Source of the DNA: Candidatus Nanopelagicales bacterium
Lineage (GTDB): Bacteria > Actinomycetota > Actinomycetes > S36-B12
Length of the DNA stretch: 45,184 nucleotides
Reading direction: 5' to 3'
NCBI GenBank assembly: GCA_032117435.1
Contig: JAULZJ010000092.1
Span: 1-45,184, forward strand
The position numbers and the translations under genes were made by a program. The notes under the pieces are model-generated. The model was not told the DNA's origin. It saw nothing but the letters and a program-made list of their open reading frames with translations, and ran no database searches. Every line of letters starts with the position of its first letter. Positions within the stretch are counted from its first letter, which is position 1. Positions 1 through 45,184 of the stretch are shown here, one piece after another.

Positions 1-178
1 CTGGCTGCATTCCCACCACGCGGAGCGGATCGATTCGCGAGTCGATGCAGGTGACGATGGCCAGGCCGCGGGCGGCGCGTCCGGTGAGATCGCTCCCGGC
101 GTAGCCCGTCGCGTGCTCGTCGTTGGCCGCGAGCACATCCTCGAACGCCTCGATGGGGAAGCGCTTGGAGTCAGGCAT
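1..178 (-). CDS. beta-class carbonic anhydrase, N-terminal part only (gene runs off the left edge)
   Basis: Manual minus-strand translation from ATG (178-176): MPDSKRFPIEAFEDVLAANDEHATGYAGSDLTGRAARGLAIVTCIDSRIDPLRVVGMQP. The C-I-D-S-R zinc-ligand region is typical of beta-CA. The start overlaps the stop of the upstream Rieske gene by 8 nt. Confidence 0.7.
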   Translation of the reverse strand, partial: MPDSKRFPIEAFEDVLAANDEHATGYAGSDLTGRAARGLAIVTCIDSRIDPLRVVGMQP

Positions 179-536
179 CGTCGATCGTCTCCCCTCGGGC
201 ATGGGCGAGCAGGGCCTCGCGCAGCGACCGGGCCTGGCTCGGCGCCGGCAGCTCCACCTCGACCATCCCGTCCCTCACGCGAGCAGGGTAGACCGCCAGA
301 CCGGCTCCCGGTGTTCCCTGGAGCGTGCCGTCGCGCAGGTCATAGCGCCACCAGTGAGATGGACAGGTGATGACGCCGTCGCGGCAGACGCCGCCTTCGA
401 GGGACGCGCCCTTGTGCAGGCACGCTGCGGACACGGCACGCGGATGGCCGTCGACCATGGCAACGAGGACGGGGATGGAGCCATGGTCGAACCTGCGCGG
501 CGCATCTGTGAGGGAGTCCGCCGCGAAGGTGGGCAT
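171..536 (-). CDS. small Rieske [2Fe-2S] ferredoxin-type protein
   Basis: ORF 171..629 trimmed to ATG at 536 (MPTFAADS...), because the longer form would overlap the 4-OT gene. Rieske ligand motifs are C-L-H (CLHKGASL) and C-P-S-H (ITCPSHWW). About 121 aa, the size of oxygenase-associated Rieske ferredoxins. Confidence 0.75.
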   Translation of the reverse strand: MPTFAADSLTDAPRRFDHGSIPVLVAMVDGHPRAVSAACLHKGASLEGGVCRDGVITCPSHWWRYDLRDGTLQGTPGAGLAVYPARVRDGMVEVELPAPSQARSLREALLAHARGETIDDA

Positions 537-562
537 CCATGCGGGCGCCGGGGCGGGGATGC

Positions 563-778
563 TCACGGGGCCGGTGGCGCGACGCCGCCGGGACGCGCGA
601 CGGAGAAGGGCTCGCCGCCGATGCCCCACTCATCCGCGGTGATCTCGTAGATGGCGACGCGGATCCGCTCGAGTGGCACCCCGAGGGTCTCAGCCATGCT
701 GGCACTCAGATTGCGGATGAGGGCATGCTTCTGCTCGGTGGTGCGACCCTCCACCATCGTGACCTGAATCAGCGGCAT
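563..778 (-). CDS. dmpI: 4-oxalocrotonate tautomerase family protein
   Basis: Internal start MPLIQVTMVEGRTTEQKHALIRNLSASMAETLGVP. Catalytic Pro1 directly follows Met, in a typical tautomerase-superfamily beta-alpha-beta unit. It sits downstream of the 4-OD-like gene, as in dmpHI. Confidence 0.85.
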   Translation of the reverse strand: MPLIQVTMVEGRTTEQKHALIRNLSASMAETLGVPLERIRVAIYEITADEWGIGGEPFSVARPGGVAPPAP

Positions 779-1548
779 GCGACCTCCACGGTCCCGAGAC
801 GATCGATGCGGGCGACGACGCTGTCGCCAGGACTCACGGCGAAGGCCGCCGTGCATGCCCCCGACAATACGGTCATACCGGCCTGCAACCCCTCACCCCG
901 GCGTGCCAGCGCGCGGACAAGCCACGCGACCGATGATGCGGGGTGCCCGAGCACGGCCGCTCCCGCAGCCGTCGCGACGACCACGCCGTTGAGCTCCAGG
1001 ACGACACCGAGCAGGCGCAGCTCCAGGCCGATCGGATCGACGACGCTCGAGCCCGTGATGAATCCTGCCGAAGAGGAGTTGTCCGCGATCACGTCCGGCA
1101 GGGTGAACGAGTAGCCCGCGTAGCGGGAATCGAGGACATCGATGGCAGGCATGACCGCCGCCGTGGCCGCGAGGACGTCGGTCGCCCCCACATCCGCGCC
1201 CTCGAGATCATCGCCGATCAGGAAGGCGATCTCGACTTCGACGCGAGGCTGGATGAAGCTCTCGACGACGAGGGGCTCGCCGGGCTCGAGGCGCATGTCG
1301 TCAGTGAGCCAGCCGTACAACGGCTCGCTCACGTTCATCTGCTTCTGCTTGGCCTCGCTAGTGAGTCCCAGCTTGGCCCCCACCACGCGATGCCCCTGTG
1401 CGATGCGGTCGGCGACGACGAGTGCCTGGAGATCGTAAGCCGTCGCGATATCGAAGTCGCCGTAGTCGCTCGTGAGCGCTGTGGTCGCTGTGCGAGTTCG
1501 CGCGGCATCCACGAGGCGGGCGGCGCCCTCCTGGGCAGGGAAGCTCAT
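769..1548 (-). CDS. dmpH: 4-oxalocrotonate decarboxylase (2-oxopent-4-enoate hydratase/decarboxylase family paralog)
   Basis: 259 aa of the FAH/MhpD-like family (GAKLGLTSEAKQKQM...). Its position between the aldolase and 4-OT genes matches the dmpEFGHI order. Confidence 0.8.
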   Translation of the reverse strand: MSFPAQEGAARLVDAARTRTATTALTSDYGDFDIATAYDLQALVVADRIAQGHRVVGAKLGLTSEAKQKQMNVSEPLYGWLTDDMRLEPGEPLVVESFIQPRVEVEIAFLIGDDLEGADVGATDVLAATAAVMPAIDVLDSRYAGYSFTLPDVIADNSSSAGFITGSSVVDPIGLELRLLGVVLELNGVVVATAAGAAVLGHPASSVAWLVRALARRGEGLQAGMTVLSGACTAAFAVSPGDSVVARIDRLGTVEVACR

Positions 1549-2570
1549 GCGGTCACCTCCGCTTCGGCGTGCTTGCGTGCGAGCTCGAGTGCGACGTCGA
1601 TGATCATGTCCTCCTGGCCGCCCACGACCTGGCGGCGACCGAGCTCTAGGAGGATCTCGGAGATCGGCACGTCGTACCGTGCGGCGGCTCGCTCGGCATG
1701 GAGCAGGAAGCTGCCGTAGACCCCGGCATAGCCGAGCAGGAGGCCCGCCCGGTCGATGACCTGCTGACGAGGCATGAGTGGCCGCACCACCTCCTCGGCG
1801 ACATCCATGAGGATCAGCGGGTCGACGCCGGTCTCGATGCCGTACTTCGTGGAAACGGCGGCGAGAATTTCGGTCGGGCAGTTGCCGGCTCCCGCGCCGA
1901 GACCGGCGGAGGTGCCGTCGAGGTTCTTGGCGCCCTCCTCGTAGGCGGCGATGGAGTTGGCCACGGCCATGGAGAGATTGTTGTGGGCGTGCACGCCCAA
2001 GGGGATGTCCAAGGCCGTGACCAGGGCGCTGACGCGGCGGCGCACGTCATCGACGGTCATGGCGCCGGCCGAGTCGGCGATGTAGATCGTGTCCGCGCCG
2101 TAGGACTGCATGAGCAGTGCCTGCTCGACGAGGCCCTCCGGGGAGTTCATGTGGGCCAACATGAGAAAGCCGATGGCCTCCATGCCGAGCTCCTTGGCGA
2201 CCCTGATGTGCTGCTCGGTGATGTCGGCCTCGGTGCAGTGCACGGCGATCCGCGCCACTGAGACGCCGAGCTCGCGCACCTCGCGCAGGTCATCGGCCAG
2301 GCCGATGCCCGGCAGCATGAGGCAGGCAATCTGCGCCTGCTGGGTTGTCTCGCACGCCTTGGCGATCAGCTCCTTTTCTGGCACCGCGGAGAAGCCGTAG
2401 TTGAAGCTCGATCCGCCGAGACCGTCACCGTGGGCGATTTCGATGACCTGCACGCCCGCACGGTCGAGGCCTTCGACGATTTTGATGACATCTTCGGCGT
2501 AGTACTGGTGGCTGATGGCATGCGAGCCGTCGCGCAGGGTCGAGTCGATGAGTCGGTAATCGGTGGTCAT
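1545..2570 (-). CDS. dmpG: 4-hydroxy-2-oxovalerate aldolase
   Basis: 341 aa starting [23 protein letters not shown], with ...[16 protein letters not shown]. This is the HMGL-like TIM barrel typical of DmpG/BphI. It has 4-nt overlaps with both neighbours. Confidence 0.95.
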
Positions 2571-3475
2571 GCCGTGGCTCCTCTGTGCTCCGCGATGGCC
2601 TCGCCGACGCGCATCGCGGCAGCTGTCATGATGTCGAGATTGCCGGCATAGGGCGGTAGATAGTCGCCCGCCCCCTCGACCTCGAGCAGGACGACCACGC
2701 GGTGCGGCACCACTCCACCGGGGGTGTTGTAGGGCCCCTCCTCGATGACGGGCGGATTCTTCAGCCGGTAGCCGGGCACGTACTGAGCGACGTCCTTCTC
2801 CATGGAGTAGACGGACTCCAGCACGGCATCGTGGTCCGTCCCCTCGGGCAGTGCCCCGAAGACCGTGTTGCGCATCATGATCGGCGGTTCCGCCGGATTC
2901 AAGATGATGATGGCCTTGCTCGTATCCGCACCACCGATCTCGCGGAGCGCGGTGGACGTCGTCTTCGTGAATTCATCGATGTTCTGACGCGTGCCCGGCC
3001 CCGCCGACTTGGACGACACGGTCGAGACCATCTCGGCGTACGGAAGGGACGGGATGGCACGTCGAATGGCGTAGACCATCGGCGTCGTCGCTTGGCCACC
3101 ACAGGTGACCATGTTGATGTTGGGTGCGTCGAGGTGCTCCGTGAGGTTGACGGCCGCGATGACCTTGGGTCCGCGTGCCGCCGGGGTGAGGTCAACAGCG
3201 GTGATCCCGGCATCGGCGTACTTCTTGTAATAGCGCACGTGCACATAGGCGCTCGTCGCATCGAAGACCATGTCGAAGTCGTCAGGATGGTCGAGGATCC
3301 AGTCGGGACCCTCGTGCGGCGCGTCGAGTCCCAGTGCCTTGGCCCGGGCCAGGCCGTCGGAGGCGGAGTCGATGCCCACGAGGGCGGTGAGTTGCAACTT
3401 GTCGCTGCGCAGCATCTTGACCATGAGGTCGGTCCCGATATTGCCGGAGCCGACGATGGCGCAACGTGGGGGCAT
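2567..3475 (-). CDS. dmpF: acetaldehyde dehydrogenase (acetylating)
   Basis: Internal ATG at 3475 gives [24 protein letters not shown]...[14 protein letters not shown], which carries the DmpF/BphJ signatures. The longer ORF to 3931 is Arg/Pro-rich and non-homologous. Confidence 0.95.
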
Positions 3476-3507
3476 GGATTCTTCCCTTCTCGTGGGTGAA
3501 CGGCTGA

Positions 3508-4299
3508 TCATGTGGTGCGCACGGTGATCGGGCCGAGTCGATCGAAGTCGGCGCGGAAGACGTCGCCTGCCTGGAAGGGAACGGCGGCGTGTAGGGCGCC
3601 CGTCATGATGATGGCCCCCGCGGGAAGGGCGACCCCGAGCGGGTGGAGCGTGTTGGCAAGCCAGGCGACGGCATCGATAGGGCCGCCGAGCGCGGCCGCG
3701 CCTGCGCCCGTCGCGACCAGCTCGCCATTGCGGGTGAAGACCATGCCGATGAGGGCGGGATCGAAGTCGGCGAGCGGCACGACCGTGCGTCCGAAGGCAA
3801 CGGCGCCATTGGAGGCCAGGTCCGAGATGGTGTCCGCCAGCGTGATCTTCCAGTCGGCGATGCGACTGTCGACGATCTCCAAGGCAGCGACAAGGCCGCG
3901 CGTCGCCTCCCAAGCTTGCGTGACCGTGCAATGCGGGCCCGAGAGCGGCGTGTCGAGCACGACGCAGATCTCGGCCTCCATGCGCGGCGCGATATAGCGG
4001 TCGGTCGGGACCTCTCCGCCATCGGCGTAGACGGTCGATCCCAGGACGGGCGCATAGTCGGGTTGGTCCACCCCGAGCATCTCCTGCATCGGCTTGCTCG
4101 TGAGCCCGAGCTTGTAACCGATGATGGTGTCGCCTTCGGCGAGCAGGCCTTCCACCAAACCCTGCTGGACGGCGTAGGCGTCTACGACGGTCATGCCCGG
4201 AAAGCGATCGGTCAGGGGAGCGATCGGCGTTCGATCTCGGCGCGCGGCGAGCAGCGCCTGCGACATCTCGCGGACCTGATCTGCGTTGGGTCTGGTCAC
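3508..4299 (-). CDS. dmpE: 2-oxopent-4-enoate (2-keto-4-pentenoate) hydratase
   Basis: 263 aa ([32 protein letters not shown]...), MhpD/XylJ family. It is first in a dmpEFGHI-ordered block. Confidence 0.85.
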
Positions 4300-5120
4300 G
4301 GGCTTCCCTCTCCTGCGGATCGTCGGGGTGTTCGTGGATCTCGGTAGCCGAGGCGACGACTCACCGCCATGGCCGCGTCGACGGCAGGCCTGGCGAAGCG
4401 ACGGAGCGAGTCGCTTCCGAGACGCTGCACGGGGCCGACGATCGAGAGAGCCGCGATCACGTCACCGCGCTCATTGCGCACGGGAGCCGCGATGGAGGCT
4501 GCCCCCAACTCGGACTCGTTCACATTCTCGGCCCACCCCTGGCGTCGGATCTCCACGAGAGTGCTGCGCAAGGCCCGTGGATCGGTGATCGTGTACGGGG
4601 TCTTGCGCTCGAGTCGCCAGCCGTGCAGCAGGGCGTCCAGTTCCTCCTGTGGCAGGTAGGCCAGGAGGAGTTTGCCCGTGCTGGTGCAGTGTGCGTCGTT
4701 TCGGTGGCCGACGCGGCCAAAGAGACGCAGCGTCTGCGGGCTCTCCCGCCGCTCGACGTAGACGACCTCGCGCCCATCGAGGACGGCGACCTGGACCGTC
4801 TCCCTAGTGGCATTGCGCAGTTGGTCGATGACGGGCGAGCAGGCCTCGTGGAGGTCGTTATGGAGCGCGACCGATGCACCTAACTCGTACATCGCAAGGC
4901 CCAGGCGGTACGCTCCCGTGTCGGGATCCTGCTCAAGGAGACGCTCTTCGGCAAGCGTGCTCAGGAGCCGATGCGCGGTGCTCTTGCCGATCCCCAGGCG
5001 CCGTGACAACTCGGTGACGCCGATGTCCCGGTCGCCCCGGCCGAACTCCTTGAGTAGGCGCGCCGCATTGCGCACGCTGGACAGGGTGGAGTGCTGCCGT
5101 CGAGGCTCCGGGGCGGTCAT
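4296..5120 (-). CDS. IclR-family transcriptional regulator
   Basis: ATG at 5120 gives [26 protein letters not shown]...[23 protein letters not shown]. This is a winged HTH followed by an IclR effector domain ([21 protein letters not shown]). The ORF extension to 5525 was rejected. Confidence 0.9.
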
Positions 5121-5800
5121 GGCGCTGTCCTCAGGTGCTGCAGCAGGGCACGGCGTGCGTCCGCTGGATCGACATCGGGGCCCAGGTCGAGGCCGGGGGC
5201 GACGGCCTGGGCGAGCAGTACCTGTGAGCGAGGTAGGCCGGCGACATGCGCGCCCTGCATCTCGTCGACGAGTGACTCGCGTCCCGGTGCATGCGCACGA
5301 ATGGCGTCGAAGTCCCGCGCTGCCGCTGCATGGGAGTGCGCGAGACCGGTGCCCGCGTGCAGGGCATGGTGGGCAGTGAGGCTGCTGCCCGGGGGGACTG
5401 CCAGGTGGTAGACAACGGTGCGAATGCCGAGTGCGCGGCGTACCTCGTTGTGATTCGGGCCCCCAGACTCGTCGATGAGCCCGAGGTCGGGTGCGACGAC
5501 AGGGTCGAAGAAGCGCAGTGTCCACGCGACGTCTTGCAGGGAGTCCTGCAGCTGCACCTCCTGGCCGGAGGGTGCGGGGAGTGACTCCACCGTGCCGATC
5601 ACGTGGAGCATGCGTGCGCCGGCGGCAGCGACGGTGAGGCCCTCCGCCGATGTGAGCGGGAGTCGTGCGCGCTCCGCGGGGGGAAGGGTGAGGACGGCGT
5701 CGAGGTAGGCCTGATGCAGCGCACGGACATAGTCGGCCATGGCCTGGCGCATCGCCTCGGGTCCCTCCACGCGCGGGAACGTATCAGATACGTCCCGCAT
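5117..5800 (-). CDS. hypothetical protein, first gene of the minus-strand operon (start uncertain: 5800, 5752 or 5821)
   Basis: ORF 5117..5926 trimmed because the 5' end would overlap the divergent dioxygenase start. High GC3. The stop overlaps the iclR start in an ATGA arrangement. His-rich segment HHALHAGTGLAHSH. I recognise no family. Confidence 0.5.
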   Translation of the reverse strand: MRDVSDTFPRVEGPEAMRQAMADYVRALHQAYLDAVLTLPPAERARLPLTSAEGLTVAAAGARMLHVIGTVESLPAPSGQEVQLQDSLQDVAWTLRFFDPVVAPDLGLIDESGGPNHNEVRRALGIRTVVYHLAVPPGSSLTAHHALHAGTGLAHSHAAAARDFDAIRAHAPGRESLVDEMQGAHVAGLPRSQVLLAQAVAPGLDLGPDVDPADARRALLQHLRTAP

Positions 5801-5830
5801 GCGGGAACGTCGTCCTTCCATGCGGGACAC
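5773..5830. promoter_or_regulatory. operator-like palindrome and repeat cluster in the divergent promoter region
   Basis: A perfect 7-1-7 palindrome ACGTATC-A-GATACGT (5779-5793) is flanked by GCGGGA/CCCGC. A perfect 12-nt palindrome CCCGCATGCGGG lies at 5794-5805. GCGGGA(A)C occurs three times (5773, 5801, 5822). A TAGATT -10-like hexamer lies at 5838-5843. Confidence 0.35.
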
Positions 5831-5885
5831 GGGCACCCTAGATTGCGAACCACGAGAGCGGCCATCCGGCCCGAGGGGAGCGACG

Positions 5886-6794
5886 ATGGGAATCCTGCGC
5901 TTGGCGCACGTCGACATCACGGTCACGGATCTCGATCTGGCGTCTGCGTACTACACCGAGGTCATGGGCATGCTCGAAGTCGAGCGCGACGACAACTCGG
6001 TCTACCTGAAGTGCTGGGACGAGGTGGACCATCACTCCCTGCGCATCTCCTACGCGCCGCGCGTGGGCTTCGATCTCATGTCCTTCAAGGTCCTGCGCGA
6101 GGACGATCTCGCCGACCTCGAGAATGCCGTCGGCAAATACGGCTTCCCCGTGGAGCGCATCAGCAAGGGTTCGTCCATCGGCCAGGGCGAGTCCATCCGC
6201 TTCGAAACTCCATCCGGTCAGGTCATGGAACTCGTCCACGACGTGGAGAAAATCGGCCGCGCCACGGGATCACTGAATCCCGCGCCCTTCGCCGAAGGAA
6301 TGCGCGGCATCGCGCCACCGCGGATGGATCACCTCCTCGTCACAGCGGAGGAGGTCGGGGAGTCCACTAAATTCTTCACGGACGTGCTGGGGTTCCGGGT
6401 CACGGAGCAGTTGCTGGACGGTGATGGGCATCAGGCGGCGACGTGGATGGAGCGTTCGCACTCCCCGCACGACCTCGCGATCGTCTCGGGGCCCAATGGA
6501 GGTCTCCACCACTTCGCCTACTGGCTGGACGACTGGGATCACGTGCGTCGCTCGGCTGACATCCTCGCGTACAACGGCATCCAGATCGACGTGGGTCCGA
6601 CGCGTCACGGCATCACGCGTGGCAACACCATCTACTTCTTCGACCCGCTCGGCACGCGCAACGAGGTGTTTACTGGCGGCTACCGTCCCGATCCGGATTT
6701 CCCGACCATCACGTGGACCGAGGACAACATCGGACGGGCCGTCTTCTACTACGAGGGCGAGCTCAACGAGAGATTCATGAAGGTGCACACCTGA
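5886..6794 (+). CDS. catechol 2,3-dioxygenase (type I extradiol dioxygenase), paralog 1
   Basis: ATG at 5886 follows GGGGAG. MGILRLAHVDITVTDLDLASAYYTEVMG...HHFAYW...YFFDPLGTRNE shows two-module VOC architecture with His/His/Glu metal-ligand contexts. Confidence 0.9.
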   Translation: MGILRLAHVDITVTDLDLASAYYTEVMGMLEVERDDNSVYLKCWDEVDHHSLRISYAPRVGFDLMSFKVLREDDLADLENAVGKYGFPVERISKGSSIGQGESIRFETPSGQVMELVHDVEKIGRATGSLNPAPFAEGMRGIAPPRMDHLLVTAEEVGESTKFFTDVLGFRVTEQLLDGDGHQAATWMERSHSPHDLAIVSGPNGGLHHFAYWLDDWDHVRRSADILAYNGIQIDVGPTRHGITRGNTIYFFDPLGTRNEVFTGGYRPDPDFPTITWTEDNIGRAVFYYEGELNERFMKVHT

Positions 6795-7705
6795 TGTCGA
6801 TACTGCGTCTGTCCCATGTCGAGATCAAGGTCCCCGACCTCGAGCTCGCCACCGCGTACTACACCGAGGTGGTCGGGCTCGTCGAGACCGCCCGCGAGCC
6901 TGAGCGCGTGTATCTCAAGTGCTGGGATGAGCATCAGCATCACTCGCTCGTCCTTGCCTACTCCCCGTCCTATGGCCTGGCACATATGGGCTGGAAGGTC
7001 GAGAGCCTTGAGGATCTCGACTTCTATGCTGCTCGACTCCAGGAGGCCGGTATTGCCGTCACTCGGCTGGCGGGGGCGGACGTCGGGATCGGCGGGGGCT
7101 CGGTGGTGCGCTTCGAGACACCTTCGGGCCACCAGATGGAACTCATTCACGGGATGGAGCAGGTGGGCAACCTCCTCCCGCTCACCAATCCCCCTCCTCG
7201 CCCCATGGGTCTTGTCGGTATCGCTCCTCCGCGGCTGGACCACATCTTCATCACCGTCGAGAACGTCAACGGCATGACGACCTTCCTCCAGGACGTCCTG
7301 GACTTCCACCTCACGGAGCAGGTGATGGGAGACGATGGCTTCCAGATAGCGACCTGGCTCGAGGTCTCGCACTCCTCCCACGACATCGCCCTTGTCACCG
7401 GACCCGACGGCGGACTCCATCACTTCGCCTTCTGGGTCGATGACTGGAATGACATCCGTACGGCATCCGATGTCCTCGCCTATCACGGAGTCAGGATCGA
7501 GACCAACCCCACACGCCACGGAGCCACCCGTGGGCATTGCGTCTACTTCTTCGACCCTGCGGGCAATCGCAACGAGGTATTAACCGGAGGATATTGGGCT
7601 GATCCGGACGAGCCGCCCATCACCTGGACCGAGGGTGAGATGGGCAGGGCGCTGTTCTATTACGACGGCGTCGTCAACCAGCGCTTCCTCACGGTGCACA
7701 GCTAG
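6794..7705 (+). CDS. catechol 2,3-dioxygenase (type I extradiol dioxygenase), paralog 2
   Basis: The start overlaps the paralog 1 stop (TGATG). MSILRLSHVEIKVPDLELATAYYTEVVG...HHFAFW...YFFDPAGNRNE aligns collinearly with paralog 1. Roughly half or more of positions are identical by eye. Confidence 0.9.
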   Translation: MSILRLSHVEIKVPDLELATAYYTEVVGLVETAREPERVYLKCWDEHQHHSLVLAYSPSYGLAHMGWKVESLEDLDFYAARLQEAGIAVTRLAGADVGIGGGSVVRFETPSGHQMELIHGMEQVGNLLPLTNPPPRPMGLVGIAPPRLDHIFITVENVNGMTTFLQDVLDFHLTEQVMGDDGFQIATWLEVSHSSHDIALVTGPDGGLHHFAFWVDDWNDIRTASDVLAYHGVRIETNPTRHGATRGHCVYFFDPAGNRNEVLTGGYWADPDEPPITWTEGEMGRALFYYDGVVNQRFLTVHS

Positions 7706-7712
7706 GAGTCCC

Positions 7713-8819
7713 ATGACGATGACCGAGCCCGATCTCCCGGTGACGCTCCCGCGCACCGAGCGCCCCGATGCCCCGGCGTACCTGCAGAAGTACCTCGATC
7801 GCGAGGCCCGAGGCGCCCGCCCCGGTGTCGCCGTGTCCGCCCAGGCTGGCGATGAGACCCCGCTCTACCTGCGCCGCTTCCGCGACCGTCGCACGACGGG
7901 TACGGTGCTCGATTCCCCCGTGCCCCTGTGGGAGGGAGCGGATGTGGGTGCCACGCGTGCCTGGGCCGAGGTCACGCGCACGAAGGAGATCGTGCCGGAG
8001 CGCAAGGACCAGACAAAAGCGGCCGTCACCGACGTCTACTTCGTCCGTCACGGCGAGACCCAGGGCTACTCCACGGAGTCCGGTCTCACCCCGCTGGGCT
8101 CGTGGCAGGCGCATCGACGCGGCAAGGAGCTCGCCCGCCGAATCATGTCCGGACACCACGTCACCATGGCCTGCGCCAATACCAACCGCGCGCGGCAGAC
8201 CGCCGAGGGCATCCGCAAGGGCATGCTCGACGAACTCGTGCTCTTCGGCCGCGATGCCACTGTCGGCGAGGTGGAGGCCTACGAGGAGTTTCGCAATTTC
8301 CAGGTGATGACCCCTGATGGGTTCCGCGATGTCACGCAGGCGTTTCGCGCCTACCACGCGGAGATGGAGAAGTACGAGCGCATCGGGCTGGGTGGCCGGC
8401 CCACGTGGCTGGTCGAGGTGGATCGATTCTGGGGCATCCAGCAGGCCGGCGGCGATCCCATCACCCACTGGCTGACGATGCCGATGCTCACCTTCGAGCC
8501 CCCGGTTGCGGCGGTCCGACGCTTCTGGGCCGGGCTCATGCGACTCCACGCCGAGACGCCCGGTCAATCCGTGATCGTGGCGACGCACTCCGGGCCGATT
8601 CGAGCCTTCGCCACCTGGGCGCTGGGCTACGACCCGGGTGAGCCCTTCAACACCGAGTTCGTGCGCGTGCGACTGCTGGAGGGTGGCGAGACCGCTCTGG
8701 TTCTCTACCGCAATCGCGTGCAGGAAGTGTCCGTGCCCGACTTCGACGGCTTGCCCGACTGGTGGGCCGGCCTCGAGGGACGTGCCCTCCCAGTGAGTCG
8801 ACGGGGGGAGTCGTCATGA
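7713..8819 (+). CDS. histidine phosphatase (phosphoglycerate-mutase-like) family protein with ~110-aa N-terminal extension
   Basis: AGGAG lies upstream of ATG 7713. The RHG catalytic motif (YFVRHGETQG, His codon 8049-8051) appears only at residues 112-114. A second conserved His lies in IVATHSGPIRAF. The stop overlaps the next gene's start (ATGA). Confidence 0.8.
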   Translation: MTMTEPDLPVTLPRTERPDAPAYLQKYLDREARGARPGVAVSAQAGDETPLYLRRFRDRRTTGTVLDSPVPLWEGADVGATRAWAEVTRTKEIVPERKDQTKAAVTDVYFVRHGETQGYSTESGLTPLGSWQAHRRGKELARRIMSGHHVTMACANTNRARQTAEGIRKGMLDELVLFGRDATVGEVEAYEEFRNFQVMTPDGFRDVTQAFRAYHAEMEKYERIGLGGRPTWLVEVDRFWGIQQAGGDPITHWLTMPMLTFEPPVAAVRRFWAGLMRLHAETPGQSVIVATHSGPIRAFATWALGYDPGEPFNTEFVRVRLLEGGETALVLYRNRVQEVSVPDFDGLPDWWAGLEGRALPVSRRGESS

Positions 8820-9895
8820 GTGGTTACACGATGTGGTTCGAGGGCTACTGGCCAGGACTCAAGGGCGAGGTCGGCGGCAAGGCAGCGAGTCTCGGCGAGA
8901 TGACCGGCGCCGGCCTGCCCGTGCCCCCCGGGTTCGCCGTCACGACCGCGGGCTACCGAGCCGCACACGATGCCGCAGACCTCGACGCCACCCTCGCGCG
9001 CCTACTCCACGGGCTGGATGTCTCCGACACCGCCCAGGTGAGCGCGGTTTGCGGTGAGATCCGCGATGCCATCCGCCAGATGCCGCTCCCGACAGAAGTC
9101 GAGCAGCAGATCAGGCACGACTACGACGAGTTGTCTCGGCGGTGCGATGTGGGAGATATCCCCGTTGCCGTGCGATCGTCGGCAACGTCGGAGGATTCGC
9201 CTGATGCGTCATTCGCCGGTGAGCATGACACGTACCTGTGGATCCGCGGGGGCGACGCCGTCGTCGACGCGGTAAGGCGTTGCTGGGCCAGCCTCTTCAC
9301 CGATCGCGCGACCTGCTATCGGGTGGAGATGGGCTACGAGCACCGCTCGGTCGAAATGGCCGTGGTGATCCAGAAGATGGTTCGTCCGATCGCCGCGGGC
9401 GTGGCGTTCACACTGAATCCATCCAACGGTGATCGTTCGCAGGTAGCGGTCGACGCCGCCTGGGGCTTCGGGGAGGGAGTGGTCTCGGGTGAGATCACAC
9501 CGGACAACTTCCTCGTGGACAAGGTGATGCTCGAGGTGAGCAAGCGCGAGATCAGCCATAAGGCACATGAGTACTGCCTCTCCGACCACGACACGGTGGA
9601 GAAGGTGGAGACGGATCCGGAACGGGCCGATAGCCCGTGCCTCACCGATCCCCAGCTCAAGGCAATCGCCACGCTCGCGAAGACCGCGGAGAGACACTAC
9701 GGCTGCCCCCAGGACATCGAGTGGGCGGTGGATGCCGATCTCGCTGATGGAGACAACGTCATCCTCCTTCAGGCGCGGCCCGAGACGGTGTGGAGCAAGA
9801 AGCAGCGGAAGTCCGTCGCGGGTTCCGCGGACAAGAACCCCATGGCAAGCATCGTCTCGACATTGATGAATCCGCTGTACGCGCGCAAGGACTAG
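8816..9895 (+). CDS. PEP-synthase/PPDK N-terminal ATP-grasp domain protein (phenylphosphate synthase beta-subunit-like)
   Basis: 359 aa carrying the PPDK_N signatures GGKAASLGEM, VAVRSSATSEDSPDASFAGEHDTYL, CWASLFTDRA, MAVVIQKMV, WGFGEGVVSGEITPDNF and QDIEWAV. It has no swivel-His domain and no PEP/pyruvate domain. Confidence 0.85.
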   Translation: MSGYTMWFEGYWPGLKGEVGGKAASLGEMTGAGLPVPPGFAVTTAGYRAAHDAADLDATLARLLHGLDVSDTAQVSAVCGEIRDAIRQMPLPTEVEQQIRHDYDELSRRCDVGDIPVAVRSSATSEDSPDASFAGEHDTYLWIRGGDAVVDAVRRCWASLFTDRATCYRVEMGYEHRSVEMAVVIQKMVRPIAAGVAFTLNPSNGDRSQVAVDAAWGFGEGVVSGEITPDNFLVDKVMLEVSKREISHKAHEYCLSDHDTVEKVETDPERADSPCLTDPQLKAIATLAKTAERHYGCPQDIEWAVDADLADGDNVILLQARPETVWSKKQRKSVAGSADKNPMASIVSTLMNPLYARKD

Positions 9896-9970
9896 TGAAG
9901 GATCGCACCACTAAGAGCAAGGTCACACGCTTCGTGCCCCCCGGACACGAACCCACGAGAGGAAATGCAG

Positions 9971-11782
9971 ATGGCCGATCGGTTCCCCAGCCCGTTCGAC
10001 ATCGAGACGCCTGCGGGCGCCGAGGGTTGGCAAGACATGTACGTCTACTCCTCGCTCTTCAGCGAGTCTCGCAAGGAGTTCGAGGATTCGATCTTCTGGT
10101 TCCAGGACGGAGTTCACTGGCCCAAGGTCCTCACGCCCTGGGATGCGACCTTCTACGAATTCGCGATCGCCTCGCTGTCGCAGTACAACACCCGACATCT
10201 CCAGGTGCCCCCGGCCAACGGCATCGCCTTCCGCATCCTCAACGGCTACGGCTACCTCACCCCCGTGCCCGCGGATCCCGCGACTATCGAGACCCGCGTC
10301 GAGAACTTCATGGATCGCGCCGGCTTCTACTTCATGAACTGGAACGATCTCTACGACAAGTGGATGATCAAGATCCGCGACCTGGTGAAGGAACTCGAGA
10401 GTGTGAACTTCGAGCCTCTGCCGGAGATCGAGGATGCGGACGACATCGTCAAGTCCGGCGCGGGCCTCGGATCCGGCTACCACATCCAGGAGAACTACCG
10501 CACCCTCCTCGACCTCGCACTGAAGCTGTGGAACTACCACTTCGAGTTCCTCAATCTTGGGTACGCCGCCTACCTCGACTTCTTCGGCTTCTGCAAGCAG
10601 GCCTTCCCGGGCATCCCGGACCTGGCCATCGCGAAGATGGTCGCTGGCGTCGAGGTCGACCTCTTCCGTCCCGATGAGGAGCTCAAGCGCCTTGCCCGGG
10701 TCGCGCTCGAGAGCGGTGTCGCGGAAGCGTTCGCCGTGGGCGATGTGGAGCAGACCTGCGAGATCCTCAAGGGCTCGGATGCCGGGCGTGCCTGGATCGC
10801 GTCGTTCCAGGAGTCCGCAGAGCCGTGGTTCAACTTCTCGACCGGCTCGGGCTTCTACCACTCCGACAAGATCTGGATCGAGAACGTCGAGATCCCCTTC
10901 GAGTTCATCAACGACTACATCGTCAAGCTGCAGTCCGGCGAGGATCTGGCCCGCCCGATGGCGGCGATCCACGCCGAGCGAGATCGCGTCGTGGGCGAGT
11001 ACACCGAGCTGCTGGCGACCGATGAGGATCGCGAGGCCTTCCAGGCAAAGCTGGGGCTTGCGCGCGTGGTCTTCCCCTACGTGGAGAACCACAACTTCTA
11101 TGTCGAGCACTGGAGTCACTCGGTGATCTGGCGCAAGATGCGCCAGCTGGGCGAGGTCTTCGTCAAGGAGGGCTTCTGGAGCGAGCCCAATGACATCTTC
11201 TATCTCAAGCGCACCGAGGTTGAGGATGCTCTCTGGGACTACTACGTCTCCTGGGCGACGCCGGAGCCGGCAGCTGGCCCGGGCCGCTGGCCGGCGATCA
11301 TCGACAAGCGCAAGGGCATCGTCAAGGCCCTGAGCGCCTGGAAGCCGGTGCCGGCGCTCGGAGCGCCGCCCGAGGTGATCACCGAGCCCTTCACCGTCAT
11401 GCTCTGGGGCATCACCTCGGACAGCGTCGGTGCCTGGCTCGGTGGTGGCGACGCCAAGGAGGGGGAGCTGCGCGGCATGGCGGCCTCGCCCGGCCTGGTC
11501 GAGGGGCCAGCCCGCGTGATCTTCTCCCCGGAGCAGATCGGCGAGATCCAGCAGGGCGAGATCCTCGTGGCCCCGCTGACGGCACCCTCGTGGGCGCCGA
11601 TCTTCGGCAAGATCCTGGCGACGGTCACGGACACCGGCGGCATGATGAGCCACGCCGCCATCGTCTGCCGCGAGTACGGCCTGCCGGCCGTCACCGGCAC
11701 GGGCTTCGCCACCACCAACATCCAGACGGGCCAGCGCATCCGCGTCGACGGCAACAATGGAGTCGTCACCGTCATCGAGTAG
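9971..11782 (+). CDS. PEP-utilising-enzyme mobile (phospho-His) domain protein with large N-terminal domain (phenylphosphate synthase alpha-subunit-like)
   Basis: The last ~105 aa (GMAASPGLVEGPARVI...TDTGGMMSHAAIVCREYGLPAVTG) are a swivel domain with its catalytic His codon at 11651-11653. The ~500-aa N-terminal region is not recognisable as a PEP/pyruvate TIM barrel. ATG 9971 has better AGAGGA spacing than ATG 9965. Confidence 0.8.
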   Translation: MADRFPSPFDIETPAGAEGWQDMYVYSSLFSESRKEFEDSIFWFQDGVHWPKVLTPWDATFYEFAIASLSQYNTRHLQVPPANGIAFRILNGYGYLTPVPADPATIETRVENFMDRAGFYFMNWNDLYDKWMIKIRDLVKELESVNFEPLPEIEDADDIVKSGAGLGSGYHIQENYRTLLDLALKLWNYHFEFLNLGYAAYLDFFGFCKQAFPGIPDLAIAKMVAGVEVDLFRPDEELKRLARVALESGVAEAFAVGDVEQTCEILKGSDAGRAWIASFQESAEPWFNFSTGSGFYHSDKIWIENVEIPFEFINDYIVKLQSGEDLARPMAAIHAERDRVVGEYTELLATDEDREAFQAKLGLARVVFPYVENHNFYVEHWSHSVIWRKMRQLGEVFVKEGFWSEPNDIFYLKRTEVEDALWDYYVSWATPEPAAGPGRWPAIIDKRKGIVKALSAWKPVPALGAPPEVITEPFTVMLWGITSDSVGAWLGGGDAKEGELRGMAASPGLVEGPARVIFSPEQIGEIQQGEILVAPLTAPSWAPIFGKILATVTDTGGMMSHAAIVCREYGLPAVTGTGFATTNIQTGQRIRVDGNNGVVTVIE

Positions 11783-11801
11783 GACCATCGCTTCACCTCT
11801 C

Positions 11802-11835
11802 GGGTGAGGAGGGGACCAAAGCCCCCTCCTCACCC
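11802..11835 (+). terminator. perfect 13-bp GC-rich hairpin after the PpsA-like gene (possible intrinsic terminator or attenuator, no U-tract)
   Basis: GGGTGAGGAGGGG (11802-11814), loop ACCAAAGC, CCCCTCCTCACCC (11823-11835). Confidence 0.4.
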
Positions 11836-11836
11836 T

Positions 11837-11876
11837 GGGTCCCGCGAGGAGGAACGACCACCTCCCCGAGGGACCC
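11837..11876 (+). other. second imperfect hairpin in the same spacer
   Basis: GGGTCCCGCGAGGAGG (11837-11852), loop AACGACCA, CCTCCCCGAGGGACCC (11861-11876). 14 of 16 positions pair. Confidence 0.3.
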
Positions 11877-11943
11877 GGCAATCCCTCATGTGAGCCGCAC
11901 TACCCGGTAGCGTCGAGTCACCGGAGACCTGGAAGGACCGCCC

Positions 11944-13203
11944 ATGCTGACCGTGGAGCAGAACGAAGAACTCACTCGTGTTGGCCCCGGCACCCCGATG
12001 GGGGAGTTGCTGCGCCGCTACTGGTACCCCATTGCCTTCGAGCAGGATTTCGACACGGTTCCGACGAAGACCGTGCGCCTGCTCAGCGAGAACTGGACGC
12101 TCTACAAGACGCCCAAGGGCGGCAAGTACGGGATCGTCGCCGAGGCGTGCCCCCATCGCAGTGCTTCCCTGACCTACGGCGTCGTGCACGAGGACGGGAT
12201 TCGCTGCGGCTACCACGGTTGGAAGTGGGACTTCGAGGGCAATTGCGTCGAGCAGCCGGCGGAGGCGGACAACCAGAACTTCCGTGATCGTGTCAAGCAG
12301 AAGGCGGGCAAGGCCGAGGTCATGGGCGGCATGATCTGGGTCTACGTCGGGCCCGACCCAGCGCCGGAGCTCCCGCGATTCGATGTCTTCGTCATGGACG
12401 GGGTCAAGGACTGCGGCTACGCCACCCTTCCGTGCAACTGGCTTCAGATCATGGAGAACTCCGTCGATCCCCACCACGTGGAGTGGTTGCACGGCTACTA
12501 CTTCAACTTCATGGGGGAGACTCAGGGCTTCGATGCCCCGAAGGCCTTCCAGAAGAAGCACCTCAAGACCGGCTTCGAGGAGATGGAATGGGGCATTCTC
12601 AAGCGGCGTGTGCTCGAGGGTGGTTCGGAGGAGAATGACGACTGGAAGGTCGGCCATCCACTGGTCTTCCCCTACTTCATGCGCGTGGGTGGCGCGGGTA
12701 TCGACCAGATGCAGATCCGCGTGCCCGTCGACGACCGCACGACGTGGAAGCTCTTCTACTCCAATCACGCTCCCGACGCTGGCGCGTGGGAGGCGCAGGA
12801 CCGGCCCGTCGTCTACGAGTACTTCTGGCGTGACGACGAGGGTCGCTTCATCACCGACTACATCGAGGGTCAGGACATCATGGCCTGGGTGAGCCAGGGG
12901 CCGGTCACCGACCGCACGCAGGAGCATCTCGGCCGCTCGGATGCCGGTGTGGCAATGCTGCGCAAGATGTTCAAGGAGAACATGAAGCGGGTCGCCAACG
13001 GCGAGGATCCACTCGGCACCATCCGTGAGAAGCACGACATGATCCCGCTGCCCTGTGAGCGCGACAAGTTCGGCGCCGAGCGCGAGTTCGCCGAAGCCTT
13101 CATCACGATGGGCTCCATGCGCTATAGCCCGCAGAGGCAGCAGCTACTCGACCTGCATGCTGATGCCTGGGCTCGACGCGAGAAGGCCGCCGCGGGTGCG
13201 TGA
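11944..13203 (+). CDS. Rieske non-heme-iron oxygenase, alpha-subunit-only type (phthalate/PaO-like family)
   Basis: 419 aa. The Rieske motif is CPHRSASL...CGYHGWKW (Cys codon 12148-12150). The mononuclear iron motif is NWLQIMENSVDPHHVEWLHG. GGAAGGA precedes the ATG. No beta-subunit gene follows. Confidence 0.9.
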   Translation: MLTVEQNEELTRVGPGTPMGELLRRYWYPIAFEQDFDTVPTKTVRLLSENWTLYKTPKGGKYGIVAEACPHRSASLTYGVVHEDGIRCGYHGWKWDFEGNCVEQPAEADNQNFRDRVKQKAGKAEVMGGMIWVYVGPDPAPELPRFDVFVMDGVKDCGYATLPCNWLQIMENSVDPHHVEWLHGYYFNFMGETQGFDAPKAFQKKHLKTGFEEMEWGILKRRVLEGGSEENDDWKVGHPLVFPYFMRVGGAGIDQMQIRVPVDDRTTWKLFYSNHAPDAGAWEAQDRPVVYEYFWRDDEGRFITDYIEGQDIMAWVSQGPVTDRTQEHLGRSDAGVAMLRKMFKENMKRVANGEDPLGTIREKHDMIPLPCERDKFGAEREFAEAFITMGSMRYSPQRQQLLDLHADAWARREKAAAGA

Positions 13204-13276
13204 TGACATCGATGGGAATCGCAGTCGGGCCGGCGGAGCCGCCCCGCTTGGCGATCCGAGTCCGGCGAGGATCCCC

Positions 13277-13531
13277 TTGAGCGACCTCCCGCCTGACCCC
13301 CACCGGCTCCCGCCTCCGGGGGCGTGGTTCGCCGGTGATGCAGAGCGGCACCTGCTCGACAAGCCGAAGTTCTGCCCCATGTGCGCTGCCAGCATCGAGG
13401 TGCACGGTGGCATCTCCACGGAGTACTGGGTGTCTGACCAGCGGGTCTTCATGACCTGGTGTGGTGAGTGCGGGTGGTTCGGCGATGTCGTGCGCTACGA
13501 CATGGTGACTATCACCGAGGAGGAGCACTGA
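13277..13531 (+). CDS. small 4-Cys zinc-ribbon/rubredoxin-like protein (start uncertain: TTG 13277 or GTG 13196)
   Basis: This is the C-terminal part of ORF 13055..13531: LSDLPPDPHRL...KFCPMCAASIEVHGG...MTWCGECGWFGDVV...EEEH. GC3 is high from about 13277 onward and lower upstream. GAGGA lies 5 nt before the TTG. Confidence 0.5.
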   Translation: MSDLPPDPHRLPPPGAWFAGDAERHLLDKPKFCPMCAASIEVHGGISTEYWVSDQRVFMTWCGECGWFGDVVRYDMVTITEEEH

Positions 13532-14169
13532 CCGCTCTCGTCTTCGACTTCGGCGGTCCTGTCCTGCTCACCCCCTTCGAGTTGCGCTCCGTGGGCGAGA
13601 GGTCGCTGGGCCTGGAGCCGGGCACCTTCGCGTGGACCGGGCCCTTCGGCCCTGACTCCGATCGCGACTGGGTCGACTTCCAAGCCGGCGCCATGAACGA
13701 GCGAGATTACTGGGCTCGTCGGTGCCAGGAGTTCCACGCTCTCAGTGGCGAGCCCGCGCAGATGCCCGCCTTCATGGCGCACCTGTACTCGGGCACCGAG
13801 GAGGAGTTGGTACGTCCTGCCGCACGTGAGCTCATTGCGGATGCCAAGGCCGCGGGCATCCCAGTCGGGATGCTCACCAATGACCTCACGGCGTTCCATG
13901 ATCAGTCATGGCTCGACCGGATGACGATCCTGCGCGAGTTCGACCAGATGGTGGACGGGCGCACGGACGGTGTACTCAAGCCCGACCCCCGCGCGTACCT
14001 GCTGATGGCTGAGCGGCTGGGTGTCGACGCCACCGAGTGCGTCTTCATCGATGACCAGCCGGGCAATATCGCGGGTGCGCAGGCGGTCGGTATGCGTACC
14101 GTGCACCTGGACCCGGTGGATCCCGAGCCGGGCTTCGTGCAGGCCCGGCACATGCTCGGTCTCACCTGA
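13468..14169 (+). CDS. HAD-superfamily phosphatase/hydrolase (subfamily IA-like)
   Basis: Motif I is VFDFGGPVL, followed by MLTNDL and then KPDPRAYLLMAERLGVDATECVFIDDQPGNI. The ORF-track start is GTG 13468. A CTG at 13528 preceded by GAGGAGGAG would give a typical short N-terminus. Confidence 0.8.
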   Translation: MRVVRRCRALRHGDYHRGGALTALVFDFGGPVLLTPFELRSVGERSLGLEPGTFAWTGPFGPDSDRDWVDFQAGAMNERDYWARRCQEFHALSGEPAQMPAFMAHLYSGTEEELVRPAARELIADAKAAGIPVGMLTNDLTAFHDQSWLDRMTILREFDQMVDGRTDGVLKPDPRAYLLMAERLGVDATECVFIDDQPGNIAGAQAVGMRTVHLDPVDPEPGFVQARHMLGLT

Positions 14170-14178
14170 GGAGGAGAG

Positions 14179-15534
14179 ATGACCCGTCCCTTGCGCGTGG
14201 CCGTCATCGGGTCAGGCCCGTCCGGGATGTACGCCGCCGACGCGTTGCTCGCCCAGGAAGACATCCCGGTGTCCGTGGACATCATCGACAAGCTGCCGAC
14301 CCCCTTCGGCCTGGTGCGCTACGGCGTGGCCCCGGACCACCTGAGCATCCGCTCGGTGCGGGACACGCTCGACAAGGTGCTCGACCAACCCGGCGTGAGG
14401 TTCCTGGGGAATGTCGAGGTGGGCGTCGACATCAGCCTGCCTCAGCTTCGCCAGTTCTACGATGCGATCGTCCTGACGTACGGCGCCTCGCGTGATCGAC
14501 TGCTCGGGATCCCTGGAGAGCAGCTGGCCGGCAGTATCGCCGCGACGGACTTCGTCAATTGGTACACGGGACATCCCGACATGGACCCCGAGGCGTTCGT
14601 CGACTTCCTGACATCATCATCGCGCGTGGCCGTGATCGGCGTGGGGAATGTCGCGGTCGACGTCACGCGTGTGCTGTCCAAATCCCCGTCGGAGATCGAG
14701 CACACGGACATGCCGGACCACGTATTCACTGCCCTGCGGGCTTCAGGCGTGCGTGATGTGCATCTCATCGGTCGGCGTGGGCCTGCTCAGGCCACGTGGA
14801 CGACGAAGGAGTTGCGCGAGTTGGGTGATCTCGAGGCCACGCAGGTGCTGATCGCCGAGGGCGCCTCGGTCGACGACCCGGCCAGTCAGCGAGCGATCGC
14901 GGGAGACAAAGCGGTGGCGCGCAATGTCACCGTGGTCGAGGGTTGGAGTGAGCGCATCGAGGATGGTCGTGAGCGACGTATCCACCTGCATTTCCGCTGC
15001 CGTCCAGTCGAGATCCTGGGTGCCGAGCGCGTCGAGGGGCTCGTCGTCGAGGTCACCGAGGTCGACGAGGCCGGACAGGCGACCGGGACGGGAGATACCC
15101 ACGTCATCCCCGTCGATGCCGTGATCCGCAGCGTGGGCTATCGCGGCACCTCAATAGCGGGCGTGCCCTTCGACGACCGTCGCAATGTCATCCCCAACGA
15201 CCAGGGTCGTGTGATGGACGGCGAGGAGCGCGTGCCCGGCTTGTACGTCGCCGGTTGGATCAAGCGCGGCCCCACGGGGATCATCGGCACCAACAAGAAG
15301 GACGCGGTGCAGACCGTCGCCTGCCTGATCGAGGATCTCGCAGACCCTGCGACATGGACAGCGACGCGTCCGGATCCCGCGGATGTGGACGCTGCCCTGA
15401 GCGGCCAGCGTGTGGTGGACATCGAGGGGTGGCGACGCATCGATGCCGCGGAGCGTGCCCTGGGCGCCTCATGCGGCCGAGAGCGCACAACCCTGCATGA
15501 ACGTCCGGCCATGCTGGCGGCTGCCGCCGACTAG
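14179..15534 (+). CDS. NADPH-ferredoxin reductase, FprA/adrenodoxin-reductase type
   Basis: 451 aa. It has VAVIGSGPSGMYAA (FAD GxGxxG), VAVIGVGNVAVDVTR (NADP) and GWIKRGPTGIIGTNKKDA. GAGGAGGAGAG precedes the ATG. Confidence 0.9.
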   Translation: MTRPLRVAVIGSGPSGMYAADALLAQEDIPVSVDIIDKLPTPFGLVRYGVAPDHLSIRSVRDTLDKVLDQPGVRFLGNVEVGVDISLPQLRQFYDAIVLTYGASRDRLLGIPGEQLAGSIAATDFVNWYTGHPDMDPEAFVDFLTSSSRVAVIGVGNVAVDVTRVLSKSPSEIEHTDMPDHVFTALRASGVRDVHLIGRRGPAQATWTTKELRELGDLEATQVLIAEGASVDDPASQRAIAGDKAVARNVTVVEGWSERIEDGRERRIHLHFRCRPVEILGAERVEGLVVEVTEVDEAGQATGTGDTHVIPVDAVIRSVGYRGTSIAGVPFDDRRNVIPNDQGRVMDGEERVPGLYVAGWIKRGPTGIIGTNKKDAVQTVACLIEDLADPATWTATRPDPADVDAALSGQRVVDIEGWRRIDAAERALGASCGRERTTLHERPAMLAAAAD

Positions 15535-16355
15535 GCGCCCGGCTTCACCTGCCAGGAGGCGCACGGCTCGTCGTCGCCGCCGCAGGACACGGGCCGTGCA
15601 GGACCCGCTGTCCGCGCAAGACGCACAGGGGGCAGGTCGCCCATACGCACGATGGCCTCGGTGTCGCTCTCGGTCTTGGTGACGCGTGTGGGGTCAGGTG
15701 CGGCTCCGCGAGCGAGCAGGGCGGCCTCGGCCGCCTGAACGGTCGGGCTGAGTGCGCTCCTGCCGCGAAGCCACGGTGCCGAGTCGGCGGATGGGCCGCG
15801 CATGATCAGATCACGGGCCACCTGGGGCGTGAGCCTCCCGTAGACCAGACCGTGTGGGACGAGCAGTGCCGTGGGCGCGAAGCGATGCCCACCGAGGTGG
15901 GAGGACTCCCACACCCCGGGAACATCGCCGAGTGCTTCCACCAGAGCCCGCCCGTCGAGCCCGCAGCACAGGTCACGCGAGGCGTTGGTGCAGACGGCGA
16001 GGACCGGTGCCTGCGGGTCCGTCGAGGCCCATGCCGGGCCCTCGATCGGCCAGGTGAGGAGGTCCTCGGGATCGTCGGCGACGGCGAGTCGAGTGGGAGG
16101 GTCGTCAGGCAGGGCACCGGCGATCCACACCCGCAGCGGGACTCGGGTGTCGACGGCAGGGTGGCGACCGGGTCTGCGCACCAGGAGGACACGGCGTGCG
16201 TCATCGGAGGCCAGCTTGCGCACGGCGGCGATCCGGCATTCGGCCACGGCGTTGCGGCCCCATGACCCGGGCACCTCGATGAGCCACCACCAGCGGGCGC
16301 GCGGAGCGGTGCCCGCGAGGACCTCATCGGCGGCGGTCTCCCGGCATCGCATCAA
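15531..16355 (-). CDS. sucrase/ferredoxin-like (thioredoxin-like [2Fe-2S]) family protein
   Basis: 274 aa with [12 protein letters not shown]...[11 protein letters not shown], characteristic of the Suc_Fer-like family. Its start overlaps the parC stop by 4 nt. Confidence 0.75.
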
Positions 16356-18781
16356 CGCGGCGGCCCGGCGACGTGGGCGACCGGACCGCTGAGGGGAGAG
16401 CCGGAGGCATCTCGCTTGTCGAGCGTGCTGGACAGGTCGAGGGGAGCGCCAGAAGCCGCTGAGGCGCGCACGGGTCCGGCGCCTGCCCAGCCCAGGATGA
16501 GGACGTCCTCGAAGCGCAGGAAGCGATGGATGCGCACCCCTCCCGTCCCGCGACCCTTGCGGGGTACGTCGGCCAGGGACGTGACCTTGGCCGTGAGCGC
16601 GGACGTCCCGGGGAGCGCCGATCGCGAGCCCGCCACGGTGACGATGACCGCGTCGGGATCATCGGCCGGGACTGCGCAGCACGCGATGAGCTCGGCTCCC
16701 GGTGCGAGTCGCATCCCGGCCATGCCGCCCGCCGCGCGACCCTGCGGGCGGACGGCATCGGCGGGGAATCGGAGGGCCTGGGCATCGGAGGTCATCAGGA
16801 CGATGTCGTCACCGGGTGACGTCTCCTGGGCCCCGACGACCTCGTCGTCATCGGCGAGGGGCATGAGATCCCAGTCGCGTCGGGTGGGCGGCCCCTGCAC
16901 GGCGACGCGCTTGACGATGCCCTGGCGCGTGGCGAGGACGATGACCGCGGGGGGCTCGCTGACTTCGGCCAGGCCCACCACGCGCTCGTCGGCCTCGAGG
17001 TCGAGCAGTGCCCCGAGCGGCGCTCCGCCCGCAAGCGCGGGGGCGTGCGCGGTCGGTGGCAGGATGGGCATCTCCACGACGGGCAGGCGGAGCGCCCGAC
17101 CTCGGTTGGTGACCACGGCCACCTCGCCACGCCCCGTGGCCACCGTGGCGCTCACGATGACATCGTGGGCTGCGCGTGGTCCCGAGTCGGCGATGTCGGC
17201 TGCGTTGGTGCGCGCGATGAGGCCCGTGCCGGACAGGAGTACGCGGCACGGCGAGTCCGAGATCTCCAATGATTGGGAAGTGGTCGCGCTTGCGGGCGTG
17301 CCCGCATCCTCGAGCAGGATCGTGCGCCGAGGCGTGGAGTGCTCCTCGGCTACGGCGAGCAACTCATCCGCGACGACTTCGCGCAACCGCGCCTCGTCGT
17401 CGATGATCGCCGTAAGGAACCCGATAGTGCGGCTGAGTTCATCGCGCTCGCTCTCCAGCTCGATCCGGGAGAACTTCGTCAAGCGGCGCAGGGGCATCTC
17501 GAGGATGTATGACGCCTGGTCGTGGGAGAGGTCGAAGACCGTCATGAGCCGCTCGCGAGCGGCCGCCGTGTCGTCGCTCGCGCGGATGAGCTGGATCACC
17601 TCGTCGATGTCCAGGATGGCGATGAGCAAGCCTTCGACGAGATGCAGGCGGTCCTCTGCGCGCGCACGACGATGCTCGCTGCGGCGACGGACTACCTCGC
17701 GGCGATGGTCGACGAAGACCTCGAGGAGCTCGCGCAGTCCCAGGGTCCTCGGCTCGCCCTCCACCAGAGCGACCGCATTGATGGTGAAGGGATCCTCGAG
17801 GGGAGTCATCCGGTAGAGCTGCTCCAGCATGGCCTCGGGATTAACTGAGGGGGCGAGTTCGATGACGAGGCGCAGCCCGTGCTCACCATCGGTGAGATCG
17901 AGCAGGTCGGAGATTCCCTGGAGCTTCTTCGCCTGCACCAGGTCCTTGATCCGCTCGATCACCCGCTCGGGGCCGACGCCCGGGGGCAGCTCGGTGACGA
18001 CGATGCCTCGGCGCCGGGGGCTGACCTGCTCGATCCGCGCAGTCGCGCGCACCCGGAAGGAGCCCCGGCCACTGGCGTAGGCCTCGCGCACACCGGCGAG
18101 TCCGAGGATGGTGCCGCCGCCGGGAAGGTCCGGCCCCGGGACGAAGCGAATGAGGTCCTCGAGCGTCGCATCGGGGTTGAGCACGAGGTGGCGGGCTGCG
18201 GCCACCACCTCGCCGAGGTTATGCGGTGCCATCGACGTGGCCATGCCGACCGCGATGCCGGCCGCTCCGTTGACGAGGAGGGCCGGGAATCCCGCGGGGA
18301 GCACCGTGGGCTCGAGCTCACGCCCGTCGTAATTGGGGACGAAGTCGACGACATCCTCGTCCAGGGATTCGGCCAGGGCGAGTGCCGAGGGTGCCAGCCT
18401 GCATTCGGTGTAGCGCATGGCGGCAGGGCCATCATCGGGGGAGCCGAAGTTGCCATGCCCGTCCACGAGGGGAAGCCGCAGTGTGAAGGGCTGGGCCAGG
18501 CGGACAAGGGCGTCGTAGATAGCCGAGTCCCCATGCGGATGCAGCCGGCCCATAACCTCGCCCACCACGCGGGCGCTCTTGACGTGGCCCCGATCAGGGC
18601 GAAGCCCCATCTGGTGCATCTGGAAGACGATGCGCCGCTGGACGGGCTTGAGGCCATCCCGCGCATCGGGAAGGGCGCGCGAGTAGATGACCGAGTAGGC
18701 GTACTCGAGGAAGGAGGAGCGCATCTCGGTGTCGACATCGACGTCGATGATGCGATCGACCGCTTCACCCTTGCGCGCCAC
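16352..18781 (-). CDS. parC: DNA topoisomerase IV subunit A (GyrA/ParC family)
   Basis: [33 protein letters not shown]...[10 protein letters not shown] (catalytic Tyr context), with a C-terminal beta-pinwheel. The GTG at 18781 is preceded by GGAGGAGGAGG and is preferred over the ORF-track start at 18853. Confidence 0.9.
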
Positions 18782-19205
18782 GCGACGACCTCCTCCTCCT
18801 CGACCTCCCGGCCCCGAGAGCCTACGGGCGCGCCCCGGTGGGGGAGGCGGCACACGCGGCGAGTCGTGTCGCGGATTCGAGTGGCCCCCTCAGATCCGGG
18901 CCACCGGTCTGCGCGGTGAGGAATCCCGTCGCGCACGCTTCGCCCGAGCCCGTGGTGTCGGTCGCCCGAGCAGGCTCGGCGGGCACCTCCCACACCTGCT
19001 CGCCGAATACGGCCCGCGCGCCCGCGCACCCGCGTGCTCGCGGGCCAGGCCGTGACTGGTGATCGGGGACTCCGGTGCCACCACCGGTCGCCCCTCGCGC
19101 GGGGCGGAAGCCACCTCGGTGGAGAGGGTGACGGCGACGCCCATGCGGGCACCGCAACGGGCGGGGAGTCGCTGCGTCGCGTGCCGGGGATGGGATGATG
19201 ACCCC

Positions 19206-19793
19206 ATGACGGACGCGGGCACCCTGCACCTGCGACTGCGCGGGGATATCGAGCGCAGTGGCTACTATCCGGCCCTTGTTGCCGATGCCCTCGAGACAGC
19301 GCTCGCGGGGGAGCCTCTGGTGTCGTATGTCGTCCATCACGAAGCAGCCTTCGATCGAGATGAGCTGCGTCGGCATGTCACGGTGCTCGTCCTCACCCCG
19401 ACGCGACTGATCGTGGGACACACCGACGAGCATGGCCCCGACGATACGTGTCCGCAGCCCTATGCATCGGCGTCAACCGAGGCAGTGCGCCTTGAGAGGG
19501 TCGACAGTGTGGTTGTCACCCGCGTGGTGGCCAACCCGGCTCGCCACCAATCCGGAGGCCCGATGCGCGAGGTCGTCCTCACGATCGGCTGGGGCGCAGT
19601 CGCCCGGATCGATCTCGAACCCGCGGGATGCGGTGACTCAGAGTGCGACGCGGACCATGGGTACACCGGCACCGCCAGCAACGACGATCTGTCCCTGCGC
19701 GTGTCCGAGGCGGCGGATGGAAGTGAGGTGGTCACTCAGACCCTCGCTTTCGCCTCAGCGCTGTCGGAAGCGACTGCGGCACGCCTGCGGTGA
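19206..19793 (+). CDS. conserved actinobacterial protein (DUF5998-like)
   Basis: ATG 19206 (MTDAGTLHLRLRGDIERSGYYPALVADALE...). Its stop overlaps the following alkaline-phosphatase-family gene, a pairing I recall from other Actinobacteria. Family assignment is from memory only. Confidence 0.7.
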   Translation: MTDAGTLHLRLRGDIERSGYYPALVADALETALAGEPLVSYVVHHEAAFDRDELRRHVTVLVLTPTRLIVGHTDEHGPDDTCPQPYASASTEAVRLERVDSVVVTRVVANPARHQSGGPMREVVLTIGWGAVARIDLEPAGCGDSECDADHGYTGTASNDDLSLRVSEAADGSEVVTQTLAFASALSEATAARLR

Positions 19794-20911
19794 TCTCCGC
19801 GCTCACGGTCCCGCCCTACGGCACCGGCACCCTGGCCGATGTCCTGCCCGCCGCGGCGAGCTTGCTGAAGGTGGCGGGTTTCGAGGGCGCGATTCTCCCC
19901 GATCCGGATGCTGATCCAGCAGCGGTGACCGTCCTGCTCATCGACGGACTCGGGTGGTGGCCATGGCAAGCCCACGCGGAGTTGACCCCCACCCTGGCGG
20001 CGCTGTCCGCGAGACGCTTGAGCTCCACGATCCCGTCGACGACGCCCACGGCCTTGGCAAGCCTGGGAACGGGTCTGCCGCCGGGTGCCCACGGCATCGT
20101 CGGCGCTGCCTTCCGGCTCCCGGAGGACGACCGGATCCTGCATCCCCTCTCCTGGGCCACAGACCCGCATCCGATCGCGGTGCAGCCCGAGCGGACGGTC
20201 TTCGAGCGGGTGGCCACAGCGGGCCTGCCGGTGGTGAGCATCGGCGCGTCGGCCTATGGCACGAGCGGACTGACGCGCGCCGTCCTGCGCGGTGGCGACT
20301 ACATCGGGATCGACGACCCCGGGGATATGGTGGCGGTCCTGTCGCGGCACCGCCGGGGGTTGGCCTACGCGTATCTGCCGGATCTCGATCGACTGGGCCA
20401 CGTCCACGGCACCGACTCTGCGGAGTGGCGCACCTGTCTCCGGGACGTGGACGACATGGTTGCCCGGATCCTCGATCAGATCGGCGACGATCACCAATTG
20501 ATCGTGACGGCAGACCACGGCATGGTTGATTGCCCATCGAGTGGGCGAGTCGAGATGGAGGACCTGCCGATGTCCGACGACATCGTGGCCATCGCCGGAG
20601 AGCCGCGATTGCGGTACGCCTATTGTCGCAGCGGCAGCGCGACGCGTGTCTTGGATGCTTGGCGTGACGTGCTGGCCGAGGTGGCCTGGGTGCTCAGCCG
20701 CGAGGAGGTCGTGGCGAGCGGCCTGATGGGGGAGATGGAGCCCGACTACGCCGAGCGCCTGGGGGATGTGGTCGTCATAGCTCGCGGCAACACCGTCCTC
20801 GCGAGTTCTGTCGATCCCATCGTGTCCGGACTCATCGGGCAGCATGGCGCGGTGACGGATGCCGAGATGGACATTCCCCTACTCCAAGGTGGCGGCCACG
20901 GTCATGGCTGA
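19790..20911 (+). CDS. alkaline phosphatase / nucleotide pyrophosphatase-phosphodiesterase family protein
   Basis: 373 aa with LLIDGLGW, IPSTTPTALASLGTG (nucleophile Thr context), DLDRLGHVHG and VTADHGM. Confidence 0.8.
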   Translation: MISALTVPPYGTGTLADVLPAAASLLKVAGFEGAILPDPDADPAAVTVLLIDGLGWWPWQAHAELTPTLAALSARRLSSTIPSTTPTALASLGTGLPPGAHGIVGAAFRLPEDDRILHPLSWATDPHPIAVQPERTVFERVATAGLPVVSIGASAYGTSGLTRAVLRGGDYIGIDDPGDMVAVLSRHRRGLAYAYLPDLDRLGHVHGTDSAEWRTCLRDVDDMVARILDQIGDDHQLIVTADHGMVDCPSSGRVEMEDLPMSDDIVAIAGEPRLRYAYCRSGSATRVLDAWRDVLAEVAWVLSREEVVASGLMGEMEPDYAERLGDVVVIARGNTVLASSVDPIVSGLIGQHGAVTDAEMDIPLLQGGGHGHG

Positions 20912-21554
20912 ACTGGTCTTCTTCTCCGGCACCATGGACTGCGGCAAGTCCACGCTGGCACTCCAGACCGATCACAATCATTCCTCGCGGGGGCGCGCAG
21001 GCCTGGTCTTCACGCAGATGGACCGTGCCGGCTCATCCGTGCTCTCCAGTCGACTGGGTCTGCGAGTGGACGCGATCGAAGTGGTGCCAGGGCTAGACCT
21101 GAGTCGTGTCGTCGTCGAGCACCTCTCGAGCGGCGGACGGCTGGACTACCTGATCTGCGACGAAGCGCAGTTCTACGCGCCGGAGCAGATCGAGCAGTTG
21201 GCCGATGTGGTGGACGAGCTCGGCATCGATGTCTACGCCTTTGGCATCACCACGGACTTCCGGACGAGGCTGTTCCCGGGATCCGCGCGGCTCATCGAGT
21301 TGGCTGATCGGGTCGAGGTGCTCCAGGTGGCCGCCCTCTGCTGGTGCGGGCGACGGGGCACCCACCAGGCACGCACTGTCGACGGCACCATCGTCCGCGA
21401 TGGCGACCAGATCGTGGCCGGCGATGTCCATGGCGGGGGACCCGACCAGGTGGCCTACGAGGTGCTTTGCCGGGATCATCACCGACGGGGACTGACCGCA
21501 GTGCAGGCCGAACGGGAGCATCTCTCACGGGACCCACTTCCCTTCGGCGAGTAG
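20904..21554 (+). CDS. tdk: thymidine kinase
   Basis: ATG 20904 gives MAELVFFSGTMDCGKSTLALQ (P-loop), CDEAQF and a C-terminal Cys cluster (CWCG...C). It overlaps the upstream stop by 8 nt. Confidence 0.9.
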   Translation: MAELVFFSGTMDCGKSTLALQTDHNHSSRGRAGLVFTQMDRAGSSVLSSRLGLRVDAIEVVPGLDLSRVVVEHLSSGGRLDYLICDEAQFYAPEQIEQLADVVDELGIDVYAFGITTDFRTRLFPGSARLIELADRVEVLQVAALCWCGRRGTHQARTVDGTIVRDGDQIVAGDVHGGGPDQVAYEVLCRDHHRRGLTAVQAEREHLSRDPLPFGE

Positions 21555-21558
21555 CCCG

Positions 21559-22179
21559 TCAGGACTCGGACTGGCCGGCGCCGAAGAGGATCTCGTCCCA
21601 GCGCGGCACGCTCGCTCGCCGGGACTTGCGTGACTTGGATCGCGTGGGTGCCGGAGCCTCGTCGATGACCTCAGCCAACGATGCATCCTCGTCATCCGAC
21701 GCGGGTGCTGGCGCGGGCGTGACCTCTGCCGTGGGTGCGACTGGCTCCTCGCGAGGGAGAGCGACGGTGGTGGAGCGAAGTGGCACGACGACGTCCTCGG
21801 AAGCAAGCCGGTGCGATGAGGCGTCGTCGGGCTGCAGGGACCGTGAGCGCGCGTCGTACACCCACGTGGACAGGGGCGCTGCATCGCCCACCGCGGCAAC
21901 GACGGTCCAGCGCCCGTCGGAACGTCGCCAGGAGTCCCAGACGAGGTCCTCGCGCGCGCCGGAGTCTAGATGACGCACGACGAGAGTTTCGAGGTCGTCG
22001 TTGCCGGGGCGCACCACGCAGTTGCGCGCCTGCTGGCTGACGAACGCGCGCTCGGCCAAGGGTGGCCCGCTGAATCGCTCGATGGCCGCTGCGTCCATGC
22101 CCGACTCCTCCGCCAGCTCGGCGACCGTGGCGCCGGAGCGGAGCCGGGATTGGATCTCCCGGGGGCTCAGCGTGTCCAG
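21559..22179 (-). CDS. sepH: SepH-like (DUF3071) septation protein, unusually short; putative CTG start (canonical ATG alternative at 22098)
   Basis: Conserved LSPREIQSRLRSGATVAELAEESGMDAAAIERFSGPPLAERAF...WDSWRRSDGRWTV...RRASVPRWDEILFG. The conserved HTH residues lie upstream of the first ATG. An in-frame TAA lies at 22224-22222. AAGGAGG lies 5 nt before the CTG at 22179. Confidence 0.6.
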   Translation of the reverse strand: MDTLSPREIQSRLRSGATVAELAEESGMDAAAIERFSGPPLAERAFVSQQARNCVVRPGNDDLETLVVRHLDSGAREDLVWDSWRRSDGRWTVVAAVGDAAPLSTWVYDARSRSLQPDDASSHRLASEDVVVPLRSTTVALPREEPVAPTAEVTPAPAPASDDEDASLAEVIDEAPAPTRSKSRKSRRASVPRWDEILFGAGQSES

Positions 22180-22232
22180 TGGGGCCTCCTTGACCGGATG
22201 GGCATTCGTCGAGGTCAGACGTTATCCGACGA

Positions 22233-23447
22233 TCAGGGGCGGCGGGCGCTTACCCCGCGCCGCACGCGGGCATGTCCGGCCGCGGCGACGACGGCGACGA
22301 CGACCGCTGAGGCGATCGTCACGCCGAAACCGGCCTGGGGACCGGCCTGATCGACGAGCCAGCCGGTGCCCGCGGCAGATAGGGCCACCCCGAGCCCAAT
22401 CGCCGAAATCGCCCAGGACAGGCCCTCCGTGATCTCCCGTGGGTCCACGAGGACCTCCACAAGGGAGAAGCATGTGATGAGGACCGGGGACACGGCCAGG
22501 CCGGCGAGGAGGGCCAGGAAGCCCAAGGCCACCAGGGTGGGTCCAAGGAGCAGGGGCACGGTGACCACGACGAGCGCAGCGGATGCGAGGAGCAGCACCC
22601 GAGGGAGATGCACGTCGCTGGACGCCGATGATCGCGCTCCGATGACCAGTGCTGACGCCATGGAGCCCGCGGCGTATGCCGCGAGGACGATCCCTGCGGC
22701 GAGGCGTTGGCCCGCTTCATCGGCCAGTGCCACGGTGGCGACATCGATAGAGCCGAAGACCCCCCCGATGGCGAGGAGCACGATGAGAACCGAGACGACC
22801 CCGGCTCGGCGTAGGGGATGTCCTCGGCGCCTGCGTCGCTCGGTGCGCGTCGGTGGCTCCGTTGAGCGCTGGAGCAGGAGCAGCGATGAGCCGAGGGCTA
22901 CCAGCGCGGCTGAGACGACCACCGGCGCCGGGGCCGAGACGGCGACGGCGAGAAATGTCGCGAGGGGCGGCCCGACGATGAAGATCAACTCGTCGAGTAC
23001 GCCTTCGAAGGCGAAGGCTGTCCTTAATCGCGTATCGCCACCCAGTAGATGGGCCCATCGTGCCCGGACGAGTGCCCCCGTAGCGGGTTGCGTGGCCCCC
23101 GAAACGATCGCGATGAGTGCCAGGAGGACCGCAGGAGCGCCGGTGACGGTGGCGCTGGCAAGAGCGATCAGGCCGAGCGCATGCACGGTGACCAGGGCGC
23201 GGACCACTCGGCTCTGCCCCCAGCGATCGACGGCACGTGAACCGAGCGGACTGAGCAGGGCGCTGCTCACGGTGTACGCCGCTGCGATGATCCCGGCGAG
23301 TGCGTAGGAACCACGCTCCGCGCTCACCATCAAGACGATGCCGAGCCCGACCATCGAGATGGGCACCCGGGCCAGGAAGGCGGCAGCCGTGAAGCGAACC
23401 GCTCCCGGATGGCGCAGGATCTCCTGATACGGCCCGGCGATACCCAC
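22233..23447 (-). CDS. MFS transporter
   Basis: 404 aa, highly hydrophobic with about 12 predicted TM stretches, and the MFS loop motif SPLGSRAVDRWGQSR. Confidence 0.85.
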   Translation of the reverse strand: MGIAGPYQEILRHPGAVRFTAAAFLARVPISMVGLGIVLMVSAERGSYALAGIIAAAYTVSSALLSPLGSRAVDRWGQSRVVRALVTVHALGLIALASATVTGAPAVLLALIAIVSGATQPATGALVRARWAHLLGGDTRLRTAFAFEGVLDELIFIVGPPLATFLAVAVSAPAPVVVSAALVALGSSLLLLQRSTEPPTRTERRRRRGHPLRRAGVVSVLIVLLAIGGVFGSIDVATVALADEAGQRLAAGIVLAAYAAGSMASALVIGARSSASSDVHLPRVLLLASAALVVVTVPLLLGPTLVALGFLALLAGLAVSPVLITCFSLVEVLVDPREITEGLSWAISAIGLGVALSAAGTGWLVDQAGPQAGFGVTIASAVVVAVVAAAGHARVRRGVSARRP

Positions 23448-23475
23448 GTCATGAGGCTAGTGGCACGCTGGCGAC

Positions 23476-24285
23476 ATGTCCGCACTCGATACCCCTGCCA
23501 CATCAGAGCTCATCGAGGAGCTCCTCCTCCTCGCTGATCGCGCGTCGGCCAGCGCCGGGGCACTTCTCCGTGATGAACGCCCCGAGGTGCTTCAGGTGTC
23601 GGCCAAGTCCAGTCCCACGGACGTCGTGACCCAGATGGATCGCGCCGCGGAGGAACTCCTCAGTCATCTGATACTGGCGAAGCGCCCTGACGACGGGATC
23701 CTCGGCGAGGAGGGTGGAGAGCGGCGCGGTTCCTCCGGGGTGAGGTGGATCGTGGATCCCCTCGATGGCACGACGAACTACCTGTATGGAGTCCCGCTGT
23801 GGTCGGTGAGCGTGGCGGCCGAGGTCGAGGGTGACGTCGTCGCGGGAGTCGTGTGCGCCCCGGCGCTCGGTGTCACCTACCTCGCGACACGGGGTGGAGG
23901 CGCCCACGAGCGCTCGGAGAGCGGGATACGTGCCCTCGCCGCGTCCTCGATCACAGACCTGGCCCTGGCCCTTCTCTCAACGGGTTTCGGCTACAGCAGC
24001 GAGCAGCGCAGGCGCCAGGCGCAGGCGTTGGTGGAGGTCGCGCCACGGGTCCGCGACGTGCGGCGACTCGGATCCGCAGCGATCGACCTGTGCTGGGTGG
24101 GTGCGGGCCTCACCGACGCCTATGTCGAGTCGCGCCTGAACCCCTGGGATGTGGCTGCTGGCGCCTTGATCGCGCGCGAGGCTGGCGCTGTCGTCATCGG
24201 GGACGATGACCCGATTGAGGCACCCTTTGTCCTTGCCAGTGCGCCGGGCATCGCCGTGGCACTGGGCGAACTTCTTGGGGGTTGA
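23476..24285 (+). CDS. inositol monophosphatase family protein (SuhB/ImpA/HisN-like)
   Basis: GEEGG, WIVDPLDGTTNYLYG and the WDVAAG motifs. Confidence 0.9.
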   Translation: MSALDTPATSELIEELLLLADRASASAGALLRDERPEVLQVSAKSSPTDVVTQMDRAAEELLSHLILAKRPDDGILGEEGGERRGSSGVRWIVDPLDGTTNYLYGVPLWSVSVAAEVEGDVVAGVVCAPALGVTYLATRGGGAHERSESGIRALAASSITDLALALLSTGFGYSSEQRRRQAQALVEVAPRVRDVRRLGSAAIDLCWVGAGLTDAYVESRLNPWDVAAGALIAREAGAVVIGDDDPIEAPFVLASAPGIAVALGELLGG

Positions 24286-24293
24286 TGCGACTC

Positions 24294-24821
24294 TCAGCCG
24301 TCTAGGCGCCTGAGGGCGGCCGCGTACCAATGCGCGTTGTGGACGTAGGTACGGACCGCGTGGTCGATGAGTTCCGGATCTGCGCCGCCCTCGACGATGC
24401 GGGCGGGGACGCCGCGGGCCAGGGCGCCCGCGGGGATCGAGGTCCCCGGGGGGACGAGGGCCTGGGCGGCCACAAGGGCCCCCTTGCCCACCACCGCTCG
24501 GTGCAAGACGGTGGCCCCTGATCCGACGAGGGCGCCGTCCTCCACGGTGCAGCCCTCCAGGTGCGCCAGGTGGCCCACGGTGCAGTCCGCCCCGATGCGC
24601 GTGTCGAGCTCGGCCGTGCAGTGGATAACCGAGCCATCCTGAATGGACGTACGTCGCCCGATCGAGATTCGTCCGTGGTCGCCTCGGAGGACCGCACCCG
24701 GCCATACCGTCGCTTCAGCGCCGATGCTGACCTGGCCGATGACGACGGCATCCGGGTGGACGAAGGCCTCGGGGGAGATTTCGGGCACGGAATCGCCCAG
24801 GGCGTAGATCGGCATGGTCAT
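24294..24821 (-). CDS. gamma-carbonic-anhydrase-like hexapeptide-repeat protein
   Basis: 175 aa with left-handed beta-helix repeats (VIGQVSIGAEATVWPGAVLRGDHGRISIGRRTSIQDGSVIH), YrdA/PaaY-like. Confidence 0.85.
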   Translation of the reverse strand: MTMPIYALGDSVPEISPEAFVHPDAVVIGQVSIGAEATVWPGAVLRGDHGRISIGRRTSIQDGSVIHCTAELDTRIGADCTVGHLAHLEGCTVEDGALVGSGATVLHRAVVGKGALVAAQALVPPGTSIPAGALARGVPARIVEGGADPELIDHAVRTYVHNAHWYAAALRRLDG

Positions 24822-25008
24822 CCCCTCGCCAGGCAGTGATTGAGCATTGACCTTGCCATGACCTTAAGTCCGATGGGGCCGTGGCGTCGGAATAGGCGTG
24901 TCCAGGGGCGCGTTGTGCGCGGTCGTAGTGCCTAGGGCAGAATCCTGGGCAACCTGGCACAATGCCGGGCACATCATCCACCTCGATTTGTTGGGGGCAC
25001 GCGCCGCA

Positions 25009-25305
25009 ATGGCTACCGACTACGACGCACCGCGCAAGACGGACGAGGAGCTCGCCGAGGACAGCCTCGAGGAGCTCAAGGCCCGTCGGGTGGACAAGGC
25101 TGCGTCGACCGTGGACGTCGATGAGGCAGAGCTGGCGGAGACCCTCGAGCTGCCTGGGGCGGACCTCTCGGATGAGAGCCTCACGGTCCGGGTGCTGCCC
25201 CGCCAAGCGGATGAGTTCACCTGCAGCTCGTGCTTCCTCGTGCATCACCGCAGCCAGTTGGACCATGAGGGGAAGAAGGGTCCGGTGTGCACCGACTGCG
25301 CGTGA
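25009..25305 (+). CDS. DUF4193-family protein
   Basis: MATDYDAPRKTDEELAEDSLEELKARR...FTCSSCFLVHHRSQL...CTDCA, an acidic N-terminus plus a C-terminal 4-Cys motif. ATG at 25009. Confidence 0.8.
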   Translation: MATDYDAPRKTDEELAEDSLEELKARRVDKAASTVDVDEAELAETLELPGADLSDESLTVRVLPRQADEFTCSSCFLVHHRSQLDHEGKKGPVCTDCA

Positions 25306-25317
25306 GCGCAGTCGTAG

Positions 25318-25590
25318 CTAGTCGTCGTCGAGTGATGACACGGCGCGGTAGATCACCATCTGCACGACCGCGGCTGTGGTCGCGGTGGCAATCGTCCATG
25401 CCAGTGCGCGTCCGAAGCTGACGCGGCGGTCATCCGGGTTCGGTGGTTCCTTGCCGGTGAGGGTTGAGTAGCCCAGGTTGAGGGTCTTCCTGGTGGCCCA
25501 GGACGCCGCGATGACGATAAGCGGCGCCGCGACCTTGAGCATGGGATGTGGGGTGTGCTGGTGCCCTGGGGCTGTCTCCGACATGGCCAC
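25318..25590 (-). CDS. small membrane protein (DUF4235-like)
   Basis: 90 aa with two hydrophobic helices. Conserved position next to DUF4193/DUF3093. Family assignment is from memory. Confidence 0.65.
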   Translation of the reverse strand: MAMSETAPGHQHTPHPMLKVAAPLIVIAASWATRKTLNLGYSTLTGKEPPNPDDRRVSFGRALAWTIATATTAAVVQMVIYRAVSSLDDD

Positions 25591-25626
25591 AGGCTACTCA
25601 GGGCCTGGTGAGCGTCCCTCGCCCGC

Positions 25627-26127
25627 TCAGGTGCAGCCCCGATGGTGGCACGCGGCCCTGATCGCCTGTGCGAGCTGCTCGGGGTGACGGCTGCTGATGA
25701 GCCACCGCGGGTGAGGATCGCGAGGGTCCGCGACCGCGACGGCAACACCGCGACGGGAGGACCAGGCGCGGAGCACGAGATAGTCCCGGGGATCCCCGTG
25801 GCGTCGTGCATCTCGCATGGCGGACGCGTCGAGGGGTTCGGCATCGCCGATGGCGGTGAGGGGCAGGCGTGCACGACCCGCGCGCAGGACGCAGTCGTCG
25901 ACGCGCACGCGGGTGCTCGTGGCCGCGAGGAGCCCCAGGCCCAGGGCTCCTAACGCGATGCCGGCTGCCCAGCCCAGTGGAGGGCCGTAGGCGGCTCCGT
26001 AGGCCACGCCGACAAGTCCCGCGAAGGCCACCATGAGCAGGACGACGACGACTGGCGGATGGAGACGCTCGCGGTAGGTCGACTTCGAGCCGTCGCGCCC
26101 TTCTGTCCACGGGTCCTGTGTTGCCAT
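25627..26127 (-). CDS. DUF3093-like membrane protein
   Basis: 166 aa with two N-terminal TM helices. Conserved neighbour of dut in Actinobacteria. Confidence 0.65.
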   Translation of the reverse strand: MATQDPWTEGRDGSKSTYRERLHPPVVVVLLMVAFAGLVGVAYGAAYGPPLGWAAGIALGALGLGLLAATSTRVRVDDCVLRAGRARLPLTAIGDAEPLDASAMRDARRHGDPRDYLVLRAWSSRRGVAVAVADPRDPHPRWLISSRHPEQLAQAIRAACHHRGCT

Positions 26128-26175
26128 GGGCCCAGGGTGTCAGGCGGGGGATTCCCGCGCGGATAGGGTCGGCGC

Positions 26176-26766
26176 GTGAACGATGCTCGAGGCAGGCGAA
26201 GTCCATATCCGCCCGACACGGCGGGGATTCCCGAACGCCATGAGCAGGCGCCCGTGCCGGGCGACATCGTGGCGAGCCACTATCGATGGTGCGTCGGCTG
26301 CGGTGCCGACCATCCGGCCGGGCTGCACATGCAGGTGATCGCCGGCGACGGCATGACCATGCTGTCCACCTTGGAGGTGGGTGAGTTCCACCAAGGCGCT
26401 CCCGGCCTGGCACATGGCGGAATCATCGCCACGGCGATGGATGAGGCGATGGGCGTGCTCAACCGCCTCTTGCTCGTGCCCGCGGTCACCGTGCACCTGG
26501 AGGTGGATTACGTCCGGCCTGTCCCGGTCGGATCCGTCTTGTACATTCGGGCGGAGATCGCGGGTCGCGTAGGACGCAAGCTCTACACCGCGGCAAGTGC
26601 GCGACTAGGAGCTGTCGATGGCGAGGTAGCCGTGCAGGCAGCTGCCCTCTTCCTCCAGGTGCCCCTGGAGCATTTCGTGGAGCATGGCAACACGGCGCAG
26701 ATCGATGCCGCGATTCGGGAGCGTCCTGGTGGCGCGGATGCATGGCGTCGCGAGGTCAATCCATGA
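26176..26766 (+). CDS. PaaI-family (hotdog fold) thioesterase
   Basis: GTG start. HQGAPGLAHGGIIATAMDEAMG is typical of PaaI/4HBT-type hotdog proteins. The stop overlaps the dut start (ATGA). Confidence 0.75.
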   Translation: MNDARGRRSPYPPDTAGIPERHEQAPVPGDIVASHYRWCVGCGADHPAGLHMQVIAGDGMTMLSTLEVGEFHQGAPGLAHGGIIATAMDEAMGVLNRLLLVPAVTVHLEVDYVRPVPVGSVLYIRAEIAGRVGRKLYTAASARLGAVDGEVAVQAAALFLQVPLEHFVEHGNTAQIDAAIRERPGGADAWRREVNP

Positions 26767-27233
26767 TGGACGAAGTCGATGTCCTCATCGTGAGGCTGGA
26801 CCAGGACCTGGCCATGCCTGCCTACGCCCTTCCCGGTGATGCCGGCTTCGATGTCTGCGCCCGGACCGACGTCACGCTGCAACCTGGCGAGCGCCGCGTG
26901 GTGGCGACGGGTATCGCCATGGCATTGCCGGAGGGGTACGCCGCGTTCGTGCATCCACGAAGTGGACTGGCCGCCCGGCAGGGACTCACGATCGTGAATG
27001 CGCCCGGGACGGTCGATGCCGGATACCGGGGCGAGATCCTTGTGTGCCTGCTCAACACGGACTTGCGAAGTCCAATCACGCTGAGGCGCGGTGAGCGGAT
27101 TGCGCAGATCGTCGTTCAACGTGTCGCCCGGGCAGTGCTCCACGAAGCGGACCGTCTGCCCGACTCGCACCGTGGCGAGGGGGGCTACGGATCGACGGGT
27201 ACCGTGGTGGGCCGCGAAGAGGAGGCACAGTGA
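26763..27233 (+). CDS. dut: dUTP diphosphatase
   Basis: AYALPGDAGFDV, HPRSGLA, GTVDAGYRGEI and a C-terminal RGEGGYGSTG motif. Confidence 0.95.
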   Translation: MMDEVDVLIVRLDQDLAMPAYALPGDAGFDVCARTDVTLQPGERRVVATGIAMALPEGYAAFVHPRSGLAARQGLTIVNAPGTVDAGYRGEILVCLLNTDLRSPITLRRGERIAQIVVQRVARAVLHEADRLPDSHRGEGGYGSTGTVVGREEEAQ

Positions 27234-27787
27234 GTGAGGTCACCGGGGAGCGCAACTCGGGCCCGTGGGATGTAAGTGAGGTCGACGGACTCGACGGCCG
27301 ACTGGACTTCGGGGCGTTGTGGATCCGAGGCGTCGATGGCCTCCAGGTGCAGGCGCAGGTGGACGAGTCCACGGGGGCCGTAGGCGTGGTGTCGCTGAAC
27401 CTCGGCGATGGCGGCCTTCAACTGCAGGCTTTCGCGGCACCCCGCACTGGCGGACTTTGGGAGGACGTGCGCGGCAAGCTGCGCGCGTCAGTCACTGGTC
27501 AAGGCGGTCTGATCGAGGAGCGGCCAGGGGAGTACGGCATCGAGTTGCGCGGGAAGGTCCCCGGTCAGGGTGGTCTCCAACCCGTGCGCTTCGTCGGTGT
27601 CGACGGTCCCAGGTGGTTCCTGCGGGGTCTCTACCTCGGCGCAGCCGCCGAGAGCGGCGGCTCCCCCCAACTGGAACAGGTGTTCCGCGACATCGTGGTC
27701 GTGCGCGGCGATGACGCTATGACGATGGGCGAGGTGCTGAAGATGCGCCTTCCCCAGGTCGATCCGGGTGCAGCGGCCCCGGAGTAG
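27230..27787 (+). CDS. DUF3710-family protein
   Basis: 185 aa (GPWDVSEVDGLDGRLDFGALWI...VDGPRWFLRG). It sits in the conserved position directly after dut, with a 4-nt overlap. Confidence 0.75.
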   Translation: MSEVTGERNSGPWDVSEVDGLDGRLDFGALWIRGVDGLQVQAQVDESTGAVGVVSLNLGDGGLQLQAFAAPRTGGLWEDVRGKLRASVTGQGGLIEERPGEYGIELRGKVPGQGGLQPVRFVGVDGPRWFLRGLYLGAAAESGGSPQLEQVFRDIVVVRGDDAMTMGEVLKMRLPQVDPGAAAPE

Positions 27788-28454
27788 TCCGCATCGATTC
27801 TGCCAAAGCGCGTTGCAGCAGCGACATGCGCGGACGTGCTGCGAGCGCGACGCGTGCACGGGGAATGTGGCGTGCCCACTCGAGGGCTACGGATACGGGA
27901 TGGAAGGTGTCGCCGTACCATCCCAGGACGCTCGTGGGGGACATGATTTCCACGAGTTCTGTAGGCGTGGGAGCTCGACTAGATGCGGCTGCGCGCAGGC
28001 AGAGCTGGAGTTGATCGTCCGTGTACTCCGCCCACGCGAGCGCGAGCAGGTCTGTCACGTCATCCCTCGGCCGGGATGCCTCCAGGGTGGCGAGCGTGCC
28101 TCGAATGCCCTGCTCGGCGATCTGATCCGCGGCGATGGCGGTGGGCGAGACATGACCGGCCGGGTCCCCGGTCCAGGCGGGGAGCACGCAGATGAGGTGA
28201 GGCGCGTCGGGGCGCCCGGCAGCCCAGCGGACGAGTGCGTGGGCACCGAGGCTGACGCCGATCACGTGCGTGCATCGAGGATCGCGCGTCACCGCCTCAC
28301 CGATCCTGTCGGCGAACTGCCCGACATCTCCACGGCGGTCCTCGACGTCCACGATGCCGGGGCCGGAGGGAAGGCCGAGAAGGGCGCGCGCGGCCGCGCC
28401 CGTCGAACCCGCCCCGTGGGCGATGACGATGGCCACGACGGCAGTGTGACGCAT
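27717..28454 (-). CDS. alpha/beta-hydrolase-fold protein
   Basis: ATG 28454 gives MRHTAVVAIVIAHGAGSTG...HVIGVSLGAH (a GxSxG nucleophile elbow). Its 3' end overlaps the convergent DUF3710 gene by 71 nt. Confidence 0.6.
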   Translation of the reverse strand: MRHTAVVAIVIAHGAGSTGAAARALLGLPSGPGIVDVEDRRGDVGQFADRIGEAVTRDPRCTHVIGVSLGAHALVRWAAGRPDAPHLICVLPAWTGDPAGHVSPTAIAADQIAEQGIRGTLATLEASRPRDDVTDLLALAWAEYTDDQLQLCLRAAASSRAPTPTELVEIMSPTSVLGWYGDTFHPVSVALEWARHIPRARVALAARPRMSLLQRALAESMRTTPGPLHPDRPGEGASSAPRPSS

Positions 28455-28512
28455 GCACCGACACTGCCCAGTGCATCCGCCGTCTCCGGTCCGTCGCGTT
28501 AGTCTGGTAACC

Positions 28513-28878
28513 ATGGTCGGTTGGTGGTCCCGCTGGACGCGCTCCCAGGAGGAGGTCGTGGCCACGGAGCTCAGCTCGCAGGTGGAGTCCCACGGCGCGC
28601 AGACGATCGGGGCCTGCCAGCGAGGGCAGTCCGTGGCGGTCCATGGGGTGATCCGATCGGTGACCCTGCGCCCACGTGCGGCGGCCCCCAGCCTCGAGGC
28701 TGAGGTCTATGACGGCACCGGCCACATCACCCTCGTGTGGATCGGCCACCGAAGGCTCTCCGGCGTCGACGTCGGCCGACCTATCTCGGCTCAGGGGCGG
28801 GTGACGTGCCCCCAGGGTGACCCGACCATCTTCAATCCGATCTACCGGCTCTACCCGGAGCCGGTGGAGAGCACGTGA
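28513..28878 (+). CDS. OB-fold nucleic-acid-binding-domain protein
   Basis: ATG 28513. The 121-aa protein (VAVHGVIRSVTLRPRAAAPSLEAEVYDGTGHITLVWIG...) matches the conserved actinobacterial OB-fold gene upstream of DUF3159. Confidence 0.65.
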   Translation: MVGWWSRWTRSQEEVVATELSSQVESHGAQTIGACQRGQSVAVHGVIRSVTLRPRAAAPSLEAEVYDGTGHITLVWIGHRRLSGVDVGRPISAQGRVTCPQGDPTIFNPIYRLYPEPVEST

Positions 28879-29597
28879 CCGCCGACGACGAGCGCGACGG
28901 GGGTGCAGCAGATCACGAGCACGAGCCCGCGGTGGTCCCCGAGACGCGTGCCGATGTGCGCGAAGAACGCGTGCTGCTCGATCGGGCCCTGGGCGGATGG
29001 CGTGGAATCATCGACAGTGGCACGCCCACCATCGTCTTCGTCATCGTCTACCTCGCCACCGGCAATCAGCTGAGCACGTCGATCTGGGCGGCTCTGAGCG
29101 CAGGTGCGGCCATTGCCCTATGGAGGCTGGTCCGGCGAGAGAGCCTTCAGCAGATCGCGGCAGGACTCGTCGGCGTGGGCATATCGGCGTTCGTGGCGTC
29201 GCGTACCCAGACAGGGGAGGGCTACTTCATCCCCGGACTCCTGCAGAACATCGGCTATGGCACGGCGTTCCTCATTTCCATCCTCGTCGGCTGGCCGCTC
29301 GTGGGCGTCATCGTCGGCTTCCTCACGGGTCAGGGCGTGCGCTGGCGGACTGATCGGGAGCTGCGGCGGGTCTACAGCGCGGCGTCATGGATCTGGGTCG
29401 GCCTATTCGGACTCCGGGTCGCCGTCCAAGGCCCCATGTACCTCGCCGGCTGGGTTGGTCCGCTGGGCTTCGCGAAGGTGATCATGGGAGTGCCGCTATT
29501 CCTCGCCGCCGGCTACTTCACGTACTTGGTACTACGACCCATCTTCGAACGGCGGCGCGCGGGGACGGCGGGATCCGAGGGAGCCGACAGCGGCTGA
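28875..29597 (+). CDS. DUF3159-family integral membrane protein
   Basis: The GTG start overlaps the upstream stop (GTGA). Multiple TM helices. Conserved neighbour of trkA genes. Confidence 0.7.
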   Translation: MTADDERDGGAADHEHEPAVVPETRADVREERVLLDRALGGWRGIIDSGTPTIVFVIVYLATGNQLSTSIWAALSAGAAIALWRLVRRESLQQIAAGLVGVGISAFVASRTQTGEGYFIPGLLQNIGYGTAFLISILVGWPLVGVIVGFLTGQGVRWRTDRELRRVYSAASWIWVGLFGLRVAVQGPMYLAGWVGPLGFAKVIMGVPLFLAAGYFTYLVLRPIFERRRAGTAGSEGADSG

Positions 29598-30290
29598 CTA
29601 GCCTCGATCGTGGTCGACCTCGGGCGCGTGCGCGTGGTCGCTCAGCATCGACTGGAGGACTGGCTCCTGCTCGGGAGCGCACACGAAGACGAGCTCATCG
29701 CCGATCTCGAGTGAGTCGTCTGATGTGGGTGCGATCACCCGTGGCCCGCGGACGATGGCGGCGAGCGCCGTGTCCGGTGGCCATGTCATGGACCCGAGCC
29801 GGCGCCCGGTCACGGGAGATCCAGAAGACAGCGTGATCTCGACGAGATCGGCCTGGCCCTGCCGGAAGGTGAATAGGCGAACGAGATCGCCCACGCTGAC
29901 GGCCTCCTCGACGAGCGCGGACAGCATGCGCGGCGTGGATACGGCCACGTCGACCCCCCAGGACTCGTTGAACATCCACTCGTTCTTGGGGTGGTTGACC
30001 CGAGCGACCACGCGGGGGACGCCGAACTCGGTCTTTGCCAGGAGGGAAACCACGAGGTTGACCTTGTCGTCGCCCGTGGCAGCCACCATCACCTGGCATT
30101 GAGAGAGGTCGGCCTCCTCGAGTGCGGCGAGCTCACAGGCGTCCGCCTGGAGCATCTGGGCTCCCTGGACCGCTCCTGGACGGGCGAGGTCGGCATCCCG
30201 GTCGATGAGAAGGATCTCGTGCCCGAAACCGATGAGTTCGCGTGCGATCGACCGCCCAACCTTGCCGGCACCGGCGATTGCGACTCTCAT
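29598..30290 (-). CDS. trkA: TrkA-family potassium uptake protein (RCK/KTN NAD-binding)
   Basis: MRVAIAGAGKVGRSIAREL (Rossmann GxGxxG) plus a C-terminal TrkA_C domain. Confidence 0.9.
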   Translation of the reverse strand: MRVAIAGAGKVGRSIARELIGFGHEILLIDRDADLARPGAVQGAQMLQADACELAALEEADLSQCQVMVAATGDDKVNLVVSLLAKTEFGVPRVVARVNHPKNEWMFNESWGVDVAVSTPRMLSALVEEAVSVGDLVRLFTFRQGQADLVEITLSSGSPVTGRRLGSMTWPPDTALAAIVRGPRVIAPTSDDSLEIGDELVFVCAPEQEPVLQSMLSDHAHAPEVDHDRG

Positions 30291-30976
30291 GATGCATTCT
30301 CCCGCGCGGCCCTGAGAGCTGCATCGCGTGCACCCGCCACGATGGCCTGAACGCGGGGACCGTCATCGGACAGCGTGAGCAGGTGCACGATATCCCCGTC
30401 CTGCAGCACTGTCTCGTCAGTAGGCAGCAAGCCGTTGCCCAGCCGAGTCACGAACGCGACGCGGGCGCCGGTGGCCGCCTCGATATCCATAACCGCATGC
30501 CCGTACCACGTCGAGTGCACCGGCATCTCCGAGAGGAGCACCTCTCCGCTGGAGTCGCGGTACTCCTCGAGGGCATCACGAGGGATAAGCCGACGCATGA
30601 TCTGTCCCGCGGTCCAGGACACGGTGGCAACCGTGGGGATCCCTAGGCGCTGGTACACCTCGGCCCGGCGCGGATCGTAGATACGTGCGACCACATGCTC
30701 GACACCATACGTCTCACGTGCCACCCGGGCGCCGAGGATGTTCGTGTTGTCACCGCTGCTCACGGCGGCGAACGCATGGGCTCGCTCGATTCCCGCTTTC
30801 TCGAGGGTCTCGCGGTCGAATCCGATGCCCTTGATCGTCGTGCCGCCGAAGCGACCCCCGAGACGACGGAACGCCTGGGGGTTCTGGTCGATGATGGACA
30901 CGGAGTGGCCAGCATCGTCCAGTCTGTCAGCGAGAAGCGAACCTACCCGGCCGCACCCCAGGATCACGACGTGCAC
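30287..30976 (-). CDS. trkA: TrkA-family potassium uptake protein (RCK/KTN NAD-binding)
   Basis: GTG start. (M)HVVILGCGRVGSLLADRL plus a TrkA_C domain. 4-nt overlap with the downstream paralog. Confidence 0.9.
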   Translation of the reverse strand: MHVVILGCGRVGSLLADRLDDAGHSVSIIDQNPQAFRRLGGRFGGTTIKGIGFDRETLEKAGIERAHAFAAVSSGDNTNILGARVARETYGVEHVVARIYDPRRAEVYQRLGIPTVATVSWTAGQIMRRLIPRDALEEYRDSSGEVLLSEMPVHSTWYGHAVMDIEAATGARVAFVTRLGNGLLPTDETVLQDGDIVHLLTLSDDGPRVQAIVAGARDAALRAARENAS

Positions 30977-31050
30977 ATCCCAGACGTTACACGGACCCCG
31001 GCTCGGGCCTGTCGTCGGTCAGGTGCGACACCAGGCTTAGCATTCTTTCC

Positions 31051-33000
31051 GTGCCCATCGCGGATACGGTCAAGCGGCTCTTCTTCGGGCGCGCTCTACG
31101 CAGCGATCGAATCGGCGAGACCCTCCTGCCCAAGCGCATCGCCCTGCCGGTCTTCGCGAGCGACGCGCTGTCGTCCAATGCGTATGCGACGCAGGAGATA
31201 CTCATCGTCCTAGCGCTGGGCGGCTTCTCGCTGTACTCCTTCGGTCCCTGGGTAGCGGCCGCTGTCGTTCTCCTCTACTTCGTTGTGATCGCGTCCTACC
31301 GGCAGAATGTCCATGCCTATCCTGGGGGCGGGGGTGACTACACCGTCGTCGCGACGAATCTAGGTCCCAAGTGGGGTGTCTTCACTGCGAGCGCCCTTCT
31401 CGTGGATTACACGCTGACTGTGGCTGTGTCCATCAGCGCCGCGGTGGCAAACCTAGGTTCTGTCTTCCCGGTGATCGAGGAGCATGCGCCCTGGTGGGCG
31501 GCTGGCATCATCGTGGTGATCACGGTGGTGAACCTTCGCGGGGTGCGCGAGTCGGGGATCGCCTTCGCCATCCCCACATACCTCTTCCTCGCGTCCATCG
31601 GGGCCATGGCGATCACGGGAATCATCCGGATCCTCGCGGGTTCGGACCTGCGAGCCGAGAGCGCCGGGTGGGAGATCGTCGCTCAGGACGAGGTCGCGGG
31701 CCTGGCCCTTGCCTTCCTCGTGGCGCGTGCCTTTTCCTCGGGCACGACGGCCCTGACGGGCATAGAAGCAATCGCGAATGGGGTCCCGTCCTTCCGCAAG
31801 CCCAAGGCGCGCAACGCGGCGACCACGCTCCTCTTGCTCGGCGTGATCTCGATGACCATGTTCGTATCCCTGACCTGGCTTGCATTGGCGACGGGCGTCA
31901 AGGTGACGGGTGACGATGCAGACCTGGTCGGCCTGCCGGATGGCCAGCCGCAGAAGACGGTGATCGTGCAGGTTGCCCAAGCCGTATTCGGGAGTTTCGA
32001 GATCGGCGTCCTCATTGTCTCCCTCGCCACCGCGCTCATCCTGGCCCTCGCGGCGAATACCGCCTTCAGCGGCTTTCCCGTCCTGGGCTCGATCCTTGCC
32101 CGTGATGGCTACCTACCGAGGCAGTTGCACACTCGAGGCGACCGCCTGTCGTATAGCAACGGCATCATCATCCTTGCCGTCTCGGCCATCGTGCTCGTTA
32201 TTGCATTTCAGGCGGATGTCTCCTCGCTGATCCAGTTGTACATCATCGGTGTCTTCGTGGCCTTCACGTTGGGGCAGATCGGCATGCTGCGCCACTGGAA
32301 CCGGGAACTACGCAAGCAGCCGGCGCAGGAGAACGCCCGTCGAATGCGGCGCTCACGGGTCATCAACGCCGTGGGCGCAGCTCTCACCGGAGTCGTCCTC
32401 ATCATCGTCCTGCTGACGAAGTTCTTGCAGGGAGCATGGATAGTCGTGCTGGCCTTGCCGGTGATCTACCTTGTGATGGAGGCCATTCATCGTCATTACG
32501 ACCGAGTTCGCGAGCAGATCGCCGTCGGCGACGAGGAGCACTTCACGCTGCCATCTCGAGTGCACGGGATCGTGCTGGTCTCCAGGCTCCACAAGCCGAC
32601 GCTGCGCGCGCTCGCGTACGCTAGAGCGACACGGCACGACACCCTCGAAGCGCTTACTGTGGATGTCGATGCCAAGGAGACTGAGGCCCTAAGGCTTGAC
32701 TGGGAGCGGCGCGAGATCCCCGTGACTCTCCGGGTAATCGAGTCCCCCTACCGCGAGATCACCCGGCCCATTGTGGATTACGTCAAGCGCCTGCGACGGG
32801 AGAGCCCGCGTGACCTCGTGACGGTCTACGTGCCGGAATACGTCGTTGGTCACTGGTGGGAGCAGGTGCTCCACAATCAGTCCGCGCTGCGATTGAAGAC
32901 GCGCCTGCTCTTCGCCCCCGGGGTGATGGTGGTCAGCGTCCCTTGGCAGCTCGTTTCCGCCGAGGTAGCGGCCGATGCCGCGGACTGGCGCACGCTCTAG
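31051..33000 (+). CDS. APC-superfamily permease with C-terminal cytoplasmic domain
   Basis: 649 aa. The N-terminal ~480 aa are polytopic (FASDALSSNAYATQEI...). It sits in the conserved position next to trkA genes. Confidence 0.85.
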   Translation: MPIADTVKRLFFGRALRSDRIGETLLPKRIALPVFASDALSSNAYATQEILIVLALGGFSLYSFGPWVAAAVVLLYFVVIASYRQNVHAYPGGGGDYTVVATNLGPKWGVFTASALLVDYTLTVAVSISAAVANLGSVFPVIEEHAPWWAAGIIVVITVVNLRGVRESGIAFAIPTYLFLASIGAMAITGIIRILAGSDLRAESAGWEIVAQDEVAGLALAFLVARAFSSGTTALTGIEAIANGVPSFRKPKARNAATTLLLLGVISMTMFVSLTWLALATGVKVTGDDADLVGLPDGQPQKTVIVQVAQAVFGSFEIGVLIVSLATALILALAANTAFSGFPVLGSILARDGYLPRQLHTRGDRLSYSNGIIILAVSAIVLVIAFQADVSSLIQLYIIGVFVAFTLGQIGMLRHWNRELRKQPAQENARRMRRSRVINAVGAALTGVVLIIVLLTKFLQGAWIVVLALPVIYLVMEAIHRHYDRVREQIAVGDEEHFTLPSRVHGIVLVSRLHKPTLRALAYARATRHDTLEALTVDVDAKETEALRLDWERREIPVTLRVIESPYREITRPIVDYVKRLRRESPRDLVTVYVPEYVVGHWWEQVLHNQSALRLKTRLLFAPGVMVVSVPWQLVSAEVAADAADWRTL

Positions 33001-34910
33001 GCGTCAGGGCGTTCCGAGGGGCGCAGGCCGACGGCACCGGTGAAGAAGGCCTCGTGCCAGAGGGCCAGCATGAGCAGTACGAAGATCTTGCGAGATGCGT
33101 CTGCGCGCCCGCAGGCATGGTCGCGTATCAGGTCCTCGACGGCATCCATGTTGAGCATCTCGGCCAGGAAGGCACTCCGCCGGATAGGTGCCAGCACGGC
33201 ATCCGGGTCCTCGGAGAGCCAGAGTCGAAATGGCGTGGGGAAACCCAGCTTGGCGCGCCCTTCGGTGGATTCCGGAATGCGACCGCGGAAGGCACGCCGC
33301 AGAATCCACTTGGTCGTGCCGTCCCGGTACTTCAAATGGTCGGGTATGCGGGCGGTCACCGACGCGACAGCGGGGTCGAGGTAGGGCACGCGCAACTCGA
33401 GCGAGTGCGCCATCGTCATGCGATCGGCCTTGGCGAGGATGTCGCCTCTGAGCCAGTAGTGCATATCGACCAGCTGCATTCGGCGCGCCTCCGGCAGGTC
33501 CTCGAATCCGGGGTAGGTCGAAGCAAGGACATCCGCCGGGCGCAGATGCGAGGTCCCGCCAGGTGACCGCAGGAGCCGTCGGACCTCGTCGGGCCGGAAG
33601 ACGTACGCATTGCCGATGTACCGGTCCGCGAATGGGGTCGACGCGCGTCGCAGGTAGTTGCGCCCGGGGAAGTTTCTTGCGGAACGACCGAGGGCATGGG
33701 CAATGCGACGGATCGGGCGCGGGAGTCGCCGGACGCGATCCAGGTCGATCGGCTCCCGATAGATCCGGTACCCGCCGAAGAGCTCGTCCGCTCCCTCGCC
33801 CGACAGCACGACAGTGACCTGCTCGCGAGCTGCGCGCGCCACGAAGTACAGGGACACGGCAGAGGGGTCGGCGACGGGTTCGTCGAAGAACCAGGCGATA
33901 TCCGGCAGTGCGCCGAGGTAGTCGGCAATGTCCACGTGGATCTCGTGGTGATCGGTGCCCAGCCTGTCAGCGACTTCGCGTGCCTCCCGATGCTCGCTGA
34001 CAGCATCGAAGCCCACGGTGAAGGTCTTGACTGGCTCAAGGCCCAGTGCGGCGCGGCGCTCCTGCACCAGGGTCACCGTGATGGCGCTGTCGACCCCGCC
34101 GCTGAGGAACGCACCCACGGGGACATCGGCGATGAGGTGATGATCGACGGAGTCCTCCAAGACGTCGCGGATGTCGGCGACGAGGGCGGCTTCGTTGTCG
34201 ACGGGGGGTGCGAATTCATAGCGCCAGTACATGCGTGGCTCGAATTCGGGGGAATCGAGGTCGACTACTGCGAAGTGGCCCGGTTCGAGGCGGCTGACCC
34301 CGTGGAAGAAGGTCTGGGGGAGTGGGTTGAACTGGAAGGAGAGGTAGTTGACGACAGCCTCACGATCCACCTCCGGCGTCACCGCGGGATCCACCAGGAG
34401 GCTCTTGATCTCGGAGGCAAATGATGCCACCCGGGGTCCGGTTTCGGAATCAGCGAGTCGTACGTATAGCGGCTTGATCCCGAAGGGGTCACGCGCCAGG
34501 ATCAATTGCCGGCGCTCGGAGTCGTAGATGCAGATCCCGAACATGCCCCTCAGGCGGCGCAGCATGCCGGGCAGATCCTCACGACCCTGCTCCTGGTACA
34601 GCCGGAGAATCGTGTCCGTATCGCTGCTGCTGCGAGGCGGGCGACCGGCTGCGGTCAACTCGGCGTCGAGCTCGCGATAGTTGTAGAGCTCGCCGTTATA
34701 GACGATTCCCACGGTGCCATCGTCGGACCACATGGGCTGATGCCCGCCGGCGATATCGATGATGGACAGACGCGTCATGCCGAAGGCGAATTCCGCTCCG
34801 ACGTAGGACCCAGAATCGTCCGGACCCCGATGCCGGATGACCTCCAGCATCGGGTCGATCAGCTCGGCAGTCGCCTCCGGCGGTCCGAGCACTCCCGCGA
34901 TACCGCACAT
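32997..34910 (-). CDS. asnB: asparagine synthase (glutamine-hydrolysing)
   Basis: ATG 34910 gives MCGIAGVLG (Ntn Cys2), plus the PP-loop FLSGGVDSA. The longer ORF to 35057 was rejected. Its stop overlaps the convergent permease stop by 4 nt. Confidence 0.9.
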   Translation of the reverse strand: MCGIAGVLGPPEATAELIDPMLEVIRHRGPDDSGSYVGAEFAFGMTRLSIIDIAGGHQPMWSDDGTVGIVYNGELYNYRELDAELTAAGRPPRSSSDTDTILRLYQEQGREDLPGMLRRLRGMFGICIYDSERRQLILARDPFGIKPLYVRLADSETGPRVASFASEIKSLLVDPAVTPEVDREAVVNYLSFQFNPLPQTFFHGVSRLEPGHFAVVDLDSPEFEPRMYWRYEFAPPVDNEAALVADIRDVLEDSVDHHLIADVPVGAFLSGGVDSAITVTLVQERRAALGLEPVKTFTVGFDAVSEHREAREVADRLGTDHHEIHVDIADYLGALPDIAWFFDEPVADPSAVSLYFVARAAREQVTVVLSGEGADELFGGYRIYREPIDLDRVRRLPRPIRRIAHALGRSARNFPGRNYLRRASTPFADRYIGNAYVFRPDEVRRLLRSPGGTSHLRPADVLASTYPGFEDLPEARRMQLVDMHYWLRGDILAKADRMTMAHSLELRVPYLDPAVASVTARIPDHLKYRDGTTKWILRRAFRGRIPESTEGRAKLGFPTPFRLWLSEDPDAVLAPIRRSAFLAEMLNMDAVEDLIRDHACGRADASRKIFVLLMLALWHEAFFTGAVGLRPSERPDA

Positions 34911-35031
34911 GCGGCGTGGACCTCCTCTGCGCCAGCACGACACGCTAACAGGTCCTGTGACCAATCCGTGGTGCTGAGCCAGCCACGTGGCCCCTCGCGT
35001 GGCTGAGTAATGTGGGACGGGAGCCGAGGAG

Positions 35032-37701
35032 GTGCGCGACGTGACCGCGAGCAGCAACAGTCTGGGAGCGCGTTCGACCCTGACCGTGGGCGACCGCGAG
35101 TACGCGATCTACCGCATCGATGCCGTTCCGGGAGCGGAGTCCCTGCCCTTCACCCATCGCATCCTTCTCGAGAATCTGCTCCGCACCGAGGACGGGGCCA
35201 ATGTCACGGAGGGTCAGATCCGCACCCTTGGATCGTGGGTCGCGGACGCGGAGCCGTCCGAGGAGATCCAATTCACCCCTGCACGCGTCATCATGCAGGA
35301 CTTCACGGGCGTACCCGTGGTGGTCGACCTAGCCACCATGCGGGAGGCCGTGGTCGATCTGGGCGGGGATCCGGCGCGCATCGAACCACTCGCGCCCTCA
35401 GAGCTCGTCATCGACCACAGCGTGATCGCGGACTTCTTCGGGCGGACCGATGCGGCGGACCTGAACACGGCATTGGAATACGAGCGCAATCGGGAGAGGT
35501 ACCAATTCCTGCGTTGGGGCCAGGGTGCCTTCGAGGAGTTCAAGGTGGTCCCGCCGGGGACCGGGATCGTGCATCAGGTCAACATCGAGCACTTGGCCCG
35601 CGTGGTCATGGCGCGCGGTGGGCTGGCCTACCCGGACACGGTGGTGGGCACGGACAGTCACACCACGATGGTCAATGGACTGGGGGTCCTCGGCTGGGGC
35701 GTGGGCGGCATCGAAGCGGAGGCCGCCATGCTGGGGCAGCCGGTGTCCATGCTGATTCCGCGTGTAGTGGGCTTCAAGCTGACCGGAGAGCTCCCCGCCG
35801 GGGCGACAGCGACCGACCTCGTGCTCACGATCACCCAACAGCTGAGACGGCACGGGGTCGTCGGGAAGTTCGTCGAGTTCTACGGCGAGGGCGTGGGTGC
35901 GGTGCCGCTGGCAGACCGAGCGACCATCGGCAACATGAGCCCGGAGTATGGCTCCACCGTCGCGATCTTCCCCATCGATGCCACTACCATCGACTACCTC
36001 CGACTGACAGGGCGCTCGCACGAGCAGACTGCTCTGGTGGAGGCCTACGCCAAGGAGCAGGGGCTCTGGCACGATCCGACGCGGGAGGCGCGCTACTCGG
36101 AGTATGCCGAGTTGGACCTCGGGACGGTGGTGCCGTCATTGGCCGGACCGAAGCGGCCGCAGGACCGCGTCTCGCTCAGCGAGGCCAAGTCCTCGTTCGT
36201 CGAGGCCCTGGGTGACTACACCCGTGAGCCCGCCGCGGCGGTCGAGACCTCGATCGGCGGTGCGCCGGTGGAGATCGGGCACGGCGATGTCGTCATCGCC
36301 GCCATCACCTCCTGCACCAACACCTCCAATCCCTCCGTGATGATCGGTGCTGGCCTCCTCGCGAAGAAGGCCGTTGAGCGCGGCCTCTCTCGGAAACCGT
36401 GGGTGAAGACCACCCTGGGTCCGGGCTCGCAGGTCGTCACCGACTACTACAACCGGTCCGGGTTGACGACGTACCTGGACGCCCTGGGCTTCGACACCGT
36501 GGGCTATGGATGCACTGTCTGCATCGGCAACTCGGGGCCGCTCATCCCCGAGGTCAGCGCCGCGGTGAACGAAGCCGACCTCGCAGTGGTCTCCGTCCTG
36601 AGCGGCAATCGCAATTTCGAGGGACGCATCAACCCCGATGTCAAGATGAACTACCTCGCATCTCCACCTCTCGTTGTCGCCTATGCCATCGCCGGGACAA
36701 TGGATATCGACTTCGCGACCGAGCCGCTCGGCCTCGACCACGAGGGTCACCCTGTCTTCCTTGCGGACATCTGGCCGACGACCCAAGAGATCCAGGACGT
36801 CATCCGCGCAAGCATTGATGAGGAGATGTTCGCTGCGCGCTATGCCGATGTGTTCCATGGTGACGAGCGCTGGCGCAGCCTGCCGACTCCCACAGGCGAC
36901 CGCTTCGCCTGGGATCCGGAGAGCACCTATGTGCGCAAGCCGCCGTACTTCGACGGAATGTCGCAGGAGCCGCAGCCACTCCAGGACATCACAGGGGCGC
37001 GTGTCCTCCTGAAGCTCGGCGACTCAGTAACGACCGACCACATCTCGCCTGCGGGCAGCATCAAGCCGGACAGTCCGGCTGGCCGTTACCTGGAGGAGCA
37101 CGGGGTCGCTCGGGCTGACTTCAACTCGTACGGATCGCGCCGAGGTAATCATGAGGTGATGATTCGAGGGACCTTCGCCAATATCAGGCTCCGCAACCTC
37201 ATGCTCCACGACGTGGAAGGCGGCTTCACGGTCGATTTCACGTCCGCGGATGATGCGACAGTGCCGGTGTACGACGCTGCAATGGCCTACGCTCGCCACC
37301 ACACGCCCCTCGTCATCCTCGCGGGCAAGGAGTATGGCTCCGGCTCGAGCCGGGATTGGGCAGCCAAGGGTACGGCGCTGCTCGGTGTGAAGGCCGTCAT
37401 CGCACAGTCCTATGAGCGGATCCACCGCTCCAACCTCATCGGGATGGGAGTGCTCCCCTTGGAGTTCCCCGAGGGCATGAGCCCGGATTCACTGGGCCTG
37501 CAGGGTGATGAGGTCTTCACCATTCGCGGGATCACGGAATTCAATAGCGGTGGTATGCCCTCAGAGGTCGATGTCGAGGCGGTGGCCGCAGATGGACGTT
37601 GCGTGGAGTTCAGCGCACGCGTACGTGTCGACACTCCCGGGGAAGCTGACTACTACCGGCACGGTGGCATTCTGAAGTACGTCCTGCGATCCCTCGTCTG
37701 A
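35032..37701 (+). CDS. acnA: aconitate hydratase A
   Basis: 889 aa with [38 protein letters not shown] and a DWAAKG swivel domain. A GTG at 35041 (9 nt after GAGGAGG) is an equally good start. Confidence 0.95.
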
Positions 37702-37702
37702 T

Positions 37703-38056
37703 GTGAAACCGCCAGGCTGGCCCACCGAGGTCTGCGATCCCGACGACGTGGAGTTCCCGACATCAGCAGAACGCTGGCTTTGGGATGTGAGCAGCCTGGC
37801 GAGGGATCCCGCCTCCGTCTGGGCCCGGCGACCCCAGGCGCTCGCCTTTCGCGTGGCCTGCGATCTCCAGGCTCGCATCGAAGGTGCGCGCATCGCCTAC
37901 GCACGGGCTCGGACGAGCCTGTCGGAGACGAGTGACGATATCCCCGGCATCCTTGCGGCCCTCGAGGCGGAAGCAGCCACCCTGCAGCGGTGGCAGCGGG
38001 AGGTCGCAGTCGTCCTCCGCGCCCTCTCTGGGGAGCGTTGGCGCCAGCGGCTCTGA
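37703..38056 (+). CDS. hypothetical protein
   Basis: 117-aa ORF. Its GTG start abuts the acn stop (TGATGTG). GC3 is high. I recognise no family. Confidence 0.45.
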   Translation: MKPPGWPTEVCDPDDVEFPTSAERWLWDVSSLARDPASVWARRPQALAFRVACDLQARIEGARIAYARARTSLSETSDDIPGILAALEAEAATLQRWQREVAVVLRALSGERWRQRL

Positions 38057-38131
38057 CGTGTGCGGGCCCGGTCCTGGCCCTACACTGACCGCATGCGCCA
38101 CGCGGGCGCAGAGTCGGGAGGCACTTGCGCC

Positions 38132-40042
38132 GTGGGTCTGCTCCAAGGCATCACGTCGCCCAGCGACCTACGCTCCCTCCCCGAAGACGAATTGCCGGCA
38201 CTCGCGGATGAGATCCGAGACTTCCTGGTGACGCGCGTGTCCGCGACGGGTGGCCACCTCGGTCCCAACCTCGGGGTGGTTGAGGTCACCCTCGCACTTC
38301 ATCGTGTCTTCGATTCGCCCAGTGACGTCATCCTGTGGGATACCGGCCATCAGGCCTACGTGCACAAGATGCTGACCGGTCGATGGGCCGACTTCGACCG
38401 ACTCCGCAAGGAGGGCGGCCTCTCGGGATATCCCTCCCGGGCGGAGTCCCCGCACGATGTCATCGAGAACTCACATGCTTCGACAGCCCTGTCCTATGCG
38501 GACGGAATCGCCAAGGCATTCGAGCTTCAGGGCGAGTTCCAGGGTCCCCGGCCACGCCACGTCGTGGCTCTCGTCGGTGATGGATCGCTGACAGGCGGCA
38601 TGGCCTGGGAGGCGCTCAACAACATCGCCGCCTCCGACCGGCCCGTGATCATCGTCGTCAACGATAACGAGCGCTCGTATTCACCGACGATCGGTGGCCT
38701 GGCCCACCATCTGGCCACGCTGCGCACCACGCAAGGTTACGAGCGCTTCCTCCAATGGGGCCGACGTACCCTGAAGCGCACTCCCGTGGTCGGGACGCCC
38801 GTGTACGAGGCGCTCCACGGGATGAAGAAGGGCCTCAAGGACATCGTGGCCCCCCAGGGCATGTTCGAGGACCTCGGACTGAAGTACATCGGGCCGATCG
38901 ATGGGCATGACACGCTGGCAGTCGAGCATGGGCTCCGGAGGGCGCGTGCATTCGGCGGCCCCGTGGTTGTGCACGTCATCACCCAGAAGGGTCACGGCTA
39001 CGGGCCGGCCGAGCGTGACGAGGCCGACAGGTTCCACGGAATCGGCGTGATCGATCCGGAGACAGGGCAGCCGCTCAGCACCGGTGGACGCACGTGGACA
39101 TCGGTGTTCGCCGAGGAGCTCGTCGACATCGGTGACATGGACAGTAGCGTCGTGGCGATCACGGCGGCGATGCTCGGTCCCACGGGATTGGAGCGCTTCG
39201 CCGATCGCTTTCCCCACCGCACCTACGACGTTGGTATCGCCGAGCAGCATGCCGTGACGAGCGCTGCGGGAATGGCGTTTGCTGGAATGCACCCGGTCGT
39301 TGCTGTCTACGCCACGTTCCTCAATCGCGCGATCGACCAGGTGCTCCTCGATTGCGCGTTGCACGGGGCGGGCGTGACCTTCGTGCTCGACCGCGCAGGC
39401 GTGACCGGCGACGATGGCGCCAGCCACAACGGCATCTGGGATATGTCACTGCTGGGCGTAGTGCCGGGGCTGCGACTCGCGGCGCCGCGCGACGCGACAA
39501 CCCTGCGCGAGGAACTGCGCGAGGCCGTGGCCGTCGTCGACGGGCCGACAGTGGTGCGCTTTCCCAAGGGACCCGTGCCCGGGGACATCCCCGCGCACCG
39601 ACGCTCGGACGGGATCGACTTCCTGCGGGATCCCGAACGTCCCGATGTCCTCGTCGTTGCCGTCGGGGCCTTCGCCGGTCTCGGGCTCGAGGTCGCCGAC
39701 GCTCTCGCTGCGCAGGGGATCTCGGCCTGCGTCATCGACCCGCGTTGGGTGATTCCCGTGCCGGCGAGTCTTGCACCGCTGGCGGTGGACGTCGACCACG
39801 TCGTGGTGCTCGAGGACAACATGCGTGCCGGGGGCATCGGCTCTGCCGTGCGTGCCCTTCTCGAGGATTCGGGCGTAGGCACGCCGGTCCTGTCCTTCGG
39901 GATGCCCGCGGAGTTCCCGCTGCATGCATCTCGCGCGAGCATCCTGAATCACGCCGGTCTCAGTGCACAGAAGATCGCCCGCACGATCACAGAACGTGCC
40001 GCAGCGCCGCTGCCGGATCTTGCATCGGGTAGCGGAAACTAG
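38132..40042 (+). CDS. dxs: 1-deoxy-D-xylulose-5-phosphate synthase
   Basis: A GTG at 38132 gives (M)[15 protein letters not shown]...[12 protein letters not shown]...[11 protein letters not shown]...[15 protein letters not shown], i.e. the TPP motif. Confidence 0.95.
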
Positions 40043-41274
40043 TCCGCTACTGAGTCCGCAAGGACCCGCGCGCAGAGCTCCACCTGCCAAGGGCGCGCGC
40101 CCGCTTCGTGGAGTGCCGCGGCCACCGTGTCGGACGTGACGGGCAGGGGCGGCTCCCACGCCCAACGCCGCACGGCATCGGGTGGTACGAGATTCTCCAC
40201 GGGTATCGAGTGGGCGGCGGCCAGTTCTGCGAGGCGCTCACGTGCGACGGCCAGACGATCAGCGGCAACGGGGTCTCGATCGCGCCACACGCGCGCAGGA
40301 GGTGGGCCCTCCGAAGCCAGTGCCGCCGCGGGGAGTTCGTCCTCGGGCAGCTTCCGCGCGCTCTCGACCGCCCTCCACCACCTGTCCGCGTGCTTCGCGG
40401 CGTTGCCCTTGAGGAACTCCGGGAGGGTGCTGAGCTCTGCCGACGTGCCAGGCTGCGCCACGGCGGCGGCCACGATGGCTGCATCAGACAGGATCCGGCC
40501 CGGGCTGACGTCCAGGCGCTGGGCCAGTCCATCCCGCGACTCCCACAGTGCCCGCACGGTCGCGAGCGCTCGACGCCCACGGACGCGGTGCAAACCCGAC
40601 GTGCGTCGCCAGGGATCCCGCCGAGGGGATGGCGGCGACCAGCGAAGGATGGCGTCGAACTCTTCGCTTGCCCACTCCAACTTCCCTGAAGTGGCGAGAT
40701 CTGCCGCGAGAATGTCGTAGAGGTTGACGAGAACCTCGACATCAAGCGCTGCATAGCGCAGCCAGTCATCGGGCAGAGGTCGTCGGGACCAGTCAGCTGC
40801 TCCGTGTCCCTTCGCGAGGTGGTGCCCCAGCTCGGACTCGACCAGCGGCCCGAGCCCCACGCGATCGCGGCCGAGGATGCGTGCGGCGAGCTCTGTATCG
40901 AAGACACGTTGCGGAACGAGGCCGACCTCGCGCAGGCACGGCAGATCCTGGGATGCGGCATGCAGGAGCCAGACGGCATCGTCGAGAGCCGCGCCCATGT
41001 CCGCCAAGTCGATGAATGCCGTCGGATCGATGAGCCAGGTGCCGCTGCCCCGTCGGTAGAACTGCACGAGATAGGCGCGCTGCCCGTATCGGAAGCCAGA
41101 CGCGCGCTCAGCATCGACGGCCACGGGACCGTGCCCACCGACGAGGGCAGCCATGGCTCGCTCAAGTCCCCCACGGGTGGTGATGAGCTCAGGCAGGCCG
41201 TCCAGGAGTTCCACGTGCGGCAGGGCCGGTGCGCTGTCGGCCTGCTGCGTGTCGTCTGGCTCGGATCCGATCAC
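40039..41274 (-). CDS. rnd: ribonuclease D-like 3'-5' exonuclease with HRDC domain
   Basis: [22 protein letters not shown]...HAASQDL...YAALDVEVL (DEDDy motifs), followed by an HRDC-like region. Confidence 0.85.
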
Positions 41275-41888
41275 GTGAGCGAGCCGGATTGGCGAGGCGG
41301 CACGAGCGACGCGACGCCCGGGGGGAGGGGGAGGAGGCCCGCGGCCTGGGCGAGGGCTGATCCCCAGGCCATGACCTCACCGCCCATATCGCCGGGATCG
41401 CCCAAGGGCGTCCAGGAGGCCCGGATCTCCACCATGCCGCTGACATCCCTCTCCCCGAGGGCCCCAAAGGACTCGCTCATCACCCGTGTGACGGTGCCAC
41501 CGAGAGCTGCGCGTGGCCCGGCGTAGTCGTCGAGCGCCTCCTGCAGCCACGTCCAGGCAACGCCGGTGAGCAGGGGATCCGTCGCGAGGTCAGGTTCGAG
41601 CGTGGCGCGGATGAAGATCACCGCACGGAAATGCCCCAACCACGCCTCGACACCGTCGGGATCGTGTAGCAGGACGAACCTCCCCGAAGCGAGCTCGTCA
41701 TCGTCTTCGACGAACTCGGCTGTCAAGGCGACGGCGTGCGGGGCGAGTCGCTGCGGAGCAGGTCCTTCGTCGACGCTGAGCTCGGGGCGCAGTCGGACGG
41801 CCCGCAGGCTGGCCAGGGCCCGATCGAAACTGTCGGAGCCTGGAGTCACCATCGCAGGGTACGACGCCCAAGGCGCCGGAGCTGTCAT
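41271..41888 (-). CDS. DUF3000-family protein
   Basis: 205 aa. It sits in the conserved actinobacterial position upstream of rnd, with 4-nt overlaps on both sides. Confidence 0.7.
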   Translation of the reverse strand: MTAPAPWASYPAMVTPGSDSFDRALASLRAVRLRPELSVDEGPAPQRLAPHAVALTAEFVEDDDELASGRFVLLHDPDGVEAWLGHFRAVIFIRATLEPDLATDPLLTGVAWTWLQEALDDYAGPRAALGGTVTRVMSESFGALGERDVSGMVEIRASWTPLGDPGDMGGEVMAWGSALAQAAGLLPLPPGVASLVPPRQSGSLT

Positions 41889-42328
41889 CCCACGCCGGGC
41901 GGGACCAGGGTGAGGCTGACGCTGTTGATGCAGTACCGCAGGTCGGTCGGCGTACCGTATCCCTCGCCCGAGAAGACGTGCCCGAGATGGCTACCGCACG
42001 AGGCACAGCGCACTTCGGTGCGCAGCATGCCATGACTGCGATCCTCGATCTCGATCACGCGATCGCCGGCCAGAGGGGTATAAAAGGACGGCCATCCGCA
42101 GTGGGAGTCGAACTTCGCCTCGGACCGGAAGAGTTCCCCACCACACGCACGGCAGGTGTACACGCCCTCGGCGGTGGTCCCGACGTACTCTCCCGACCAT
42201 GGAGGCTCCGTGCCGGCCTCGCGCAGGACCGCGAACTCCCTGGGGTCGAGACGCGCACGCCATTCCTCGTCGCTGTGCCCCACGGGGTAGGGGGCTCCGT
42301 CGGGTCGGTGTGGCTCTACAGTCGGCAT
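41885..42328 (-). CDS. msrB: peptide-methionine (R)-S-oxide reductase
   Basis: ATG 42328. It has YTCRACGGELF...CGWPSF...RTEVRCASCGSHLGHVF...RYCINS. Confidence 0.95.
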   Translation of the reverse strand: MPTVEPHRPDGAPYPVGHSDEEWRARLDPREFAVLREAGTEPPWSGEYVGTTAEGVYTCRACGGELFRSEAKFDSHCGWPSFYTPLAGDRVIEIEDRSHGMLRTEVRCASCGSHLGHVFSGEGYGTPTDLRYCINSVSLTLVPPGVG

Positions 42329-42386
42329 GCCGCCAGGGTAGGCGGATCTCCGAGCCGGGGCGACCGGGAGGGAAGGGAAGCGCACG

Positions 42387-42923
42387 ATGAGTGACATGCT
42401 CGATATTCGCGGGGCCTGGCTGAGCTCTGACGAGCTCGAGCAGGCGCGTGAGCGACTGCCCATCGTGTACGTCGAAGCCGTCCCCGTGCGCGTGGACCCG
42501 CTGGGATCCATCACCGCCATCGGACTGCTCCTGCGAGCCATGCCGGACGGCTCGATCAGTCGTGCGCTCGTGTCAGGTCGAGTCCTCTACGGAGAGCGAC
42601 TGCGCGAGGCCCTGCTGAGGCACATCGAGAAGGACCTCGGTCCGGTCGCACTGCCGCGGTTGCCGCTTGACCCCGCGCCCTTCACCGTGGCTGAGTACTT
42701 TCCGGATCCGTCGGTGACGGGCTACCACGATCCACGCCAGCACGCCGTCAGCCTGGCCTACGTCGTCCCCTGCGATGGCGATTGCGCGCCAAGCCAGGAC
42801 GCACTCGATCTCACGTGGATCGCTCCGCAGGAGGCTGCGTCGGAGTCCTTCCAGGCGGAGATGACCGGCGGACAGGGCCGACTCGTGCGTCTCGCCCTGG
42901 CGTACGCGGGCCAGCTCGACTAG
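42387..42923 (+). CDS. NUDIX-fold-like protein (DUF4916-like)
   Basis: 178 aa (LPIVYVEAVPVRVDPLGSITAIGLLLR...). Family assignment is from memory and tentative. Confidence 0.6.
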   Translation: MSDMLDIRGAWLSSDELEQARERLPIVYVEAVPVRVDPLGSITAIGLLLRAMPDGSISRALVSGRVLYGERLREALLRHIEKDLGPVALPRLPLDPAPFTVAEYFPDPSVTGYHDPRQHAVSLAYVVPCDGDCAPSQDALDLTWIAPQEAASESFQAEMTGGQGRLVRLALAYAGQLD

Positions 42924-42926
42924 ATC

Positions 42927-43715
42927 TCAGGCCTGGAACTCGGGCGCCCGCCCCGCGCCCTTGGCGATGAGGGCTTCGGTGAGGTCAGGCCCACGGAAGG
43001 ACTCGCGCATGAGGGCCAGGCTCTCGGCCGTGCTCGTGACGAGATCGGACGAGGCCGCGTGATCGAGTTGGCGCTTGATCGCTCGGAGCGACCCGGGGGA
43101 GCAATGCCTCGCCACGTCGTGCGCCCAGTCGAGTGCCGCCGCAAGCACGTCCGCATGTACGCCGTGCACCAAACCGAGGCGCGCTGCCTCATCGGCGTCG
43201 ATCGCGCGTCCGCTGAGCAGGATCTCCGCTGCGCGCTGCCGGCCGACCATGCGCGGTAGGAGCCAGGCAACTCCATATTCGGCGACGAGGCCGAGTCGCG
43301 AGAAGGCGGAGATGAATGTGGCATCCGGCGATGCGAAGCAGACGTCACCCGTCAAGGCGATGACGAAACCAAGCCCGGCGGCTGGTCCGTTGACGGCCAT
43401 GACAACGGGAATGCCCACTTGCAATGCCGTGGTGGGCAGGTCATTCCCCTCGGTCCGGGCGACGAATCCGTCGAGCGCCTCGGGGCCCTGGGCCAGCACG
43501 CTCAGGTCGGCGCCCGAGCAGAAACCACGCCCTGAGCCCGTGACGACGGCGACACGGACACCCGGATCGTCGTCCGCGGCACGCAGCGCTGCGGCGTAGG
43601 CACGGCCCATATCCGGGGTCAGGGCATTGAGCCGATCGGGTCGGTGCAGCGTGATGATGGCCACGTGGTCGACGACCTCCACGAGGACCGTCTCCGCAGA
43701 AGCCGGTGCGGGCAT
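42927..43715 (-). CDS. enoyl-CoA hydratase/isomerase (crotonase) family protein
   Basis: ATG 43715. It has ITLHRPDRLNAL...VVTGSGRGFCSGADL...AVNGPAAGLG. Confidence 0.85.
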   Translation of the reverse strand: MPAPASAETVLVEVVDHVAIITLHRPDRLNALTPDMGRAYAAALRAADDDPGVRVAVVTGSGRGFCSGADLSVLAQGPEALDGFVARTEGNDLPTTALQVGIPVVMAVNGPAAGLGFVIALTGDVCFASPDATFISAFSRLGLVAEYGVAWLLPRMVGRQRAAEILLSGRAIDADEAARLGLVHGVHADVLAAALDWAHDVARHCSPGSLRAIKRQLDHAASSDLVTSTAESLALMRESFRGPDLTEALIAKGAGRAPEFQA

Positions 43716-44677
43716 CAGGAACGTCCCGCGGCGGCGATCGCATCCATGGCGTCCGCGACAGTGAGCGACCAAGCGGGGTCCGGCAGCCAGGCGTCTTCGC
43801 CGCGGATGGTCGCGGATACCTGCTCCACCATGTGGCGATACGGGTCGACGGGAGCGAAGTGCTCTACGCGTTCGCCATCGCGATCGCGCACGCGCAAGGC
43901 GCTCGGCTGGAGCCAGGACGTGTAGGCATCGCTACCGGTGAACTCCAGGACGCCGTGTGTTCCCTCCACGGTGAGGCTCTCGAAGCCGGTCTCGATGAAG
44001 CTGGCCCGGATGTCCACGGGGATGCCGTCCAAGGTGAACGCCGCCTGCGTCGTGAGGTCGACTCCCGTGGGTCCAAGCACCCTGTCGACATGGCCCACCA
44101 CGATCTGCGCGGGTCCGATGGCCCACGCTGCGCCCGTGAGCGGGTAGCAGCCGACGTCCAGCAGCGCGCCCCCGCCCCGATCGGCGTCGAGCCTGTAGTT
44201 GCCCTCGTCGACGCCGTCGAAAACGAACGCCCCCGTAACCCGGGTGATGGATCCAATGGCGTCGCTGGCCAGCAGGGCAGCGGCCCGCGCCGTGCGGGGG
44301 TGCCACAGATTCCACGTGGCCTCCACGAGGAGCCCTCCGGTTTCGTCGGCGACGGCGCGCATCTGCCGAGCCTCGTCCGCGTTGCGTCCGAGCGGCTTCT
44401 CGCACAGGACCGCCTTGCCTGCGCGGAGTGCCTCGATGGCCCAGGGGAGGTGCCCATCATTGGATAGTGCGATGTAGACGGCATCGATGTCGGGGTCGGA
44501 GACGACCACGGAATAGTCGCAGGCGGTAGCCCGCCGGGGCGTGAGGGCGGCCGCACGACGCTCCTCCCGTGATCCCACGACATCCAGCGAAGCGCCGTTG
44601 GCACTATGCAGCGCCGGTGCGATGGCGCGCCGTGAGATCCACCCTGCCCCGAGCAGCCCCCAGCGGGTGGCGGTCAT
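43715..44677 (-). CDS. Gfo/Idh/MocA-family oxidoreductase
   Basis: WGLLGAGWISRRA (Rossmann fold), plus ...AGKAVLCEKPL. Confidence 0.85.
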   Translation of the reverse strand: MTATRWGLLGAGWISRRAIAPALHSANGASLDVVGSREERRAAALTPRRATACDYSVVVSDPDIDAVYIALSNDGHLPWAIEALRAGKAVLCEKPLGRNADEARQMRAVADETGGLLVEATWNLWHPRTARAAALLASDAIGSITRVTGAFVFDGVDEGNYRLDADRGGGALLDVGCYPLTGAAWAIGPAQIVVGHVDRVLGPTGVDLTTQAAFTLDGIPVDIRASFIETGFESLTVEGTHGVLEFTGSDAYTSWLQPSALRVRDRDGERVEHFAPVDPYRHMVEQVSATIRGEDAWLPDPAWSLTVADAMDAIAAAGRS

Positions 44678-45184
44678 GACGGCTTCACCGGGATCCCTCC
44701 GAGACTGGCTGACTCCTCTGCGGCCTGCAGCATGGCGATGACGCGGCGTGACTGGAATCCCTGGACCCGCGGATCGACCCCGTAGTGAAGTCTCAACGAC
44801 AGGTCGGCGTGAAAGGGGTGCGCATCCCCGGCCGGGTAGGCCAGCGTGGTGACGCTTCCATCGGCCGAATGCAGCCGGAGCGTCGGCGGCGCGTCGGCGG
44901 GGGCAAGGACATCCTCGTCGAGGGTGCCGATCGCGTTACGCGTGACCACGGACTTCACACGCCACTCCGACGTGAGCGCTCCCCGGGTCCCAAGGATGTA
45001 CCACCTGGGCTTGAGTGCGGCCGCGAGATCGGAGAAGACGAATGTCGCCTCGCGACCACCATCGAAGTGCAGGCTCATCCGCGCATGGTCAGCGTTGGTC
45101 ACGTCATGCCATACCCGCTTGTGGTTCACAGCCGTGACGTATTCGACCTCCCCGTCGATGAGATCGAGGATCTGGTCGACGATG
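44674..45184 (-). CDS. Gfo/Idh/MocA-family oxidoreductase, C-terminal part (5' end outside the window)
   Basis: The frame stays open to the window edge (...IVDQILDLIDGEVEYVTAVNHKRVW...), typical of the C-terminal alpha/beta domain. Its stop overlaps the next gene's start by 4 nt. Confidence 0.7.
   Translation of the reverse strand, partial: IVDQILDLIDGEVEYVTAVNHKRVWHDVTNADHARMSLHFDGGREATFVFSDLAAALKPRWYILGTRGALTSEWRVKSVVTRNAIGTLDEDVLAPADAPPTLRLHSADGSVTTLAYPAGDAHPFHADLSLRLHYGVDPRVQGFQSRRVIAMLQAAEESASLGGIPVKPS

Follow-up and report, generated by a model that had tools for sequence, protein, structure and literature searches.

A conserved actinobacterial gene cluster with a proposed route of phenol phosphorylation, Rieske oxygenation and catechol meta-cleavage

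Characterised members of the two-component phenolic dikinase family phosphorylate the phenolic hydroxyl group, and the phosphate is taken off after the next transformation (PMC12167813, PMC9618137, PMC9549646). Corynebacterium glutamicum processes 4-cresol aerobically in this way, using the CreHI kinase, the CreJEF P450 system and the CreD phosphohydrolase (PMC9549646, PMC7764795; PMC12167813 citing Du et al. 2016). Further aerobic precedents are HpeHI/Acv (PMC9618137), with substrate trapping proposed for HpeHI, whose Km values are sub-micromolar (PMC12167813), and the kinase-dependent ring hydroxylation of 3-hydroxypyridine (bioRxiv 10.1101/2020.01.08.898148). Since these cases are aerobic, the kinase family is not limited to anaerobes, and the statement in a first-pass annotation of the present locus that no described pathway follows such logic is contradicted by the 4-cresol system.

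The locus lies in a window of 45,184 nt, which is the whole stretch of DNA analysed, from a Candidatus Nanopelagicales bacterium. Profile searches and coordinates confirmed the domains, spacing and order described earlier for nine plus-strand genes (Table 1). The divergent operon was likewise found to encode the IclR regulator and DmpE, DmpF, DmpG, DmpH and DmpI as proposed, but two of its genes had been overlooked, namely, those for a 227-aa protein and a Rieske-type ferredoxin.

Table 1. Features of the two divergent operons and their intergenic elements
Feature	Coordinates	Strand	Evidence and spacing
Rieske-type [2Fe-2S] ferredoxin, last gene of divergent operon	186-536	-	Pfam Rieske 4e-13; CxH...CxxH motif in translation
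4-Oxalocrotonate tautomerase, DmpI-like	563-778	-	Pfam Tautomerase 7.5e-17
DmpH-like 2-oxo-3-hexenedioate decarboxylase	769-1548	-	FAA_hydrolase; best NCBIfam TIGR03218 catechol_dmpH 266 bits, under cut-off
4-Hydroxy-2-oxovalerate aldolase, DmpG-like	1545-2570	-	HMGL-like and DmpG_comm
Acylating acetaldehyde dehydrogenase, DmpF-like	2567-3505	-	AcetDehyd-dimer 4.7e-54; start approximate
2-Oxopent-4-enoate hydratase, DmpE-like	3508-4299	-	FAA_hydrolase; best NCBIfam TIGR03220 catechol_dmpE 256 bits, under cut-off 408.8
IclR-family regulator, PcaR/PcaU/PobR-like	4296-5120	-	HTH_IclR and IclR_C; TIGR02431 178 bits, under cut-off 284.75
Conserved His-rich 227-aa protein, first gene of divergent operon	5117-5800	-	Adjoins IclR in nearly all loci
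Operator-like palindromes/repeats, divergent promoter region	5773-5828	.	Repeat search and sequence: GCGGGAACGTATCaGATACGTCCCGC, CATGCGGGA (twice), GTCCCGCATG/CATGCGGGAC
C23O-1, catechol 2,3-dioxygenase, type I extradiol	5886-6794	+	TIGR03211 382 bits, cut-off 320
C23O-2, second catechol 2,3-dioxygenase, paralogue of C23O-1	6791-7705	+	TIGR03211 357 bits; 4-nt overlap with C23O-1
Divergent histidine-phosphatase-superfamily protein	7713-8819	+	His_Phos_1 2.9e-15; gap 7 nt
ATP-grasp subunit of two-component dikinase	8816-9895	+	PPDK_N 377 bits, 1.2e-112; 4-nt overlap with His phosphatase gene
Substrate-binding and swivel-His dikinase subunit	9965-11782	+	C-terminal PEP-utilizers 3.8e-24; NCBIfam PRK08296.1-2 829 bits; gap 69 nt
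Two strong hairpins, 13-bp perfect stem and 16-bp stem	11802-11876	+	Repeat search; inside 161-nt kinase-oxygenase gap
Rieske non-heme-iron oxygenase, alpha-only phthalate/LigXa/VanA family	11944-13203	+	Rieske 6e-16, LigXa_C, VanA_C; gap 161 nt
84-aa mini-protein, 4 invariant Cys	13277-13531	+	Without family; gap 73 nt
HAD-IA hydrolase	13468/13474-14169	+	Hydrolase 1.4e-18, TIGR02247-like; overlaps mini-protein gene; start ambiguous
FprA/adrenodoxin-reductase-type NADPH:ferredoxin reductase	14179-15534	+	E 5e-103 to M. tuberculosis FprA 1LQT; gap 9 nt

Conservation was counted over 80 genome loci found via the kinase and 80 metagenome loci found via the Rieske gene, and only assessable loci were included. 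The core comprises the two catechol 2,3-dioxygenases, the histidine phosphatase, the PPDK_N/PEP-utilizer pair, the Rieske oxygenase and the 4-Cys mini-protein, and its order is the same in essentially every relative. Order and strand recur in both collections, with 62-73 assessable genome loci and 41-63 assessable metagenome loci per core gene. Genome and metagenome counts were 65/65 and 41/41 for C23O-1, 68/68 and 43/43 for C23O-2, 69/70 and 45/45 for the histidine phosphatase, 72/73 and 54/54 for the PPDK_N subunit, and 62/62 and 63/63 for the mini-protein. The Rieske gene was near the kinase in all 63 assessable genome loci, and the PEP-utilizer subunit gene near the Rieske gene in all 59 assessable metagenome loci, so that the expected co-occurrence of the kinase pair with the Rieske and dioxygenase genes was recovered from both search directions. 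The HAD-IA gene was slightly less constant (50/59 and 52/54), and the FprA-type reductase gene was present in only 21 of the 57 assessable genome loci; its place is taken in other genera by a protein of the phthalate-dioxygenase-reductase type (NAD_binding_1 and Fer2). The cluster was observed in Nanopelagicales-like MAGs, Nocardioides, Micromonospora, Blastococcus, Longivirga, Streptosporangiaceae, Pseudonocardiales and Acidimicrobiia; isolates that bear it include Nocardioides aquiterrae, Longivirga aurantiaca, Blastococcus jejuensis and Micromonospora globispora. Other genera have the lower meta pathway fused with the upper genes as one operon, and in Alloactinosynnema the upper genes, a reductase and DmpE-F-G-H-I-C form one single-strand unit. 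Because gene order and orientation are repeated across two collections, a chance arrangement is rejected, and the cluster is real and widespread among actinobacteria.

The PPDK_N and swivel-His proteins had been likened to phenylphosphate synthase, and the comparison supports a Pps-like pair with an intact catalytic His motif that falls among the phenol dikinases. The large subunit retains the motif GGMMSHAAIVCR and is 53% identical to the cre-operon kinase, 48% to Azoarcus PpsA, encoded in the pps-ppc cluster, and 44% to an Hpe/Acv-type kinase; the PPDK_N subunit is 52% identical to the Rhodococcus cre-operon subunit. The gene at 8816-9895 corresponds to CreI/HpeI/PpsB and that at 9965-11782 to CreH/HpeH/PpsA, with a gene order common to this pair and that of the cre operon, and the kinase is placed in a separate clade whose sister group is the cre-operon kinases. 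Automatic names differ (NCBIfam PRK08296 'hypothetical protein' for the large subunit, elsewhere PEP synthase), but the PEP/pyruvate-binding TIM-barrel domain of PEP synthase is absent from the large subunit, whose similarity to that enzyme is confined to the swivel region. Judged by sequence, the pair is a member of the two-component phenolic dikinases.

The closest PDB entry to the oxygenase is phthalate dioxygenase 7fjl (E 2e-44); the alignment matches the Rieske CxH...CxxH motif, the bridging Asp and the iron ligands, and the best structural relatives act on anionic aromatics (PMC8649396). Of the basic residues with which phthalate dioxygenase binds carboxylates, only some can be aligned: Arg231 is retained, a gap stands at Arg207, and Arg244 is aligned with Val beside Lys/His. 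The LigXa_C match (53 bits) is limited to positions 206-262 of 304, and that to VanA_C is marginal (23.8 bits); these matches, together with the automatic JGI name 5,5'-dehydrodivanillate O-demethylase given to many orthologues, lean to O-demethylases and not to ring hydroxylases. The best NCBIfam matches of the ferredoxin are the dioxygenase ferredoxin subunits HcaC/AndAb, and homologues occupy the same position at many loci; it is probably the electron carrier to the oxygenase. The mini-protein (CPxC...WCxxC, zinc-ribbon-like) always follows the oxygenase gene, with its motif conserved over 72 loci, and gave no family match in Pfam/NCBIfam-type profile searches. The kinase-oxygenase gap is only 36-49 nt in loci L013 and L083, leaving no room for the hairpins, and about 190 nt in L004.

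In 73 orthologues the histidine phosphatase keeps its RHGET and THSG motifs as well as an N-terminal extension and a long insert; its cap region is specialised and highly conserved, and a PDB search returned no sequence relative. Avoiding a futile cycle with the kinase would call for a product-specific phosphatase, and we propose this protein as a candidate 2-hydroxyaryl phosphate phosphatase. The HAD-IA hydrolase, with conserved FDFGGP, TND, KPD and DD motifs, is a second phosphatase candidate. Both dioxygenases keep all metal and catalytic residues of XylE, the catechol 2,3-dioxygenase of Pseudomonas putida, in agreement with their earlier assignment to meta-cleavage; C23O-1 matches XylE 1MPY at E 5.6e-78 and conserves the ligands H153/H214/E265 and the equivalents of H199/H246/Y255, and C23O-2 shows the same motifs in translation. 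The conserved cluster genes include no dihydrodiol dehydrogenase, which fits monooxygenation or self-rearomatising chemistry. Window-type clusters contain no 2-hydroxymuconic-semialdehyde dehydrogenase within 10 kb, though DmpH and DmpI are present.

The IclR gene starts at an ATG at 5120 that overlaps the stop of the upstream gene for the His-rich protein. Neither this protein nor its approximately 755 homologues, every one unnamed, have a Pfam match, and the homologues share the invariant motif LTAHHAxHAGTGLAHxHA; its AlphaFold2 model reached pLDDT 89.6, yet no Foldseek neighbour was found in the PDB. The promoter-region repeats form a putative IclR operator.

We infer, with a probability of roughly 0.55, that both divergent operons form one catabolic unit in which a phenol is phosphorylated, oxygenated and dephosphorylated and the catechol is cleaved. 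A small phenolic of the phenol/cresol/guaiacol class would be phosphorylated at its hydroxyl group by the dikinase (ATP to AMP and Pi via the swivel histidine), which would keep an otherwise freely diffusing substrate inside the cell and supply an anionic handle. A three-component Rieske system, consisting of the reductase (FprA type, or phthalate-dioxygenase-reductase type in other genera), the ferredoxin and the alpha-only oxygenase, probably with the mini-protein as another partner, would then act on the aryl phosphate. Placement of a hydroxyl group ortho to the phosphate ester by monooxygenation, giving a 2-hydroxyaryl phosphate, is a tentative choice of reaction. The histidine phosphatase, with the HAD enzyme as backup, would free the catechol, the two dioxygenases would open the ring, and DmpE/F/G/H/I (with DmpC where encoded) would yield pyruvate and acetyl-CoA; the IclR protein may regulate both promoters. 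This gene-level scheme, already outlined in the first-pass annotation, fits every comparative test run, but nothing favours the aniline-type substrate offered there. Several points count against it: relative to flavin or di-iron phenol hydroxylases, an ATP-dependent hydroxylation of phenol is expensive, the semialdehyde dehydrogenase is missing within 10 kb of window-type clusters, the oxygenase names are O-demethylase-like, and the phthalate dioxygenase Arg residues align only in part. The scheme also does not account for the mini-protein, for the His-rich protein, or for why two dioxygenases and two phosphatases would be required.

LigXa and VanA are both O-demethylases, and the Pfam matches to their C-terminal domains, as well as the JGI names, suggest that a phosphorylated 2-methoxyphenol of the guaiacol type could lose its ortho methoxy group to the Rieske enzyme, giving formaldehyde and the same 2-hydroxyaryl phosphate, then catechol. 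Lignin-derived methoxyphenols could plausibly serve as substrates in freshwater and soil habitats, and the phosphatase and dioxygenases would be explained equally well; this is nevertheless unlikely, as those domain matches are partial or marginal, the best full-length relatives are ring dioxygenases, and the conserved cluster genes include none for handling formaldehyde. The first-pass annotation also allowed dioxygenation at the ester-bearing carbon and its neighbour, with spontaneous loss of phosphate to give catechol and the phosphatases as mere safety valves. Nitrite, sulfite and ammonia leave spontaneously in other eliminating dioxygenases, phosphate is on chemical reasoning a good leaving group, the closest solved relatives are true dioxygenases, and no dihydrodiol dehydrogenase is encoded. 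We consider this course improbable, since the histidine phosphatase has a specialised cap and equals the kinase and oxygenase in its strict conservation (69/70, 45/45), which is more than a safety valve would lead one to expect, and phosphate removal in Cre and Hpe is enzymatic and follows the transformation (PMC9549646, PMC9618137).

The sister relationship to cre-operon kinases raises the idea that the Rieske enzyme oxidises the alkyl chain of a 4-alkylphenyl phosphate and not the ring. The P450 CreJ oxidises the alkyl side chain of cresyl phosphate, and TsaM, placed among the alpha-only Rieske oxygenases, performs methyl-group chemistry. TsaM is a Rieske oxygenase that acts on 4-methylbenzenesulfonate (PMC10579966), which has an anionic group para to the methyl, as 4-methylphenyl phosphate does. 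The conserved core, however, lacks alcohol and aldehyde dehydrogenases equivalent to CreG/CreC, and the invariant dioxygenases and meta pathway require catechol, not 4-hydroxybenzoate, which makes this very improbable. It is still harder to regard the kinase and phosphatase genes as unrelated passengers, or the kinase as regulatory or PEP-synthase-like with the Rieske enzyme hydroxylating an unphosphorylated aromatic: the 'hypothetical protein' and PEP synthase names permit this, but order and strand are invariant over distant actinobacterial classes from both search directions, stop and start codons overlap inside the block, and the TIM-barrel is absent. Least credible of all is an arylamine route, in which the kinase would form a phosphoamidate, by analogy with the anaerobic activation of aniline, and the nitrogen would be freed on oxygenation; Desulfatiglans anilini has a Pps-like enzyme that produces phenylphosphoamidate (PMC7500099), but the nearest relatives of this kinase act on phenols, and the conserved cluster genes include none for handling nitrogen (glutamine-synthetase-like, amidase or deaminase).

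The proposed phosphorylation, oxygenation and dephosphorylation would resemble the Cre and Hpe systems, in which an enzyme removes the phosphate after the transformation (PMC9549646, PMC9618137). No report was found in the literature of a phenolic dikinase coupled with a Rieske oxygenase, phosphatases of the His and HAD types and meta-cleavage, and this coupling looks new. Whereas Cre employs the P450 system CreJEF and CreD, the present cluster has a Rieske oxygenase, His/HAD phosphatases and meta-cleavage enzymes, and would represent an undescribed variant of the known 'phosphorylate first' strategy.

Domain and family profile searches established the nine plus-strand open reading frames of 5886-15534 as genuine genes with the domains that the first-pass annotation had assigned to them. 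The genes are separated by successive intervals of -4, 7, -4, 69, 161 and 73 nt, an overlap and 9 nt. The divergent IclR and dmpEFGHI operon was found as claimed, but two of its members had been overlooked, namely, the genes for a His-rich protein and a Rieske-type ferredoxin. Beyond the ferredoxin gene lies a beta-carbonic-anhydrase-like gene, and beyond the reductase gene lie a sucrase/ferredoxin-like gene and then topoisomerase IV; the remainder of the window is housekeeping. The extent of the catabolic unit is therefore approximately 186-15534.

Features of the catabolic unit and its surroundings in the window (divergent operon transcribed from the His-rich gene to the ferredoxin gene), with features of comparator loci
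Feature	Coordinates	Strand	Details
Beta-carbonic-anhydrase-like gene	1-185	-	CIDSRIDP motif; continues past window edge
Rieske-type ferredoxin	186-536	-	last gene of divergent operon
DmpE-F-G-H-I		-	between IclR and ferredoxin genes
IclR regulator	4296-5120	-	
His-rich protein	5117-5800	-	227 aa
Palindromes and repeats	5773-5828		divergent promoter region
Catechol 2,3-dioxygenases (two)		+	first two plus-strand genes; TIGR03211, 382 and 357 bits (cut-off 320)
Histidine phosphatase	7713-8819	+	His_Phos_1; third plus-strand gene
PPDK_N ATP-grasp protein (kinase small subunit)	8816-9895	+	359 aa; Pfam 377 bits, 1.2e-112
PEP-utilizer (kinase large subunit)	9965-11782	+	605 aa; swivel domain at residues 528-599; NCBIfam PRK08296 full-length, 829 bits
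Two hairpins	11802-11876		13-bp perfect stem and 16-bp stem
Rieske oxygenase	11944-13203	+	partial LigXa_C/VanA_C matches
Mini-protein	13277-13531	+	84 aa
HAD protein	13468 or 13474-14169	+	
FprA-type reductase	14179-15534	+	last plus-strand gene; M. tuberculosis FprA match, E 5e-103
Sucrase/ferredoxin-like gene	15531-16355	-	thioredoxin-like 2Fe-2S; convergent with FprA gene
Rhodococcus plasmid operon, L001	8164-16912		
Rhodococcus plasmid operon, L002	8212-16911		
Longivirga aurantiaca, L040	13248-14222		FAA_hydrolase-family gene
L083, reductase	14051-15019		NAD_binding_1 + Fer2
Thermomicrobium roseum megaplasmid, L088	9001-17477		kinase pair near xanthine-dehydrogenase-family enzyme

Several features of the surrounding DNA were recorded. 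Among FprA-carrying loci with sufficient flank, most have the sucrase/ferredoxin-like gene 3' of the cluster, as do a few loci that lack FprA; the gene may encode a partner of FprA or simply belong to a conserved chromosomal neighbourhood by topoisomerase IV. The G+C content is 0.63-0.67 in the cluster region (5000-15000) and 0.68-0.72 in the adjoining housekeeping region (15000-29000), which could reflect horizontal acquisition, but the 29-39 kb region is about as low. Nested palindromes and repeats (GCGGGAACGTATCaGATACGTCCCGC; CATGCGGGA, present twice) occupy the divergent promoter region, overlap the His-rich start codon and are possible IclR operators. The 161 nt that separate the kinase genes from the oxygenase gene contain two strong hairpins; this interval is 36-49 nt in L013 and L083, two loci retrieved for comparison, and leaves no room for them. 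Scans for promoter and terminator consensus sequences returned nothing exceeding shuffle expectation.

The conservation of the cluster was analysed by using the large kinase subunit as query with one genome per species, and 80 loci with 66-98% identity were returned. These loci belong to Nanopelagicales-like MAGs, Nocardioides, Micromonospora, Blastococcus, Longivirga, Actinokineospora, Streptosporangiaceae, Pseudonocardiales and Acidimicrobiia. At loci whose contig reaches far enough, the neighbours occur in an unchanged order and on one strand. The first and second dioxygenases (65/65 and 68/68), the Rieske oxygenase (63/63) and the mini-protein (62/62) were present at every such locus; the histidine phosphatase was detected at 69 of 70 and PPDK_N at 72 of 73, followed by the HAD protein (50/59) and FprA (21/57). 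A reverse scan of metagenome contigs with the Rieske protein as query recovered the PEP-utilizer subunit at all 59 loci, together with PPDK_N (54/54), the histidine phosphatase (45/45), the dioxygenases (41/41 and 43/43), the mini-protein (63/63) and HAD (52/54). The genomic linkage of the kinase pair and the Rieske oxygenase expected in the first-pass annotation is thus borne out in both directions. The same core surrounds two more Rieske homologues of approximately 65% identity. In Alloactinosynnema sp. L-07, one strand carries the upper genes, then a phthalate-dioxygenase-reductase-type reductase and DmpE-F-G-H-I-C, and the entire route from phenol to central metabolism is a single unit. 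The cluster is widespread, and it is experimentally tractable owing to several cultured carriers, among them Nocardioides aquiterrae JCM 11813, Longivirga aurantiaca CGMCC 4.7317 and Blastococcus jejuensis JCM 15614. In Longivirga aurantiaca, an additional FAA_hydrolase-family gene lies between the mini-protein and HAD genes, and these two genes are equally spaced in L019, L022, L031, L037-L039 and L042. Three longer 'Rieske' proteins among the retrieved homologues (P0033, P0050 and P0072) were considered as fusions of the oxygenase and mini-protein and rejected as products of frameshifted assemblies.

The kinase small subunit is a separate ATP-grasp protein of the ~40 kDa class, and the adjacent gene encodes a large subunit of the ~70 kDa class with a C-terminal swivel and no PEP/pyruvate TIM-barrel domain, as in the PpsAB, CreHI and HpeHI dikinases. 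These three are two-component phenolic dikinases, of which CreHI and HpeHI function in aerobes (PMC12167813, PMC9618137). The catalytic histidine motif of the large subunit, GGMMSHAAIVCR, is of the GGxxS/CHAAI/V type defined in PMC12167813 and is identical to that of cre-operon kinases. The large subunit shares 53% identity with the cre type, 48% with PpsA (Azoarcus pps-ppc), 46% with the Thermomicrobium pair and 44% with the Hpe/Acv type (Rhizobium), and the Rieske-linked kinases separate in a neighbour-joining tree as a distinct clade whose sister group is the cre type. By homology, the pair is judged to be a member of the two-component phenolic dikinases. The best plasmid relatives of the kinase (53%) lie in Rhodococcus operons (L001 and L002) that contain IclR, P450, PPDK_N, PEP-utilizer, SDR, ferredoxin, reductase, HD-domain protein and aldehyde dehydrogenase genes. 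These operons are of the cre type, and their gene content and order match creJ-I-H-G-F-E-D-C of C. glutamicum (PMC7764795). A nucleotide search against plasmids yielded only one match, of 380 bp, which led to them, and they serve as comparators rather than orthologues. Both complete operons adjoin genes for di-iron monooxygenases of the toluene/phenol type on their catabolic plasmids, and IS1380 elements flank the cre-type operon of the R. ruber plasmid.

The oxygenase carries the Rieske motif CPHR...CGYHGW and the iron site DPHHVEWLH, as expected of the alpha-only phthalate family. The iron ligands and the bridging Asp align to D178/H181/H186 of phthalate dioxygenase and, through a downstream Asp, to D349 (PMC8649396). 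Phthalate dioxygenases are its closest solved relatives, although distant (best phmmer match E 2e-44), and they bind anionic aromatics (PMC8649396). This kinship is compatible with an aryl phosphate substrate but is not proof of it. For Arg207 and Arg244, which bind carboxylates in phthalate dioxygenase, no clear counterparts could be made out in the oxygenase, as the alignment is gapped in that stretch. Among the named specificity groups (phthalate dioxygenase, LigXa, VanA, KshA and CarAa), no NCBIfam equivalog was matched at cut-off, with a best score of 57 bits vs 600.

An FprA-type reductase and a Rieske ferredoxin are encoded as electron-transfer partners, and FprA, the ferredoxin and the oxygenase are predicted to constitute a three-component chain that the ferredoxin completes. 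The reductase differs by lineage: Nanopelagicales-like genomes carry the FprA/adrenodoxin-reductase type, and Nocardioides, Micromonospora and Alloactinosynnema carry the phthalate-dioxygenase-reductase type (as in L083). The Rieske ferredoxin is retained in both groups. The mini-protein always follows the Rieske gene directly and has an invariant CPxC...WCxxC and a conserved C-terminal E.EH; it matched no known family, with only sub-threshold zinc-ribbon hints and a pLDDT of 54 in a single-sequence structure model. It may be an accessory subunit of the oxygenase.

The histidine phosphatase has a specialised conserved cap and is strictly conserved across loci; a comparison with PDB sequences gave only spurious TAL-effector matches. 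The HAD protein is a HAD-IA hydrolase, and the start of its gene is ambiguous. Motif I (FDFGGP) requires GTG at 13468 or 13474, approximately 60 nt inside the mini-protein gene, and would be lost with the metagenome gene call (equivalent to 13591). The HAD protein has Gly instead of Asp two positions after the nucleophile Asp. Both dioxygenase paralogues look active because they retain the three XylE metal ligands and the catalytic His/His/Tyr. The dmp-type lower pathway is represented by hydratase, acylating dehydrogenase, aldolase, decarboxylase and tautomerase genes. No match to 2-hydroxymuconic-semialdehyde dehydrogenase (DmpC) or hydrolase (DmpD) was obtained in the window or window-type loci, despite DmpH and DmpI; DmpC is in the operon in the Nocardioides, Micromonospora and Alloactinosynnema type. 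The conserved His-rich protein beside IclR has only ~755 homologues, all unnamed, and no Pfam or NCBIfam match. Its AlphaFold2 model, although confident (pLDDT 89.6, pTM 0.83), had no meaningful Foldseek neighbour in the PDB (best E 0.33, TM 0.14).

We propose that the kinase, on the basis of its family membership, phosphorylates a small phenol, and that the Rieske system, given its invariant adjacency, adds oxygen to the aryl phosphate at the position ortho to the ester. The histidine phosphatase would then free catechol, with HAD as a second phosphatase, as suggested by strict conservation and the specialised cap; the dioxygenases and Dmp enzymes, assigned at family level, would finish the degradation. 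We put the probability of this scheme as a whole at roughly 0.55. No dihydrodiol dehydrogenase occurs among the conserved cluster genes, which leaves monooxygenation, O-demethylation and self-rearomatising dioxygenation as the options for the oxygenation step. Within the scheme, ortho-hydroxylation ranks first in likelihood, O-demethylation second and an eliminating dioxygenation third. A possible rationale is the trapping or scavenging of a membrane-permeant substrate, as put forward for HpeHI (PMC12167813). HpeH and related large subunits exchange phosphoryl groups between aryl phosphates and free phenols (PMC12167813); phosphate might possibly be recycled, so that ATP merely primes the cycle.

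Other assignments of the cluster were weighed against this scheme. The anaerobic phenol pathway (PpsABC-PpcABCD of Thauera/Aromatoleum; Azoarcus sp. KH32C locus L087) has a homologous kinase with 48% large-subunit identity, Pps phosphorylates phenol, and the downstream enzyme comes with a HAD-like subunit and a small subunit. It differs in its UbiD-type carboxylase, CBS-domain third kinase protein, reversed kinase gene order and lack of O2-dependent enzymes. The UbiD-type phenylphosphate carboxylase and CBS-domain PpsC of L087 are absent from the window and related loci, and the pathway was ruled out because there is no UbiD carboxylase and the partner enzymes are O2-dependent. PEP synthase or pyruvate phosphate dikinase proper was excluded by the absent PEP/pyruvate domain; the similarity of the large subunit to these enzymes and to rifampicin phosphotransferase is confined to the swivel region. 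The full-length NCBIfam match, PRK08296, is titled 'hypothetical protein'. An aniline-dioxygenase-like system was dismissed, as glutamine-synthetase-like and amidotransferase genes are lacking.

The gene logic of the first-pass annotation holds, but its statement that no described pathway follows such logic does not, since the Cre, HpeHI and Ensifer precedents have already established the order of phosphorylation, transformation and dephosphorylation. In the literature searched, no description turned up of such a kinase acting together with a Rieske oxygenase and extradiol cleavage; most subscription papers lay outside the search, and this absence is not proof. A 2025 review of the kinase subfamily names only the Hpe, Cre and Pps systems. 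At somewhat less than even odds, the cluster represents an unrecognised and widespread ATP-dependent route from phenol to catechol in aerobic Actinomycetota, including abundant freshwater lineages, with an aryl phosphate as the Rieske substrate. The mini-protein and the His-rich protein would then be two obligatory partners from no known family.

Why aerobes spend ATP on phosphorylating phenols before degradation is stated as unclear in PMC12167813. This question is easier to test here, in the simplest system so far, where the kinase stands directly ahead of ring hydroxylation and cleavage and hundreds of genomes as well as several culturable strains carry the cluster. If the scheme is true, the cluster encodes a new class of phenol hydroxylating system, and aryl phosphates are a new type of Rieske substrate, whose oxygenation would be a new enzyme reaction. 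We know of no report of an aryl phosphate as substrate of a Rieske oxygenase, and none was found in the literature searched. The scheme, if true, would also account for the capture of phenolics from lignin or humic matter at very low concentration by oligotrophic Actinomycetota of fresh water and soil. Annotation would gain as well, as the cluster genes are now labelled PEP synthase, dehydrodivanillate O-demethylase or hypothetical protein.

Among known systems, Cre of C. glutamicum offers a close parallel. There, CreHI phosphorylates 4-cresol/alkylphenol, the phosphorylated alkylphenol is oxidised by the P450 CreJ, and CreD strips the phosphate (PMC9549646). Both systems are aerobic and actinobacterial, and the sequence of dikinase, oxygenase on the aryl phosphate and dedicated phosphatase, described for Cre (PMC9549646, PMC7764795), is proposed for the window. 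The kinase subunits are 52-54% identical to those of the cre type, the PPDK_N gene comes first in both, and an IclR regulator adjoins as in the Rhodococcus operons. Cre acts on the side chain with a P450, ferredoxin and reductase, whereas the window has a Rieske oxygenase; the P450 CreJ with its CreE/CreF partners has no counterpart in the cluster, as no P450 occurs in the window cluster, Alloactinosynnema, L085 or L086. The Cre phosphatase is an HD-domain protein, whereas the window encodes a histidine-phosphatase-family protein and HAD. Cre forms 4-hydroxybenzoate with alcohol and aldehyde dehydrogenases, whereas the window has two catechol 2,3-dioxygenases and meta-cleavage; the CreD-type phosphohydrolase and the CreG/CreC dehydrogenases (SDR and benzaldehyde dehydrogenase) are absent from the cluster core.

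The HpeHI/AcvAB hydroxyphenylethanone pathway of Rhodococcus rhodochrous GD02 and Sphingobium SYK-6 also relies on a two-component phenolic dikinase in an aerobe, to which the window kinase corresponds by homology, and a HAD-family phosphatase takes off its transient phosphate handle once the following step is complete (PMC9618137, PMC12167813). The large subunit of an Hpe/Acv-type locus (L089) is 44% identical to the window kinase. The HpeHI/AcvAB pathway continues with a biotin-dependent carboxylation of the acetyl group instead of an oxygenation, and it involves no Rieske oxygenase or extradiol dioxygenase. In Ensifer adhaerens HP1, a PEP-utilizer/PPDK_N pair is genetically essential for 3-hydroxypyridine ring hydroxylation, and the hydroxylase HpdA is a molybdenum enzyme (bioRxiv 10.1101/2020.01.08.898148). 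The genes of the window suggest the same association of a kinase pair with hydroxylation of an aromatic ring bearing OH, but the Ensifer Mo-hydroxylase uses water and the Rieske oxygenase uses O2. A family kinase pair near a three-subunit xanthine-dehydrogenase-family enzyme on the Thermomicrobium roseum megaplasmid (L088) recalls the Ensifer system.

The oxygenase resembles the alpha-only Rieske oxygenases (phthalate dioxygenase, carbazole dioxygenase, LigXa, VanA and DdmC) in its Rieske and mononuclear-iron motifs and lack of a beta subunit, and the known substrates of that family are often anionic (PMC8649396). The partner set of Rieske ferredoxin and reductase resembles that of carbazole dioxygenase, whereas the window type is distinguished by always lying beside the kinase with the 4-Cys mini-protein next. 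The lower part of the cluster resembles the dmp/xyl meta-cleavage operons in its catechol 2,3-dioxygenase, DmpE/F/G/H/I (with DmpC in some genera), order logic and dedicated regulator. In the window, the dioxygenase is duplicated, the hydrolase branch is missing, and the kinase, Rieske oxygenase and phosphatases replace the multicomponent di-iron (DmpKLMNOP) or flavin phenol hydroxylase of those operons.

Follow-up and report, generated by a model that had tools for sequence, protein, structure and literature searches.

The window, a stretch of 45,184 nucleotides from a Candidatus Nanopelagicales bacterium, carries two neighbouring genes whose products very probably form a two-component small-molecule dikinase of the PpsAB/CreHI/HpeHI/AcvAB subfamily, acting on phenolics. 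These enzymes are a described, named family (PMC12167813, PMC9618137), and their mechanism and phenolic substrates are published (PMC12167813, PMC9618137, 10.1101/2022.04.28.489975). The split architecture belongs to this published subfamily and hence is not novel; new here are the Rieske-linked clade and its operon setting. The conserved actinobacterial operon around the kinase genes tells much more of the pair's role than the pair alone does, and it is from this operon that we infer a phenol route: it points to an undescribed aerobic conversion of phenol to catechol. The reading as a whole, a two-component phenolic dikinase together with an aerobic phenol-to-catechol route via an aryl phosphate, we consider probable.

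Table 1. Positions of the kinase genes, their neighbours and associated features in the window.
Feature	Position	Strand	Basis or remark
Meta-cleavage lower pathway and electron carrier, six genes	171..4299	-	Pfam, NCBIfam
Rieske-type ferredoxin	171..~560	-	Pfam/NCBIfam
4-Oxalocrotonate tautomerase	563..778	-	Pfam/NCBIfam
DmpH-like decarboxylase	769..1548	-	Pfam/NCBIfam
DmpG aldolase	1545..2570	-	Pfam/NCBIfam
DmpF acetaldehyde dehydrogenase	2567..~3499	-	Pfam/NCBIfam
DmpE-like hydratase	3508..4299	-	Pfam/NCBIfam
IclR-family transcriptional regulator	4296..5060	-	Pfam IclR_C and HTH_IclR
Conserved hypothetical, ~227 aa, His-rich motif	5117..5800	-	Divergent from kinase operon, upstream of IclR
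Catechol 2,3-dioxygenase (C23O) paralogue 1	5886..6794	+	TIGR03211, 381 bits (cutoff 320)
Catechol 2,3-dioxygenase paralogue 2	6794..7705	+	TIGR03211, 357 bits (cutoff 320)
Histidine-phosphatase-superfamily protein (RHG motif), ~120-aa N-terminal extension	7713..8819	+	Pfam His_Phos_1, E 3.6e-15
Dikinase beta subunit, ATP-grasp (PPDK_N), 359 aa	8816..9895	+	PpsB/CreI/HpeI counterpart
Dikinase alpha subunit, 603 aa: acceptor-binding domain (~aa 1-495), then C-terminal phospho-His swivel	9971..11782	+	Pfam, NCBIfam, Foldseek
Phospho-carrier catalytic His codon, in TDTGGMMSHAAIV	11651..11653	+	Invariant in homologues; published motif
13-bp GC-rich hairpin in alpha-Rieske gap (162 nt)	11802..11835	+	RNA fold
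Rieske non-haem-iron oxygenase alpha subunit, 419 aa, phthalate-dioxygenase/LigXa_C type	11944..13203	+	Pfam Rieske and LigXa_C
Small 4-Cys (CxxC...CxxC) protein, ~84 aa, TTG start, Rieske companion	13277..13531	+	Synteny
HAD-IA phosphatase, start codon uncertain, overlaps end of small 4-Cys gene	13468..14169	+	Pfam Hydrolase/HAD_2; TIGR02247-like
FAD/NAD(P)H reductase, adrenodoxin-reductase/FprA type	14179..15534	+	Pfam Pyr_redox_2

Each subunit is encoded by its own ORF and has its own Pfam domain, bearing out the preliminary description, which had placed the ATP-grasp half (a 359-residue PPDK_N protein, ORF 8816..9895) and the swivel on separate polypeptides. PPDK_N matches beta residues 18–336, covering profile positions 3–322 of 328 (E 1.2e-112), and a PDB sequence search aligns beta with the HpeI crystal structure 9GOJ (E 5e-77). 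The mechanical ORF of the alpha gene opens at ATG 9965 (605 residues) and closes at 11782. The ATG at 9971 is better spaced from a GAGGAA ribosome-binding site and fits homologue N termini (MADRFPSPF) and length. We therefore take 9971 as the start, and the span 9971..11782 given earlier for a 603-residue product is correct. The PEP-utilizers swivel domain matches alpha residues 528–599 (E 3.8e-24), in agreement with its earlier assignment to the last ~105 residues, with the His codon at 11651–11653 in GGMMSHAAIV. Both Pfam E-values are far beyond chance, and PRK08296 (NCBIfam) matches alpha full-length with 829 bits. The catalytic histidine, His563 in 605-residue numbering (H561 in 603-residue numbering), lies within TDTGGMMSHAAIV, and 25 homologues and all reference subfamilies share it without exception. 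Its surroundings, TDTGGMMSH with Met at −2 and Ser at −1, agree with the T/SxxGGxxxH motif published for two-component dikinases (PMC12167813).

Foldseek found a single full-length PDB match to the AF2 model of alpha (pLDDT 81), the rifampin-binding plus swivel part of RPH (5fbt/5fbu; ~620 aligned columns, E 1.4e-16, TM 0.6, identity ~17%), whereas PEP synthase, PPDK and Enzyme I cover only the ~120-residue swivel. The model supports a distinct helical module in the N-terminal ~500 residues, predicted to fold like the rifampin-binding domain of RPH; this favours the earlier proposals that the region binds the acceptor and that the pair follows a split RPH-type logic. Pfam, NCBIfam and PDB sequence searches detected no PEP-utilizers_C domain or TIM barrel in either subunit, nor did Foldseek match the alpha model to a TIM barrel, as anticipated by the description of a pair lacking a PEP/pyruvate-binding domain. 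A third gene supplying the barrel was also looked for, and PEP-utilizers_C was absent from the neighbouring genes and from the window ORFs of at least 200 residues that were scanned. That the two proteins make up a PEP synthase or PPDK with this domain in trans, or an RPH-like resistance kinase, is extremely improbable: NCBIfam PEP-synthase and RPH models match alpha and beta locally and the alpha fold resembles RPH, but the scores are far under the curated cutoffs (for RPH, 111 and 274 bits versus 999), identity to RPH is ~17%, the neighbouring genes and large window ORFs scanned gave no PEP-utilizers_C match, and the kinase genes sit in a catabolic operon.

The reference relatives with which we compared the pair were defined by gene context. 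Alpha shows 53% identity with a CreH-like alpha subunit, whose Rhodococcus cluster has a cre-type gene set (P450, kinase genes, SDR, ferredoxin, reductase, HD phosphohydrolase and aldehyde dehydrogenase), 47%, over 99% of its length, with PpsA of the Azoarcus sp. KH32C pps-ppc cluster, and ~43% with its counterpart in a Rhizobium Hpe/Acv-type cluster. The window alpha and these three have 105 invariant positions in common. For beta, identity is ~48% with the cre-like subunit and 47% with the PpsB-like one. A fused 970-residue relative of the pair also exists (P0121). The preliminary description had matched the architecture to that of phenylphosphate synthase, which the PpsA alignment upholds, and had recognised neither the architecture as that of a described family nor the operon as the better guide to role. 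In neighbour-joining trees, built without support values, the Rieske-linked sequences form one clade for both alpha and beta, nearest the cre-like sequence. It is very unlikely that the pair is a PpsAB orthologue proper, whose phenylphosphate would be carboxylated to 4-hydroxybenzoate as happens when phenol is degraded anaerobically. The two share their architecture, and the PpsA identity extends over almost the whole protein, but the window clade stands apart from PpsA in both trees, none of 80 related loci has genes for PpsC (CBS) or a UbiD-type phenylphosphate carboxylase, and the partner genes encode O2-dependent enzymes (the Rieske oxygenase and extradiol dioxygenases).

All 80 related loci retrieved are compatible with one collinear block. 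Ten core genes occur in identical order in 49 of them, the window counted: IclR, the hypothetical, two C23Os, the histidine phosphatase, the two kinase genes, Rieske, 4-Cys and HAD; the remainder are compatible truncations at contig ends. Carriers are Nanopelagicales, Nocardioides, Micromonospora, Blastococcus, Longivirga, Streptosporangiaceae and Acidimicrobiia; Nocardioides sp. PD653-B2, Longivirga aurantiaca and Blastococcus jejuensis are cultured examples. The partner genes of characterised dikinase systems (P450, carboxylases) are not present. The first C23O aligns with the C23O structures 5znh and 1mpy and has all Fe ligands and catalytic residues, and the catalytic residues of the second are intact. 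The same lower-pathway genes border the kinase genes in related loci; in the window 2-hydroxymuconic-semialdehyde dehydrogenase is absent, though the enzymes of the following steps, the tautomerase and decarboxylase, are encoded. The hypothetical protein is found in all complete loci and has 634 homologues, all unnamed and none with a Pfam match; its AF2 model (pLDDT 79.5) has no significant PDB fold match.

This setting bears on whether the pair is of CreHI type with the Rieske protein in place of the P450 CreJ, the phosphate serving as a protecting group while an alkyl side chain is oxidized and the phosphatase acting afterwards, to give a hydroxybenzyl alcohol or hydroxybenzoate, not catechol. 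The cre-like sequence is the nearest of those compared, CreHI, CreJEF and CreD follow the same scheme of kinase, oxygenase plus redox partners, then phosphatase, and the broad Rieske class includes methyl monooxygenases and O-demethylases (Pfam LigXa_C/VanA_C). Against this, the conserved core has no CreG/CreC-type alcohol or aldehyde dehydrogenase, hydroxybenzoate/protocatechuate pathway genes were not seen in annotated loci, and the strict linkage is instead to two C23Os and a catechol meta pathway. The sole aldehyde dehydrogenase match (11 loci, 35–38% identity to a CreC-like query) falls on the semialdehyde dehydrogenase located where the meta-pathway genes end. We judge such a role unlikely.

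The Rieske gene is collinear with the kinase genes in every locus long enough to tell. The product retains its Rieske cluster and mononuclear Fe ligands, and among solved structures phthalate dioxygenase PDO_KF1 (7fjl, E 1.9e-44) comes nearest to it. Its nearest relatives act on anionic aromatics, as phthalate dioxygenase does. The phthalate-binding Arg207 and Arg244 of PDO_KF1 are not recognisably conserved in the window protein, and an anionic phosphate ester is therefore a putative ligand. The small 4-Cys protein matches no Pfam or NCBIfam family and is 42–94% identical across loci; a Peribacillus plasmid without kinase genes carries a homologue directly 3′ of a related Rieske gene. The FprA-type reductase, presumed electron donor of the Rieske system, is found in Nanopelagicales-type loci, with an FNR+Fer2 reductase instead in Nocardioides, Micromonospora and others. 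The HAD phosphatase gene is kept throughout the block. The histidine phosphatase is 55–92% identical across loci, and its gene is translationally coupled to the beta gene, the stop codon overlapping the beta ATG (ATGA). Between the alpha and Rieske genes, RNA folding of 11783–11850 (dG −41.9 kcal/mol, z −5.1) gives a strong hairpin with no U-tract after the stem, a possible transcript boundary or stabiliser.

By analogy with characterised homologues, the ATP-grasp subunit would bind MgATP and the alpha swivel would dock on it, His563 attacking the beta-phosphate to become pyrophosphorylated. The gamma-phosphate would leave as Pi, and the swivel would swing back to the RPH-like domain and hand over the beta-phosphoryl group to the phenolic acceptor held there, possibly a simple phenol or 4-alkylphenol, at its hydroxyl, giving aryl phosphate, AMP and Pi. 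Of the later steps, we infer that oxygenation precedes dephosphorylation. The aryl phosphate would be the substrate of the adjacent Rieske oxygenase, supplied with electrons by the reductase and Rieske ferredoxin and with the 4-Cys protein as its companion. Either the HAD and/or histidine phosphatase would then take off the phosphate, or it would be eliminated spontaneously after ipso/ortho dihydroxylation; the resulting catechol would be broken down by the two C23Os and the Dmp-type lower pathway. This route from aryl phosphate through oxygenation, dephosphorylation and catechol to meta-cleavage is plausible but tentative. Spontaneous release by ipso/ortho dioxygenation would make two conserved phosphatases needless; with monooxygenation, the reason for an ATP-costly phosphorylation is unclear, given ordinary phenol hydroxylases. 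In three annotated loci (the window, L003 and L004) no dihydrodiol dehydrogenase was seen; two phosphatases were.

Synteny alone does not fix reaction order, and the kinase might not act first but phosphorylate the oxygenase product, catechol or hydroquinone, or serve a detoxification or trapping cycle with the phosphatases. Two phosphatases beside a kinase could make a futile or regulatory cycle, and the sub-micromolar Km of HpeHI has been interpreted as scavenging. Such an order is nevertheless rather improbable: the dikinase is the initiating step in four of four characterised systems, and, on general enzymological grounds, a catechol with one phosphorylated hydroxyl could not chelate the Fe of extradiol dioxygenases.

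Comparison with known systems places the probable phenolic dikinase as follows. PEP synthase and PPDK have homologous ATP-grasp and swivel domains (PPDK_N, PEP-utilizers), but the window pair has no PEP-utilizers_C barrel, and alpha has Met where their regulatory Thr stands two residues before the His. RPH (5fbt, 5hv1) shares the ATP-grasp, helical acceptor-binding domain and His swivel, with a common fold over the whole alpha subunit; it is, however, a single, distantly related polypeptide whose acceptor is a large ansamycin and whose role is antibiotic resistance, not catabolism. The hydroxyphenylethanone and acetovanillone dikinases HpeHI and AcvAB have the two-component architecture, the HpeI structure matched by beta, the RPH-like acceptor domain and swivel (in the HpeH AlphaFold model) and an operonic HAD phosphatase. 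They differ in the low alpha identity and in their biotin-dependent carboxylase and CoA ligase genes, absent from window-type loci, and the window HAD belongs to another subfamily, with no tblastn match to the NagD-like HAD. PpsAB(C) of Thauera/Aromatoleum, for which Azoarcus sp. KH32C plasmid pAZKH stands in, shares the two-subunit architecture, the catalytic His motif and presumably the mechanism, beta-phosphoryl transfer via pyrophospho-His to give AMP and Pi. There, ppsA precedes ppsB, the reverse of the window order, and the window setting is aerobic and oxygenase-dependent, without PpsC or the carboxylase. Closest is CreHI, the 4-cresol/4-alkylphenol dikinase of Corynebacterium glutamicum, for which the cre-type cluster of Rhodococcus oxybenzonivorans plasmid pRB98 is our proxy: it has the highest identity among the relatives compared, an identical GGMMSH motif, the ATP-grasp gene followed by the swivel gene, and the succession of kinase, oxygenase with redox partners and phosphatase, controlled by an IclR regulator. 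The window system departs from it in using a Rieske oxygenase and Rieske ferredoxin rather than P450 CreJ with CreEF, in having HAD and histidine phosphatases rather than the HD-domain CreD, in a core free of CreG/CreC-type dehydrogenases, and in its proposed downstream route, catechol meta-cleavage.

The ATP-grasp and swivel genes sit within a widespread, rigidly syntenic actinobacterial operon, which reaches beyond the gene pair singled out in the preliminary description and is the more interesting result. A scan of species representatives (one genome per species) returned at least 553 stretches encoding relatives. We analysed synteny in the best 80 of these (66–98% identity) by tblastn with every window gene; they derive from Nanopelagicales, Nocardioides (including PD653-B2), Micromonospora, Blastococcus, Longivirga, Streptosporangiaceae, Pseudonocardiales and Acidimicrobiia. 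Among these best 80, a strictly collinear ten-gene core is complete and identically ordered in 49 loci, the window included, and almost all the others are interrupted by contig ends. IclR and a conserved unknown gene occupy the minus strand of the core. The plus strand encodes, in order, two catechol 2,3-dioxygenases (C23O-1 and C23O-2), a histidine phosphatase, the ATP-grasp subunit (beta), the swivel subunit (alpha), a Rieske oxygenase, a small 4-Cys protein and a HAD phosphatase. In most sufficiently long loci the core is joined by genes for a Rieske-type ferredoxin and a reductase and by those of the Dmp-type meta pathway (hydratase, acetaldehyde dehydrogenase, aldolase, decarboxylase and tautomerase), with a semialdehyde dehydrogenase also present in some lineages. 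With 64–71% GC the window is GC-rich; the genomes closest to it were assembled from metagenomes and bear the label Candidatus Nanopelagicales or Actinomycetota.

Features of the operon and its surroundings in the window
Feature	Coordinates	Strand	Remarks
4-Oxalocrotonate tautomerase and DmpH-like decarboxylase	563..1548	-	
Conserved hypothetical protein	5117..5800	-	His-rich motif YHLAVPPG..LTAHHALHAGTGLAHSH; gene lies upstream of IclR in all complete loci
Tandem C23O paralogues	5886..7705	+	Both kept across related loci
Histidine-phosphatase-superfamily protein	7713..8819	+	~120-aa N-terminal extension
ATP-grasp subunit	8816..9895	+	359 aa; Pfam PPDK_N at residues 18-336, matching profile positions 3-322 of 328, E 1.2e-112
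Swivel subunit	9971..11782	+	603 aa; Pfam PEP-utilizers at residues 528-599, E 3.8e-24
Small 4-Cys protein	13277..13531	+	~84 aa; TTG start after AGGA ribosome-binding site; two CxxC pairs
Reductase	14179..15534	+	Adrenodoxin-reductase/FprA-type flavoprotein

Consensus scanning of positions 5000–15700 for promoters and terminators gave sites no more numerous than in shuffled sequence. The 162 nt that separate the kinase alpha gene from the Rieske gene contain a perfect 13-bp GC-rich hairpin (11802..11835, plus strand) with no U-tract. The region around it (11783–11850) has a dG of -41.9 kcal/mol (z -5.1); the hairpin might delimit a transcript, serve as a processing site or act as a stabiliser.

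Adjacent genes encode the PPDK_N protein and the PEP-utilizers protein as two polypeptides, and the kinase subunit genes are also separate in the related loci examined. Pfam and the ORF coordinates confirm the original reading of distinct ATP-grasp and swivel ORFs with a catalytic His codon at 11651–11653. The mechanical ORF of the swivel gene opens at ATG 9965; ATG 9971 is preferred as the start because it is better spaced from a GAGGAA ribosome-binding site and reproduces both the MADRFPSPF N terminus and the 603-residue length of the homologues. The catalytic residue, His563 in the 605-residue numbering of the mechanical ORF, lies inside TDTGGMMSHAAIV and is invariant across all homologues examined. 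It closes the motif T555-D-T-G-G-M-M-S-H563, which contains Gly558-Gly559 and places Met561 at -2 and Ser562 at -1. Over its full length the swivel protein falls into the NCBIfam PRK08296 'hypothetical protein' families (829 bits, cutoff 650); the NCBIfam PEP synthase, rifampin phosphotransferase (RPH) and prodigiosin-ligase models match its swivel region only, with scores far under their cutoffs.

The pair had also been described as devoid of a PEP/pyruvate TIM barrel, and four kinds of comparison agree. Pfam, NCBIfam and PDB sequence searches find no PEP-utilizers_C domain in either protein, and structure comparison by Foldseek finds no such barrel in the swivel protein. A Pfam scan of the neighbouring genes, and of large ORFs in the rest of the window, likewise gave no PEP-utilizers_C match. 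A third gene supplying the domain was considered and rejected, the window genes scanned with Pfam encoding only housekeeping or meta-pathway proteins.

The fold of the alpha subunit was modelled with AlphaFold2 using 25 homologues (pLDDT 81, pTM 0.79) and compared with the PDB by Foldseek. The six top matches are all Listeria RPH (5fbt, 5fbu, 5hv1 and related entries), the alignment with 5fbt/5fbu spanning ~620 columns (E 1.4e-16, query-normalised TM 0.6). Matches to PPDK, PEP synthase, pyruvate kinase and Enzyme I are confined to the ~120-residue swivel domain. Since RPH aligns over the whole of alpha and the other structures over the swivel only, the N-terminal ~500 residues are predicted to form an acceptor-binding module that is helical and of RPH type rather than a TIM barrel, in line with the role first proposed for this region. 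When the N-terminal 495 residues were searched against 1.84 billion cluster representatives, 1405 clusters matched, 319 of them at E <= 1e-30, and most were proteins of 600–625 residues. One relative, P0121 (970 residues), has PPDK_N fused in front and is 52% and 60% identical to the two window proteins. Split and fused forms thus exist side by side, which the comparison with RPH also suggests, and P0121 shows that the split and the fused, RPH-like architectures interconvert; the idea of a split version of RPH logic is supported by the fold match. The ATP-grasp protein matches, by sequence search, the crystal structure of HpeI, the ATP-grasp component of Rhodococcus hydroxyphenylethanone kinase (9GOJ, E 5e-77). 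Despite these likenesses to RPH and PEP synthase, the pair is scarcely credible as a resistance kinase or as a PEP synthase in split form, the gene-content tests arguing strongly against either.

For identity tests, relatives defined by annotated plasmid context stood in for the characterised CreH, HpeH, Thauera PpsA and AcvA. The window alpha subunit is 53% identical to the protein of Rhodococcus oxybenzonivorans pRB98, whose cluster has cre gene content (IclR, P450, ATP-grasp gene, swivel gene, SDR, ferredoxin, reductase, HD phosphohydrolase and aldehyde dehydrogenase), 47% to that of Azoarcus sp. KH32C pAZKH (with ppsA, ppsB, a CBS protein, ppcBDAG and UbiD/UbiX) and 43% to an Hpe/Acv-type protein on a Rhizobium plasmid with biotin carboxylase genes. 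Each identity spans 99% of the alpha length, full-length identity of about 40–50% to characterised members being a mark of the subfamily, and 105 positions are invariant between the window protein and all these subfamilies. The match to the context-defined Azoarcus PpsA supports the likeness to phenylphosphate synthase architecture seen at the outset. A true phenylphosphate synthase, making a substrate for carboxylation, is nonetheless highly improbable: tblastn with Azoarcus PpsC, PpcA and PpcB gave no match in the window or in the 80 related loci, which also lack UbiD-type carboxylases, and gene content thus tells strongly against it. The hydroxyphenylethanone pathway of HpeHI and AcvAB has a linked biotin-dependent carboxylase (BCCP, biotin carboxylase, carboxyltransferase); this partner is likewise missing, with no carboxyltransferase match in any locus and a single weak biotin-carboxylase match among them (in locus L054). 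Neighbour-joining trees of both subunits place the Rieske-linked sequences in one clade (alpha at least 67% identical), with a cre-like sequence as nearest neighbour. In the CreHI 4-cresol pathway the cluster includes the P450 CreJ with its CreEF redox partners and the HD-domain phosphohydrolase CreD; neither the cre-like P450 nor the HD protein has a match in the window or in the 80 loci. Cre-type side-chain oxidation with the Rieske enzyme in place of the P450, a reading in keeping with that nearest neighbour, is in our view unlikely.

The Rieske protein retains intact Rieske-cluster and mononuclear-iron ligands. Its nearest solved relatives, phthalate dioxygenase PDO_KF1 (7fjl, E 1.9e-44) and the related alpha-only oxygenases 7fhr and 9ina, bind aromatic carboxylates. 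In a mapping of the phthalate-binding residues of PDO_KF1 to this protein, Arg207 lands in an insertion and Val stands opposite Arg244, so that neither arginine is recognisably conserved; His177, Gln255, Trp268, His275 and His328 are suggestive in being invariant in the kinase-linked clade only. The genes of the closest annotated relatives (47% identical), on plasmids of Peribacillus and Burkholderia/Caballeronia, have Gfo/Idh/MocA oxidoreductases and decarboxylase-type genes as neighbours, a setting typical of dihydroxylating systems for aromatic acids. The window operon differs from these: no diol dehydrogenase was seen in the three annotated loci (the window and its relatives L003 and L004), and two phosphatases are present instead.

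Directly 3' of the Rieske gene lies the 4-Cys gene, which is kept in all related loci long enough to show it and whose product belongs to no Pfam or NCBIfam family. On a Peribacillus plasmid without kinase genes, the related Rieske gene is likewise followed by a clear homologue, and L088 carries the small gene at 10320..10520; hence, on sequence evidence, the 4-Cys protein appears to be a partner protein or subunit, so far undescribed, of this Rieske subfamily. Whether it starts at GTG 13468 or 13474, the HAD ORF runs in another frame across the final ~60 nt of the 4-Cys gene (13468..13531, plus strand). The sole other in-frame start-like codon is CTG 13528, which leaves the HAD start uncertain. 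The reductase is swapped by lineage, the FprA type of Nanopelagicales-type loci giving way elsewhere to a fusion of FNR with a plant-type ferredoxin (Fer2), carried by Nocardioides, Micromonospora, Blastococcus and Alloactinosynnema (for example at 14051..15019 of L004).

Both C23Os keep every Fe ligand and catalytic residue in alignment with 5znh and 1mpy; possible reasons for retaining two are different catechol substrates or a heteromer. The stop codon of the histidine phosphatase gene overlaps the start of the ATP-grasp gene (ATGA). The product of this phosphatase gene could be an aryl-phosphate phosphatase or a kinase accessory factor comparable in role to PpsC, which could act, for example, on a pyrophospho- or phospho-His intermediate. 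No 2-hydroxymuconic-semialdehyde dehydrogenase is encoded in the 45 kb of the window, though it is needed upstream of the tautomerase and decarboxylase; other lineages carry the gene at the cluster end (for example L004, 18914..20389). The product of the conserved unknown gene has 634 homologues, all unnamed, and no Pfam or NCBIfam family, and its fairly confident AlphaFold2 model has no significant fold match in the PDB.

These observations suggest a pathway. By homology, and with high confidence, the ATP-grasp subunit would present MgATP, His563 would be pyrophosphorylated at the beta-phosphate with the gamma-phosphate released as Pi, and the swivel domain would hand the beta-phosphoryl group to a phenolic hydroxyl held in the N-terminal domain, so that ATP would end as AMP and Pi. 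Phenol or 4-alkylphenols are our guess for the acceptor, suggested by nearness to the cre-like clade and by the tautomerase/decarboxylase branch; in the meta pathway this branch handles catechol and 4-substituted catechols. For the later steps we infer from synteny, and less confidently, that the Rieske system would oxygenate the aryl phosphate as an anionic analogue of an aromatic acid. The phosphate would then be lost by either of two routes: the HAD and/or histidine phosphatase would hydrolyse it off once ortho-hydroxylation or O-demethylation had taken place, or it would be eliminated from an ipso/ortho or enol-phosphate dihydrodiol. The catechol from either option would be degraded by the two C23Os and the Dmp-type enzymes. 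Alternatively, the kinase could come in at a later step or take part in a trapping cycle; we hold this to be quite unlikely.

We put forward, tentatively, an undescribed aerobic 'phosphorylate first' route leading from phenols to catechols, possibly widespread in Actinomycetota, in which the dikinase acts first, the phthalate-dioxygenase-like Rieske oxygenase takes the aryl phosphate instead of the free phenol, and enzymatic or spontaneous phosphate loss rearomatises the ring. On the same tentative reading, the 4-Cys protein would be a new small partner of the Rieske oxygenase, phosphate loss would replace both phenol hydroxylase and dihydrodiol dehydrogenase, and in the abundant freshwater Nanopelagicales the system could be a high-affinity trap for trace phenols. 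In literature coverage that excluded subscription journals, we found no account of a dikinase combined with a Rieske oxygenase, phosphatases and C23O, and nothing relevant on Rieske oxygenases acting on aryl phosphates; such absence is not proof. If true, the pathway would add a class of substrates to those of Rieske oxygenases, and would give a function both to the PRK08296 family and to the genes that carry the annotation 'pyruvate, water dikinase' in many Actinomycetota of fresh water and soil. Those assignments would in turn improve estimates of the lake degraders of phenolic and lignin-derived compounds.

Judged from sequence, the pair belongs to the two-component phenolic dikinases, an enzyme type known since 2004 and formalised as a subfamily in 2025, so its architecture alone is no discovery. 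Of these two-component small-molecule dikinases, HpeHI was characterised by Dexter et al. (J Biol Chem 2025; PMC12167813), and Sphingobium SYK-6 contributes another, AcvAB (10.1101/2022.04.28.489975). In the signature published for the subfamily, T/SxxGGxxxH, Met replaces the regulatory Thr at -2 from the His (PMC12167813), and the window protein carries this signature. As in the window protein, Ser occupies -1 in CreH and PpsA. The window pair conforms to the plan of PpsAB, CreHI, HpeHI and AcvAB, a ~40-kDa PPDK_N ATP-grasp subunit with a ~70-kDa catalytic-His subunit, whose N-terminal ~480 residues are, likewise in window alpha, homologous to the rifampin-binding domain of RPH. RPH itself (NCBIfam NF041857) is a single polypeptide of ~860 residues whereas the window enzyme is split in two, and the window proteins score 274 and 111 bits against its curated cutoff of 999. 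PEP synthase and PPDK carry a C-terminal PEP-utilizers_C TIM barrel, which is missing from both window proteins. The value of this uncharacterised member of a known dikinase type, from a large and tightly syntenic actinobacterial group, lies in its clade and context rather than its architecture. Aryl phosphates have two known catabolic uses, carboxylation (Pps, Hpe/Acv) and P450 side-chain oxidation (Cre); the pathway proposed here, if true, would be a third.

Follow-up and report, generated by a model that had tools for sequence, protein, structure and literature searches.

An N-terminally extended histidine phosphatase encoded between catechol 2,3-dioxygenase and dikinase genes: a candidate phosphohydrolase of phosphorylation-initiated phenol degradation

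The histidine phosphatase P0001, encoded in the 45,184-nucleotide stretch of Candidatus Nanopelagicales DNA analysed here (the window), may be the aryl-phosphate phosphohydrolase dedicated to an aerobic, phosphorylation-initiated pathway from a phenol to catechol, feeding catechol to the catechol 2,3-dioxygenase (C23O) encoded beside it. We give this reading a probability of about 0.5; gene context is the source for both the pathway substrate and the substrate of P0001. To our knowledge, few routes of phosphorylation-initiated phenol degradation are known (Pps, Cre, Hpe/Acv and MarK), and the reason for the expense of ATP is an open question. A literature search found no description of the phosphatase or of the aromatic-degradation cluster to which it belongs. 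The cluster includes the following genes:

5886..6794, + strand: C23O paralogue 1 (TIGR03211, 382 bits against a cut-off of 320)
6794..7705, + strand: C23O paralogue 2, directly upstream of the phosphatase (TIGR03211, 357 bits against a cut-off of 320)
7713..8819, + strand: histidine phosphatase with N-terminal extension (P0001), 368 aa
8816..9895, + strand: dikinase ATP-grasp subunit (PPDK_N; PpsB/CreI/HpeI-like)
9965..11782, + strand: dikinase large subunit with C-terminal swivel-His domain (PpsA/CreH/HpeH-like; PRK08296)
11944..13203, + strand: Rieske oxygenase alpha subunit (Rieske and LigXa_C)
13531..14169, + strand: HAD-IA hydrolase, second phosphatase candidate of the cluster, start codon uncertain
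14179..15534, + strand: FprA/GltD-like NAD(P)H flavoprotein reductase

In the proposed scheme, the two-subunit dikinase (8816-11782), which is homologous to PpsAB, CreHI and HpeHI, would phosphorylate the phenolic hydroxyl using ATP. The Rieske oxygenase (11944-13203), whose closest solved relatives are 7fjl (Rieske (2Fe-2S) domain protein) and 7fhr (putative phthalate 4,5-dioxygenase alpha subunit), would then oxygenate the anionic aryl phosphate beside the ester. P0001 would take the phosphate of its presumed substrate onto His113, helped by Arg112, Arg159 and His292 and with Glu262 as the likely acid, after which the phospho-enzyme would be hydrolysed and catechol released. Finally, the upstream catechol 2,3-dioxygenases would cleave the ring, and a divergent lower meta-pathway operon would complete the degradation. 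Catechol is taken as the end product because both dioxygenases exceed the TIGR03211 equivalog cut-off.

The start of the phosphatase gene and its junction with the next gene are marked by three features, the first two taken from direct reading of the sequence:

7704..7708, + strand: Shine-Dalgarno AGGAG of the P0001 gene, 4 nt 5' of the ATG at 7713
7983..7994, + strand: internal AAGGAG (7983-7988), followed by an in-frame GTG, codon 94 (7992-7994)
8816..8819, + strand: ATGA overlap of the P0001 stop TGA (8817-8819) with the ATG of the ATP-grasp subunit (8816-8818)

The ATGA overlap had already been noted in the first-pass annotation, where the downstream start was called PpsB-like, and the identical 4-nt arrangement of phosphatase and ATP-grasp subunit recurs at loci L001, L003, L070 and L072. 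The same annotation saw no in-frame canonical start with a Shine-Dalgarno sequence near the RHG motif, yet the GTG at codon 94 is preceded by AAGGAG and is a possible secondary start. The bases 7983..7994 double, however, as codons of a conserved K-E-I-V of P0001. The conservation upstream of the internal AAGGAG/GTG shows production of the long form. Homologues of P0001 number 1205 at E<=0.001, and the best 120 of the 1205 align over 90-100% of the query.

The following features make up the catalytic part of the protein:

8022..8747, + strand: histidine phosphatase core, residues 104-345 (modelled with pLDDT 88-98; Foldseek)
8046..8054, + strand: RHG motif, residues 112-114, with the nucleophile His113 (codon CAC, 8049-8051)
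8187..8189, + strand: Arg159, second phosphate-binding Arg, in an R-A-x-Q-T-A motif, invariant
8223..8468, + strand: family-specific cap insertion, about residues 171-252
8496..8498, + strand: Glu262, acidic residue in FEPP, invariant in alignments A2 and A3
8586..8588, + strand: His292, second catalytic His, in THSGPIR, invariant

Judged by predicted fold and invariant residues, P0001 is a catalytically intact histidine phosphatase. The assignment to this family and the position of the RHG motif agree with the first-pass annotation: Pfam His_Phos_1 (PF00300) matches two stretches of P0001 with 56.9 bits (cut-off 21.7), and position 1 of its HMM aligns to residue 108. R112 and H113 are invariant in alignments A1, A2 and A3, and R112, H113, R159, E262 and H292 are invariant across 135 extended and 24 short relatives; Glu262 is the likely proton donor. 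The cap insertion lies between the two Pfam-matching stretches and contains, in this family, FRNFQV, DVTxAF, YER and GDRPxWLVExDRFW. In Foldseek, the core matched PspA, PhoE, RosC, Rv2419c and PGAM (E of about 1e-10 to 1e-7, probability 1.00). Its dN/dS is 0.03, and identities within the set of the 120 best-scoring homologues from Actinomycetota are 62-90%. The equivalogs for the dPGM/GpmB mutase and the CobC alpha-ribazole phosphatase gave 12.5-22 bits, below their cut-offs of 163-261, and a search of Pfam and NCBIfam for a HAD family match in P0001 returned none. A PDB profile search with P0001 gave no match; single-sequence PDB matches to TAL effectors were rejected as summed chance matches to a repeat.

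The gene neighbourhood is what ties this enzyme to ring cleavage. A C23O gene lies directly upstream of the phosphatase in 25/25 distinct loci, a count that overstates independence since the loci are related, and the genes downstream vary; at L003 and L062 the two genes, C23O and phosphatase, share 1-4 nt. Two natural proteins, P0149 and P0274 (78% identical), are fusions of C23O to the phosphatase core. The dikinase is directly downstream in 21/25 loci, which upholds the functional link to a phenol dikinase that had been proposed in the first-pass annotation, and a Rieske gene is present at every locus whose fetched stretch extends far enough. The phosphatase is thus encoded beside a two-component dikinase (21/25 loci) and an ester-transforming enzyme, the Rieske oxygenase, the setting of the functional class 'pathway phosphohydrolase'. 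In G401 (Myxococcota), the orthologous kinase pair is on a different contig from the phosphatase locus, and at L064 the kinase large subunit is only 28% identical to that of the window while Rieske, C23O and phosphatase are all conserved. The cluster is widespread: it is found in Actinomycetota, freshwater Nanopelagicales among them, as well as in Myxococcota, Marinimicrobia and other phyla. Other apparent fusions were discarded: those of the phosphatase with kinase subunits (P0172, P0147, P0190, P0219, P0245 and P0244) are frameshifted low-quality gene calls, and open frames of about 740 aa are GC-rich read-through of overlapping frames.

The presence of C23O in 25/25 loci, the C23O fusions, the kinase on a separate contig and the activity of HpeHI as a two-component enzyme together argue that P0001 works within the pathway as a phosphohydrolase and provides the ring-cleavage enzyme with its substrate. 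Three considerations weigh against this reading. A HAD-family hydrolase is likewise conserved across phyla in the phosphatase/C23O/dikinase system and shares its fold with the proven phosphatase HpeD, so that either of the two enzymes may be the main phosphohydrolase. In Actinomycetota, the phosphatase gene is closely coupled through ATGA to that of the ATP-grasp subunit, which would suit a kinase-directed role as well. Moreover, dioxygenase attack at the phosphate-bearing carbon could expel phosphate spontaneously, so that a product phosphatase would be unneeded.

The histidine phosphatase superfamily includes phosphohistidine phosphatases such as SixA. P0001 could accordingly be directed at the kinase, with the phosphorylated or pyrophosphorylated histidine of the swivel domain as its substrate or the ATP-grasp subunit as its docking site, and so reset, regulate or stimulate the dikinase. 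We regard such a role as unlikely. The ATGA overlap with the ATP-grasp gene in several Actinomycetota loci speaks for it, as does the co-occurrence of two-component dikinases with extended and short family members alike; P0001 also matches the SixA-type equivalog TIGR00249 weakly, but its 11.4 bits against a cut-off of 74.5 count against a SixA-like activity. The kinase is non-adjacent in 4/25 loci and lies on a separate contig in G401, the large subunit has diverged at L064 where Rieske, C23O and phosphatase have not, and the natural fusions join C23O and no kinase subunit. These fusions and the separately encoded kinase also make regulation of the phospho-His carrier by P0001 a less supported reading. 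A likeness between the N-termini of the kinase large subunit (M-A-D-R-F-P-S-P-F-D-I-E-T-P-x-G) and of second-subfamily phosphatases (D-R-F-P-[ST]-x-R-D-x-A-P-A-Y-L) was set aside as chance: when an HMM of the phosphatase N-terminus was run against 522 open frames of the window, the kinase N-terminus fell outside the top non-self matches, all of which scored <=5.8 bits, so this likeness lends no support to a kinase-directed role. For the characterised kinase HpeHI, two purified components suffice for full activity in vitro, no third protein being required, and HpeH alone transfers phosphate (PMC12167813). There is hence no vacant slot for a third subunit, and the idea that P0001 substitutes for PpsC is weakened further by C23O being its invariant neighbour (25/25 loci). 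Pfam found no CBS domain in P0001 or in any of the thirteen cluster proteins scanned.

The phosphatase might instead proofread the pathway or serve as its safety valve, as the first-pass annotation also considered, hydrolysing aryl phosphate not yet oxygenated, or phenols phosphorylated in error, so as to avert a dead-end build-up, with the HAD hydrolase as the true product phosphatase. Two phosphatase-type genes are indeed conserved in the system, and the HAD fold is that of the proven pathway phosphatase HpeD (PMC9618137). The histidine phosphatase is, however, the more constant of the two and fixed in position, whereas L063 and the clusters of short relatives yielded no HAD gene. The strict adjacency and the fusion to C23O suit a productive step better than salvage, and conservation of the core is very strong, at a dN/dS of 0.03. 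On balance, we hold a salvage role to be distinctly improbable.

The histidine phosphatase fold uses covalent phospho-histidine chemistry, and some of its members are mutases. Phospho-His113 might on these grounds pass phosphate from catechol phosphate to fresh phenol, with the ATP-to-AMP kinase only priming the cycle and plain hydrolysis falling to the HAD-type hydrolase of the cluster, and phosphotransfer between aryl phosphate and phenol has been seen with HpeH alone (PMC12167813); such recycling is nevertheless very improbable, as dPGM-type mutase models score far below their cut-offs, and the sequence features fit a transferase and a hydrolase alike.

The region ahead of the core is divided as follows:

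7713..8021, + strand: N-terminal extension, residues 1-103, with no family match and confined to one phosphatase family
7746..7805, + strand: motif 1, residues 12-31 (LPRTERPDAPAYLQKYLDRE), from the alignment of 135 sequences
7857..7892, + strand: motif 2, residues 49-60 (TPLYLRRFRDRR), a second copy of P-x-Y-L-x-R-[YF]-x-x-R
7929..8003, + strand: motif 3, residues 73-97 (WEG...TRAWAEVTRTKEIVPER), with A85, T88, E92 and P95 nearly invariant

A scan of residues 1-107 matched no Pfam or NCBIfam family, in line with the earlier statement that the extension cannot be assigned. Its description as a novel domain has to be amended, as sequence and predicted structure show three short, conserved helical motifs with linkers of variable sequence between them, the first two motifs being copies of P-x-Y-L-x-R-[YF], and no globular unit. 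AF2 models the extension with pLDDT 46-79 and helices at 22-32, 51-61 and 82-88, the pLDDT having risen from 36-65 with a deeper alignment. The motifs are nearly invariant among the 135 sequences from several phyla. In motif 1, R17, A20, P21, A22, Y23, L24, Y27 and R30 are kept in at least 90% of these sequences, and the best non-self match of its HMM in the window is motif 2 (7.8 bits), which itself shows zero amino-acid changes against two homologues. On this comparative evidence, the extension is translated and under purifying selection; against the closest homologue, pN is 0.126, pS 0.571 and dN/dS 0.13. The notion of a mobile domain was rejected, since a search with residues 1-103 gave same-family members only among the matches listed, with PF00300 on all but two short proteins of the best 120 matches listed. 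The extension is restricted to the C23O-linked branch of the phosphatase family. That it was lost upon fusion to C23O was likewise rejected: the tree places the C23O fusions outside the extended clade, as its sister group, and they are therefore not evidence that the extension replaces fusion.

The extension would most likely serve as a flexible docking or regulatory arm, which may either keep the phosphatase attached to a partner, the dioxygenase being the first candidate, or gate its own active site. A more specific proposal, which we put forward tentatively and consider doubtful, is that it tethers the phosphatase to C23O, so that catechol stays phosphate-masked until it is handed to the ring-cleaving enzyme; the recycling of phosphate by phospho-His113, considered above, would be a bolder version still. 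The arm could also let the phosphatase assemble with itself. The assembly of the PGAM5 dodecamer relies on an N-terminal motif, the Trp/Asp-rich WDxNWD. PGAM5 is a structural match of P0001 and enzymatically active as a dodecamer (entry 5muf), and the rise in pLDDT with the deeper alignment hints at defined contacts. P0001 has no PGAM5-like Trp/Asp-rich motif, though, its model is a monomer, and the extension is found in the C23O-linked branch only. An oligomerisation and activation arm of this type, which would be compatible with the phosphohydrolase reading, thus seems improbable.

If the phosphatase unmasks catechol beside the dioxygenase, the phosphate would be a removable protecting and retention group, which would give a concrete reason for the ATP cost. 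A third, unrelated fold would be added to the pathway phosphatases, and the annotation of dikinase-initiated pathways in metagenomes, as well as engineering for lignin-derived phenols, would become easier. Tethering, if true, would amount to a 'protecting-group plus channelling' strategy in aerobic aromatic catabolism for a product that is toxic and self-oxidising, and the covalent C23O::phosphatase fusion would attain the same end in a few lineages.

Among characterised proteins, the broad-specificity phosphatases of branch 1, PhoE/YhfR (1h2e), PspA (4ij5), Rv2419c (4pz9) and RosC (9emu), are the best Foldseek matches of P0001 and share with it the fold and the R-H-G, R and H residues. P0001 differs from them by its low identity (14-20% in the Foldseek alignments of the core), the cap insertion of about 80 residues and the 103-residue extension, so that the RHG motif, within about the first ten residues in those enzymes, sits at 112-114. 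PpsC, the CBS-domain stimulatory protein of Thauera phenylphosphate synthase, is like P0001 a third protein beside a two-subunit phenol dikinase; P0001 has no CBS domain and a different fold, and its gene context ties it to the dioxygenase over the kinase. The 3-hydroxypyridine dehydrogenase cluster of Ensifer adhaerens HP1 combines a dikinase with a molybdenum hydroxylase, and a term search of the text of that paper found no mention of a phosphatase (bioRxiv 10.1101/2020.01.08.898148). The same pairing, here of a two-component dikinase and a molybdenum hydroxylase of three subunits, is seen in the actinomycetotal clusters of distant short relatives of P0001, which have neither the extension nor an adjoining C23O and lie about 5 kb from the dikinases. 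In one such cluster, L053, whose called genes were annotated with Pfam, the short relative is the sole phosphatase.

P0001 would be the functional counterpart of HpeD and CreD, drawn from another fold. CreD belongs to the HD-type hydrolases and is not known to be a histidine phosphatase, and HpeD is a NagD-like HAD protein, unrelated in fold to P0001 and without an N-terminal arm. In the Hpe pathway, the substrate is phosphorylated by HpeHI, undergoes transformation by HpeCBA and loses its phosphate through the action of HpeD (PMC9618137), and CreHI and CreD have the corresponding roles in the 4-cresol catabolism of Corynebacterium glutamicum (PMC12167813, PMC7764795). The Cre system (CreHI, the P450 CreJEF and CreD) follows the logic of phosphorylation, oxidation and dephosphorylation that is proposed here, but its P450 acts on a methyl group, and it has no link to an extradiol dioxygenase, unlike the cluster in the window. 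HpeD/AcvF of the hydroxyphenylethanone/acetovanillone pathway in Rhodococcus rhodochrous GD02 and Sphingobium SYK-6 (PMC9618137, PMC12167813) fills the same pathway slot as that proposed for P0001. The middle step is there carried out by a biotin carboxylase, whereas the window encodes a Rieske oxygenase, and the Hpe products lead to vanillate or 4-hydroxybenzoate, while the cluster described here would lead to catechol meta-cleavage.

The frame, start and coupling of the extended histidine phosphatase gene can be read off the sequence. AGGAG lies 4 nt 5' of its ATG, which follows the stop codon of the upstream dioxygenase gene by 7 nt, and its stop codon (TGA, 8817–8819) overlaps the ATG (8816–8818) of a gene for a 359-aa PPDK_N ATP-grasp protein, confirming the overlap with a PpsB-like kinase subunit recorded in the first-pass annotation. 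Two catechol 2,3-dioxygenases (C23O), both above the TIGR03211 equivalog cut-off, are encoded 5' on the same strand. Downstream, also on this strand, follow the two kinase subunits (the second a 605-aa protein with a C-terminal PEP-utilizers swivel domain), a Rieske/LigXa_C oxygenase, a small protein, a HAD hydrolase and an FprA-like reductase, while the divergent strand carries an unknown protein, an IclR regulator and lower meta-cleavage genes. The features with coordinates are:

5117–5800, minus strand: protein of ~227 aa without hits in Pfam or NCBIfam, encoded just 5' of the IclR regulator
7713–8819, plus strand: extended histidine phosphatase, 368 codons
11944–13203, plus strand: Rieske oxygenase, closest solved relatives 7fjl and 7fhr (E ~2e-44)
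13531–14169, plus strand: HAD-IA hydrolase of the epoxide-hydrolase N-terminal phosphatase type, also found at loci L001, L003, L005, L062, L064 and L072

The catalytic core matches Pfam His_Phos_1 with 56.9 bits (cut-off 21.7), profile position 1 falling on residue 108, and the RHG motif indeed occupies residues 112–114 (His codon 8049–8051). Residues R112, H113, R159, E262 and H292 do not vary, whether in the extended proteins or in distant short relatives. A sequence search of the PDB gave no detectable relative, and Foldseek retrieved the ordinary branch-1 histidine phosphatases PspA, PhoE, RosC, Rv2419c and PGAM5 at 14–20% identity. An insertion of ~80 residues between the two Pfam-matching stretches, highly conserved and specific to this phosphatase family, occupies the place of the substrate-selecting cap in the histidine phosphatase superfamily. 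Taken together, these features suggest an active enzyme that acts on a specialised substrate.

The N-terminal extension is real, as homologue coverage, conserved motifs and selection analysis indicate. Among 1205 homologues found, the best 120 cover 90–100% of the query at 62–90% identity. Residues conserved in at least 90% of 135 sequences, a set drawn from several subfamilies, form motif 1 (R17, A20, P21, A22, Y23, L24, Y27, R30), motif 2 (P50) and motif 3 (A85, T88, E92, P95). The first two motifs are copies of P-x-Y-L-x-R-[YF]-x-x-R; when a motif-1 profile was run over every open frame of the window, motif 2 was the top non-self match (7.8 bits, the next at most 5.8). Against the closest homologue with DNA retrieved, the extension showed pN 0.126, pS 0.571 and dN/dS 0.13, with zero amino-acid changes in motif 2, faster evolving linkers and a dN/dS of 0.03 for the core. 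The first-pass annotation was mistaken in finding no in-frame start with a Shine-Dalgarno sequence near RHG, as a GTG at codon 94 (7992–7994) is preceded by AAGGAG (7983–7988); bases 7983–7994 are, however, codons for K-E-I-V, a conserved stretch of motif 3.

Residues 1–107 match nothing in Pfam or NCBIfam, and the novel domain envisaged earlier did not emerge. Searched alone, residues 1–103 retrieved no protein from outside this family; in the list of the best 120 hits, PF00300 was present in all except two short proteins. AlphaFold2 runs with 32 and 135 sequences gave pLDDT values of 36–65 and 46–79 for the extension, both with three short helices (22–32, 51–61, 82–88) and a confident core. 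Taken with the conserved motifs, these results show that the extension does not form a globular domain of its own but is an arm, specific to this family, in which linkers of variable sequence join short conserved helices. It could tether the phosphatase to C23O or have some other docking function, promote oligomerisation in the manner of the PGAM5 arm, or act as a lid.

The entire cluster arrangement is found again in Actinomycetota metagenome-assembled genomes (MAGs) that carry Nanopelagicales and Nocardioides labels. Of 401 genomes sampled from this phylum, 17 contain it, and 11 of those belong to a single family; homologous proteins are also labelled Micromonosporaceae, Pseudonocardiales and Streptosporangiaceae. 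The ~227-aa protein keeps its position in the Actinomycetota loci (49–63% identity) and is absent from the Myxococcota locus. C23O lies directly 5' of the extended phosphatase in all 25 distinct loci, whereas the ATP-grasp gene lies directly 3' in 21, the others having a Rieske, DsbA-like (once fused to the phosphatase) or HAD gene there. The Myxococcota genome has no kinase within 10 kb of the phosphatase and encodes the orthologous pair on another contig (49% and 58% identity). At L064 the kinase is of a different subfamily (28% identity), with Rieske (55%), C23O (58%) and phosphatase (44%) conserved.

Several single loci depart from the common plan. In an Actinomycetota genome (G006, L019) the Rieske gene, not the kinase, directly follows the phosphatase, so gene order is not fixed even inside this phylum. 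Outside it, a DsbA-like protein and a GST are encoded 3' of the phosphatase (L062:10001–12263), or the phosphatase is fused to a DsbA-like protein (P0316, 557 aa; L063:10001–11674), which suggests that the chemistry downstream differs there, perhaps by an isomerase step. In a MAG labelled Nocardioides (L005:11218–14214) the Rieske gene is truncated and each kinase gene is broken into fragments lying in different frames, which might reflect an assembly error or decay of this copy of the cluster.

Short relatives (240–275 aa, 30–45% identity to the core) miss the extension. In Actinomycetota genomes none of 12 such loci adjoins C23O, and another two-component dikinase lies within 10 kb in seven of the eight extended loci of these short relatives. 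The whole family therefore goes with catabolic clusters that a dikinase initiates, and the extension distinguishes its catechol-dioxygenase-linked branch. The second cluster type (L053:342–11009, genome G011, Actinomycetota family f20; similar at L054, L055, L058 and L060) encodes, in order, PEP-utilizers and PPDK_N subunits, a three-subunit molybdenum hydroxylase (FAD, MoCo, 2Fe-2S), FAA hydrolase, cyclase, short histidine phosphatase and TetR; in L053, the one cluster annotated in detail, the short histidine phosphatase is the sole phosphatase. This cluster type is reminiscent of the dikinase-dependent 3-hydroxypyridine dehydrogenase in Ensifer (bioRxiv 10.1101/2020.01.08.898148), a system in which no phosphorylated intermediate was detected.

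Clean in-frame fusions of C23O to the phosphatase core also exist (P0149 and P0274, which share 78% identity); they lack the extension and, in a quick tree, fall beside the extended clade, not within it. One C23O::phosphatase fusion gene (L061:331–4248) is directly followed by genes for a GcvT-type aminomethyltransferase and MTHFR, a pairing typical of tetrahydrofolate-dependent aromatic O-demethylation.

Full-text literature searches found no description of this phosphatase or cluster, and what we say of roles beyond fold, conserved residues and gene context is what we infer. The best reading, which we put at roughly one in two, is that the phosphatase is the pathway phosphohydrolase and would release catechol for ring cleavage. 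Of the Rieske relatives, 7fjl is a Rieske (2Fe-2S) domain protein, and the deposited name of 7fhr is putative phthalate 4,5-dioxygenase alpha subunit. Since the aromatic substrate of phthalate dioxygenases is a dianion, an aryl phosphate would suit the window enzyme. Such relatives also allow a dioxygenase mechanism expelling phosphate without a phosphatase.

The main weakness of the phosphohydrolase reading is the HAD-IA hydrolase, kept in the phosphatase/dikinase system across phyla, so that there are two candidates for the productive phosphatase; moreover, dioxygenase attack at the ester-bearing carbon could free phosphate without any enzyme. Action of the phosphatase on the kinase, such as regulation of the phospho-His carrier, appears doubtful: its constant place behind C23O, its fusions with C23O and its looser link to the kinase fit a pathway phosphohydrolase better than a kinase accessory. 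Proofreading, also proposed earlier, is unlikely, and phosphoryl recycling quite improbable. The suggested replacement of a third, PpsC-like subunit has lost its rationale, as HpeHI is active in vitro as two components, with no third protein needed (PMC12167813).

A pathway phosphohydrolase would have its precedent in the 'phosphorylate, transform, dephosphorylate' logic of HpeHI, HpeCBA and HpeD, the last a NagD-like HAD enzyme (PMC9618137), and the same three steps are taken by CreHI, CreJEF and CreD (PMC12167813, PMC7764795).
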